A stretch of DNA of 64,000 nt from Octopus sinensis (Eukaryota), in the NCBI RefSeq assembly GCF_006345805.1, contig NC_042997.1:205158001-205222000 (forward strand). Direction: 5' to 3'. A program made the position numbers and the translations under genes. This document shows, piece after piece, positions 1 to 64,000 of this stretch (position 1 is the first letter of the stretch; each line of letters opens with the position of its first letter). The notes beneath the pieces are model-generated. The model was not told the DNA's origin and ran no database searches. It was given only the letters and a program-made list of their open reading frames with translations.

Positions 1-10
1 CATACATATA

Positions 11-42
<32 letters not shown>

Positions 43-44
43 CA

Positions 45-210
45 TATATACGACAGGCTTCTTTCAGTTTCCGTCTACCAAATCCACTCACAAGGCTTTG
101 GTCGGCCCGGGGCTATAGCGGAAGACACTTGCCCAAGATGCCACGCAGTGGGACTGAACCCGGAACCATGTGGTTGGTTAGCAAGCTACTTACCACACAG
201 CCACTCCTGC
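45..210 (-). mobile_element. tRNA-derived SINE family 1 (5' head; body at 15845-16225 in copy B)
   Basis: Minus strand GGCGCAGGAGTGGCTGTGTGG...GGTTCAGTCCC gives A-box and B-box-like motifs; many similar copies in the window. Confidence 0.85.
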
Positions 211-239
211 GCCTTTTCAAGTATGCGATTCCATCTGAA

Positions 240-665
240 TCTTTATTATTATTGCTATTATTATTTATTGTCTTTACTCAGCTTCTAACGCTGGAGATAT
301 GCTACGGTGTCAGCTGTTCACTCCCAGTAAACTAAGGTAACACCCCCTTATTTTTCGAGTACCATCCGGAGTATTCGAGCGGTTCTAAGCAGTGCTGTTT
401 TTTGCAAGTGCTCCACCCTTTTTGCAGTCTCTATTTGTTCCATGTACTTCTCAAGATTTTTACTCACTGTTCAATTATTGGTACTACTACCACCTTTTTC
501 AGCGCTCACAACTGCTTAACCTCCCAAGCTAACCCGTCATAGCAATCGACTTTTCTTTCTTCTTTATCGCATACCTTGTTGTCAGCTGGGCAAGCTATAT
601 CTATGATCCAGCAACGTCTGATTTCTTTCTCAACGATATTCGTTTGCTTTCTTTCTCAATGAACA
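240..665 (-). mobile_element. R4/Dong-clade LINE 3' fragment (copy at ~16253-16680)
   Basis: Minus strand encodes IIDIACPADNKVCDKEERK...KKVVVVPII...LQKTALLRTARILRMVL (restriction-like endonuclease C-terminus); flanked by (TAA)n. Confidence 0.75.
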
Positions 666-833
666 CTATTATTATTATTATTATTATTATTAATATATTT
701 AAAAAAGGATTGACATAACTCTTCCCAAAGGTAAACAGTCAAGACGAAGAGCGCGATTCGATTGTAAGATATTTTATTAGTTGAACGATATTTCAAGAAC
801 ATGGTTTCAGACGCTGATTGATCGTGTCTTATC

Positions 834-893
<60 letters not shown>

Positions 894-1870
894 CTGCGGC
901 CTTAGATATTCTGAATGATAAATGGCAAGAAAAACCTCTCTATGGCAAATACCCAAAGAGAGCGAATAATGCAGATATTGACAAAGCCCTGACCCATCAA
1001 TGGCTAGTGGCCTCTGGCTTAAAATCTGAAACAGAGGGGTTTATCATAGCAGCTCAAGATCAATGCCTACCAACAAGAAACTACCGGGCCAACATATTAA
1101 ATACCAGCAGCAGTCCAACGTGTCGTGTATGCCGACAACAAAATGAAACCATTGATCATGTGGTCTCCAAGTGCAGTCTTCTAGCGCCTACAGAGTATCT
1201 CAACAGGCACGATAGAGCTGCACAATATATTCACTGGGTAATCTGCAAAAACCTGGATTTACCCCATGAAAAAAACTGGCGGGAACACAAACCACCCCCA
1301 GTGCTTGAAAATGACCACATCTCACTCCTCTGGAACTTCACCATTCAAACTGACAGAAAGATAGATGCAAATAGGCCAGACATCATATTGAAAGACTTCA
1401 ACAAAGAACATGCCTCCTCATTGATATGACTGTCCCAATCGATATAAACGTATCTGTCAAGACCTACCAAAAACTGAGCAAATATAAAGATCTTGAAATA
1501 GAAATCAGCAAAATGTGGAACCTGAAGACTAAAACAATACCTGTTGTCATAGGTTCCCTGGGAATGATAGCAAAAGGGGCTGATAGCTACCTAACTCAGA
1601 TACCAGGAAACCCCAAAATGGCAGAAATTCAAAAGGTAGTGCTCTTGGGAACTGCTCATATCCTACGCAAAATACTTTCTATGTAATCTCAAGGTTTAAA
1701 ACAAACATTTGTTTTCTTTTTTTTTCAGACATCCACCAGTACAACACAAAAAACAACCAAATATATGGCACACTAGGCATAACAACAACGTGAACTTCCA
1801 GCCTGTTGTCTCTTGAGGTCTCCGGGTGAGACTTGGAGCCAACTTGTACAAATATAAAGCAAAATCAAAC
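894..1870 (+). mobile_element. 5'-truncated R4/Dong-clade LINE (CCHC finger + RLE endonuclease), copy at 16975-17951
   Basis: GLKSETEGFIIAAQDQCL, CRVC..ETIDHVVSKC, RHD, NRPDIILKD, KLSKYKDL, IPVVIGSLG; one frameshift at ~1415; (TAA)n on both sides. Confidence 0.9.
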
Positions 1871-1914
1871 ATAATAATAATAATAACAACAACAATAACA
1901 ACAATAATAATAAC

Positions 1915-1970
<56 letters not shown>

Positions 1971-1972
<2 letters not shown>

Positions 1973-2174
1973 TTATTGTATACAGTACTCAGGTGCACCA
2001 CAACTTGTCAAACGTGCGTATAAAGCATCTGCAGTAATGTACAAATGTCTGGAAAGTGAACAGTGTATGACTCAGATACATGCTTGCATATGTATGGAGG
2101 GGAGAAAATCAGGTGTAGTGATGGCCAATCTCAAGAAGCATGGAAGTTTTGAATGATGCAGTGCTCCGACAACT
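1971..2174 (-). mobile_element. CR1-type LINE 3' end, short copy (also ~18135-18345)
   Basis: Near-identical to 2920-3130; (ATT)n tail. Confidence 0.8.
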
Positions 2175-2868
2175 GAACGATATTTCAACAGTACGTCTGT
2201 CTTTGTCAAGTTCAAAATAAGAGGTGAAAAAAATTCAAAATTACAGAAATTTAAACGTAAAGTATGAACGAGAGCAGCCAGCGTCCACACGTTGATGGGA
2301 TAACATCATCAGTTTTTAAGTTACGATTTTATAACAGGTGAAAAGAAAAAGACAAAAAAAACAGAAAAAAGAAGACGACAGAAAAAAGGAAAGAAAAGGA
2401 GAGAAAGAAGAATATCTAATCAAACAGTTTTGTATGAATTTGATGATATTCTCCTGTCATTTTATTCATTCCTCCAGGGCGTGATGTTAATAACCCACAA
2501 ACATATTTCTCCTCATGCATTTTGAGAAGTGAAAGTGAAGCAGATTCAGAATATTTTCTGAGAATATGCACTTTCAAGTCTTCTTCATAATTGCAGCGAA
2601 ATGTTCGGCAAATTCTGTCGAACTACTGTTATTGTGCCTGACGTCGAATCTGAGCCCATTAAACCTTTTGTTTAATTGTTCGAGATGCCATTTATTTATT
2701 CGAAAATAAATGTCATCTACATTCGTAATATTCTTTTCTGTAATTAGTATTATTATTTATCATTACTTAATTAATATAGTAGTTTTCAGTCAAAACAATA
2801 ACAATTGCTACAGTCATGACCAAGATTCCAAGAACATGGTTTCGGACGCTGATTGATCGTGTCTTATC

Positions 2869-2919
<51 letters not shown>

Positions 2920-2921
<2 letters not shown>

Positions 2922-3445
2922 AATTATTGTATACAGTGCTCAGGTGCACCACAACTTGTCAAAAGTGCGTATAAAGCATCTGCAGTAATGTACAAATGTC
3001 TGGAAAGTGAACAGTGTATGAGTCAGATACATGCTTGCGTGTGTATGGAGGAGAGAAAATCAGGTGTAGTGTTGGCGAATCTCAGGAAGCATGGAAGTTT
3101 TGAAGGATGCAGTGCTCCAACAACTAACAACTGATGCCGGCAGTTTGTTCCATGCTTCAGCAACTCTTAGCGTGAAAAAATGTTTCCGAAAGTCATGGAA
3201 GGAGCTGTGCTGTTTTCTGACTTTGTAAACATGTCCACGGGTGTTAGACAGGTGGAGTTTGAAGAGGTGCTCAGAGTTATTGTTTGTGAGATGGTTAATA
3301 ATTTTATGGGTGTCTGCCAAGTCAGCTGCCAGACGTCGGGGTTTCAATGTATCCTTGCCCAGGGAAGTAAGGCGTTCAGAATATGGCAAACGCCTGATGG
3401 AGGGAATTCCCTTGGTTGCACGTCGCTGAACGGCTTCCAGACGAT
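2920..3445 (-). mobile_element. CR1-type LINE 3' end (also ~19092-19617)
   Basis: LEAVQRRATK.IP.I..LPYSERL..L...TL..RRL..DL...HKII...TRGH..K....FF.LRV.EAWN.LP, typical CR1/L2 RT C-terminus; (ATT)n tail. Confidence 0.9.
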
Positions 3446-3479
3446 ATGTTTGTGCGTGTGTCTGTAAATGCTTATGCCC

Positions 3480-3790
3480 GCGTGTGTGTGTGTGTTTGTA
3501 TGTATGTGAATGAGTGTGTGTGTGTGTTTGTATATATATATATGTGTGTGTGTGTGTGAGTGTTTGTTTGTATGTGTGGGAACATGTGTGTGAATGTATG
3601 TGTGAGTGTGTGCATGTGTGTGTGTGGGGGGTGTATGTGGGTTTGTGTGAGTGTTTGTGTGGGCGTGTGTGTGTGTGTTTGTGTGTGCATGGGTGTGTAA
3701 GTATGTGAGTGTGTGTGTTAGTGTGTGTGTTCGTGTTCATGTGTGTGTGTGCGTGTGTGTACGTGTGTGCGCGAGTGCATGTGCGTGTGT
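3480..3790. repeat. Imperfect (GT)n microsatellite (also ~19652-19962)
   Basis: Direct reading; explains the spurious HT/CV-rich ORFs. Confidence 0.95.
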
Positions 3791-3909
3791 ACCTTTATAT
3801 TTGCAAGTGGTCATTCGAAGGTCACTGCTCCATCATTCGTTGAAAGAAAGAATTTGAACTAAAGATTTATAAAACTTGTTTCTTTTAATGAGATTCTTTA
3901 TCTCTATAG

Positions 3910-3966
<57 letters not shown>

Positions 3967-5034
3967 TACATACATATATACATACATTTTCAAGAGACGT
4001 CATTGATGTCTGTCATTGTATTGAGAATGATGTCCCTAAAGTAGAAAAATCTCTAGCAACATTTGGGGCTTGTTTGAATTGAATAAATTGATGTCGCTGT
4101 GGTGGAAAAATCTATGGTTATTTAGCATTAGAGAGAATCCATTCCATTTTAAAAGAAGCTGTGATGTTTGTAATTTGAAAGACAGCCTCTTCTTGCAAGA
4201 CGGCAGGGAAGTGGAGAGCCTCCCTGTATTGAGTGTTCCGTACCCTTCTTAGAAATGGGCCCCCGATATCAAAGAAGCGCCAATATCGATGGGTCCTCAA
4301 ATATCGCGTGGGATCCCAATATCGCGGGGTCTGCCAATATCAAGGGAGCTCAGGAGAATTGTCCTTGGCACCCCTATAAACAGTGCAACATAGAATATCC
4401 TCTGCCTGTTACAAGACATTCAGTGAAGCATGGACTCGAAAGTCCGCATGAGAACACAGTGCCACTAAGAAACTTTACTAATTCAAAATTATTCCTAGCT
4501 TCATACATCTGCGTTTTCAATTCGAATATGGCCTCGTTCAAATGTCATTCCAGTTTCACAGGTTTTCATACAATTATTAACATTTATAAATTAGGAACAG
4601 AGTAAATCCAAAGATTGATTGCAATCACAAAATCCTCAAGAATTCACTAAACTTTAAATTAGAAAATATTACAACAAAAAATAGAGAGAAAGTTCGTTAC
4701 AGCAAAATATAAACAATTCCTCTGCCTCGCTGGCCACAATACTTCTTTTTATTAGAAAAATAAACAATAAAATAGATTTACATTCAGTTTATAATGAATA
4801 CTTTCCGGAATTTCTTGCAATTAAAAGTTTCTCAGAACCCATTTAATGGTAAATGAGGAATGAATACAACAAAAATCAATGGAGAAATGGAAACAACAAA
4901 ACAAGATTTCCTGGGATATATCGACCAAAATATTTATGTATATTAATTAATTTACATTTTACTTTAAATAAATATTCTCCATTTCAAAAACTTACAAAAT
5001 GAAGAAAATACATTATTCTTCATTAATTTGACTT

Positions 5035-5057
5035 GTTCAATCTTTCTTTATTTACAG
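5035..5057 (+). promoter_or_regulatory. 3' splice acceptor of a 5'-UTR intron, copy 1
   Basis: Polypyrimidine tract TCTTTCTTTATTTACAG ending at 5057, followed by 10 nt then ATG; same geometry in the inverted paralog. Confidence 0.7.
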
Positions 5058-5067
5058 ATAACCAAAT

Positions 5068-7290
5068 ATGGCTGCCATGCAGACGATAACAGCAGCGACC
5101 AGTTCTCTTATTCTTTCAGTCATTCTTATTGTCACACTGACATCACTAAACATCGATGCGAAGGAACTCGACAATGATTGTGAAATTCAAATTTCTCCCA
5201 ATGTCAGTGAGATTTTATTTCGTTTAGTAAAATTAGAAAAAAAGATTTTCAATTTTGAAGTTCATTTATCTGATAAAAAATTTGATAACCTACTAAACCC
5301 TATACCTTTGGATTATTTTGCAAATGCGAGACATTTTACCTGGATTCCAGATGAACCAGATGGTTTAATAGCATATAAAAAGTTTTTCTATGATTTCTCA
5401 ATTCACTCTTTTAATTTGTTAGATGTCTACATTGCTAATCCAAGGATTGATATCAATATACACTGTAGAAAACAAAATATCCAGAGACATGATTTAATAT
5501 ATTTGATTTTCGAGGAACTGAAAAAAATCTTATTTATCCCTAAATTGCATAAAGGAAAATCTGGATACATGTGTTTTTATATAAATTTGTCTTATGATAT
5601 GAAGAAGAACAACCCTAGCACCCTTGAAGCTTACAGAAGAATTGGTATAAACCGAGAGATACTGAAGAACTATTGCTGTGAGATCTATAAAAATGGAACC
5701 TATGTTTATCATCCCAAATCTATTTGTTCGGGAAAAATCATTGAAAATGCTATGTTTGTCAATTTTGAGAACATCGTTGGAGCCATTTTGTGGGCTATAT
5801 TACCATTAATTATTAGCTTTGTATCAAAAGCTAAATTACCTTCATATTCCCGTCAACTCAGTCTGCGACTGTTTGCTCAAGATGAATTCTTATTTACAAC
5901 TAAAAACACATTGCCACACGAATCAGAGTGGATCAATGAAAGCAATAATATTTACACATTCTCTCATTTTCTGTCTTGGTTGTTTTGCTTTCACCATTCC
6001 ACTCTCTTAGCCTCAAGGCTGAGAAGATTCCTTTGTATTCTATTCTCTCTTTCAGTAATTTTCCTGGATCTTTTGATGCATTACTTCTTTTTGTATGAAA
6101 CGATAGAAATACTTTTCCAAGATGGTATACCATTGGGACATCGCGCCTTAATATTAGGAATCCCAGAAAGTTATGAGAACACTGATGGCTTTTTTGGGGG
6201 TCCGTTTGCATGCTTAATCAGTTACGTATCTTTCAACTTTATCCTCTTCGTTCTTCCCAGTCGTTTAAGCGAGACTATCGCTTATAATACATTACATCAA
6301 AGATCCACTTTCACGTTTCTCATTCAAAATAAGAGATTATTAGAGAAGTATGGCAATTTAAATGTTTCTACTCTACAGGATTATGATCTACTCTATGCAA
6401 TAATGAAAGCTAATATTTCTACTGCTTTAAACCCAAATTTCTGGCATTTAATAATTTATTCTTGGATTAATCGTATAAAGCAAACTTGGTTTTATTACGA
6501 AAAGAAAAATATTTTCTGCCAATTCATATTACTTTGGTTTTTCGTTGCCATTACAATTCTATTTGTTGTATTTTCTATCTGCGAATTTTTTCTGTGTCTC
6601 CTTTATTACGGAATCCCAACTGTTTATTTGATTTTAACTTTACCAGCAAGTTATTTTAGAGTTTATATTTTCCCCCAGTATTTGAATCCTAACTATATTT
6701 TCAAGATTATTTCTGTAATTCTAACTATTCTATCATTGCCGTTTTATCTATTATGGGGACTTTATTCAGTCTATATATTTCTTACAAGTTTTCAAGCCCT
6801 TTGCAACTATGTATTTTCAATAGGTATTGCAGTTCTTGCTAAGCCTGGTACTATTGGTGATATATGGTTTGCTGTAATGTTTTTTGTCTATGGTACTGCA
6901 GTTATAAAAGCTATTCAGAAACAATATGACTCTATACTTGTTCAGTCTAGAAATTTAACCCAAACTATTCGCCCGAATTTAGTTCAGTCAAAATACGGAG
7001 AGGAATTCATAAATGCCAAGCTGTTCAAGACGATTGTTAACCATCATTTTCCATTGAGATACGAGATTGGTAAATCCATTATAAAACTGTTTCTAATCGT
7101 ATCTTTCTTCTTTGCTTGCAACAATGTAATAAATCGAAATGACTTGGCCTTATCAGCATTCACAAGGATTACTTTGATATTGATGACGTCTACCATCCCT
7201 CAATTATTGTCAATAATCAATGCTAACATTCATCTTGACAGTTCCCTTTTAGATAAAATTATTGAAACAATTAATGTGTTTAAAGAATGA
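5068..7290 (+). CDS. Uncharacterised 740-aa multi-pass membrane protein (signal peptide, Cys-containing ectodomain, ~9-10 TM segments); single coding exon, copy 1
   Basis: Uninterrupted 2223-bp ORF in otherwise repeat-rich DNA. Hydrophobic N-terminus (aa ~13-31); Cys at 38, 133, 169, 203, 204, 220; N-glycosylation sequons N45, N173, N209; many hydrophobic stretches from aa ~229. Splice acceptor 10 nt upstream of ATG and AATAAA immediately after the stop. Diverged paralogs in the window conserve the protein motifs. Confidence 0.9.
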   Translation: MAAMQTITAATSSLILSVILIVTLTSLNIDAKELDNDCEIQISPNVSEILFRLVKLEKKIFNFEVHLSDKKFDNLLNPIPLDYFANARHFTWIPDEPDGLIAYKKFFYDFSIHSFNLLDVYIANPRIDINIHCRKQNIQRHDLIYLIFEELKKILFIPKLHKGKSGYMCFYINLSYDMKKNNPSTLEAYRRIGINREILKNYCCEIYKNGTYVYHPKSICSGKIIENAMFVNFENIVGAILWAILPLIISFVSKAKLPSYSRQLSLRLFAQDEFLFTTKNTLPHESEWINESNNIYTFSHFLSWLFCFHHSTLLASRLRRFLCILFSLSVIFLDLLMHYFFLYETIEILFQDGIPLGHRALILGIPESYENTDGFFGGPFACLISYVSFNFILFVLPSRLSETIAYNTLHQRSTFTFLIQNKRLLEKYGNLNVSTLQDYDLLYAIMKANISTALNPNFWHLIIYSWINRIKQTWFYYEKKNIFCQFILLWFFVAITILFVVFSICEFFLCLLYYGIPTVYLILTLPASYFRVYIFPQYLNPNYIFKIISVILTILSLPFYLLWGLYSVYIFLTSFQALCNYVFSIGIAVLAKPGTIGDIWFAVMFFVYGTAVIKAIQKQYDSILVQSRNLTQTIRPNLVQSKYGEEFINAKLFKTIVNHHFPLRYEIGKSIIKLFLIVSFFFACNNVINRNDLALSAFTRITLILMTSTIPQLLSIINANIHLDSSLLDKIIETINVFKE

Positions 7291-7330
7291 AATAAATAAC
7301 GAAGGATTTTTTTAATTAATCAATAAAAAA
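7291..7330 (+). terminator. Candidate polyadenylation signals (also at 23463-23502)
   Basis: AATAAA at 7291-7296 directly after TGA and further AATAAA hexamers within 40 nt; AT-rich background lowers specificity. Confidence 0.35.
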
Positions 7331-7380
7331 TAAATAAATAATATTTTACTATTATTCTTTTCGTTTTTTTTATTTGTTTC

Positions 7381-7745
7381 AGCCATTTGATTGCGGCCGT
7401 GCTTGAGCACCGCCTCTTAGACAAAGAAATCGACTTTGGGACTTATTCTTTGTAAGCCTGGTACTTATTCTGTCTGTCTCTTTTACCGAACCACTAAGTA
7501 ACGGGGACGTAAACACGCCAACATAGGTTACCAGGCTATAGTGGTGGGGGGACAAGCAGAAACACATAAATATATACATATTCATATACGACAGGTTTCT
7601 TTCAGTTTCCGTCTACCAAATCCACTCATAAGGCTTTAGTCGGCCCGAGGCTACAGTAGAAGACACTTGCCCTAAGTGCGACACAGTGGGACTGAACCCG
7701 GAATTATGCGGACGGTTGGGAAGAAAGCTTCTTACCACACAGCCA
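7381..7745 (-). mobile_element. SINE family 1 (also ~23553-23917)
   Basis: Same head and body as 15845-16225. Confidence 0.85.
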
Positions 7746-8148
7746 AACCTAGAAATTATTTCATCTTTTTTAAATACATTGTAAACTTTTAATAAAGCCG
7801 ATCTCTATTGATATATATATATACAGAAACACAAAAAGCTTGACTGAAATATATGTAAAGTGTTACACATACCCAGCATCATAAATATGTACATGCATAT
7901 GTATGGTAAATATACATGCGTAAATATACATATATATATATATATATCTATATATATATATATATATATGTACGTATGTATGTATGTAGTATGTATGTAT
8001 GTATGTATATGTATGTATGTATGTATGTACGTATGTATGTATGTATGTATGTATGTATATGTATGTATGTATGTATGATGTATGTATGTATGTATGTATG
8101 TATGTATGCTTTCACGGCGCCGTTTTTACAATCCTGTAAATAATAATA

Positions 8149-8406
8149 ATGGTATTTTCATATAAGCTCAGAGCTTATGTCGATCACCGTGCAATGACTA
8201 AGGAAAATAGTCTAATAAAGGGGCATCTAAGCCCTCGACAGAAAAAAGAAGGCTTTCCTATCTGCGTGGGGGTCGAACCCACATCTCTACTCCTATGCAG
8301 ATAGGAAAAGCTTTTTTCTGTCGAGAGCTTATATGTCCCTTTATTAGACTATTTTCCTTAGTCACTGCACGGTGATCGTCATAAGCTTCAAGCTTATATA
8401 ACAATA

Positions 8407-8410
<4 letters not shown>
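8149..8410. mobile_element. Palindromic MITE-like element (also 24189-24449)
   Basis: ~115-bp imperfect inverted arms (ATGGTATT...AATACCAT) around a short centre; ends at (TA)n. Confidence 0.75.
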
Positions 8411-8489
<79 letters not shown>

Positions 8490-9384
8490 ATATATATATA
8501 TACATCTATATATATATATATACATCTATATATGCATATATACATAAGTATATGTACATACTTACATCTATACGTATATACATATGAATATGTGGGAACA
8601 GTACGTCACGGAATGTAAACATAACAAACGAAATACCAATACATGGAATATGAACTTTCTTTGCAAAAACGAAAGAAACAAATGGAAAACAAGACAAGTA
8701 ACATAACGAATGACCCTTCATCAGTTGTCGGCTGTTTTTCTAATCCGTATTTCGAGCAATTCAACGACAAGATACGCCTTCGATAGAACACTTGCTCTCA
8801 CGAAGCAATTTCTATAAAATTTGGGATTTTGTGGTGATGTGGCCAACGCGGAGAAACAAGCTTGGACAGGAGACAGACAAGAATACGTCTGATTCCTTCA
8901 GCTGCAACAGAAAGAAAGAGAAAGAAAAAATATACGAGTGTGTATATACACATATAGATATATAGATATGCATGCTATTTATTAGAAACAAAGATTTCTG
9001 TTAAAACCCCAGGGGGATAACTTTACCACGACGACTATTATCATTACTGCTGCTAGTTATTGAACTGCTCCAGCCACTGCTATAGAAAACAGTCTTGACC
9101 ACACTACTTAATTTACCATCACGGACAGTAGTAATTTGCCATCACAGACAGTGCCACTAGTAATGCCACGAAAATTAAAGGAAATTACCTGCTCTTGCAG
9201 GAAAAAAGAAAGTAAACTATGAACGTTTATTTTAATAATTTTATTAATAACTTTTTCTCTACATCTTCCAATTTTTTGATAATGTTTTTCAAAAACCGAA
9301 ACATGTAAAACAAAAACATTTTTCTTTTAATGTATTTATAAAAAGAAATACAAATGTATCTAATTTTCGTTCTTCTTTTTCATA

Positions 9385-9935
9385 TATATATAGGGGTTGG
9401 ATGAGTCTAATGGTGATTACGAATGTACGGCAGCTCGGAAAACTCACTCTGATCATTCTGTTAAGAAAAGAACTTCTGAATTTGTTGGTGAGATCCAGGC
9501 CATGATTGACAATGATGCCTCCAAGTCAATCAGGTCCATCACCAGGGACATGGAAGTGTCTGAGTTTCTTATCGGGCAGGTAGTGCATGAAGACATTCAA
9601 CATTCCTCATACAAAATGAGAAAAGGCCACTTTTTGTCCCAATTCCTCAAGGACAAGAGGAAACACCGTGCCACGAAGCTTTTGAACAAACCCAGTCATC
9701 CCCTCCAACTGAACATGCATTGGTTTTTCTCAGACGAGAAAAAATTTCTGCCAGGATCAGATGGTGATAAAATTCAAACATTCAGCCAACATCCGAGACT
9801 CAACTCGGAGGCCTACATCAAGTGCATGGAGGAGGTAGTGCTGCCCTGAGTCAAAAGAGTGGCTGGTGGAAGACCCGATGTTTGGCAACAGCACTCTGCA
9901 CCATGCCGCATAAGCAACAGTACTCAGTCTTTCCA
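9385..9935 (+). mobile_element. Tc1/mariner (DD37D/maT-like) transposase remnant; longer version at 25515-26315
   Basis: KSIRSITRDMEVSE (HTH), SYKMRKGHFL, WFFSDEK (first catalytic D), RLNSEAY..VLP, VAGGRP.VWQQ; TA-CAGGGG start in copy B. Confidence 0.85.
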
Positions 9936-10135
9936 TCTCCTTATTCGTTTACTCCCTTCCTCTTTTTTGTCATCTTATTGATATATACCATTCTCATTTT
10001 CCATATTTTCCCCCCTTATTTTGTCTCTGATGACGGAATATCTCGTATTCGGGGAGATATCCCACAAACAGCTGTAAGATCATGAATTTCTTCCTGTAAT
10101 AATATTGTATATGACTTGAGTTGTTTGCCATTATG
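9935..10135 (+). repeat. Hammerhead-containing repeat; inverted copy at ~13950-14200 (B: ~26315-26520 and ~30345-30600)
   Basis: 9935-10100 is the reverse complement of 14005-14200 (about 85% by eye). Confidence 0.7.
10023..10080 (+). ncRNA. Type I hammerhead-ribozyme-like motif, degenerate (GAAA>CAAA); also 26401-26458
   Basis: GTCT-CTGATGA-stem II (GGAATATCTC/GAGATATCC)-CAAAC-AGCT-GTA-AGAT. Confidence 0.55.
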
Positions 10136-10148
10136 CGTGACGTCCTGT

Positions 10149-10221
<73 letters not shown>

Positions 10222-10890
10222 TGAAATGCGTTTTTACCGCTTGGATCGCTCCAAAATTTACAGGGACATGTAGAATGAGGTGACGATGCCCGTGGGCTAC
10301 CTTAGAATCCCTATCTTAAAAGGTGTGGTTGCTAGGGGCCATCTTCCTCACTCACGCTATTTCCTCCTTTCCCTCTCTTACTCCCCTTCATATTAACTTT
10401 GAGAAGTCCACTCCCGTTATTTAATGTATTCCCCTCAACTCCCTTTCACTTTCCCTTTATAAGTTCATCAGACGGCTTTCTTTGATGTATCTATCTGCAT
10501 TCATATGAGAATTATCATCGCTACCAACAACACACAATCATGAGAACAAATATTATGAATCAGATATTCATTGCGTTCATTTATATATGTGTGTGTGTGT
10601 TCGATATATAAATATGTATATATAATGTATATATACAAAGTGCATATATCTGTATTTATGTATATTAAACTTTTTAATACTTTTTGATAGTTATATATAT
10701 TTTTAAACAAATTATAACTATAATTTAATAATTTTTATTTTAAATTTAAATAATTTAAATTTTTCAATTTTATACATTTTCTATATTATATTTTTATTTT
10801 TATGTTTTTTTTTGTTTTTTTTTTGGCCTATTAGTGGTTTTATCTCTAATTTAATTTATACATATATATAATTTGTATATATAATGCGTG

Positions 10891-10924
<34 letters not shown>

Positions 10925-10977
10925 ATGTGTGCATTATGTGGTCGGTCGGTTCAGCTGAAAATATGCACACCTATGAA

Positions 10978-12061
10978 CCCTTTCGTTACTATATTTCTGA
11001 CCAAAATACCCCTTATGTGTTTCAATTAATTTCTAACATAATCATAAATTTAGTCTGGTTTCATTAAACAACTATAACTTTTTTATTTATCGATATATTA
11101 ATCTGATTTTTGGAAGATAATTTAATGAAATATTCTCAACCAATTCTATACTATAATTTTTGTCACAAAGTGACTCTAATTGCAGGTAGATACAGGTAAA
11201 TTCAACAAAATATAAAATTATTAAAATTTTGTTCAAACATCGCTATAGAAAATGGGTTATTAGCTAATATTCAATTGGGTATACAACAAAATTTTACGAT
11301 AGAATTTGTTATTCTGGGTAACTTTCTGATACCCATGATAATATTTATGGCAAAATAGTCTTAATTTCATTTAAGGTTGTGGGAAACCACTTTCTATCCT
11401 TTCTTTCGCTTTGTTTATATTTAGCGTAACGGTTCGTTTCCGCCGTAATGATTTCAAATAGGCTCATTGGAAAAGTAAAAAGAAATAGTCTAAAGCTTTA
11501 CTCTCCTGGGAAAATCTGTGGCTTGGTCCAGTTTCTTCAGAAAAATCACCGAAAGAAACAGTTTTTCAATTTTCACTCCATTCAGGTGCCAATTCATTTT
11601 CTTTATCGCTGTCGGAGCTCTCGAATTCACTGTTTTCACTTTCGGAAAATGAAACATCAGATTCATTATCAAATACCACGTGCTTTTTTTTTTCAGTCAT
11701 AGAGTTAGATTTATCAAGGTCTTCAGTAGAAAATCCTTCGAATTCTGACTCGCTGCTTGATATGATGAAATTCGTATCCATTTTTTGTCAGAATTACAAA
11801 GTTTGAAAACACAATAGGAACAAATTTTGGAAAAAAATCTCCCATAATTCACGGAATTAAAATTACACTTCGATCGTTGTACAAAACTGTAGTTGAACTG
11901 TTTACGAAGTATAATCACGTGTTTTCACGAATGTAATAAAGAGATTTGCTCTGATATTCTCATTTAAATATGAATAGGTAAATACGGACGGGTTTGGGCG
12001 GTTTGGTCACATTAACCAAAATTTTTTTCGGGCGGCTTTGGGCGGTTTGGTAACGAAAGGG
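10978..12061 (-). mobile_element. Internally deleted piggyBac element (also 27399-28484)
   Basis: TIR CCCTTTCGTTAC / GTAACGAAAGGG; right TTAA target, left TGAA. Acidic N-terminus SSESEFEGF and LDYFFLLFPMSLFEIITAETNRYAK, typical of piggyBac N-termini; subterminal GGGCGGTTTGG repeats. Confidence 0.88.
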
Positions 12062-12839
12062 TTAAAAGTGCTGGCAAGTTTGCATGACAACTATTTTTTT
12101 CCTCAAATGAAAGGCATGACCTCTAGGAAAAATTTCTCATCTTATAAAATGTGGCCCCAGTAGACCCGAATGAAATCGGGTTATATTAACCAAAAGGTAA
12201 AAAGGGGTATAAATGGGGCTGGAAGGGGATTAAAATTTAAAGGAGCGAGTGTTTAGGAATTCTCTGTTACATCAAGCTAAAAAATTTGCGCCAGCCTTTT
12301 AATCTTCAATGTGTTGCCGTCCATGATGAAGAGGTTTTGAATGCTTGCCATAGTAAGTCTACTGTCGTGAGAAAGAATCACTTCAAAACTTGGTGTTTAC
12401 GAATTTTCTTTTCCATCAAGTTCAAAATTTTACGCCAGCCGTTAAACTGTCAATACGTTGCTGTCCGTCGTTAAGAAATGCCAGTCATGGTGACTCTACT
12501 ATCCTCAGATTCTATCCCTTCAAACTTTGCTTTCCAATATTTTATTATTTTTATTCAGCTCGCAAGTTCGTCTGTCCCTTTTAAATGTTAGTGTTTTGCT
12601 GTCTGCCTTGAAGCAGACATTTCCGTTGTTACTGCCTGATATTTATGATTGATCTTTCTAAATATTTTATTTCTCAACTTACTCAAGATCTTTTGTTGTT
12701 TATAAATGGGAGAGAAATAGATAAAGATAGAGAGTAAGAGAAAGCGAGGGAGAGTCCGAGAGAAAAGAAAAGTAAGAGAGTGGGAAAGTGAGAGAGAAAG
12801 GAGAGAGAAACAAAGAGGGAGAATCATCATCATCATCAT

Positions 12840-13190
12840 CGTTTAACGTCCGTTTTCCGTCCTAGCACGGGTTGGACAGTTTGACCGGGGTCTGGGAAGC
12901 CAGGAGGCTGCACCAGGCTCCAGTCTGATCTGGCAGTGTTTCTACAGGTGGATGACCTTCCTAACGCCAACCACTCTGTGAGTGTAGTGGGTGCTTTTTT
13001 CGTGCCGCCGGCACAGATGCCAGGGGGGCTCGCAGCAGCAACGATGGTTGGTGCTTTTTACGTGCCACTGGTACAGAAGCCAGTCAAGGCGGCGCTGCAA
13101 TCGGCCACGTTCGGATGGTGCTTTTTACGTGCTGAAAGGAAGCAACAGAAAGTAACAACCACACTCTTACCCGCGCGTAGAGCGGGTCAC
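12840..13190 (-). mobile_element. SINE-like interspersed repeat (also ~29228-29580)
   Basis: Contains GGATGACCTTCCTAACGCCAACC, internal tandem GGTGCTTTTTACGTGCC units and a (CAT)n tail; family name not certain. Confidence 0.55.
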
Positions 13191-13199
13191 CTTCAGCTA

Positions 13200-13240
<41 letters not shown>

Positions 13241-13243
<3 letters not shown>

Positions 13244-13907
13244 ATGGTGCGGTGAATAAACTGTTATCTAAATTAACACAAAAATGAAAATAACACTGAT
13301 GTCTTATTTTAACAGATATATTAACCAAAATTACATAAAGATATCTTGAAATACTAAAGAGTAAATATATTCAATAAAATCACAATTGGTTTCAACCACT
13401 GCCTTCAGATGACTTCGGAATCTCCTGCAACTCTTCTGTACGGTCTCCTTGTTTAAGTTGGCGAATGCTGCCATAATCCTTGCCTTCAGTTCATACTTGG
13501 TAATACAATTGTTTGGCAGCCTCATGAGGCTGCTAGACAATTCCTGCGACCACATCACTCCTAAGGTCTGGCCACCTAGTTCCCCAGATTGCCATCCACT
13601 TGGCTATTATGTGTGGGGCTCAGTTGAGCGAGAAGCCAGCAAAACTCCTTGTATTACCAAGTATGAACTGAAGGCAAGGATTATGGCAGCATTTCCAACT
13701 TAAACAAGGATACCGTACAGAAGAGTTGCAGGAGATTCCGAAGTCACTTGAAGGCAGTGGTTGAAACCAATTGTGATTTTATTGAATACATTTACTCTTT
13801 AGTATTTCAAGATATCTTTATGTAATTTTGGTAAATATATCTGTTAAAATGAGATGTCAGTGTTATTTTAATTTTTGCGTAATTTAGATAACAGTTTATT
13901 CACTACA

Positions 13908-13914
<7 letters not shown>
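13241..13914. mobile_element. Fold-back element made from two mariner 3' ends (also 29630-30303)
   Basis: 13241-13507 is the reverse complement of 13650-13914; spacer encodes VWPPSSPDCHPLGYYVWG; embedded in (TA)n. Confidence 0.88.
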
Positions 13915-13951
<37 letters not shown>

Positions 13952-14023
13952 CAAGACGTCAAGCATAAAGGCAAGGCAAACATTTCAAGTCATATACAAT
14001 ATTATTACAGGAAGAAATTCATG

Positions 14024-14079
14024 GTCTTACAGCCGTTTCTGAGATATCCCCAAGTATGTGATATTCTGTCATCAGAGAT
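14024..14079 (-). ncRNA. Type I hammerhead-ribozyme-like motif with intact core; also 30421-30476
   Basis: Minus: ATCT-CTGATGA-CAGAATATC...GATATCTCA-GAAAC-GGCT-GTA-AGAC. Confidence 0.65.
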
Positions 14080-14251
14080 GAATAGGGGAAAAAAATATGG
14101 AAAATGCGAATGGTATATATCAATAAGATGACAACAAAGAGGAAGGGAGTAAAAGAATAAGGAGATGGAAAGAGAGAAGAAACACGAAGCATAAACGTTC
14201 ATAGCTCAACTTACCGAAGTTATGGAAGCCAAAGCAGGAGTCCTTAGGTGC

Positions 14252-14351
14252 NNNNNNNNNNNNNNNNNNNNNNNNNNNNNNNNNNNNNNNNNNNNNNNNN
14301 NNNNNNNNNNNNNNNNNNNNNNNNNNNNNNNNNNNNNNNNNNNNNNNNNNN
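14252..14351. other. Scaffold gap (100 N)
   Basis: Exactly 100 N, the usual placeholder for a gap of unknown size. Confidence 0.98.
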
Positions 14352-14609
14352 GATCTCATAATTGCTTCAATGATTTTGAATGTCTACTCAGAGTCAACGT
14401 GATCGGTGAGACGACTTATCAATCAGCTAAACTGTAAGTTTGAATTATGATACGTTTTAACTGTCAATTTTTCAAGACTCCCTCCCCACCTCTCTTACTT
14501 TCTCTAATTCTTTCCCTTTTAATTTTCTTATCTGTGTATATGCACATACACTTAAGTAACGTGCAACGTTTCGATAAGTCGCCAGCCATTTCTCATCACC
14601 CGCAGCAGT

Positions 14610-14800
14610 GGAGGCGCAATGGCCCAGTGGTTAGGGCAGAAGACTCGCGGTTGGTGGATCGCGGTCTCGATTCCGAGACCGGGCGTTGTGTGTGTTTATT
14701 GAGCGAAAACACCTAAAGCTCCACAAGGCTCCGGCAGGGGGTGGTGGCGTACCCTGTTGTACTCTTTCGCTCCAACTTTCTCTCACTCTTTCTTCCTGTT
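14610..14800 (+). mobile_element. tRNA-derived SINE family 3 (inverted copy ~33670-34040)
   Basis: GGAGGCGCAATGGCCCAGTGGTTAGG (A box)...GGTCTCGATTCC (B box). Confidence 0.8.
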
Positions 14801-15327
14801 TATTTTTCCCCCGACTTCCTACGCAACCGCTGAGCCTGGATGCGCATTCATCCATCCGTCGATGCTCTCGGTGTCGGGGGGGGGGGGTTGACCTGCTTTC
14901 TCTCTTGCGGGTCTTACGAATAGCAAAGGACCACGTTTCGGACTTCTCCCACTACAGACAATCCTGAGGCGCGATCTTGCGAGCTCTGGGCCGAAGACCG
15001 CTTCGCTCAACAAACAATCAAACAAACAAATCACCCGCAGCAAGAAAGAACGGAGGTCTACGACATGCTCATACGTACATACATGCACACGCTCACATGC
15101 CGTACGCGCGCACACACACATACACACACACACACACACGAGTGACCCACTTTAGTCTCCTCACTCGTATCATTATCCAACCACGAGTATAATTACGGTC
15201 TGTCCATAGCGCTTAGCATTACCTCCCACTCTTTGGGTTTTCCAGACACCAATACATCTCATATATATATATTAGCGCTTAAATGCATGTATTGTACCAT
15301 TTGAATAACTTCTAGTTATTGGTAGTG

Positions 15328-15427
15328 TTTAAATACATGTATTGTGTCCGCCTTTAAATACATGTATTGTGTCCGCCTTTAAATACATGTATTGTGTCCG
15401 CGTTTAAATAAATGTATTGTATCAGCT
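15328..15427. repeat. 25-bp minisatellite, about 4 units
   Basis: TTTAAATACATGTATTGTGTCCGCC repeated; each unit holds the palindrome AATACATGTATT. Confidence 0.9.
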
Positions 15428-15497
15428 TTTAAATAAATAGTATTTATCCCTCACTAGATGGAGTACTTTTTTGTTGAGTTTTCTATCATGGAAAGGC

Positions 15498-15499
<2 letters not shown>

Positions 15500-15553
<54 letters not shown>

Positions 15554-15604
15554 TAATAATAATAATAATAATAATATAATAATAAAAATAATAATAATAA
15601 TATG

Positions 15605-15650
<46 letters not shown>

Positions 15651-15667
15651 TAATAATAATAATAATG

Positions 15668-15718
<51 letters not shown>
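15500..15718. repeat. (TAA)n microsatellite
   Basis: Direct reading. Confidence 0.97.
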
Positions 15719-15720
<2 letters not shown>

Positions 15721-15844
15721 GACGATGGATTATTATCAGCTCATTACAGCTGTTTCTTACTAATTTTTTTTAATTCGAAGATGAGCGCAGGTTTATTCAA
15801 CCCTACCTGGTGCATATTCTTTTATTTTTTATTTTTTATTTTAC

Positions 15845-16004
15845 TTGTTTCAGTCATTTGACTGCGGCCATGCTGGAGCACCGCCTTTTTTTTAGTCGAG
15901 CAAATCGACCCCGGGACTTATTCTTTGTAAGCCCAGTACTTATTCTATCGGTCTCTTTTTGCCGAACCGCTAAGTGACGGGGATGTAAACACACCAGCAC
16001 ACAA

Positions 16005-16055
<51 letters not shown>

Positions 16056-16225
16056 CATATATACGACAGGCTTCTTTCAGTTTCCGTCTACCAAATCCAC
16101 TCACAAGGCTTTGGTCGGCCCGGGGCTATAGCGGAAGACACTTGCCCAAGATGCCACGCAGTGGGACTGAACCCGGAACCATGTGGTTGGTTAGCAAGCT
16201 ACTTACCACACAGCCACTCCTGCGC
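15845..16225 (-). mobile_element. SINE family 1, full length
   Basis: GTTTCAGTCATTTGACTGCGGCCATGCTGGAGCACCGCC...CCACACAGCCACTCCTGCGCC. Confidence 0.88.
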
Positions 16226-16679
16226 CTTTTCAAGTATGCGATTCCATCTGAATCTTTATTATTATTGCTATTATTATTTATTGTCTTTACTCAGCTTCTA
16301 ACGCTGGAGATATGCTACGGTGTCAGCTGTTCACTCCCAGTAAACTAAGGTAACACCCCCTTATTTTTCGAGTACCATCCGGAGTATTCGAGCGGTTCTA
16401 AGCAGTGCTGTTTTTTGCAAGTGCTCCACCCTTTTTGCAGTCTCTATTTGTTCCATGTACTTCTCAAGATTTTTACTCACTGTTCAATTATTGGTACTAC
16501 TACCACCTTTTTCAGCGCTCACAACTGCTTAACCTCCCAAGCTAACCCGTCATAGCAATCGACTTTTCTTTCTTCTTTATCGCATACCTTGTTGTCAGCT
16601 GGGCAAGCTATATCTATGATCCAGCAACGTCTGATTTCTTTCTCAACGATATTCGTTTGCTTTCTTTCTCAATGAACAC

Positions 16680-16752
<73 letters not shown>

Positions 16753-16891
16753 ATATTTAAAAAAGGATTGACATAACTCTTCCCAAAGGTAAACAGTCAA
16801 GACGAAGAGCGCGATTCGATTGTAAGATATTTTATTAGTTGAACGATATTTCAAGAACATGGTTTCAGACGCTGATTGATCGTGTCTTATC

Positions 16892-16974
<83 letters not shown>

Positions 16975-18078
16975 CTGCGGCCTTAGATATTCTGAATGAT
17001 AAATGGCAAGAAAAACCTCTCTATGGCAAATACCCAAAGAGAGCGAATAATGCAGATATTGACAAAGCCCTGACCCATCAATGGCTAATGGCCTCTGGCT
17101 TAAAATCTGAAACAGAGGGGTTTATCATAGCAGCTCAAGATCAATGCCTACCAACAAGAAACTACCGGGCCAACATATTAAATACCAGCAGCAGTCCAAC
17201 GTGTCGTGTATGCCGGCAACAAAATGAAACCATTGATCATGTGGTCTCCAAGTGCAGTCTTCTAGCGCCTACAGAGTATCTCAACAGGCACGATAGAGCT
17301 GCACAATATATTCACTGGGTAATCTGCAAAAACCTGGATTTACCCCATGAAAAAAACTGGTGGGAACACAAACCACCCCCAGTGCTTGAAAATGACCACA
17401 TCTCACTCCTCTGGAACTTCACCATTCAAACTGACAGAAAGATAGATGCAAATAGGCCAGACATCATATTGAAAGACTTCAACAAAGAACATGCCTCCTC
17501 ATTGATATGACTGTCCCAATCGATATAAACGTATCTGTCAAGACCTACCAAAAACTGAGCAAATATAAAGATCTTGAAATAGAAATCAGCAAAATGTGGA
17601 AGCTGAAGACTAAAACAATACCTGTTGTCATAGGTTCCATGGGAATGATAGCAAAAGGGGCTGATAGCTACCTAACTCAGATACCAGGAAACCCCAAAAT
17701 GGCAGAAATTCAAAAGATAGTGCTCATGGGAACTGCTCATATCCTACGCAAAATACTTTCTATGTAATCTCAAGGTTTAAAACAAACATTTGTTTTCTTT
17801 TTTTTTCAGACATCCACCAGTACAACACAAAAAACAACCAAATATATGGCACACTAGGCATAACAACAACGTGAACTTCCAGCCTGTTGTCTCTTGAGGT
17901 CTCCGGGTGAGACTTGGAGCCAACTTGTACAAATATAAAGCAAAATCAAACATAATAATAATAATAACAACAACAATAACAACAACAATAATAACAATAA
18001 CAACAATAATAATAATAATAATATAATAATAATAATAACAACAACAATAACAACAACAATAATAATAACAATAACAAC

Positions 18079-18136
<58 letters not shown>

Positions 18137-19040
18137 TTATTGTATACAGTACTCAGGTGCACCACAACTTGTCAAACGTGCGTATAAAGCATCTGCAGTA
18201 ATGTACAAATGTCTGGAAAGTGAACAGTGTATGACTCAGATACATGCTTGCATATGTATGGAGGGGAGAAAATCAGGTGTAGTGTTGGCCAATCTCAAGA
18301 AGCATGGAAGTTTTGAATGATGCAGTGCTCCGACAACTAACAACTGAACGATATTTCAACAGTACGTCTGTCTTTGTCAAGTTCAAAATAAGAGGTGAAA
18401 AAAATTCAAAATTACAGAAATTTAAACGTAAAGTATGAACGAGAGCAGCCAGCGTCCACACGTTGATGGGATAACATCATCAGTTTTTAAGTTACGATTT
18501 TATAACAGGTGAAAAGAAAAAGACAGAAAAAAACAGAAAAAAGAAGACGACAGAAAAAAGGAAAGAAAAGGAGAGAAAGAAGAATATCTAATCAAACAGT
18601 TTTGTATGAATTTGATGATATTCTCCTGTCATTTTATTCATTCCTCCAGGGCGTGATGTTAATAACCCACAAACATATTTCTCCTCATGCATTTTGAGAA
18701 GTGAAAGTGAAGCAGATTCAGAATATTTTCTGAGAATATGCACTTTCAAGTCTTCTTCAAAATTGCAGCGAAATGTTCTGCAAGTTTTGTCGAACTACTG
18801 TTATTGTGCCTGACGTCGAATCTGTGCCCATTAAACCTTTTGTTTAATTGTTCGAGATGACATTTATTTATTCGAAAATAAATGTCATCTACATTCGTAA
18901 TATTCTTTTCTGTAATTAGTATTATTATTTATCATTACTTAATTAATATAGTAGTTTTCAGTCAAAACAATAACAATTGCTACAGTCATGACCAAGATTC
19001 CAAGAACATGGTTTCGGACGCTGATTGATCGTGTCTTATC

Positions 19041-19093
<53 letters not shown>

Positions 19094-20081
19094 AATTATT
19101 GTATACAGTGCTCAGGTGCACCACAACTTGTCAAAAGTGCGTATAAAGCATCTGCAGTAATGTACAAATGTCTGGAAAGTGAACAGTGTATGAGTCAGAT
19201 ACATGCTTGCGTGTGTATGGAGGGGAGAAAATCAGGTGTAGTGTTGGCGAATCTCAGGAAGCATGGAAGTTTTGAAGGATGCAGTGCTCCAACAACTAGC
19301 AATTGATGCCGGCAGTTTGTTCCATGCTTCAGCAACTCTTAGCGTGAAAAAATGTTTCCGAAAGTCATGGAAGGAGCTGTGCTGTTTTCTGACTTTATAA
19401 ACATGTCCACGGGTGTTAGACAGGTGGAGTTTGAAGAGGTGCTCAGAGTTATTGTTTGTAAGATGGTTAATAATTTTATGGGTGTCTACCAAGTCAGCTG
19501 CCAGACGTCGGGGTTTCAATGTATCCTTGCCCAGGGAAGTAAGGCGTTCAGAATATGGCAAACGCCTGATGGAGGGTATTCCCTTGGTTGCACGTCGCTG
19601 AACGGCTTCCAGACGATATGTTTGTGCGTGTGTCTGTAAATGCTTATGCCCGCGTGTGTGTGTGTGTTTGTATGTATGTGAATGAGTGTGTGTGTGTGTT
19701 TGTATATATATATATGTGTGTGTGTGTGTGAGTGTTTGTTTGTATGTGTGGGAACATGTGTGTGAATGTATGTGTGAGTGTGTGCATGTGTGTGTGTGGG
19801 GGGTGTATGTGGGTTTGTGTGAGTGTTTGTGTGGGCGTGTGTGTGTGTGTTTGTGTGTGCATGGGTGTGTAAGTATGTGAGTGTGTGTGTTAGTGTGTGT
19901 GTTCGTGTTCATGTGTGTGTGTGCGTGTGTGTACGTGTGTGCGCGAGTGCATGTGCGTGTGTACCTTTATATTTGCAAGTGGTCATTCGAAGGTCACTGC
20001 TCCATCATTCGTTGAAAGAAAGAATTTGAACTAAAGATTTATAAAACTTGTTTCTTTTAATGAGATTCTTTATCTCTATAG

Positions 20082-20138
<57 letters not shown>

Positions 20139-21206
20139 TACATACATATATACATACATTTTCAAGAGACGTCATTGATGTCTGTCATTGTATTGAGAAT
20201 GATGTCCCTAAAGTAGAAAAATCTCTAGCAACATTTGGGGCTTGTTTGAATTGAATAAATTGATGTCGCTGTGGTGGAAAAATCTATGGTTATTTAGCAT
20301 TAGAGAGAATCCATTCCATTTTAAAAGAAGCTGTGATGTTTGTAATTTGAAAGACAGCCTCTTCTTGCAAGACGGCAGGGAAGTGGAGAGCCTCCCTGTA
20401 TTGAGTGTTCCGTACCCTTCTTAGAAATGGGCCCCCGATATCAAAGAAGCGCCAATATCGATGGGTCCTCAAATATCGCGTGGGATCCCAATATCGCGGG
20501 GTCTGCCAATATCAAGGGAGCTCAGGAGAATTGTCCTTGGCACCCCTATAAACAGTGCAACATAGAATATCCTCTGCCTGTTACAAGACATTCAGTGAAG
20601 CATGGACTCGAAAGTCCGCATGAGAACACAGTGCCACTAAGAAACTTTACTAATTCAAAATTATTCCTAGCTTCATACATCTGCGTTTTCAATTCGAATA
20701 TGGCCTGGTTCAAATGTCATTCCAGTTTCACAGGTTTTGATACAATTATTAACATTTATAAATTAGGAACAGAGTAAATCCAAAGATTGATTGCAATCAC
20801 AAAATCCTCAAGAATTCACTAAACTTTAAATTAGAAAATATTACAACAAAAAATAGAGAGAAAGTTCGTTACAGCAAAATATAAACTATTCCTCTGCCTC
20901 GCTGGCCACAATACTTCTTTTTATTAGAAAAATAAACAATAAGATAGATTTACATTCAGTTTATAATGAATATTTTCCGGAATTTCTTGCAATTAAAATT
21001 TTCTCAGAACCCATTTAATGGTAAATGAAGAATGAATATAACAAAAATCAATGGAGAAATGGAAACAACAAAACAAGATTTCCTGGGATATTTCGACCAA
21101 AATATTTATGTATATTAATTAATTTACATTTTACTTTAAATAAATATTCTCCATTTCAAAAACTTACAAAATGAAGAAAATACATTATTCTTCATTAATT
21201 TGACTT

Positions 21207-21229
21207 GTTCAATCTTTCTTTATTTACAG
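21207..21229 (+). promoter_or_regulatory. 3' splice acceptor of a 5'-UTR intron, copy 2
   Basis: Identical to 5035-5057. Confidence 0.68.
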
Positions 21230-21239
21230 ATAACCAAAT

Positions 21240-23462
21240 ATGGCTGCCATGCAGACGATAACAGCAGCGACCAGTTCTCTTATTCTTTCAGTCATTCTTA
21301 TTGTCACACTGACATCACTAAACATCGATGCGAAGGAACTCGACAATGATTGTGAAATTCAAATTTCTCCCAATGTCAGTGAGATTTTATTTCGTTTAGT
21401 AAAATTAGAAAAAAAGATTTTCAATTTTGAAGTTCATTTATCTGATAAAAAATTTGATAACCTACTAAACCCTATACCTTTGGATTATTTTGCAAATGCG
21501 AGACATTTTACCTGGATTCCAGATGAACCAGATGGTTTAATAGCATATAAAAAGTTTTTCTATGATTTCTCAATTCACTCTTTTAATTTGTTAGATGTCT
21601 ACATTGCTAATCCAAGGATTGATATCAATATACACTGTAGAAAACAAAATATCCAGAGACATGATTTAATATATTTGATTTTCGAGGAACTGAAAAAAAT
21701 CTTATTTATCCCTAAATTGCATAAAGGAAAATCTGGATACATGTGTTTTTATATAAATTTGTCTTATGATATGAAGAAGAACAACCCTAGCACCCTTGAA
21801 GCTTACAGAAGAATTGGTATAAACCGAGAGATACTGAAGAACTATTGCTGTGAGATCTATAAAAATGGAACCTATGTTTATCATCCCAAATCTATTTGTT
21901 CGGGAAAAATCATTGAAAATGCTATGTTTGTCAATTTTGAGAACATCGTTGGAGCCATTTTGTGGGCTATATTACCATTAATTATTAGCTTTGTATCAAA
22001 AGCTAAATTACCTTCATATTCCCGTCAACTCAGTCTGCGACTGTTTGCTCAAGATGAATTCTTATTTACAACTAAAAACACATTGCCACACGAATCAGAG
22101 TGGATCAATGAAAGCAATAATATTTACACATTCTCTCATTTTCTGTCTTGGTTGTTTTGCTTTCACCATTCCACTCTCTTAGCCTCAAGGCTGAGAAGAT
22201 TCCTTTGTATTCTATTCTCTCTTTCAGTAATTTTCCTGGATCTTTTGATGCATTACTTCTTTTTGTATGAAACGATAGAAATACTTTTCCAAGATGGTAT
22301 ACCATTGGGACATCGCGCCTTAATATTAGGAATCCCAGAAAGTTATGAGAACACTGATGGCTTTTTTGGGGGTCCGTTTGCATGCTTAATCAGTTACGTA
22401 TCTTTCAACTTTATCCTCTTCGTTCTTCCCAGTCGTTTAAGCGAGACTATCGCTTATAATACATTACATCAAAGATCCACTTTCACGTTTCTCATTCAAA
22501 ATAAGAGATTATTAGAGAAGTATGGCAATTTAAATGTTTCTACTCTACAGGATTATGATCTACTCTATGCAATAATGAAAGCTAATATTTCTACTGCTTT
22601 AAACCCAAATTTCTGGCATTTAATAATTTATTCTTGGATTAATCGTATAAAGCAAACTTGGTTTTATTACGAAAAGAAAAATATTTTCTGCCAATTCATA
22701 TTACTTTGGTTTTTCGTTGCCATTACAATTCTATTTGTTGTATTTTCTATCTGCGAATTTTTTCTGTGTCTCCTTTATTACGGAATCCCAACTGTTTATT
22801 TGATTTTAACTTTACCAGCAAGTTATTTTAGAGTTTATATTTTCCCCCAGTATTTGAATCCTAACTATATTTTCAAGATTATTTCTGTAATTCTAACTAT
22901 TCTATCATTGCCGTTTTATCTATTATGGGGACTTTATTCAGTCTATATATTTCTTACAAGTTTTCAAGCCCTTTGCAACTATGTATTTTCAATAGGTATT
23001 GCAGTTCTTGCTAAGCCTGGTACTATTGGTGATATATGGTTTGCTGTAATGTTTTTTGTCTATGGTACTGCAGTTATAAAAGCTATTCAGAAACAATATG
23101 ACTCTATACTTGTTCAGTCTAGAAATTTAACCCAAACTATTCGCCCGAATTTAGTTCAGTCAAAATACGGAGAGGAATTCATAAATGCCAAGCTGTTCAA
23201 GACGATTGTTAACCATCATTTTCCATTGAGATACGAGATTGGTAAATCCATTATAAAACTGTTTCTAATCGTATCTTTCTTCTTTGCTTGCAACAATGTA
23301 ATAAATCGAAATGACTTGGCCTTATCAGCATTCACAAGGATTACTTTGATATTGATGACGTCTACCATCCCTCAATTATTGTCAATAATCAATGCTAACA
23401 TTCATCTTGACAGTTCCCTTTTAGATAAAATTATTGAAACAATTAATGTGTTTAAAGAATGA
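21240..23462 (+). CDS. Same 740-aa multi-pass membrane protein, copy 2 (duplicate or allele)
   Basis: Translation identical to 5068-7290; no nucleotide difference found by eye at offset 16172. Confidence 0.85.
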   Translation: MAAMQTITAATSSLILSVILIVTLTSLNIDAKELDNDCEIQISPNVSEILFRLVKLEKKIFNFEVHLSDKKFDNLLNPIPLDYFANARHFTWIPDEPDGLIAYKKFFYDFSIHSFNLLDVYIANPRIDINIHCRKQNIQRHDLIYLIFEELKKILFIPKLHKGKSGYMCFYINLSYDMKKNNPSTLEAYRRIGINREILKNYCCEIYKNGTYVYHPKSICSGKIIENAMFVNFENIVGAILWAILPLIISFVSKAKLPSYSRQLSLRLFAQDEFLFTTKNTLPHESEWINESNNIYTFSHFLSWLFCFHHSTLLASRLRRFLCILFSLSVIFLDLLMHYFFLYETIEILFQDGIPLGHRALILGIPESYENTDGFFGGPFACLISYVSFNFILFVLPSRLSETIAYNTLHQRSTFTFLIQNKRLLEKYGNLNVSTLQDYDLLYAIMKANISTALNPNFWHLIIYSWINRIKQTWFYYEKKNIFCQFILLWFFVAITILFVVFSICEFFLCLLYYGIPTVYLILTLPASYFRVYIFPQYLNPNYIFKIISVILTILSLPFYLLWGLYSVYIFLTSFQALCNYVFSIGIAVLAKPGTIGDIWFAVMFFVYGTAVIKAIQKQYDSILVQSRNLTQTIRPNLVQSKYGEEFINAKLFKTIVNHHFPLRYEIGKSIIKLFLIVSFFFACNNVINRNDLALSAFTRITLILMTSTIPQLLSIINANIHLDSSLLDKIIETINVFKE

Positions 23463-24445
23463 AATAAATAACGAAGGATTTTTTTAATTAATCAATAAAA
23501 AATAAATAAATAATATTTTACTATTATTCTTTTCGTTTTTTTTATTTGTTTCAGCCATTTGATTGCGGCCGTGCTTGAGCACCGCCTCTTAGACAAAGAA
23601 ATCGACTTTGGGACTTATTCTTTGTAAGCCTGGTACTTATTCTGTCTGTCTCTTTTACCGAACCACTAAGTAACGGGGACGTAAACACGCCAACATAGGT
23701 TACCAGGCTATAGTGGTGGGGGGACAAGCAGAAACACATAAATATATACATATTCATATACGACAGGTTTCTTTCAGTTTCCGTCTACCAAATCCACTCA
23801 TAAGGCTTTAGTCGGCCCGAGGCTACAGTAGAAGACACTTGCCCTAAGTGCGACACAGTGGGACTGAACCCGGAATTATGCGGACGGTTGGGAAGAAAGC
23901 TTCTTACCACACAGCCAAACCTAGAAATTATTTCATCTTTTTTAAATACATTGTAAACTTTTAATAAAGCCGATCTCTATTGATATATATATATACAGAA
24001 ACACAAAAAGCTTGACTGAAATATATGTAAAGTGTTACACATACCCAGCATCATAAATATGTACATGCATATGTATGGTAAATATACATGCGTAAATATA
24101 CATATATATATATATTTATATATGTACGTATGTATGTATGTATGTATGCTTTCACGGCGCCGTTTTTACAATCCTGTAAATAATAATAATGGTATTTTCA
24201 TATAAGCTCAGAGCTTATGTCGATCACCGTGCAATGACTAAGGAAAATAGTCTAATAAAGGGGCATATAAGCCCGCGACAGAAAAAGAAGGCTTTCCTAT
24301 CTGCGTGGGGGTCGAACCCACATCCCTACTCCTATGCAGATAGGAAAAGCTTTTTACTGTCGAGAGCTTATATGTCCCTTTATTAGACTATTTTCCTTAG
24401 TCACTGCACGGTGATCGTCATAAGCTTTAAGCTTATATAACAATA

Positions 24446-24526
<81 letters not shown>

Positions 24527-25432
24527 TATATATATGTATGTATGTATGTATATATATATGTATGTATGTATATATATATACATCTATATATGCATATATA
24601 CATAAGTATATGTACATACTTACATCTATACGTATATACATATGAATATGTGGGAACAGTACGTCACGGAATGTAAACATAACAAACGAAATACCAATAC
24701 ATGGAATATGAACTTTCTTTGCAAAAACGAAAGAAACAAATGGAAAACAAAACAAGTAACATAACGAATGACCCTTCATCAGTTGTCGGCTGTTTTTCTA
24801 ATCCGTATTTCGAGCAATTCAACGACAAGATACGCCTTCGATAGAACACTTGCTCTCACGAAGCAATTTCTATAAAATTTGGGATTTTGTGGTGATGTGG
24901 CCAACGCGGAGAAACAAGCTTGGACAGGAGACAGACAAGAATACGTCTGATTCCTTCAGCTGCAACAGAAAGAAAGAGAAAGAAAAAATATACGAGTGTG
25001 TATATACACATATAGATATATAGATATGCATGCTATTTATTAGAAACAAAGATTTCTGTTAAAACCCCAGGGGGATAACTTTACCACGACGACTATTATC
25101 ATTACTGCTGCTAGTTATTGAACTGCTCCAGCCACTGCTATAGAAAACAGTCTTGACCACACTACTTAATTTACCATCACGGACAGTAGTAATTTGCCAT
25201 CACAGACAGTGCCACTAGTAATGCCACGAAAATTAAAGGAAATTACCTGCTCTTGCAGGAAAAAAGAAAGTACACTATGAACGTTTATTTTAATAATTTT
25301 ATTAATACCTTTTTCTCTACATCTTCCAATTTTTTTATAAGGTTTTTCAAAAACCGAAACATGTAAAACAAAAACATTTTTCTTTTAATGTATTTATAAA
25401 AAGAAATACAAATGTATCTAATTTTCGTTCTT

Positions 25433-25484
<52 letters not shown>

Positions 25485-26525
25485 ATATATATATATATAA
25501 TATATATATATATGTACAGGGGTGATGGGTAAATCCTCGCTATTTACTTTTTTTATTTCACGCATGTGCATTCTTTTTTATTTTGTCGACTGCAAAGTAT
25601 AACAGGGTAAGTTGGGCAATCTGTGAGAAAATCAGCACCATGGCGCAATTCACTCAGCCAGAAATTTTAAAATGACATGCTGCACTGCTTGGCATTCGCA
25701 CCGGAAGCTCCAATTCGAACATTTCAGCGTGTTTGCATGTCAATCTGAGGACCGTGCAGAGGATTCGAAAAGAGTTGGATGAGTCTAAGGGTGATTACGA
25801 ATGTACGGCAGCTCGGAAAACTCACTCTGATCATTCTGTTAAGAAAAGAACTTCTGAATTTGTTGGTGAGATCCAGGCCATGATTGACAATGATGCCTCC
25901 AAGTCAATCAGGTCCATCACCAGGGACATGGAAGTGTCTGAGTTTCTTATCGGGCAGGTAGTGCATGAAGACATTCAACATTCCTCATACAAAATGAGAA
26001 AAGGCCACTTTTTGTCCCAAGCCCTCAAGGACAAGAGGAAACACCGCGCCACGAAGCTTTTGAACAAACCCAGTCATCTCCTCCAACTGAACATGCATTG
26101 GTTTTTCTCAGACGAGAAAAAATTTCTGCCAGGATCAGATGGTGATAAAATTCAAACATTCAGCCAACATCCGAAACTCAACTCGAAGGCCTACATCAAG
26201 TGCATGGAGGAGGTAGTGCTGCCCTGAGTCAAAAGAGTGGCTGCTGGAAGACCCGATGTTTGGCAACAGCACTCTGCACCATGCCGCATAAGCAACAGTA
26301 CTCAGTCTTTCCATCTCCTTATTCGTTTACTCCCTTCCTCTTTGTTGTCATCTTATTGATATATACCATTCTCATTTTCCATATTTTCCCCCCTTATTTT
26401 GTCTCTGATGACGGAATATCTCGTATTCGGGGAGATATCCCACAAACAGCTGTAAGATCATGAATTTCTTCCTGTAATAATATTGTATATGACTTGAGTT
26501 GTTTGCCATTATGCGTGACGTCCTG

Positions 26526-26565
<40 letters not shown>

Positions 26566-27288
26566 TAAAACTGAAATGCGTTTTTACCGCTTGGATCGCA
26601 TTCAATGACACTACGCCCCGTCCGATTCGCTCCAAAATTTACAGGGACATGTAGAATGAGGTGACGAAGCTCGTGGGCTACCTTAGAAATCCCTATCTTA
26701 AAAGGTGTGGTTGCTAGGGGCCATCTTCCTCACTCACGCTATTTCCTCCTTTCCCTCTCTTACTCCCCTTCATCTATAACTTTGATAATGCCATTACCGT
26801 TATTTAATGTATTCCCCTCAACTCCCTTTCACTTTCCCTTTATAAGTTCGTCTGGCGGCTTTCTTTGATGTATCTGTTTGCATTCATAGGGAGAATTATC
26901 ATCGCTATCAACAACACGCAATCATGAGAACAAATATTATGAATCAGGTATTCATTGCGTTCATTTATATGTGTGTGTGTGTGTGTGTGTGTGTTCGATA
27001 TATAAATATGTATATATAATGTATATATACAAAGTGCATATATCTGTATTTATGTATATTAAACTTTTTAATACTTTTTGATAGTTATATATATTTTTAA
27101 ACAAATTATAAATATAATTTAATAATTTTAATTTTAAATTTAAATAATTTAAATTTTTCAATTTTATATATTTTCTATATTATATTTTTATTTTTATGTT
27201 TTTGTTTTTGTTTTTTTTTTGCCTATTAGTGGTTTTATCTCTAATTCAATTTATACATATATATATATAATTTGTATATATAATGCGT

Positions 27289-27345
<57 letters not shown>

Positions 27346-29588
27346 ATGTGTGCATTATGTGGTCGGTCGGTTCTGCTGAAAATATGCACACCTATGAACC
27401 CTTTCGTTACTATATTTCTGACCAAAATACACCCCTTATGTGTTTCAATTAATTTCTAACGTAATCATAAATTTAGTCTGGTTTCATTAAACAACTATAA
27501 CTTTTTTATTTATCGATATATTAATCTGATTTTTGGAAGATAATTTAATGAAATATTCTCAACCAATTCTATACTATAATTTTTGTCACAAAGTGACTCT
27601 AATTGCAGGTAGATACAGGTAAATTCAACAAAATATAAAATTATTAAAATTTTGTTCAAACATCGCTATAGAAAATGGGTTATTAGCTAATATTCAATTG
27701 GGTATACAACAAAATTTTACGATAGAATTTGTTATTCTGGGTAACTTTCTGATACCCATGATAATATTTATGGCAAAATAGTCTTAATTTCATTTAAGGT
27801 TGTGGGAAACCACTTTCTATCCTTTCTTTCGCTTTGTTTATATTTAGCGTAACGGTTCGTTTCCGCCGTAATGATTTCAAATAGGCTCATTGGAAAAGTA
27901 AAAAGAAATAGTCTAAAGCTTTACTCTCCTGGGAAAATCTGTGGCTTGGTCCAGTTTCTTCAGAAAAATCACCGAAAGAAACAGTTTTTCAATTTTCACT
28001 CCATTCAGGTGCCAATTCATTTTCTTTATCGCTGTCGGAGCTCTCGAATTCACTGTTTTCACTTTCGGAAAATGAAACATCAGATTCATTATCAAATACC
28101 ACGTGCTTTTTTTTTTCAGTCATAGAGTTAGATTTATCAAGGTCTTCAGTAGAAAATCCTTCGAATTCTGACTCGCTGCTTGATATGATGAAATTCGTAT
28201 CCATTTTTTGTCAGAATTACAAAGTTTGAAAACACAATAGGAACAAATTTTGGAAAAAAATCTCCCATAATTCACGGAATTAAAATTACACTTCGATCGT
28301 TGTACAAAACTGTAGTTGAACTGTTTACGAAGTATAATCACGTGTTTTCACGAATGTAATAAAGAGATTTGCTCTGATATTCTCATTTAAATATGAATAG
28401 GTAAATACGGACGGGTTTGGGCGGTTTGGTCACATTAACCAAAATTTTTTTCGGGCGGCTTTGGGCGGTTTGGTAACGAAAGGGTTAAAAGTGCTGGCAA
28501 GTTTGCATGACAACTATTTTTTTCCTCAAATGAAAGGCATGACCTCTAGGAAAAAATTTCTCATCTTATAAAATGTGGCCCCAGTAGACCCGAATGAAAT
28601 CGGGTTATATTAACCAAAAGGTAAAAAGGGGTATAAATGGGGCTGGAAGGGGATTAAAATTTAAAGGAGCGAGTGTTTAGGAATTCTCTGTTACATCAAG
28701 CTAAAACATTTGCGCCAGCCTTTTAATCTTCAATGTGTTGCCGTCCATGATGAAGAGGTTTTGAATGCTTGCCATGGTAAGTCTACTGTCGTGAGAAAGA
28801 ATCACTTCAAAACTTGGTGTTTACGAATTTTCTTTTCCATCAAGTTCAAAATTTTACGCCAGCCGTTAAACTGTCAATACGTTGCTGTCCGTCGTTAAGA
28901 AATGCCAGTCATGGTGACTCTACTATCCTCAGATTCTATCCCTTCAAACTTTGCTTTCCAATATTTTATTATTTTTATTCAGCTCGCAAGTTCGTCTGTC
29001 CCTTTTAAATGTTAGTGTTTTGCTGTCTGCCTTGAAGCAGACATTTCCGTTGTTACTGCCTGATATTTATGATTGATCTTTCTAAATATTTTATTTCTCA
29101 ACTTACTCAAGATCTTTTGTTGTTTATAAATGGGAGAGAAATAGATAAAGATAGAGAGTAAGAGAAAGCGAGGGAGAGAGAAACAAAGGAGAGAGAAACA
29201 AAGAGGGAGAATTATCATCATCATCATCGTTTAACGTCCGTTTTCCGTCCTAGCACGGGTTGGACAGTTTGACCGGGGTCTGGGAAGCCAGGAGGCTGCA
29301 CCAGGCTCCAGTCTGATCTGGCAGTGTTTCTACAGGTGGATGACCTTCCTAACGCCAACCACTCTGTGAGTGTAGTGGGTGCTTTTTTCGTGCCGCCGGC
29401 ACAGATGCCAGGGGGGCTCGCAGCAGCAACGATGGGTTGGTGCTTTTTACGTGCCACTGGTACAGAAGCCAGTCAAGGCGGCGCTGCAATCGGCCACGTT
29501 CGGATGGTGCTTTTTACGTGCTGAAAGGAAGCAACAAAAAGTAACAACCACACTCTTACCCGCGCGTAGAGCGGGTCACCTTCAGCTA

Positions 29589-29632
<44 letters not shown>

Positions 29633-30296
29633 AAGGTGCGGTGAATAAACTGTTATCTAAATTAACACAAAAATGAAAATAACACTGATGTCTCATTTTA
29701 ACAGATATATTAACCAAAATTACATAAAGATATCTTGAAATACTAAAGAGTAAATATATTCAATAAAATCACAATTGGTTTCAACCACTGCCTTCAGATG
29801 ACTTCGGAATCTCCTGCAACTCTTCTGTACGGTCTCCTTGTTTAAGTTGGCGAATGCTGCCATAATCCTTGCCTTCAGTTCATACTTGGTAATACAATTG
29901 TTTGGCAGCCTTATGAGGCTGCTAGACAATTCCTGCGACCACATCACTCCTAAGGTCTGGCCACCTAGTTCCCCAGATTGCCATCCACTTGGCTATTATG
30001 TGTGGGGCTCAGTTGAGCGAGAAGCCAGCAAAACTCCTTGTATTACCAAGTATGAACTGAAGGCAAGGATTATGGCAGCATTTCCAACTTAAACAAGGAT
30101 ACCGTACAGAACAGTTGCAGGAGATTCCGAAGTCACTTGAAGGCAGTGGTTGAAACCAATTGTGATTTTATTGAATACATTTACTCTTTAGTTTTTCAAG
30201 ATATCTTTATGTAATTTTGGTAAATATATCTGTTAAAATGAGATGTCAGTGTTATTTTAATTTTTGCGTAATTTAGATAACAGTTTATTCACTACA

Positions 30297-30348
<52 letters not shown>

Positions 30349-30859
30349 CAAGACGTCAAGCATAAAGGCAAGGCAAACATTTCAAGTCATATACAATATT
30401 ATTACAGGAAGAAATTCATGGTCTTACAGCCGTTTCTGAGATATCCCCAAGTATGTGATATTCTGTCATCAGAGATGAATAGGGGAAAAAAATATGGAAA
30501 ATGCGAATGGTATATATCAATAAGATGACAACAAAGAGGAAGGGAGTAAAAGAATAAGGAGATGGAAAGAGAGAAGAAACACGAAGCATAAACGTTCATA
30601 GCTCAACTTACCGAAGTTATGGAAGCCAAAGCAGGAGTCCTTAGGTGCAATCCTGCGTAGATCCATAAGCGTAAGTCTTTAGGTTCAATCCTGCATATAT
30701 CCATGTGGGTTAAAGTCCTCATATAGTAGACATCCCAAGAAAAAGATTCGAATATATCAACGTTCAATATAACAGAATGTCAACTGTGAACAAAACCGCC
30801 GTACTTTATATATATATATATATATATGTATGTATATATGTATATATATATAGAAAGTC

Positions 30860-30947
<88 letters not shown>

Positions 30948-31783
30948 CAACGCGAGCACGTAGTACATGCAAAGTATTAATAAGAGAAGTAAAGAAAGGG
31001 TGTTTTGCGTTTCGAGCAAAGCTCTTCTTCAGAAACAGGAGACAGAGGAAAGTCCAAGAGAAAAGGAAAGTGAAAGCAAAAAAATCGCCAATAGTCTACA
31101 TGTGGTTGTATCACCCCACTCTCTCTCTCTCTCTCTTTGTATATCTTAATATATAAAATCCGTTCCGTCTATCTGTTTGTGCACTTATAACTCGAGTATT
31201 GTTCATCCGGTCGCAGTGTAATTTTAAACGTGGATATATGAGAGACTTGGGCGTCCCGTAATCTAAAAAGATTTTCAAAATCGTTAGTTTCAAAGTGAGA
31301 ATCGCTATTTTTGTAATCTTTATGGCCTGTTTGTTCCGCCATTAAAACAACCAGTTGCTCAGACAGCTGGCTCATGCCATTTCGCTAGCAACAAGGGGAG
31401 TACAGGATGACAGTCAGCCAAAACCGTCGCTATGCTGTCTCTATTCTTTCGCCTCTCTGTAGGGTTAATATTCTTAATCTTTAGTTTCAGTTTCTCATTA
31501 AAAATACATAATAGGCAGAATTGTAGGATTGAGACAGTAGGGTTTTTTGAGGGAAATTTGGCTGCTATTTCTACCAGCTCTAGCTACCGTGTACAGGTCT
31601 GCCTCATCTTTGACATTATATATTCCTTATGCTTTTGACGTATGGGGTATCAAAAGATTCAATACTGTTTTCGCTACAAATTTAACTTAATTTTTATTCA
31701 CATATTTGCATTTCAAAAGTTTAACATAAATCAACTATCGTAAACACACGCACGCACACACGCATACGCACACACACACACAC

Positions 31784-31833
<50 letters not shown>

Positions 31834-32114
31834 CATTTCGGATAGACGTACATACATCTTTCGCTTTCTTTCTCTGTTCTTTTCGCTTATCTTCTTTCAA
31901 TTTCTGCTCTCTTGAAATAAACTTTTTACGGATACAACTGCTTACAAAAATAGGGATTAATGTATAGTTTCTTTCTATGTTCATAATATTTTGTTTACAA
32001 TATTGGAAAAAATATGTCACTAAAGAAAATGCGTAATCTATCCAGAAACAAGTATAAAGCAAGGAGGATTGTAGAAAACCGAAGGCGAGAGTCCGAAGAA
32101 ACTAGATGAGATTT

Positions 32115-32520
32115 TCTCAACATCAGCAAAAACGTTAGCGCGCCGGGCGAAATTCTTAGAGGTATTTCGTCTGACGCTACGTTCTGAGTTCAAATTCCGC
32201 CGAGGTCGACTTTGCCTTTCATCCTCTCGGGGTCGATTAAATGAGTACCCGTTACACACTGGGGTCGATATAATCGACTTAATCCGTTTGTCTGTCCTTG
32301 TTTGTCCTCTGTGTTTAGCTCCTTGTGGGTAGTAAAGAAATAGGTATTTCTTCTGTCGTTACGTTCTGAGTTCAAATTCCGCCGAGGTCGACTTTGCCCT
32401 TCATCCTTTCGGGGTCGATAAACAAAGTACCAGTTATGCACTGGGGCCGATGTAATCGACTTAATTCGTTTGTCTGTCCTTGTTTGTCCCCTTTATGTTT
32501 AGCCCCTTGTGGGAAATAAA
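32115..32520 (+). mobile_element. tRNA-derived SINE family 2, two tandem units (others ~33480-33605 minus, 46550-46935, 48474-48650)
   Basis: GTTCTGAGTTCAAATTCCGCCGAGGTCGACTTTGCCTTTCATCC core, repeated across the listed copies. Confidence 0.82.
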
Positions 32521-32526
32521 GAAATA

Positions 32527-33457
32527 TATATGAAACGACAAAAATATTTGTACAAGACCGCATACCATTGGGTTATTGCACCTTAATATTAGGAATCCCA
32601 GAAAGTTATGAAAAGGTATCCCTTTTTGTGGTTCACTTCTACATATTTTTCAACTTTATCCTCTTCGTTCTTCCCAGTCGTTTAAGTGAGACTATCGCTT
32701 ATAATACATTACATCAAAGATCCACTTGCACGTTTCTCATTCAAAATAAGAGATTATTCGAGAAGTATGGCAGTTTAAATGTTTCTACTCTACAGGATTA
32801 TGATCTACTCTATGCAATAATGAAAGCTAATATTTCTACTGCTTTATTTCAAAATTTCTGGCACTTAACAATTCATAAGTGGATTAAAGAAAATTTGGTT
32901 ATATTACAACGAGAAAATATGTCAAACCAATTCACTTTACTACTTTGTTTTTTATTATCGTTACAGTTTTTTTCTGCTGTATTATTTCTGTGCCTCTTTT
33001 ATTACAGAACCTTAATTCTTTACCTGATTTTATGTTTGACACCAAGTTATTTCAGCGGTCATATTTTTTCAATTATATTTTAAAGATTATCACTGTATTT
33101 TCAACTTTTGTATCATTGCCGTTTTATATATTACGAGGATATGCTTCAATCTTTATATTTCTAATAAATTTTGAAGTCATGTGCATTTATACATTCAATG
33201 CATCTTTCGCAATGCTTGCTAAACCTGGTATTGCAGGCGATATACGGTGTGTTGCCATGTTTTTTGTCTATGGTATTGCCGATTACAAAAGTTGTTCAGA
33301 AACAGTATGACACTATAATAGTTTAATCCATAAATTTAGCCAAAAATATTTGTCCAAACTTTGTCCAGGCATATTAAAGAGAGGAAGTCATACGTGTCAA
33401 TTTGTTCAAAGCAATTTTTAGCCATGATTTTTCTTTGAGATACGAGATTGGGAAATC
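32527..33457 (+). pseudogene. Truncated, frameshifted paralog of the 740-aa membrane protein (approx. aa 343-670)
   Basis: ORFs 32568-33083 and 32945-33310 carry LILGIPESYE, LPSRLSETIAYNTLHQRS, KANISTAL, LAKPG; sequence ends near LRYEIGKS. Both ends abut SINE copies. Confidence 0.85.
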
Positions 33458-35499
33458 ATTTTCTACTATAGGCTTGAAATTTTGGGGGAAGGAACAAGTG
33501 ATTACATAGACCCCAGTACTTAACTGGTACTTAATTTATCGACGCCGAAAGAATGAAAGGCAAAGTCGACCACAGTGGAATTTGAACTCAGAATGTAGCG
33601 GCAGATGAAATCTAGGCTGTCCAACAAGTCCCCTCGGTGTGTTATAGTCCCCTTGTATTATAATCAAATGAATGGAATGGAAGCACTCCGTCGGTTACGA
33701 CGACGAGGGTTCCGGTTGATCCGAATCAACGGAACAGCCTGCTCGTGAAATTAACGTGTAAGTGGCTGAGCACTCCACAGACACGCGTACCCTTAACGCA
33801 GTTCTCGGGGATATTCAGCGTGACACAGAGAGTGACAAGGACGGCCCTTTGAAATACAGGTACAACAGAAACAGGAAGTAAGAGTGAGAGAAAGTTGTGG
33901 TGAAAGAGTACAGCAGGGATCACCACCATCCCTGCCGGAGCCTCGTGGAGCTTTAGGTGTTTTCGCTCAATAAACACTCACAACGCCCGGTCTGGGAATC
34001 GAAACCGCGACCCTACGACCGCGAGTCCGCTGCCCTAACCATCAAATGAATAATAACAGACTATTACAGCTGTTTCTTACGCATTTTTTAATAGAAGAAT
34101 GAGAACATTACTCACTTACAAAAAAGCCCGTAATCATCAGATGAAACGTAATTTTACAGACAACAGAAAATTTCAAGAATAAAGCAGAGGCCAACTATGA
34201 AATGGGAGAAAGAATAATAAAGCTGGCCGTTGAGGTTAAGAAGATAGTTTGTGAAAGGGTGTAATATGATATCTGAGGTCATTGATCTGGTTGAGATAGG
34301 AGTCTGCTGGGCTGGTTCTTAGAGAGGCTGGAGTGGAGCGTAGTTGATATTTCATTATAATAGGCTTAGAGCAGGGGGTAGCTGGGAGAGTACCTAGGAT
34401 AAATTAAAGATAGGAGGAAGAAAGAAAGCCAAAGTAAAGAGAAAGATATCTTAATTAATTTGTGTGTATTTCCAGATCTTTGTATTTTGAAAGTTTCTCC
34501 GTTTCTTTTAGAGAGACGTTGGCTCAGGCTCGGTCTTTATTGTGGTAGAGATGGAGGTACTGCCTTCCAGTGTGTCTATCCAAAGGTGGTCGACAGTGGC
34601 AAGACTGGTGAGACTGAATGGATCTACTCTGATAGGATTTTCTAAGCAAGAGGAAAGCAACTGGAAGAGGGCACTTACCCATGCCTTAGAAATGGCGAAG
34701 TAATCCGGGATTACTCTTAGTAGACTTCCTCGCTATTGAGGATTCTATTTATTTATTTATTATTCATTTCTCTTTCAAACATATATCCTCTGTTATATCC
34801 TTTAATGTGGTAGTATCTCCCCTTGATTGATATTACGCCCACATGTTTCACATGATTTTGTAATTTTTCTTTGTGCTATAACACATCCTTTAATATTGTC
34901 CTTCATGTCACCACCGAGCGCAGCTCTGTGTTATTATTATTATTATTATTATATTGTTATATTATTATTATTATTATTATTCGGATCCGGCTATCAGCTG
35001 AACCATTGTGAAGATTACCCCCCCCCTCTCTTGACCAGGAGAGGAAAGCAAGTTTTATTTGTCTAGTGGCTGTAACTAAAGAGTAGTATGGTGGATCCGT
35101 TTGAAAGGTCTAATCCCCATTAACTTTAAGCCCATATTAGCCAAGCCCACATAAACTTTTTCAAGTTTCACTTGAAAGGAAACTGAGGGTGGAGAACGAA
35201 GTATTGCCTTGTGACATATTTGTTGAAAGGTGGGTGAATGGTGGAATAATGACCAGTGTGAAAGGACCAATTCTGAGCGTGGACCTGTAAACAAAAGAAG
35301 GGCTCTTTCTTGTTGTTCAGGTACCCTAACTTTTGTGGGTTTACTTTGTCATGTCTGTATATATATCAGACATGGCAAGTATTGGGCAGTCCGAGATGAT
35401 GTGGTCAACCGTATCTGTGTTGATTGCACATTCGCATTTGGTTGAGGCCTGTTTTCAGTATTTTGTTTTATAATTGTTTGTAGTTAGGCATTGGTCTTC

Positions 35500-36100
35500 T
35501 GCAGCGAGAATCAGTCCTACCGTTTGGCTTTTAGTACAGAGCTTTTGAGCCATTGTTGGATTTTACTTAGGCTCTCTTTCTCTCTGTCAAGCCTTGCAGG
35601 GTATTGGACATGAAGTCATTTTTCTCTCCATTGACAATACTTGCCACATTGTCATGATGTCCCTTATATTCTTTCCGGGCTAGTGGCGTACACTGACTGG
35701 TAATATGCATACGGTTCACCATTTTGTCTACAAACTCTGTACTTATCACTTTCTGATGTGTTGTCTATTCTGTATTTGATATAATTGGTTCTTAATGCTT
35801 GATCTTAGGCAGCACAGATTAGAGTCTCCGTTTCTGGTTATAAATCACATTTAGTCATCCATAGCCATCGTTTTTCTCTGTCTGTCTTATCTTCAACATC
35901 TCTATGAAATTTTTCATTCATTCTTTTCTTTATCCACCTATTTTCAGTTACATTCATTCTCAAGTGCTTGTACAATAATTTATCTTTGCAATCTTCCATC
36001 CATCACAAGTCTGACCTTCTTACTTCTTATAATAGCGGTTCTGTGGCATTTTTTACCTACCATGCTATGTTGTTTTCTTATTTTCTCTAGTGCTATGTTT
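35500..36100 (-). mobile_element. Degraded R4/Dong fragment (tiny further fragment ~34460-34530)
   Basis: PETETLICAA.DQALRTN, HITSQCTPLARKEYK.HHDNVA; NVSLKETEKLSKYKDLEI at ~34470-34525. Confidence 0.7.
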
Positions 36101-36189
36101 GCATCCAATCAGTCCTCTTCTCCCTCTTTTTCTTGGTACATACAGTCTGTCTGTATCACTTTTTGGGTGGTGTATCCCATATCTCGACA

Positions 36190-36490
36190 GAAATGATTAT
36201 CATCATCATCATCATCATATTCCTTTTATCACAGGTTTTGTTGGTGTTCCTGGAGAATTGCTTGCGTAGCGGGCTTGCTAATTGCACCCGAGGCGAACCT
36301 CTTTTAACAGTTCTACTGGGCATTCTATTCTAATTTCTTTGATATTTATCTTGATGTCTTCTGATGCTATTTCCATGGAACCAACAATAAATGGCACTAT
36401 CTTCACATTCTTAATTTTCCACAGGCGGGCTATTCGTACTTAAGAGTGTTGTATTATCTATCTATCTATCTATCTATTATCTATCATCTA

Positions 36491-36525
<35 letters not shown>

Positions 36526-36605
36526 AGATATATATATATATATCTATATCTGTATATCTATCTATCTAATATCTATCTATCTATTCTATCTATCTATTAT
36601 CTACT

Positions 36606-36636
<31 letters not shown>

Positions 36637-36639
36637 CTA

Positions 36640-36680
<41 letters not shown>

Positions 36681-37590
36681 GTATCTATCTATCTATTATC
36701 TATCTACTATCTATCTAATATATCATCTTTTCGCCTTCCTTCTTGACTATTCGTGACTACAGCATATGCGGAGCACCTTGTCTACCACCAATAGGTCCCG
36801 GTCTATTATGCAGTAGTGCCTGATCTGTTTGGATTGGGAAATCCCAAAGGTTTGCTAGTCTCCGTCTCCGCACTCCCTGCGGTGTGCTCATACCACGTCT
36901 TTCCTCTCTCTAGCCCCCACTTTTCGCACACTTTCCAATGTAGCACTTTCGCTACCTGGTAATATCGCCACGACTTCTAGTGGTTTGTGGTCAAATCTTA
37001 AGCATTCCTTCTCTGTTGCAGATTCGGCACAACGGAGACACTTGCTCATTCCTAAGGTTGACCCTCCAGTTCGTGGCGAAAGCTTGGTCTTGTGCTGCTG
37101 GTCTCGTTTTTTAGGGTTCCTTTCATCAACCAATCCCACCTCCCTTTCCCAGCAACTTCTGTGTCTGGCTACATGGAATTGATTGTGTAGTCCCTTCTTG
37201 CGTAATTCTTCCTCATGTCCCTTTTTGTACTTCTTCCTTTGTTTTCCCTTTTCTCACTGCCATCAATACTCACTCACTCCTAACTGTCGCTATGAAGGTT
37301 TCCGTACTTTGGGCTTAATATCTCATTAAGCTCTCGCGTTCGATACGTACGCAGTCTTCCATAACTATCAGTCCCTTTCCTCCATTTGCTCTATTCATGT
37401 ATAGACGATCAATGTCTTCACGTTGATGATGGGCTCCATGCATCGTCAGGAGCTTTCTTGACTTCCTGTCCATCTCCTTTAGCTCCTCCTCTGCTCACTT
37501 CAGGATTCCAGCGACATACCGAACTACTGTGACTGCGGGCAATTTTTTTCCACCTGTCCGACGCGTCGGGTTTTTCTTCTGAACAAAATA
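36190..37590 (-). mobile_element. R4/Dong LINE, second family, interrupted by (TATC)n at ~36455-36720
   Basis: VRYVAGIL, EMDRKSRKLLTMHGAHH..DIDRLY..R..GGKGL, HWKVCEKWGL..WYEH, QTD..L.HNRP; ends in (ATC)n. Confidence 0.82.
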
Positions 37591-37668
37591 ACACCCGATG
37601 GAGGCCTCACTTCCCCTCATGTTCATTTCTTCAACTCTACTCACTTTTTTGTTCCACACGCACCACAC

Positions 37669-37707
<39 letters not shown>

Positions 37708-37739
37708 TACATTTCAAAATAACATATATGCGAATTTGC

Positions 37740-37772
<33 letters not shown>

Positions 37773-38299
37773 GTGTGTGCTTGTTGTATGGTACACGCGT
37801 GAGCGGAAAAGACCACCCGGAAGACCTCCACGACGGTGGAGTTACGATTTCAGGAGGACGATTGGGATCACGTGGATGAGAAAGGCGCGATCCAGAGAGG
37901 AGTGGACAGCGTGCTGTGACCAGCAGTGTCAAATGGACGCCTGACGGACTGGTCGGTCAAGGTGATATATATATATATATATATATAATATATAATATAT
38001 ATATATATAGTATGTATGTATGTATGTATGTATGTATGTATGTATGTATGTATGCATATATATGTGTGTGTGTGTATGTATGTATGTGTGTGTGTATGTA
38101 TGTATGTATATATGTATATATGTATACCTTGAAGACAGCTGCTGCTCGTGAAGTGAGAGATTCCACGCTATGTTGTCTATGGACTAATGCTGCTCCGTTT
38201 GTGCTTGCTTTTCAGAGTGTCCTTATACTTCAGTTAAGGCCTTCTTTGTTTGTGTGAACTGTACGTGAGCTCGCCATATACATTTATTTTTTTACAATA

Positions 38300-38880
38300 G
38301 GACAATTTATATTTATAATCTCAACCGAAGCAATTAATCTGATAACATGGCCAGTGCAGCGTCGCTGTGCCTTCAGTAGTATGGACTCAAAGCTTCATGA
38401 GCGAGTTCCTTGCAGCACTTCGTGGTTTGCCATCCTGACCTATCAGCGAGTGCCTATGGTCCTGCGTAGTGCCCTTGTGCGAAAATGTCCTGGCTGTTTG
38501 ACGTGCCGGCGGCATGGGTTCTATGCTTCTCACCGAAAGAGCAGTTTAGAGACAACTACAACCTCGGAGACCTTAGACTTTGTTGACAGTCTGATGCCTT
38601 TCTGCTGGAGTACTTTCACTTTCAGTCTGCTAAATACCTGGCTGGCCTTGTGGATTTTGGGTGAGATTTCTATGTCAAGTGATCCATCGGGGGAGATTGT
38701 ACTGCCAAGGTACTCATAATTCTCCACACACTTCAGCTGAACTCCCCCAATGGTGATGCTTGGCTAGGATAAAATAGTGTTCGGGGCTGCTTGGGCTAGA
38801 ACCTCCGTTTTCCCAAGGTTGTTGGTCAGTCTAAAAAGCCTTGATTCTTCTACAAAGCGAACGACCACGATCTGCACGTG
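38300..38880 (-). mobile_element. RTE-clade LINE RT fragment
   Basis: NLGKTEVL.Q, YEYLGSTISPDGSLDIEI..IHKASQVFSRL..KVLQQKGIRLSTK.KV. Confidence 0.82.
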
Positions 38881-39093
38881 ATTTCCCTTGTGTACCATTA
38901 GGTGCAAATTTATCCGCAAATAGGGATTCAGCGATATGGTCGAGCCTGTGTGATTCTTTATAGGCATTTATATCCGTTTTTCGTTTAGACTAGTGCAGAT
39001 CACTATTATTAAAATTATACAATGTGATTAAATAATTCGAACAAATTACTAAAAAGGTTTAAACAGTTTTATTTTACCACAAATATTAGTAAA

Positions 39094-41281
39094 TTAACAC
39101 ACTGGTCTGTGGCGCATTCTCTTCTCGAATATATTAATTGTATCAATAAGTTTGTCTGAGAGAGAAATGGCAAAATCAAATTTAATATTAATTATTGACA
39201 ATAATTTAGGTATCATAGAAGTCATCAATATCAAAGTAATCTTTGTGAAAACTGATAGTCGAGATCATTTCGATTTATTATATTGTTGCAAGCAAAGAAG
39301 AAAGATACGATTAGAAACAGTTTCACAATGGATTTACCAATCTCGTATCTCAAAGAAAATGATGGTTAACAATTGTCTTGAGCAATTTAGCATTTATGAA
39401 TTCCTCTCCGTATTTTTCCTGGACTAAATTTGGACGGAACATTTTAGTGAATTTTATAGACTGAAATATTATTGACTGATACTGCTTTAGAAAGGCGTTC
39501 ACAATTGCAATGCCATAAACGAAAAACATGGCAAGAAACCATATGTAACCTACACAATCGGGTTTAGCAAGTACTACAGTAGCTATGGTGAATATGTAGT
39601 TGCTTAAGATTTGAAAACTTACAAGAAATACGTAGATTGAACAAATCGCCCATGATATATAAAATGGCAACGATAGAAATGTTAAAGGTACAGCAACTAT
39701 CTTGAAAATATAATTGGGACTCAGATAGAGTGGAAGATATAAACTTTGGAATACTTAATGGTAAAGTTAAAATCCAGTAAACAATTGGGATTCCGTAATA
39801 AACGAGGCACAGAAATAATTCACAGACGGAAAATATAGCAAATAAAATTGTGATCGCAATAAAAAACCAAGCAATAGGAATTTCCAGAAAATATTTCTGT
39901 TGTAGTAATATAACCAAATTTTCTTGATACGGTTAATCTAAGTATAAACTATTAAATGCCAGAATTTGGGTTTAAGCAGTAGAAATATTAGCTTTCATTA
40001 TTGCATAGAGTAGATCATAATCCTGTTCTGTAGAAATTTAAGCTGCCATACTTCTCTAATAATCTGATATTTTGAATGAGAAACGTGAAAGTGGAACTTT
40101 GATGTAATGTATTATAAGCGATAGTCTCACTTAAACGACTGGGAAGAACGAAGAGAATACAGTTAAAAATACGTAGCCGATGAACCACAAAAAGGGACCC
40201 CCGAGGAAGCCACCTGTATTTTCATAACTTTCTGGAATTCCTAATATTAGGGCGCGATAGCCCAATGGTATGCGGTCTTGTATAAATATTTTTGTTGTTT
40301 CATATAAAAAGAAGTAATACATCAAAAGATCCAGGAGAATTACTAAAGGAAAAAACATAATGCAAAAGAATCTTCTTAGTCTTGAGGCAAAGAAAGAAGA
40401 ATAATGGAAACAAATAAGCAAGACAGAAAATGAGAGAACTGTAAATACTATTTTTTCCATTGATCCATTCTGATTCGTATGGCATTGTGTTTCGATAGTA
40501 ATATGAAGGTAATTGGCTTTTGAAACAAAAACTAATAAGCAATGGGAAAAATATCCACAAAACTGTTCCAACAATATTTTCATAATTGATAAACATACTA
40601 TTTTCAATATTATTTCCTAAACAAATAGATTTGGGGTGATAAAGATTACTTTCGTTTTTATAGAGTTTACAGCAATAGTTCTTCACTATCTCCGATTTAT
40701 ACCAATTCTTCTGCAAGCTTCATATGCGTGAGGGCTGGTTCTTCTTCATGTCTTGAGACAAATTTACAAAAAAAACACATGTATCCTGATTTTCCCATTT
40801 GCAATTTATCGATAAATACGAGTTTCTTCTTTTCCTTGAAAATCAAATATATTATATCGCGTCTGTGAATATTTTGTTTTCTACATTTTATATCGATATT
40901 AATTCTTGGATAAGCAATATAGACATCTAACAAATTCAAAGAGTAAATTGAAAAATCATAGTAGAAATTTTTATATGCTATTAAACCGTCTGGTTCATCT
41001 GGGATCCAGGTAAAGTGTCTCGCGTTTGCAAAATAATCCAATGGTACAGGATTAAGAAGGTCATCAAGTGTCTTGTTTGATAAATGGAATTCAAAATTGA
41101 AAACCTTTTTTTCCAATTTTACTAAACGAGATAAAATCTCACTGACATTGGGAGGGATTTTAATTTGGCAATCATTGTCGAGTTCCTTCGCTTCGATGTT
41201 TAGTGATGTCAGTGTGATAATAAGAATGATTGAAACAATAAGAGAACTGGTTGCTGTTGTTGTCGTCTGCATGGCAGCCAT
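39094..41281 (-). pseudogene. Full-length inverted paralog of the 740-aa membrane protein with several frameshifts
   Basis: ORFs 40697-41281, 40300-40716, 40131-40607, 39564-39917 and 39350-39670 tile the whole protein, from MAAMQT to ...IDTINIFEKRMRHRPVC-stop. Frameshifts near 40770 (+1 in T run), ~40725, ~40690 and ~40035. Confidence 0.85.
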
Positions 41282-41291
41282 ATTTAATTAT

Positions 41292-41320
41292 CTGTAATAA
41301 TAACAGAAAAGAACATAAGA
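41292..41320 (-). promoter_or_regulatory. 3' splice acceptor upstream of the inverted paralog
   Basis: Minus strand CTTATGTTCTTTTCTGTTATTATTACAG|ATAATTAAAT-ATG; AG exactly 10 nt before ATG as in copy 1. Confidence 0.65.
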
Positions 41321-41592
41321 TAATGAAGATTCGTTTTAGGTTCATTATTCCATAGATATTTCAAACAGAAAATATTCATTATAAACCTGAAAGTAAACTT
41401 TTTGCTTTTTTTTTTAGTATTAAATATAAATATTAATGTCCGGACAGGTGGTGTACAAAGCAAACACATGTATTAGTATAACGGTCAGGAATAGAAAAAG
41501 ATTTGTACGTTTCGAGCCTACGCTCTTCTACAGGAAGGGACATAGAAATAACAAGGAGAGAAAAAATGTGTGTAGTGGCTAACGATATATAT

Positions 41593-41680
<88 letters not shown>

Positions 41681-41989
41681 GTATATATTTGAATAAAGTG
41701 GGAAAACGAATTTCCAAATCGACCAGGTACACACCCTTTAACATTATATGCATTTTAATCTGGAGAATATATACCGTGTATTCAACATCACCATATCGTG
41801 CAGTGGCGTCATGATTATAATATATTTATATATATATATTTATATAGAAATATACAAAATATATAATAATATAAATTAATAATAGTTCAGTTATTGGGAT
41901 TTCAATCAATAAGATTTGTGGGTATTCCATTTGAAATAATGCAAAAATAACATAACGTGTATTTATGTCGGAGCCTATCTCTGTCACGA

Positions 41990-42940
41990 ATGGGGTAAAA
42001 CATGATGATATACATTAAACACATCAGCGAATCTTGATGATGAAGTGTCACTACGCATTCAGAAACTCAGTTTTGCTTTCGGCAAATTAGAAGACCGCCT
42101 ATGGTCTAGACATGCGACAAAGATTAAGGTATACAATACATGTATATTCACCTCTTTGTTGAATGCTTGCGAAACCTGGACTGTGTATCGTAAGCACTTA
42201 AAACTTATGGAACGTTTTCATCAACAATGTCTGAGAAGGATTTTGAGGATCATCTGGAAAATGTTTGTGAGTGACGATGAAGAGGCTTGAAAGAGGGAAA
42301 TGCTTCGGTATTGAAGCTTTGCTATTGCAGTACAGATTGAGATGGAATGACACTTAGTGAGAATGACAACCAACAGAATGCCTAAAACAGCTTTTTACGG
42401 AGAATTGGTGACAGGTAAGCGTCCGTCCCACAACCAAAGACGTGGTACAGAGATTGTCTGAAGTCAGGATTGAATAAGATAAACGTTCCAATTGACAACT
42501 GTGAAGATTTAGCGCATTGCCAAGAAAAATGGAAAAAAATTTCGTATGAAGGCAAAAATGAATTTGAAAGAAAGAGAATGGAGCATGGCAAGATCAAAAG
42601 AAAGATGAAACAAAGTGACAGGAATGATATTCAACAAATATTGATGAACGTGGTCATCATACATGGGATGAATGTGGAAAGATTTGCCTTAGTAAGGCTG
42701 GGTTAAAGAGCCACATGAAATCCCACATGGAACAACCGCGCATTGATTATAGATGGACAAAAGATTTCGAATGCAACCTCTGTCATAAAGTATGCAGATT
42801 GAAAAGTGGCTTGAAGAGGCACAGTAAACTTCATGGAGCTGTAAACTATACAATTACCAAGTTTTCTTGCGCTAATTGTTAAAAAGCATGCAAGTCTTTG
42901 GCAGGCCTCAAAGATCACATTCGTGCCGCTCATTGATGAT
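41990..42940 (+). mobile_element. RTE-clade LINE 3' fragment
   Basis: LDDEVSLRIQK.S.AFGKL..RLW, TKIKVY, CETWTVYRKH.K.MERFHQQCLRRIL, RMPKQLFYGEL..GKR. Confidence 0.85.
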
Positions 42941-43069
42941 ATTCTAGGGCATAATTAAGTCAAGATATGGCTCTACTTGAAATCGAGTCGGCTACTATCA
43001 TATATGTAAGTATGTGTGTGCGTGTGAGTATGTGTGTGTTGTGTGTGTGTGTGTGTGTCTGGCTGTGTG

Positions 43070-43225
43070 TGTCTGGCTGTGTGTTAAGAAGCTTGCTTCC
43101 CAACAACATGGTTCCAGATTCAGTCCCACTTCGTGGCACCATGGGCAAGTATCTTCTACTATAGCCTCGGGCCGACCAAAGTCTTCTGAGTGGATTTGGT
43201 AGACGGAAACAGAAAGAAGCCCGTC
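43070..43225 (+). mobile_element. SINE family 1 head
   Basis: GGCTGTGTGTTAAGAAGCTTGCTTCCCAAC...AGAAAGAAGCCCGTCG. Confidence 0.8.
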
Positions 43226-43241
43226 GAATATATATATGTAT

Positions 43242-43299
<58 letters not shown>

Positions 43300-43384
43300 A
43301 ATATATATATATATAATATATATTGGTAAAACGGAAGATAACAAAAGAAAGAAAGAGACCTCAATATTATGTAAATAGAGGAAA

Positions 43385-44899
43385 TTTATCTATACAATAA
43401 TATGTTACATTACTCAATAGTCAAGATAAAACTCTGAGTTTCAGATGCCGAAGTGGAAATCCACAACACCATCTCTTCGGTTATCTGGCTATTTGAAAAC
43501 GCTATGAAAAAAAATACCGTTATACAAAGGGAAATTACTGTGTTATAACTCTGCTTGCCTGCGTACTTATACATCGCTCGCTCGCATTTTTCGTCATAAA
43601 ATTATATAAAAATACATAAAAAATATATAAAATCTTCTTGGGACATAACATAGAAAGCATTTTCTATCTGTTTTCTTTAGGGGACCAAAACGTAACAGAA
43701 ATTTAGTCCCATGTGTGCATGATCCGAAAAGTTCTGTCCTTGTGTTTAGACATGTAGTAGGGTCTAAGCTGCTTTTCCAGATAAGCCATCTCTCCATGTC
43801 GCATAGACCGCACCTTCCGCTGCCGTTGGTATAGGGCTTACATCTGGCCAAAATCTTCCAATGTATGTTATAATCGACACCTTTATCTCTTAAAGACCAA
43901 ATATGATTAGATAATTGTGTCGCTTTTCTTTTGTTTCAGTGCCTAAAGCTCAAAGTGTGGTTATTGAAGCTGGCCTTGAAGTTACCCTCTGTAAGGCCCA
44001 CGTATTTCTTCGACGAAACGGTGTCTTTAGTGGTTATAGAGTTTACGGTAGCTTCATATATGATGGTCTTGGACATGCAAGCTCCATTTAGCGGGCACAA
44101 TTCTTTATTCCTGCATGAACAGCTGTTTTCTTGTTGTGTTTTTTGTATGTTATGTTTGATTATGTTTTTAAAATTGGTAGTGGAACTAAAACTAATTTTT
44201 AAATTGTGTCTATTGAAGAGTTTCCTATAAGTATGGTTAACTAGAAAATGTCTATCTATCAGTGCTAGGAAATATTTACCTATATTGAAGGCCACCTCGG
44301 GTGAGTAAGGGAGCGTAAACCAGATGACCTTCCTATTTCTATTATTCCTTTTCCTTACTGTTGGGCTAGTAATGGGTGTATATTTTATTTTTTCGCTAAA
44401 ACCACTATCTTTTAAAGCCTTATTATAAACTGGGGCAACGCTATTGAAGATGTCCTTATCAGAGGAGAGGCTAGAAATCCTCTTACTAATATTTTAAACT
44501 AAATTTTTGAAAACTATAGGGGGATGGCATGAACCTACATTAATATAACTTAGTCTATCATTGGGCTTCCTATAAGGCTTATAAATATTCTTATTAAGAT
44601 CTAAGGAAACGTTTTTGGTCCCCTAAAGAAAACAGATAGAACATGCTTTCTATGTTATGTCCCAAGAAGATTTTATATATTTTTTATGTATTTTTATATA
44701 ATTTTTATGACGAAAAATGCGAACGATGTATAAGTACGCATGCAAGCAGAGTTATAACACAGTAATTTCCCTTTGTATAACGGTATTTTTTCATAGCGTT
44801 TTCAAATAGCCAGATAACCGAAGAGATGGTGTTGTGGATTTCCACTTCGGCATCTGAAACTCAGAGTTTTATCTTGACTATTGAGTAATGTAACATATT

Positions 44900-44900
<1 letters not shown>
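43385..44900 (-). mobile_element. 5'-truncated Penelope-like element with inverted pseudo-LTR
   Basis: [41 protein letters not shown] (GIY-YIG), WSL.DK...IQWKIL; 44605-44900 is the reverse complement of ~43390-43690. Confidence 0.9.
43424..43486 (-). ncRNA. Hammerhead-like motif in the Penelope pLTR (also 44812-44874 +, 56393-56455 +)
   Basis: AGATAA-CCGAAGA-GATG...CATC-T-GAAAC-TCAGA-GTT-TTATCT; U4C variant core. Confidence 0.55.
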
Positions 44901-44955
<55 letters not shown>

Positions 44956-45331
44956 ATATTATATATATATATATAATATATATATCCTAATATAATATGA
45001 GCGTAGTGTTTTGTATATTTGTCCAGAATCACGTCGGACGCGGAGGAGGAGAGAAAATAGTAATTCAGTGAAGGAGAAGTAGTGAGAGTAATAGCTCTGA
45101 CTGAGAGGGAGTGAGAGAAAGTAATAGCAATGAGAGAAAGGAAGGAATGATTGTTGAATAAGGAAGGAAGGGGTGAAAAAAAATTAGCCTTCATCTCTGT
45201 ATGAATATGTGTATGTGTGTGTGTGTGTTTGTGTGTGTACAAAGGGAGTTTGTATGTGTGATTATTATGTACCTTATTTGTATATAAAATACTACAATTA
45301 GCCATCATTATGGACGGCATGTGGTCATCCA

Positions 45332-45372
<41 letters not shown>

Positions 45373-45373
<1 letters not shown>

Positions 45374-45748
45374 TAGCAGTATCGCCCGGCGTTGCTCGGG
45401 TTTGTTTCGACCCTTTAGAATTGGAATTTTTGAAAAGTAAAAATTTTTTCATTATGTAGCTTGTTATTCTCTTTAAGTGAACATTTTTCTGGTTGAAATA
45501 CACCGACAAATGGCGACACAGCAGTCAAAAAGACATAAAAAATCGGTATTTTCATTGAAAAAAAGCACCTTTTTGATGTAAATAATTTTTGGTGTTAACA
45601 TGGTCCGATTTGAATTTTATCTTCTACGGAAGGTAGAGCAAGCCTTCTTCTATCATACTCTCAATTTTGGTCAACTTACGCCGCAGGGTCTCGGAGGAGA
45701 TAGTGTTAGTTGAAGGCTGCCAAACCTGCCACACACAGACAACTTCAG

Positions 45749-45750
<2 letters not shown>
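45373..45750 (-). mobile_element. Non-autonomous Helitron-like element
   Basis: Minus-strand 3' end CCCGAGCAACGCCGGG hairpin + CTAG followed by T. Confidence 0.7.
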
Positions 45751-45822
<72 letters not shown>

Positions 45823-45999
45823 ATATAATATATATATACATATGGAAAGAAGAGGTGTATTTCTTGCAGGAAGCAATAGAAGAGAAGATGTTTGCGAAAA
45901 GGCACCAGAATTTGAAAAACTTGTAATTGTTTTTAAATAAATTTATTTATTTAAAATTTATTTATTTATTCCAAACTAGTTTCAGCAATATTTTGTTTA

Positions 46000-46380
46000 T
46001 CTCTCTCTATATAAACGGCAGTTTGTCTGTGCGTTTTCTGTGTGTCTGTTTGCTTGTACCCTCACCCTGACCACGGCTTTCAACCGATTCTGATGAAACT
46101 TGACACACACATAGCCCAATGTCATAATTCAAAACTAACGCAGCGAAAATTTTGAAAAGTTCCCCCAGTTCTGAAAAAAATCGATAAATTCGACATGGGG
46201 TCGAGAATCAGAAACACAAACCGCAAACTGTCTAGGGGACGCAACTCCGCCTTTTTTAACTAAAAAAAAATTTACCATCATTTTTTTCCATTTTTTTGCT
46301 ATTTTTTGGCTATAACTCTCTAAAAATGCTTTATAGTTATTTCCCTTACAAACCTGAGCAACGCCGGGCGATACTGCTAG
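46000..46380 (+). mobile_element. Non-autonomous Helitron-like element
   Basis: A^TC 5' end at 46000, 3' hairpin CCTGAGCAACGCCGGG + CTAG^T at 46380. Confidence 0.75.
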
Positions 46381-47387
46381 TCAATGATACAAATGTATAG
46401 AAAACAAAGCGATTTTAACAGGGTTTAAAATTACGAAGCAGAGAACGATGTTTAAATGATTAAATGTTGACAAAATTCAATGTCAGGGGTAAATAATATC
46501 AAAAATGAATGGTGCGCGCACACGCACATATACATTAATAATTTAGGGTGCTTAGGCTGCGAGCTGGCAGAAACGTTAGCACGCCGGACGAAATGCTTTG
46601 CGGTATTTCGTCCACCGTTACGTTTCTGAGTTCAAATTCCGGCGAGGTCGACTTTGCCTTCCGTCCTTTCGGGGTCGATAAATTAAGTACCAGTTACGCA
46701 CTGGGGTCGATGTAATCGACTTAATCCGTCTGTCTGTCCTTGTTTGTCTCCTCTGTGTTTAGCTCCTAGTGTGTTGTAAAAAAATAGGTACTTCGTCTGC
46801 CGTTACGTTCTGAGTTCAAATTCCGCTGAGGTCGACTTCACATTTCATTCTTTCAGGGTCTATGAATTAAGTACCAGTTGCATGGTGGGGTCAATCTAAT
46901 CCACTGGCCGCCTCCCCCAAACTTTCGGTCCTTGTGCCTAGAGTAGAAAAGAATAATTAAGAGTGCCAAGAGCAATACGACTACAACCAAAAAATTTCTC
47001 TGACAAATATTAATTGAAATCGGGGTAATGAGTCGCCGTCCCAATAACGAAATAATTGTTTTGTGGTTATAGTTATCTTCTGACTGCCATTTCTAGCGTG
47101 CTGGTGATACTTGTAGCATTCTTAATTATTAATTATGGTATTAATTATGGTATTTTCTTACGCCTGGTATGTCACTTGAGATGACCATTCCTTTTATTCT
47201 TGTCTCTTTTTCGTATCATCTGTCTCGATGTTTTGCGTCCTTGTCCCACTTTTTGTATTCCTTTATATACATACATACATACATACATATATACATACAT
47301 GCATGCATATATATATACATATATACATACATACATACACACATACATACATATATATGTTATATATACACATATACACTTATATGC

Positions 47388-47472
<85 letters not shown>

Positions 47473-47564
47473 TAATTGAGGGAATATTATTCCTAACTTA
47501 CAGGGAAAAACTCAATTTAGAAATACTAAATCAAATTTCACAAAATATAATATATATATAATAT

Positions 47565-47633
<69 letters not shown>

Positions 47634-47919
47634 GATTAGAAAACAAAACACCTCTTATCAATTCAAAATACAAAATTAACAATTAAATTACATCATCTAG
47701 AAAATTACATTTATTATATGTATTTTTCGAGTTGGTGTAATTTAATTGTTCATTTTTAATTGATAAAAGGTGATTTTGTTTCAAATTATATATATATATA
47801 ATATATATATATATATAATTAATCAATATAGGGTGGCAAAAAAATTTTGTAGAATTTTTTTGCCACCAGCGGCCTAGTGGGAAAAAAATTAATAGTCATA
47901 GACCATTTTTAAGTTCAAC

Positions 47920-48177
<258 letters not shown>

Positions 48178-49119
48178 GGTGCTAATGAAGCGGAGAGTGA
48201 AAGCAATGGATAGTGCGAAAAGGTAATTTTACCTTGAAATATTCAGATTAGTAGATTTATAAAATGTAACACTCTGCGCAGTTGAACCGGGATCGACATA
48301 AGCTTTTATATGATGAAAAGTTACATTGGACACTGACTTTCGTATATGTGAGAAGCAGGAATCAGAATGTGAAATGAAGCAGGAATCAGAATGTTTTGGG
48401 ACAAGGATGCTTATCGTTAACTAATTATTATTATTATTATTATGATTATTATTAATAATTACTTGTATTATTAAGGCGGCGAGCTAGCAGAATCGTTAGC
48501 ATGCCGGGCAAAGTGCTTAGCGTTATTTCATCTACTGTTACGTTCTGAGTTCACATTCCACCGAGGTTGACTTTGCCTTTCATCCTTTCGGGCATGATAA
48601 AATTAGTACCAGTTACGCACTGGTACTAATTTGAAGCCTTGTACTTCCAGTAGAAAGGATTATTATTAATTTTCTGTATTTAGAAATATTTTGTATCCAT
48701 TTAACCCAAATTTTTATCTTGTATCCTATATAAGTTCCAGTTTTCGTAATTTCCTAATTGATGCATTCCCATGATTGCTGATGTAATTAAAATGATTAAA
48801 GTGTTGACTGATGTTGCTATTTCTGATAATCGCATAATTATTTCTAGTAAATCGTGTAATATTTGCTGACATAATTATGCGAAAATATAACCTCACCTAA
48901 AGCCGAATTTGCAGTTGTAAACAAATTGATGTCCGTGTGTTATAAATAAATATACCTAAAATTTACTTTTATAAATTTCATAATACAGCCGAATGAATAC
49001 TACTGCAATAACATCGAGAGGAATTTACGTAATATATATGAGGTCACTATGTGTATGGTCATTTGTGATTCACTTACTTTAGGATTCCAGGAATTAAGGC
49101 TACAAATTTGTTTGCTCCC

Positions 49120-49413
49120 TATTGGTATTATCATTATTATTTGCTCATTGTCACAGGTTTTGTTGGAGTCTTGCATGCGTAGCGGCCTTATTACCTGCAA
49201 CCTACGCTACCATGCTATTCGTTCTTTTCAGCTAATAATTTTCCTGATTATTCTGGTCATGCCAAGGAGGCAAACGTTTTGTAACAGTTCTACTGGACAC
49301 TCTATTCCAATTTCCTTTATATTCATCTTCATGCCTTCTGATGCTGTTCCCAAGGAACCAACAATAATTGGCATTATCTTCACCATCTTCATTTTTGAAG
49401 ACATGATTGTATC

Positions 49414-49508
<95 letters not shown>

Positions 49509-50680
49509 GTGTGGTCGCCGTTTGTGAGGCACGCATTCCCGCAACTCGTCTCCATGACCGAACTACAGTCGTGGATCAAAAAGAGGCCGAGGAAGGGCGA
49601 ATGGCACCGCGAGTGTCGCGTTGCTCTCAAGCAACTCTGCCGTCCCGGGTCGACCTTGAGTGACTTCAACACAACCAAAGCATTCTATAGGGGATTAGTG
49701 GAGGGGAGGTACGACGACGAGCTCGGGGCAAACCTGGGCGTCGACGAGGAATACCTGACCCGCCTGTTTCAAACGACTTTCGGCCCGGACCTATGGACAA
49801 CTTCCAGAGATCCCTGGCCTGGCGGTGCTACCGAGAAGCGCTACCCGTTCGGGATAAGCTCTATAGGCATGGCTCGAGAAACACGGGGCCGACCTGCCCG
49901 AGATGCGGGCAGAGCGACGAAACCGCTCTGCACGCAATCGTGCAGTGTCCAGCAATTTCCGACCTGTGGGCTTATGTCGAACGACTGCTGTCACGTGTGG
50001 GACGTGTCGGTTTATCAGCCGAGTCTATCGTTAATATCGTCACGCCTCCTTCCTTCAAACGGGAAGGAAGAGCTATTTTTATCATACTTGTGGCTATGGC
50101 GAAAGAATGTATCTGGTGGACGCGCCTGAAAGGATTAGAGACAAACACTTTCCTCTCTGGTCAATCTCTCATCAACTTCTTCAAGTATCACTTGAAGAGG
50201 AAAGTGAGAGTAGAGAGGCAAGTTTTGTCTAGTGAATGTTTTAAAAAATGATGGGTGAATGTAGCAAGGATGGCACGTATGAATGACGAAGCCACCTTGA
50301 CTATGATTCTATGAACCATAAAAATTAATACAGAGAGTTGCTTATTTGCAAAAAAAAAAAAAAAAGAAATATAACATGTGACTTCATTGACCGAGGTTAC
50401 CGTGGTCTTTTCCGTAGGCTTTTCTTTCCACGGGTAAACATCACCTGTCCTCCCCTTTACACTTCATATTGACATTTCTGTGATAACGATCCCTATTGAT
50501 AATTTTTTCCTCTCCCCCCCTTTTTTTAACCCCCCCTCTTTTTGTCCTCTTTCTCTCCTTTTACGATCCCTTTTGATCGAAACTCCCCCCTCCTTTTTTT
50601 TTTTAACCTTCAAAAGAAAAGCTCTACCTTGTAATTTGTTCTATCTGTGTGCAGCCCTGTGTGGCTAATAAAGAAACATA

Positions 50681-50767
<87 letters not shown>

Positions 50768-50768
50768 G

Positions 50769-50815
<47 letters not shown>

Positions 50816-51350
50816 GTCTATCTTTTCGCCTTCCTTCTTGACTATTCGTGACTACAGCATATGTGGAGCACCTTGTCTACCACCACTAGGTCCCGGTGTA
50901 TTATGCAGTAGTGTCTGATCTGTTTCGATTGGGAAATCTCAAAGGATTTTGCTAGTCTCCGTCTCCGCGACTTCTAGTGGTTTGTGGTCAAATCTTAAGC
51001 ATTCCTTCTCTGTCGCAGATTCGGCACAGCAGAGACACTTGTTCATTCCTAAGGTTGACCCTCCAGTTCGTGGCCAAAGCTTGGTCTTGTGCTGCCGGTC
51101 TCTTTTTTTAGGGTTCCTTTCATCAACCAATCCCACCTCCCTTTCCCAGCAACTTCTGTTCTGGCTACATGGAATTGATTGTGTAGTCCCTTCTTGCGTA
51201 ATTCTTCCTCATGTCCCTTTTTGTACTTCTTCCTTTGTTTTCACATTTCTCACTGCCATCAATACTCAGTCGTTCCTAACTGTCGCTATGAAGGTTTCCG
51301 TACTTTGGGCTTAATATCTCATTAAGCTCTCGCGTTCGATACGTACGCAG
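49120..51350 (-). mobile_element. R4/Dong LINE (same family as 36190-37590), split by (TATC)n and a Tx1 insertion
   Basis: 50820-51350 matches 36720-37350 and 49120-49400 matches ~36200-36445. Confidence 0.8.
49509..50678 (+). mobile_element. 5'-truncated L1/Tx1-clade LINE
   Basis: AWRCYREALPVRDKL...CPRCGQSDETALHAIVQC (zf-RVT CCHC); AATAAA at 50667; (TATC)n on both sides. Confidence 0.85.
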
Positions 51351-51859
51351 ATATTTTATTGTCCTCTGTTGCATTTTTGTTCATTTTTATATTTATATAT
51401 ACAATATATTTCTTTACCAGATCGAATTGTCTCAAGTGTAACTGCCCGAAACAGTAAGGACATCTGGTAACTTGACTGAGGAAGAAGGCCACGGATGCCC
51501 CGTCTTTTCCCCCCTGTCCTTCTGATTGTTGTTTCTCCTGTCCGTCTTTGTATCGTCTCTCTGTCCGAATGTTTTATTGTCCTCCTTTGCATTTTTCTTC
51601 CATCATATATATATATATATATATTAATGTAAGATCCAGTTATCGTGGCATAGGAAGAAAGTTAGGTTCAAACAATCAGTAGTAAATATAAAAAAAGCGA
51701 ATTTCAGGGTCAATAGATGTTTATTGAAACAGAAGATCGCCGATTTTTCTCGTATTTTATATTTCACGGTAGGCGACCAGTGTTGCCGGGTGTCCCAATA
51801 AGGATCAAATGCTTACTGAATGGAGTAGATATCTGGATCTTATATACTACATTCTCTCT

Positions 51860-51911
<52 letters not shown>

Positions 51912-51912
<1 letters not shown>

Positions 51913-54900
51913 CTTTATTTTAAGCAGCAGAAAATTCAACAAAATCTGTTACTCTGAGTTTCTCGTTGCCGTTCATCAGACAGTTTTTGCTAGAATGGAA
52001 CTTATATATTAATTCAATCTATACTCTTACAAACGCTACACCTTTAAAAAGAAATGGACTTGTTTGATTGGCCCTTTAGAAAAAACGGTCAATTTTCGAG
52101 CGATAAAAAAGGTCAAAAATATATGTATATATATATAAAAAACTATAAAAATTATAAAAATTATAAAATCCGAGGAAAAAACCGAGGAAAAAACCTATTG
52201 CCGTTAATGAAGACAGTACAAATTAATGCATAGAAATTAAACCTGTTATAAATACTGCAATACATATTTATATTAAAATCCACATATATATATCAACATA
52301 CACAAAAGGATGCGCGTAAACGCCATACATACATATACAGACGTATGAATATGAATCTAAATATATACACATAAAAGCATGTGTACATATATTCACGCAA
52401 ACCGTCTCGCACGCAAGCTAAAATTCATCTATGTAGCAATTCTCATATACTGAGCAAGGAGGGGGAACGAAAGAAAGGGAAAGAGAGAAAAAGGAACGAA
52501 AGAGGGGGGGGGGAAATTGTAGCGATGTTATTGGCATCTATAGAGCCAGTATACATACACAAGTTTGAATTGATACATATACATACCGTCGTGTGTATGC
52601 GTGCTTAAGCACAAGCATACTTTCACTTACACATACACAGATACGCATGCTTACAAATACATATGCTTTGCTATACATATACTTATAAAACATTCTAATT
52701 TTGACAACATTGCTTTTTTTTAAAAAAAACATTGCTTTTAAAAAATGGGTGCATTAATAAAAATATATACGAAAGACATATAAAATAAAATATAACATCC
52801 TATTTTGGGTCATTTAAATAATCAAGGTAATATAAATAATCAAGGTAATCCTATGCAATACAATAACATGAAAACAAAGTTTGTAGGTTTTTCCTAATAT
52901 ATATGTAGAAACAATAAGACTTTGCTATAGATCCGTCGTAGCGCTTAAGAGTCAAAATCAAAATCAAAAATCAAAATACAAAATATATACTCTATCCATA
53001 TGGTATATTTATATTCGACATTTTAAATTTAGCCGCGTGCCTACATAAGTTCATTAACTCACTTCTTTGATTCAAAGAATTATTGTCTTTGAATAAGATG
53101 TGCATTTTCTCTAATAAGCAAAGCTTGCACTTGAAATATATTTGTAAGCTCCATGCCTGTATGGTGCCGCCCTGTCCAGAATTCTCCATGTCACGTTGAA
53201 AGGTGGGGCTTCCTTTTCTTTTAGTTCCCAGACATATTTTGCTAGGCTGGTTTTCTTCCTATTCTCTGGGTATTTAAAAGAATTCTTATGAGAATAAAAT
53301 CTTGTTTTAAATGAATTTTCTGAAGCCCCTGTGTATGTCTTGTATTCCGATGAGCCTTCCACTTGCACCTTGGCTCTATATAAACTACTCCTTTCACTAG
53401 ACATTTCCCTTCTAACGGACAGGAGCTTTCGTTTTTGAAATTACATTTCTTAATGGGCTCGGCACCATGTCTAATCTCAATTAGCTTCCTATTATGTTGG
53501 CTAATGTAAGAGGCGAAATTCTGCAACAAGAATAGCTAACCTTCAGGGTTCTTCTATTAAATATTCTGTAGAATTTATGACCCTGCTTAAAATGCTTAGA
53601 GACTAATCTCAAAAATTCCTTACCTATATTAGTCTTTACGGCCAAATTGAAAGCCGGGTTGAACCACAAAACTTTCCTGGTCCTAGTTCTTCGTGCAGCA
53701 TTATTATTAGCATTAAGCTGGTTGAACTGGATCTTCCCCGAGAATCCACTATTCTTTAATGCGCTATCGTAATAAAGTGCAGCATTATGGAATGCTGCCT
53801 CGTCCGAAGAAATTGAAGATATTCTTCTACCTACATTGCTGACTAAGTTGCTAAGGATAACTGGTGGATGGTTCGAATCTTTGCTAATATACGATAGCTT
53901 TTCATTGGGCTTACGGAAAGGTTTAAATCTATCCGATCTTACATTAAAATTTACGTCTAAAAAATCTACACTATTCAGGTTAGTATCTATCGTAATCCGT
54001 AAGCCCATCCTTTGAAAGAAAGCTATAAGGTCCTTCCTAAGTCTATCTGATTCATGGCCGTTTAGATTATGCGTGGCTATAAGGCCGTCATCCCTATATA
54101 GACCTGCATCTATAAATGGGAATTCTATTTTTAGATTATGGAGAATAAAGGCTCCTATGAGCATACATAATTCAGCCCCGTCGTATGCCCCCATCGGTAC
54201 ATCGAAAAGAGAATCCTCAGTCTTCTTAATCCAGGTGGAATCCTCGAAAAACAGAAGCGATTTCCTCGCATGCATAATAATTTCAATTTCCGAGCTATCG
54301 ATGTTGACATACTGCTTGGCGAAGTCCAATGCCCTTAGGAGCAACGTCCTAGATATCGACGGGTAAAAGTCAATAATGTCGAATTGTGTGAAACTACAAT
54401 TATTCTTATAGCTAATACCTTTAACCACTCTATAACTGACTTACTATTCTTCCAAATTCTCAAGTCTACTTCACTATCTAACTTAACTAACATACGGTCC
54501 AAAATATTTTTGCTAATATTCCTATCTCAGTTTTAGCCGGATTTATCAATCTACATTTGGGGTTTCTACTAAAATTGTCTTTATGGTCTTTCAGAGTAAT
54601 AAAAGCTGGTCGTGGTGAAAGGTATTCATCTATCGCTAATCTTAAGATCGTTAGCTATTCCTCTTGCTTCTAAGTTCACCTCTTTGTATATATTCGTGTT
54701 GTCTTTTTTGTATGTGTCCGTGACACTATTCGAAATCAGGCGTTTATAAACGTCCTTATCAAGTGCATATAAGTTCCTTGTCTTGTCAGAATTAACGAAG
54801 ATCTTATTCGAGTCGTTAATCTCCTTAATTTTTTCTCTCATGTTTTTTTGCAATTGGTTGGTAAATTTGCGGAATTTAATTTTCCTAATAATCTCGAAAA

Positions 54901-55605
54901 GGTCTTTCTCGAAGGCTTCTAATTCCGGAATCGGTGGCGGGTTTCTGGGAGATTTAAATCCATATTTGTTACCTTCTATTTTCTGTTTATTATCAAAGAA
55001 GAAGGCTTTCCATCTCAGTCTTCTAATAAACTCTTCCGTTTTCTCTATAAGACCTTTGATATATTGTTTCCGTGCAGGGATAGGTATATTTTTCTGAGAA
55101 AAATCCAGAGGGGGTAAAGTTCCATCTTTTTCAGCTGTTTGTTCTTCCTACTTGCAGAGTCGCTCAAACTTTTACAAGGAGCGGGTTAGACCGGAGTAAA
55201 CACATAAATGTGAAACAAGGTGGAAAAAAGAGTACTCAAATACCAGTGGTAGAGTAATATGCTTTATTTTAAGCAGCAGAAAATTCAACAAAATCTGTTA
55301 CTCTGAGTTTCTCGTTGCCGTTCATCAGACAGTTTTTGCTAGAATGGAACTTATATATTAATTCAATCTATACTCTTACAAACGCTACACCTTTAAAAAG
55401 AAATGGACTTGTTTGATTGGCCCTTTAGAAAAAACGGTCAATCTTCGAGCGATAAACAAAAAGGTCAAAAATATATGTATATATATAAAAAAAAAACTTA
55501 TAAAAATTATAAAAATTATAAAATCCGAGGAAAAAACCGAGGAAAAAACCTATTGCCGTTAATGAAGACAGTACAAATTAATGCATAGAAATTAAACCTG
55601 TTATA
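51912..55605 (-). mobile_element. Near full-length Penelope-like element with direct pseudo-LTRs (~51912-52250 and ~55260-55605)
   Basis: KNIPIP..FIRRLRWKAFFF..YGFKS (N-terminus); FDIIDFYPSI, MGAYDGAE, LYRDDGL, FLDV, SNHPP (RT); VVYRAKV..YTGASENSFKTRFYSH (GIY-YIG); several frameshifts; start codon near 55125. Confidence 0.93.
51941..51988 (-). ncRNA. Minimal hammerhead-like motif in pLTR (also 55290-55337)
   Basis: AAAACTGT-CTGATGA-ACGGCAACGA-GAAAC-TCAGA-GTA-ACAGATTTT; weak stem II. Confidence 0.6.
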
Positions 55606-55621
55606 AGGTAAAAATACACTC

Positions 55622-55739
<118 letters not shown>

Positions 55740-55742
55740 TAT

Positions 55743-55773
<31 letters not shown>

Positions 55774-55854
55774 TATCTATACTATATTATATATATATAT
55801 ATATATTATATATATATATACATATATATATATACATACATATATATAACCACT

Positions 55855-56485
55855 AGTAACACCGTTTCGACGAAGAAATACGTGGGCCTTACAGAGGGTA
55901 ACTTCAAGGCCAGCTTCAATAACCACACTTTGAGCTTTAGGCACTGGAACAAAAGAAAAGCGACACAATTATCTAATCATATTTGGTCTTTAAGAGATAA
56001 AGGTGTCGATTATAACATACAATGGAAGATTTTGGCCAGATGTAAGCCCTATACCAACGGCAGCGGAAGGTGCGGTCTATGCGACATGGAGAGATGGCTT
56101 ATCTGGAAAAGCAGCTTAGACCCTACTACATGTCTAAATACAAGGACAGAACTTTTCGGATCATGCCCACATGGGACTAAATTTCTGTTACGTTTTTGGT
56201 CCCCTAAAGAAAACAGATAGAACATGCTTTCTATGTTACGTCCCAAGAAGATTTTATATATTTTTTATGTATTTTTATATAATTTTTATGACGAAAGATG
56301 CGAGCGATGTATAAGTACGCAGGCAAGCAGAGTTATAACATTGTAATTTCCCTTTGTATAACGGTATTTTTTCATAGCGTTTTCAAATAGCCAGATAACC
56401 GAAGAGATGGTGTTGTGGATTTCCACTTCGGCATCTGAAACTCAGAGTTTTATCTTCACTATTGAGTAATGTAACATATTATTAT
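55855..56485 (+). mobile_element. Penelope-like 3' fragment + pLTR (same family as 43385-44900)
   Basis: Reverse complement of ~43390-44030; [14 protein letters not shown]...[14 protein letters not shown]. Confidence 0.9.
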
Positions 56486-56503
56486 ATATATATATATATA
56501 TAT

Positions 56504-56710
56504 TACGGAGATGTACTCGCATAGCAAGTAATTTGATCTGAGATCGTGTGCTGAAACGAAAACAATTGCAGCGTGGAAGGTGTTTATAAGCCATTTAAGA
56601 AACACACAAAAGCCGTTCGATTCACTTCAACATTTAAGTTTAATTTGTCAAAATATTTTCGTCGCTAAAATCCGCGACCTGTTCACTGACAAAGTCCGTG
56701 CTGCATCTCC

Positions 56711-56713
<3 letters not shown>
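56504..56713. mobile_element. Small MITE in (TA)n
   Basis: Terminal inverted repeats ACGGAGATG(T/C)A / TGCATCTCCGT. Confidence 0.65.
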
Positions 56714-56751
<38 letters not shown>

Positions 56752-57089
56752 TTAGACTTTTATATTTCCGCTAATGAACTGGAATACCTATGATTCGAAT
56801 TTAATCAAAATTTGGAATGAAGAATTTTAATTAGAGCTCTTTCCCTCTTTACACAACCTAACAAAAATTCTAATCATGACACATTTGTCCCTTACTACTC
56901 ATGTTTATGCCCAGATTCCAAAATCCTAATCTTATGGAACCTATTCCAAGGGCTTTTGCTCCTGAAAAATGGAGCTGATGGAGCTCTAAAATGTGGGAGT
57001 TAAGGCCCTTATTGGAGGAGTGGGGGTGTCTGAAAGTCAACTAGAGTAGTTAAATTGTTAGGAATCTTTTAACTTACTTTTTACTCTTT

Positions 57090-57485
57090 TACTTGTTTCA
57101 GTCATTTGACTGCGGCCATGCTGGAGCACCGCCTTTTTAGTCGAAGAAATCGACCCTCAGGACTTATTCTTTGTAAGCCTAGTACTTATTCTATCGGTCT
57201 CTTTTGCCGAACCGCTAAGTTACGGGGACGTAAACACACCACCATCGGTTGTCAAGTGATGTTGGGGGACAGACACAGACACACAACACACACACACACA
57301 CACATAAATATACATATATACGACGGGCTTCTTTCAGTTTCCGTCTACCAAATCCACTCACAAGGCTTTGGTCGGCCTGGGGCTATAGTAGAAGACACTT
57401 GCCCAAGGTGCCGCGCAGTGGGACTGAACCCGGAACCATGTGGTTCTTTAACAAGCTACTTACCACACAGCCACTCCTACGCCTA
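57090..57485 (-). mobile_element. SINE family 1 (further degraded copies ~62495-62780 and ~62920-63305)
   Basis: Same consensus as 15845-16225. Confidence 0.87.
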
Positions 57486-58101
57486 TGGGTCTTATATCTA
57501 TTGAATGTTCACTGGGTTTGTAAAAGAGAGCAAAGCTATAGGAAACCAAAAGACGAATGATCACAATAAGCAGTCAGCTACCCTACCCTCATCGTTACTA
57601 CTCCCCAATGTAGGATTCCTCACCATTCAGGTGACGGGCACAACCATAAGATGCATTCCGGATCTATAGCAATTGGAAGGATGTGGGGAAAGTGTCACCT
57701 CTGGAGTTTGCCAATTATCACTATGCCGATAAGTAACTAGACAAAATAAATTTGAAATCTATAAATCTCTTTGAATAACCAGTCACTTATCTGCGAAGGC
57801 CTTGAAATCAATGTTCACATCTGAGGACTATCTCTGACCCAGTGAAAATAAAAAGACCCAAAGGAGATCTGCAACCAAATAACTTTACTCAACACTTTGG
57901 AGGCAAAGATTCTCCTCCTTTACTTGACAATTTATTCACCACATTGCAGAAATCACAATCTAAGTATATCTCAAAGCAAACTCTTACACTGTTGTACCAT
58001 TGAATTACAAATAACGGTCATCTTTTATGCTCGGGTGACCCTACAGCTTCCAAGTGTACAATTGTATTCATCTTGGCTTTAAATAAATGAGTAAATTGTA
58101 G

Positions 58102-58142
<41 letters not shown>

Positions 58143-58899
58143 GGTATGTAGAAAAATACAACATGGACAAGAACGTATAACTCTTAGAAGACGATACAAT
58201 AAACACGGACAGGACATTCGAAACCCTCAGTCTTCAGTCAAGAACCGGATCATCGTAGTAATTTCGGCTGATTAATCTTGAGATTACTAGATCACGGCCA
58301 GCCCTCCAAGAAAAACTAAGCAACGAGCATTAGAAAAACTAAGCTAGGAGCGTAGATTTCCTGGAAGAAGGATCGAATGCATACGGACACCAGGACAGCA
58401 AAAGGGACGAATATAAAAAAACAAAAAAATAATGGAATACAGAAACATGAAATACAGAAGCATTAACGGTGAAAACAGCAACAAGTGTCTTACGACTGAT
58501 AACAAGCATATATATATATATATACATAAAAGAGTTGCGGAATGGATCAGATAAGACCCGGATCTTAGCTATTCCATTCCGTAAATCTATATTTCGCATA
58601 TATGTAGAAGATATGTAGAAGGTTGAAAAGGAACACACGACTTGATATATATGGAAAAAAAGTCAAAGTAGAAAATGCTAAAATAATTTTATAAAAAACA
58701 TTTCAGTACCGGTTTCAGTCATTGAGACTTTTTCAACTGTAAGTATGGAAAACAATTAAATTTTGGAAAAATTAAATGAAAAGTTTTTGAAAGAATTTTT
58801 GCATAGAATTCAAATACAAGGGACATTTTCCTTGTTTCTGTCTGTCTCTGTCTCTCTTGTTTACTCTTGTGGGTTCGAGGTCGTTGTGAATTCATGGCA

Positions 58900-58985
58900 G
58901 GGAAGAAGAAGAAGAAGAAGAAGAAGAAGAAGAAGAAGAAGAAGAAGAAGAAGAAGAAGAAGAAGATGGAGAAGAAGAAGAAAGA
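58900..58985. repeat. (GAA)n microsatellite
   Basis: Direct reading. Confidence 0.95.
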
Positions 58986-59508
58986 GGATGAGGAGGGGGA
59001 GGAAGAGAAGGAGAAGAATGAAGGAGTACCGTGATTGTAATAGGATGTTAAATGGTCAAGTGCCCTGAAAGTGACTTGTTGTGGTTGGTAGTAGTGATTG
59101 AATTCTTGAGACATCTCTTTTGAATGTATTGTTTATAAAATTTGCGTTGGTGTTATTCTAACCAGCAACAGTGGTAAAGTTAGGAAGGAGGTGGCGGAGG
59201 GGAAGACGAAGAAGAAGAAGGAGAAAGGGAAGGGAGAATAAGAAGGAATGTAGGTGGTATGATTGTAGTAGGATGTTAAATGGTAAAGTGACCTAAAAGT
59301 GACTCGTTATGGATTATAGCAGTGATTGGAACTGTTTTTTAATGAATTCCTGGGAATCTTAAATGTATCATTTTTAATATTTGCGTGTGATGAGGACAAA
59401 TATCCGTCAAATGTAAATAATATATATGTACACACACACACACACACACATAGTAGAAATGTGTTACAAAAAGAAAATATAAAATATAAAATACACGTGG
59501 AAATGTAA

Positions 59509-59682
59509 GGGGAAAATAAGAAAAATCAACGAAAATGCACATTGTAAATAAAAAAAGAAAAGGCTTTTTATGAAAGGTAACGACAGATATATACATGTAT
59601 ATATCTGTCGTTACCTTTCATAAAAAGCCTTTTCTTTTTTATTTACAATGTGCATTTTCGTTGATTTTTCTTATTTTCCCCC
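59509..59682. repeat. Near-perfect ~174-bp loopless palindrome
   Basis: Centre ACA|TGT at 59595/59596; arms differ only by one base in an A/T run. Confidence 0.93.
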
Positions 59683-59876
59683 TATATATATATAGATCGT
59701 TAGCCACTACACACATTTTTTCTCTCCTTGTTTTTTCTGTCTCCCTTTCAGTAGAAGAGCGTAAGCTCGAAACGTAAAAGACTTTATCTATTCCTGAGCG
59801 TTATACTAATACACCTGTTTATTTTGTACACCACCTGCCTTCGTCTTTTGTTTTTCGTAAACTCTCCCTATATAAG

Positions 59877-59985
<109 letters not shown>

Positions 59986-60010
59986 TGTATGTATGTATAT
60001 ATATGCATGT

Positions 60011-60041
<31 letters not shown>

Positions 60042-60323
60042 ACTGTATGATCCAGGGATTGAGGTGCAAGAAGAAAGTATTCTTCATGCAATCCATAGTA
60101 GATATAAAACAACAATTTATAGGGACTGTAGTGGTTTATTGAGACAGAAGGTTGTGGATTTCTTTTGTATCGAAGTACGATAAACAGAAAACGTTCCTTT
60201 TATATTTCACGGTAGGTGAACAGGGTTGCCAGCTGTCCGTGTACGGATTCAAGAGTTACTGAATGGAGTAGATTAGATCCTAGCTGTAACCCTGATCATG
60301 TCTGCACCATTCTGTAACTCTTG

Positions 60324-60374
<51 letters not shown>

Positions 60375-60472
60375 ATAAAAAAGGTAAGACAACAAAAGAA
60401 AGATACCTCGATATTATGTAGATAGAGGAATTTATCTGTAAATGTAATATGTGACAATTATTCGGTTGCCCT

Positions 60473-60533
60473 GATAAAACTCCGAGTTTCGGATGCCGAG
60501 GTGGAAAACCACGCCTCCATCTCTTCAGTTATC
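60473..60533 (-). ncRNA. Type I hammerhead-like motif with canonical core
   Basis: GATAA-CTGAAGA-GATG.AGG.GTGG(TTTT)CCAC.CT..CATC-C-GAAAC-TCGGA-GTT-TTATC; relative of the pLTR motif at 43424. Confidence 0.65.
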
Positions 60534-61260
60534 CGGCCATTTTTCCGATGGCCGAAGAGATGGCGGTGTGGTTTTCCACCTCGGATAGATATATCACTGA
60601 GAGCAATAGATTTACTTGGCGGTCTTGTTATCTCTATTCTAGCTTTTGTTGAAGTAGAAGAGGTTAGAAAGGGTCAAGTAGTGAAAACATTATTTCGGCC
60701 TAGCTAAAGGCATCTGGAAAACGTAAAATTGCTGTCAGAGAAGAACCATTGTTCCACCGTGGGAAAAGTTCTGGAGCAGTGTTAATTTAAATTTGGTATA
60801 GTGGATCATTTTGGCCGCTATGGGCTTTGCACTAAATCACTAAATCATCCATAACTTTTGTATTATCCTCTCAAATTACACTAAAATCTCAGACAATAAC
60901 AATTAATATCGTATTTATTGTGTGTGAAAATTATAGAAACTAAAACAACTTTGATAAAAACTTATACCTACTTTTCTGACAAAAACAATGCCGTTCTGAA
61001 CATTTTGGCCGCAATTGTATATAAATCTAAGATCCAGTGACCGAGGTCTAAGAATAAAGTTATCTTCAAGCAATCCGTAGTCAATATTACAAAAAAAAAA
61101 TCTTTCAGAGATAGCGCTTTATTGAGACGGAAGTTTGTGGATTTTTCTCGTATCGAAGTAAGATAAGCTGAAGAAGTTGTTTTTATATTTCACGGTAGGC
61201 GACCAGGTTTGACGGGTGTCCGAATAAAAACACAGGGTTTACTCCATAACTCTTGTGTGT

Positions 61261-61299
<39 letters not shown>

Positions 61300-62106
61300 C
61301 GTGCGTGCGTGTGTGTGTGTGTTGTGTGTGTGTGTGTATGTGTGTGTGTGTGTGTGCGTGTATAAACGAGGGTACTACATGAGTAGCTGCATCGCTAAAA
61401 ACAGAAGTCAAAAATATTTTTCTGCAACGGATCTGTCACAAATCTAATACAGGCATGGTAGGAAAACATTCCAGTGAACAGTAAAATCGTCTTACCTCTG
61501 GTAGGTGAGCACAAGTAAAGCTGGTCAATCTGATGCCATGGTTTTCAAATTAGTACCAAAATGGTGCCTGTTTCTCCTCAGTCACAATCAGTCGACGAAC
61601 TAATACTAAAATTTTCCCCACAATGCCTGAAAAACTATTTAAACAAAAGAAATACGTGAAACTATCTATAAGTAAATATAAGAGCGATTGTACTACTAAA
61701 ATGCCATCAGTAGTAGTAAGCGAATATCAGCTGTACAGGCAAACTAATAGAATATATACATACAATATAAAACATGTACTTACATGTATATATACACGAA
61801 GGTGGTACATAAATAAGTGCATCGCTAAAAATAGAGGTCAAAAATACTTCTCGGTCACGGAACAGTCACAAATCTAATATACGCAATGGCAGGAAAAAAA
61901 TCCTGTGAACAATATAATGGTCTTAGCTCTGCTACATCAGCACGAGTAATTCTGGTCAATCTGACACCAGGGTTCCGAAATTAGCACACAAAAGTGCCTG
62001 TTTCTCCTCATTGAGGGTCTGGCAGATACCTACTACTAAAGTGCCGTAGCACAGAAGTATTTTTGACTTCTATTTTCAGCGATGCAGGTACTCATGCAGT
62101 ACTCTC

Positions 62107-62166
<60 letters not shown>

Positions 62167-62173
62167 TATATAT

Positions 62174-62215
<42 letters not shown>

Positions 62216-62356
62216 AATACACACATATGTATGTATGTGTATGTATATATACATAGATAGATATATGTAACAACAAACAATGCACAATCTTATCTTTATT
62301 CAGGTCACACCAAAAAACCAGCCATTGTTTTAATTGCAGTAACTCACACACACACA

Positions 62357-62401
<45 letters not shown>

Positions 62402-62424
62402 ACACACACATACAAACATATGCA

Positions 62425-62463
<39 letters not shown>

Positions 62464-62857
62464 GTATATATTCTTTTATTCTTTTATATGTTTGAGATGA
62501 CTGCGGCCAAGCTGCAGCACAGCCTTTAGTCGAAAATTCGAAAACTTATTCTTTGTAAGCCTGGTACTTATACTATCGATATCTTTTACAGAACCGCTAG
62601 GTTACGGAGACATAAACACACCAACGTCGGTTGTCAAGCGATGGTGAGGGTATAACTCCCGACACACTGGCACACACGCGCAAACACACACACACATAAA
62701 CGACAGGCTTCTTTCAGTTTCGCTCTACCAAATCCACTCACAAGGCGTTGGTCAGCCCGAGGCTATAGTGGAAGTCACTAATAACTAGGAAAATATGTGT
62801 GTGTGTCCACGTGTGTTTTTGCGCGCGCGCGCGTGTGTATGTGTGTGTGTGCGTACC

Positions 62858-62892
<35 letters not shown>

Positions 62893-63309
62893 TTCTTTTA
62901 TTATTTTACTCTTTTACTTGTTTCACTGATCTGATTGCGGCAATGCTGGATCACCAGCTTTAATCGAATAAATCGATACAGGACTTATTCTTTGCACTCC
63001 TGGTACTTATTCTATCCCAATGTTTTTGCCGAACTGCTAAGTGTCGGGGACATAAATACACCAACAACGGTTGTCAAGCGAAGGGGGACGGGGGACAAAC
63101 ACTGACGCAAACAACAAACGCATATGTATATATATATATATATGCGACGGGATTCTTTCAGTTTCCATCTACCAAACCCACTCTCAGGGCTTTGGTCGAT
63201 CCGAGGCTACAGTGGGAGACTTGCCCAAAGTACCACGTAGTAGGACTGAACCCAGAGTTATGTGGTTGGTAAGCAAGGTTCTTACGAAACAGCCACTCCT
63301 GCGCCTATA

Positions 63310-63665
<356 letters not shown>

Positions 63666-64000
63666 GTACATATAGCAAATAAGAAAATGGAGTGGATACC
63701 AAACGGCAAGCATCATCCGGTAGACATTCCAGTGTGTCTGTTTATTCGAAAGCATTAGAAAGTATTAGAAGAAAACATACACATGTAGTAACCATGTGTT
63801 ACACACACATGTATTAATATTACAAGAAAGAGCAAAAGATCAGTTCCTTACGGCCGTTTCTGCTAAGAGGCAACGAAATCCTACATGCCATCTCCATCTC
63901 TTCAGTGTTCTGTAGGGATGGGCAGATAAGGTTTGGATGATGAGTGTGCCTCTAGGCTGCTTCAGAGGGTCTAAGTGGTTAGGAGGGCTAATACATATAA

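What the first reader, a model, noticed from the sequence alone, without database searches (positions are those of the whole stretch)
5068..7290. Unassigned single-coding-exon, multi-pass membrane protein forming a tandem gene family
Seen: cleavable-looking signal peptide (~aa 1-31) and a ~200-aa ectodomain with six Cys (38, 133, 169, 203/204, 220), all retained in the diverged paralog. Hydrophobic segments at about aa 229-252, 321-343, 379-397, 483-505, 507-530, 543-575, 578-592, 599-617, 672-687 and 700-720. I recognise no GPCR, Cys-loop, TRP, transporter or DEG/ENaC signature. Inference: a single coding exon, local multi-copy array, pseudogenes and a Cys-stabilised ectodomain on a polytopic core are the pattern of birth-and-death sensory or immune-recognition receptor and channel families. 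This is the best candidate in the window for an undescribed receptor/channel system. I have an unverified recollection of similar uncharacterised proteins in other marine invertebrates (YD.....L.LL, SRLRR, GGP and LF..IV..H.P.R-like motifs).
Basis: partly seen in the sequence, partly recalled or inferred. Interest (0 to 1): 0.85.

Follow-up and report, generated by a model that had tools for sequence, protein, structure and literature searches.

The report
Orphan octopus membrane-protein gene family
The window holds intact, selectively constrained copies of an intronless gene for a large multi-pass membrane glycoprotein; it belongs to an undescribed family found in molluscs, annelids, brachiopods and nemerteans, has no detectable relative of known function or structure, and has multiplied in octopuses.

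Summary
Window 5068..7290 (+) is an intact 740-aa ORF, with an identical copy at 21240..23462 inside a ~16.2-kb tandem duplication. A frameshifted pseudogene lies at 39133..41281 (-) and a fragment at 32526..33458. The genome (Octopus sinensis) has about 19 intact intronless copies plus many pseudogenes, mostly in a ~430-kb array. Paralog dN/dS is 0.40, so these are real genes.

An exhaustive HMMER search finds 158 clusters. Every named member is lophotrochozoan (gastropod, bivalves, annelid, brachiopod, nemertean), and all are "uncharacterized".

Two O. bimaculoides homologs are auto-labelled "STRA6" in UniRef. I tested this and reject it: no Pfam PF14752 hit, no profile hit to 5SY1, and hhalign probability 0.5% against 100% for a within-family control.

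Two confident AlphaFold models (pTM 0.82 and 0.78) have no Foldseek match in the PDB or BFVD (viral models).

The architecture is an N-terminal signal sequence, a glycosylated ~195-aa ectodomain with six conserved Cys, about nine helices, and a conserved cytoplasmic module.

The function is untested. A ligand-sensing surface receptor or channel is my best guess (~0.4).

The parts
5040..5057 (+). Polypyrimidine tract plus TTACAG: putative 3' splice acceptor 10 nt upstream of the ATG. It implies a non-coding 5' exon with the whole CDS in the terminal exon.
   Evidence: Sequence. The motif (Y-tract)ACAG|A(T/A)AAC(C/G)AAAT-ATG is conserved in most of 15 paralogs although the sequence further upstream has diverged. 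Inferred; no RNA data.
5068..7290 (+). Gene copy A: intact 740-aa CDS in one exon.
   Evidence: AlphaFold pLDDT 86.7, pTM 0.82.
5068..5160 (+). N-terminal hydrophobic signal sequence (aa 1-31); either a cleaved signal peptide or a signal anchor.
   Evidence: Hydropathy peak at aa 2-32; helix 2-29 in the model; an equivalent helix 7-29 in the annelid model. Cleavage not tested.
5161..5745 (+). Alpha/beta ectodomain (aa 32-226) with six conserved Cys (38, 133, 169, 203, 204, 220), W92, and enriched N-glycosylation sequons.
   Evidence: Sequons occur at 2.2 per 100 aa here against 0.4-0.8 in other loops.
5746..7287 (+). Helical membrane core and cytoplasmic module (aa 227-740). TM1 228-253; disordered loop 254-312; TM2 313-341 (SRxxR); TM3 375-395 (GGP); cytoplasmic helices 400-478 (NPxFW...R469); TM4 482-515 (E506); TM5 517-538; long helices 543-591 and 593-634; beta-hairpin 639-649; TM8 663-690; TM9 697-718; C-terminal helix 725-739.
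   Evidence: Topology is inferred from the positive-inside rule and the sequon distribution.
7291..7296 (+). AATAAA polyadenylation signal immediately after the stop codon, with further copies up to about 7345.
   Evidence: Sequence. Inferred.
21240..23462 (+). Gene copy B: CDS identical to copy A at every nucleotide.
1..14251 (+). First unit of a ~16.2-kb tandem segmental duplication, paired with 16014..30648.
   Evidence: Most 500-bp windows are 98-100% identical; the lower windows coincide with microsatellites and indels.
16014..30648 (+). Second unit of the tandem duplication.
32526..33458 (+). Pseudogene fragment of the family (aligns to aa 342-670, 49% identity, 5 stops).
39133..41281 (-). 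Full-length pseudogene, 85% nt identity to copy A, with more than 10 frame changes and in-frame stops at codons 466 and 632. It still carries the codons of most family-defining residues.

Best explanation
Shown: the window carries two identical, intact copies and two dead copies of a gene from an undescribed family. The family is, as far as seen, restricted to lophotrochozoans, and the whole CDS lies in one exon. The product is a ~740-aa polytopic glycoprotein with a confidently predicted fold that has no detectable solved or described relative. The octopod repertoire forms a single clade that expanded by tandem and segmental DNA duplication. It has about 19 intact loci plus many pseudogenes and is kept under purifying selection (omega about 0.4).

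Inferred topology: the N-terminal signal sequence puts a disulfide-stabilised, N-glycosylated alpha/beta ectodomain of ~195 aa outside the cell or in the lumen. About nine helices follow. The K/R-rich 398-481 helical module, the 618-662 hairpin and the C-terminus lie in the cytoplasm.

Inferred mechanism (my commitment, about 40%): it is a cell-surface sensor. The ectodomain keeps a conserved disulfide scaffold but has a variable surface, and it binds an extracellular ligand. The signal passes through the helical core, where a nearly invariant intramembrane acidic residue (E506, at the tight TM4-TM5 turn EffxCxxYYGxP) and a partly conserved base in TM8 (K673) are the only conserved charges. 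It then reaches the most conserved part of the protein, the cytoplasmic module (SRxxR, NPxFW...R469, hairpin/HxPxR), which either gates an ion path or engages an intracellular partner. Copy-number expansion would then diversify ligand specificity.
For: The gene is real and constrained: the ORF is intact. Fifteen distinct intact paralog ORFs of 731-752 aa were extracted. Median dN/dS is 0.40, range 0.28-0.61.

Family size: 75 loci were found, with about 19 full-length open frames, mainly at C1 204.92-205.35 Mb. The nearest outgroup protein finds only these same loci, at 30-40% identity. Octopod sequences are monophyletic with support 100.

Wider family: 158 clusters at E<=1e-3 and 62 at <=1e-30. 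Named members are Haliotis, Ostrea, Mercenaria, Mya, Potamilus, Owenia, Lingula and Tubulanus, all 'uncharacterized'. The CDS is also uninterrupted in an unnamed relative (748 aa in 2247 nt), in the annelid Owenia (830 aa in 2493 nt) and in the oyster.

No known family or fold: Pfam gives 0 hits for 41 members. PDB sequences give no hit by single sequence or by profile. Two independent AlphaFold models (pLDDT 86.7/pTM 0.82 and 79.0/pTM 0.78) share the same order of secondary-structure elements. Their best Foldseek results are E 0.59 and 1.6 against the PDB, with TM-scores <=0.10, and E 0.5 against viral models.

Topology: sequons are enriched about 3-5 fold in the ectodomain, and loops 398-481 and 618-664 are net positive.

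Conserved residues are listed.

Receptor-like evolutionary mode: tandem arrays, pseudogenes, recent duplicates, a single coding exon and a moderate omega.
Against: Nothing here shows ligand binding, surface localisation or signalling. There are no expression data for the octopus genes; exact-sequence look-ups in the public assemblies found nothing.

The ectodomain is not the fastest-evolving part. Variability among paralogs peaks in the long helix 541-590, in residues 601-640 and in the C-terminus, and no window reaches pN/pS > 1. So the signature of diversifying ligand recognition is absent at this resolution.

The membrane core is very hydrophobic with few conserved polar residues. That fits a lipid or hydrophobic-ligand handler at least as well as an aqueous ion pore.

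Confidence: 0.4

Rival explanations
1. It is a transporter, or a docking-and-transfer receptor for a hydrophobic cargo. This would work like STRA6 without being related to it: the ectodomain docks a soluble carrier or particle, and the hydrophobic helical core passes a lipid-like molecule into the membrane.
For: The core is strongly hydrophobic, with only one nearly invariant charge (E506) and a few Tyr/Ser. The two ~45-residue helices are conserved in both models. The domain layout, an ectodomain plus about 9 helices with N-out/C-in, resembles uptake receptors in outline. An automated pipeline attached a STRA6 name to two orthologs.
Against: There is no sequence, profile or fold similarity to STRA6 or to any transporter. 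No internal sequence repeat of the kind common in secondary transporters was found. A family of about 19 intact copies with many pseudogenes is unusual for a nutrient-uptake protein.
Confidence: 0.25
2. It is an intracellular (secretory-pathway or lysosomal) membrane enzyme or housekeeping membrane protein. The conserved E506, R317/R320, R469, Y608, Y620 and H/R664 would form an active site.
For: The best-conserved positions sit at membrane boundaries and on the cytoplasmic side rather than in the ectodomain. The conserved Glu, Arg and Tyr residues are compatible with catalysis.
Against: Housekeeping enzymes are rarely restricted to one animal superphylum. They are also rarely intronless, multi-copy, arrayed in tandem with pseudogenes, and evolving at omega 0.4. 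There is no match to any enzyme family or fold.
Confidence: 0.12
3. It is a very divergent member of the STRA6/STRA6-like retinol-uptake receptor family, as the UniRef names of two O. bimaculoides orthologs suggest.
For: The UniRef names of P0004 and P0008. The size and the approximate helix count (about 9, N-out/C-in) are similar; the STRA6 figures come from established knowledge of the zebrafish structure 5SY1.
Against: Pfam PF14752 gives no hit at E<=10 in 21 members and E<=0.01 in 20 more. It does not ring at any of the ~75 loci in the genome. The family profile does not hit 5SY1, although 5SY1 is in the library. With filters off, HMMER reaches at most 7.2 bits in either direction, against about 0 bits for shuffled controls. 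hhalign probability is 0.2-0.5%, whereas the same method links octopod to non-cephalopod family members (<20% identity) at 100%, E 8e-62. 5SY1 is absent from the top 50 Foldseek hits of both models.
Confidence: 0.03
4. The ORFs are passengers or relics of a mobile element or virus, or are non-functional.
For: The genes are intronless, multi-copy and dispersed to several chromosomal sites, and the array is littered with LINE/RT remnants.
Against: Selection is purifying. Homology between diverged copies stops at the CDS, apart from a conserved splice-acceptor-like motif. There is no viral fold match. Intact orthologous ORFs occur in four phyla.
Confidence: 0.04
5. This concerns only the two identical copies in the window. 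The A/B tandem duplication could be an assembly artefact, with two haplotypes laid side by side, rather than two genes.
For: The units are 98-100% identical over most of 14 kb, and the differences are concentrated in microsatellites and indels. That is what heterozygous haplotypes look like.
Against: A third copy differing by 2 nt lies about 163 kb away in inverted orientation with the same neighbouring fragment. Another pair of identical paralogs lies about 50 kb apart. So very recent segmental duplication does occur in this array.
Confidence: 0.2

Closest known systems
STRA6 / STRA6-like retinol-uptake receptors (Pfam PF14752; zebrafish structure 5SY1)
   Same: It is the only functional name any database attaches to this family (UniRef names of two O. 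bimaculoides orthologs). It is a polytopic protein of similar length with about nine helices and a probable N-out/C-in orientation.
   Different: No similarity is detectable by HMM, by profile-profile comparison or by Foldseek. From established knowledge, STRA6 has no signal peptide and no 200-aa Cys-stabilised ectodomain, and it is a multi-exon gene. This family has both features and a single coding exon.
Single-exon, tandemly arrayed chemoreceptor families (vertebrate OR/TAAR/T2R GPCRs; expanded cephalopod GPCRs and nicotinic-receptor-like chemotactile receptors)
   Same: The evolutionary mode is the same: an intronless CDS, tandem arrays, frequent pseudogenes, lineage-specific expansion and a moderate omega.
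   Different: The fold is different. It is not 7TM and not Cys-loop (no Pfam or Foldseek match). It has about nine helices and a large N-terminal alpha/beta ectodomain, and no excess ectodomain variability was seen.
Ectodomain-plus-polytopic-core proteins (for example SID-1/SIDT, Wntless and GOLD-domain 7TM proteins)
   Same: The overall layout matches: signal sequence, a folded luminal or extracellular domain, then a multi-helix core.
   Different: Those ectodomains are beta-rich, while this one is alpha/beta with three probable disulfides. None of them appears among the listed Foldseek hits. The resemblance is architectural only, and it rests on my recollection of those families.
TRPC channels and type-IV ABC exporters (top Foldseek hits)
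   Same: They have long transmembrane helices.
   Different: E-values are 0.6-6, probabilities <=0.08, TM-scores <=0.10 and rmsd 20-36 A. The two family models hit different families, which is how noise behaves.

Membership tests
STRA6 / RBP receptor (PF14752) | Match to the Pfam RBP_receptor model | tested here: not met
   0 hits at E<=10 or E<=1 for 21 members and at E<=0.01 for 20 more. The model does not ring at any family locus in the genome. A genuine STRA6 scores E 2e-261.
STRA6 / RBP receptor (PF14752) | Profile-profile similarity to STRA6 sequences | tested here: not met
   hhalign probability 0.18%, and 0.5% with zebrafish added. The positive control within the family gives 100%, E 8e-62. 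Unfiltered HMMER gives <=7.2 bits. The STRA6 profile was shallow (mammals plus zebrafish).
STRA6 / RBP receptor (PF14752) | Fold similarity to the solved structure 5SY1 | tested here: not met
STRA6 / RBP receptor (PF14752) | Binding of retinol-binding protein and calmodulin; retinol transfer | not testable with these tools
   Needs biochemistry.
7TM GPCR chemoreceptors | Seven-helix fold / Pfam 7tm families | tested here: not met
   No Pfam 7tm hit. The only GPCR structure listed by Foldseek has E 5.5 and TM 0.08. The model has about nine helices.
Cys-loop / nicotinic-like chemotactile receptors | Beta-sandwich ligand-binding domain plus four TM helices (Pfam Neur_chan_LBD / Neur_chan_memb) | tested here: not met
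   No Pfam hit. The ectodomain is alpha/beta and the core has about nine helices.
TRP channels | Six-TM voltage-sensor-like plus pore fold | tested here: not met
   TRPC hits only at E 0.6-6 with TM-score 0.06-0.08. They are absent from the top hits of the second model.
Secondary transporters with internal repeats | Detectable internal duplication of helix bundles | tested here: inconclusive
   hhalign between helix blocks gives probabilities <=0.6%.
New lophotrochozoan family (defined here) | Signal sequence; ectodomain with C38, C133, C169, C203, C204, C220 and W92; SRxxR; GGP; NPxFW...R; E506...YYGxP; P593; Y608; Y620; LF...HxPxR; P711 | tested here: met
   All are present in the window protein and are 75-100% conserved across 89 sequences from four phyla.

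The most novel reading that the evidence does not exclude
A previously unrecognised class of cell-surface receptor or ligand-gated channel with its own fold. It would have arisen in the lophotrochozoan stem lineage and been recruited in octopods, by tandem amplification to about 20 genes, for chemosensory, chemotactile or immune recognition.
Probability: 0.25. Interest if true: 0.85.

Novelty: categorically new. Interest (0 to 1): 0.66.

Why it matters
Large membrane-protein families with no Pfam model, no solved or detectable fold and no literature are now rare in animals. This one is confidently modelled, conserved across at least four lophotrochozoan phyla, and amplified in octopus, an animal known for unusual sensory receptors. 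If it is a receptor or channel, it would add a new structural class to animal sensory or immune biology, with about 20 paralogs ready to be deorphanised. If it is a transporter or an enzyme, it still defines a new fold and a clade-specific piece of membrane biology.

A practical result is that the "Receptor for retinol uptake STRA6" name carried by two orthologs in public databases is unsupported. It should not be used to infer retinoid biology in cephalopods.

Tried and rejected
STRA6 homology was rejected after six independent tests.

A viral origin found no support: the BFVD fold search gave nothing.

A transposon cassette or retrogene origin is unlikely. Paralog homology ends at the CDS, a splice-acceptor-like motif upstream of the ATG is conserved, and distant relatives are also intronless, so the structure is ancestral.

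I looked for a bridging Pfam domain among the weakest family hits and in odd gene models. There was none. The gelsolin repeats in the O. vulgaris model P0019 look like a chimeric annotation.

The ~220-aa insertion in cytoplasmic loop 1 of a subfamily is a disordered 24-aa tandem repeat, not a domain.

Internal repeats in the helix bundles were not detected.

Positive selection in the ectodomain was not seen in domain-wise or sliding-window pN/pS.

Expression evidence was sought without success. Exact-protein look-ups for the octopus genes found no contigs. Oyster Logan contigs of ~3.7 kb from ten runs share nearly the same ends and are collinear with the genome. That is compatible with an unspliced mRNA but not decisive.

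Literature searches by gene ID and by topic found no paper on the family.

The third large-database search, using the non-octopod alignment, returned only the Owenia paralogs because of the word-index limit. A profile search of the octopus genome is not supported by the tool.
Full report
1. WHAT IS IN THE SEQUENCE

Window 5068..7290 (+) is an uninterrupted 740-aa ORF.

A second CDS at 21240..23462 is identical at every nucleotide. It sits in the second unit of a ~16.2-kb tandem duplication (1..14251 paired with 16014..30648). Most 500-bp windows of the two units are 98-100% identical.

A third, full-length copy on the minus strand (39133..41281) is 85% identical at the nucleotide level. It changes frame more than ten times and has in-frame stops at codons 466 and 632. 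It is therefore a pseudogene, although it still carries the codons of most family-defining residues. A further fragment (aa 342-670, 49% identity) lies at 32526..33458.

A polypyrimidine tract ending in TTACAG lies 10 nt upstream of the ATG. This acceptor-like motif is conserved in most of 15 paralogs even where the sequence further upstream has diverged. AATAAA follows the stop codon directly. So the CDS is one exon, probably preceded by a non-coding 5' exon. The splicing is inferred, since no RNA data were available.

2. ORGANISM AND FAMILY SIZE

The closest database proteins are 'uncharacterized' Octopus sinensis gene models. The window is G000:C1:205158001-205222000.

A six-frame search of the genome finds 75 matching loci. 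About 19 have a full-length open frame in a single piece. Most lie in a ~430-kb array at C1 204.92-205.35 Mb. Smaller groups lie at C1 208.5-208.6, 213.4 and 41.4 Mb, at C5 50.25-50.34 Mb, and on unplaced scaffolds. The rest carry stops or are fragments. I extracted 15 distinct intact ORFs of 731-752 aa.

The database protein P0001 (LOC115211026) is not the window copy. It is a third near-identical copy about 163 kb away, differing by 2 nt and 2 aa.

3. ARE THEY REAL GENES?

Nei-Gojobori dN/dS over 105 paralog pairs has a median of 0.40 (range 0.28-0.61). The ectodomain gives 0.34 and the membrane part 0.38. No 30-codon window exceeds 0.81.

This is purifying selection, somewhat relaxed, as is usual in young multigene families.

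4. WIDER RELATIVES

An exhaustive HMMER search of 1.84 billion representative proteins with the octopod profile found 158 clusters at E<=1e-3 and 62 at E<=1e-30. Most are 750-880 aa long and match nearly end to end.

Every member that carries a name is lophotrochozoan:
- a gastropod (Haliotis asinina);
- bivalves (Ostrea edulis, Mercenaria mercenaria, Mya arenaria, Potamilus streckersoni);
- an annelid (Owenia fusiformis, at least 3 paralogs);
- a brachiopod (Lingula anatina);
- a nemertean (Tubulanus polymorphus).

All are 'uncharacterized' or 'hypothetical'. Many clusters are unnamed, so presence outside Lophotrochozoa cannot be excluded.

In a maximum-likelihood tree the octopod sequences form one clade (support 100). 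Three unnamed sequences are successive sisters to it. The nearest of these, P0021, finds only the same octopus loci, at 30-40% identity. The octopus repertoire is therefore one radiation from a single ancestral gene.

The CDS is also uninterrupted in P0021 (748 aa in 2247 nt), in Owenia (830 aa in 2493 nt) and in the oyster (791 aa in 2376 nt). The single coding exon is therefore ancestral and not an octopus retrogene feature.

5. THE 'STRA6' LABEL

UniRef calls two O. bimaculoides orthologs 'Receptor for retinol uptake STRA6'. This is the only functional lead in any database, so I tested it.

- Pfam PF14752 gives no hit for 41 family members across the whole similarity range. It does not ring at any family locus in the genome.
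- A human STRA6 sequence written from memory served only as bait. It scored E 2e-261 on PF14752 and retrieved genuine STRA6 proteins.
- The solved zebrafish STRA6 (5SY1) is in the PDB sequence library, yet neither family profile hits it.
- hhalign of the 89-sequence family profile against STRA6 profiles gives probability 0.2-0.5%.
- The same method links the octopod clade to non-cephalopod members (<20% identity) at 100%, E 8e-62.
- HMMER with all filters off reaches at most 7.2 bits in either direction, against about 0 bits for shuffled controls.

The label is unsupported. One caveat is that my STRA6 profile was shallow (mammals plus zebrafish). The Pfam model is the more diverse test.

6. 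STRUCTURE

AlphaFold2 with the 89-sequence alignment gives pLDDT 86.7 and pTM 0.82 for the window protein. An independent run for the annelid protein, with a 47-sequence non-octopod alignment, gives pLDDT 79.0 and pTM 0.78 with the same order of elements. The elements are:
- an N-terminal hydrophobic helix;
- an alpha/beta ectodomain of about six strands and five helices;
- TM1;
- a disordered loop;
- a helical core including two ~45-residue helices;
- a beta-hairpin;
- a final helical hairpin and a C-terminal helix.

Foldseek against 350,542 PDB chains finds nothing. The best E-values are 0.59 and 1.6, with TM-scores <=0.10. The two models hit different families (TRPC and ABC exporters), which is how noise behaves. 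The viral model library also gives nothing. No internal sequence repeat was found.

7. TOPOLOGY AND CONSERVED FEATURES (INFERRED)

N-glycosylation sequons are 3-5 times denser in the ectodomain than in any other loop. Loops 398-481 and 618-664 are net positive. With the model's nine helices this gives N-out/C-in, with the ectodomain outside.

If 543-591 were two spans, as hydropathy alone suggests, the orientation of the C-terminal third would flip. This ambiguity remains open.

Family-wide conserved positions are:
- six ectodomain Cys and W92;
- P246;
- S316-R317-x-x-R320 at the cytoplasmic start of TM2;
- G377-G378-P379 at the outer start of TM3;
- P397;
- N455-P-x-F458-W459 and R469 in the cytoplasmic helices;
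- E506 (99% acidic) and YYGxP517 at the TM4-TM5 turn;
- P593, Y608, Y620;
- I648...L652-F653...P662-x-R664;
- K673 (75% basic);
- P711.

Among octopus paralogs the most conserved parts are TM2, the cytoplasmic 398-481 module, TM4-5 and TM8-9. The most variable are helix 541-590, residues 601-640, the TM1 region and the C-terminus.

8. INTERPRETATION

Shown: this is a real, constrained, multi-copy gene of an undescribed family that is restricted to lophotrochozoans as far as seen. Its predicted fold has no detectable known relative.

Inferred: it is a surface or luminal glycoprotein with a ligand-accessible ectodomain and a conserved cytoplasmic module.

The evolutionary mode (single coding exon, tandem arrays, pseudogenes, recent duplicates, omega 0.4) is that of environment-facing receptor families. 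So I rank 'ligand-sensing receptor or channel' first, at about 0.4. I rank a hydrophobic-cargo transfer protein or transporter second (about 0.25), because the core is very hydrophobic with a single conserved charge. A membrane enzyme or housekeeping protein is third (about 0.12). STRA6 homology and mobile-element origin are each below 0.05.

The lack of excess variation in the ectodomain and the absence of any expression data are the main weaknesses of the leading hypothesis.

9. NOVELTY

Noticed in passing
window 32526-33458 (+) and G000:C1:205332489-205344499: The pseudogene fragment in the window has an identical-scoring twin at C1:205332489-205333421 (-). That twin lies next to the third near-identical gene copy (C1:205342280-205344499, -). 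So the gene-plus-fragment block also exists as an inverted segmental duplication about 150 kb away.
   Followed up: partly
codons ~391-480 and ~661-690 of the paralog alignment (window ~6238-6507 and ~7048-7137): Synonymous divergence among paralogs drops to 0.15-0.19 in these regions, against 0.3-0.44 elsewhere. This suggests gene conversion between paralogs or a nucleotide-level constraint.
   Followed up: no
L027 (G000:C9721:22500-25900), also P0011: A divergent subfamily has a 938-aa ORF. About nine tandem copies of a 24-aa unit (EPNHQQSTNEEVHLEILPSSPNSL) are inserted in the first cytoplasmic loop. There is no Pfam domain. Part of the cytoplasmic 398-481 module is shortened in this copy.
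   Followed up: partly
proteins P0004, P0008 (O. bimaculoides orthologs): The public-database name 'Receptor for retinol uptake STRA6' is not supported by any test run here. It looks like a propagated automatic annotation.
   Followed up: yes
protein P0019 (O. vulgaris): This gene model joins an N-terminal piece of the family (about 36% of the query) to gelsolin repeats (PF00626). It is probably a chimeric annotation across a pseudogene fragment.
   Followed up: partly
window 49793-50251 (+); 3060-3740 (-) and 19232-19912 (-); 53481-54275 (-): These are retroelement debris. There is a zf-RVT domain ORF (E 1.5e-8). Two duplicated 226-aa ORFs are read-through of a GT/CA microsatellite joined to what I recognise, from memory only, as a LINE-like C-terminal tail. 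A 264-aa ORF has no Pfam match.
   Followed up: partly
window 7349-7745, 15819-16216, 23521-23917, 57087-57484, 62894-63308; and 43387-44038 vs 55845-56495: A ~400-bp dispersed repeat is present in five copies at 78-86% identity. Separately, a 650-bp inverted pair is 96% identical, with the two copies 12 kb apart.
   Followed up: no
L022-L026 (Ostrea edulis locus and Logan contigs): Ten sequencing runs each yield a ~3.7-kb contig with almost the same ends, collinear with the oyster genome around the homolog (686 nt 5', 2376-nt CDS, ~675 nt 3'). This is compatible with an unspliced mRNA, but the run type is unknown.
   Followed up: partly
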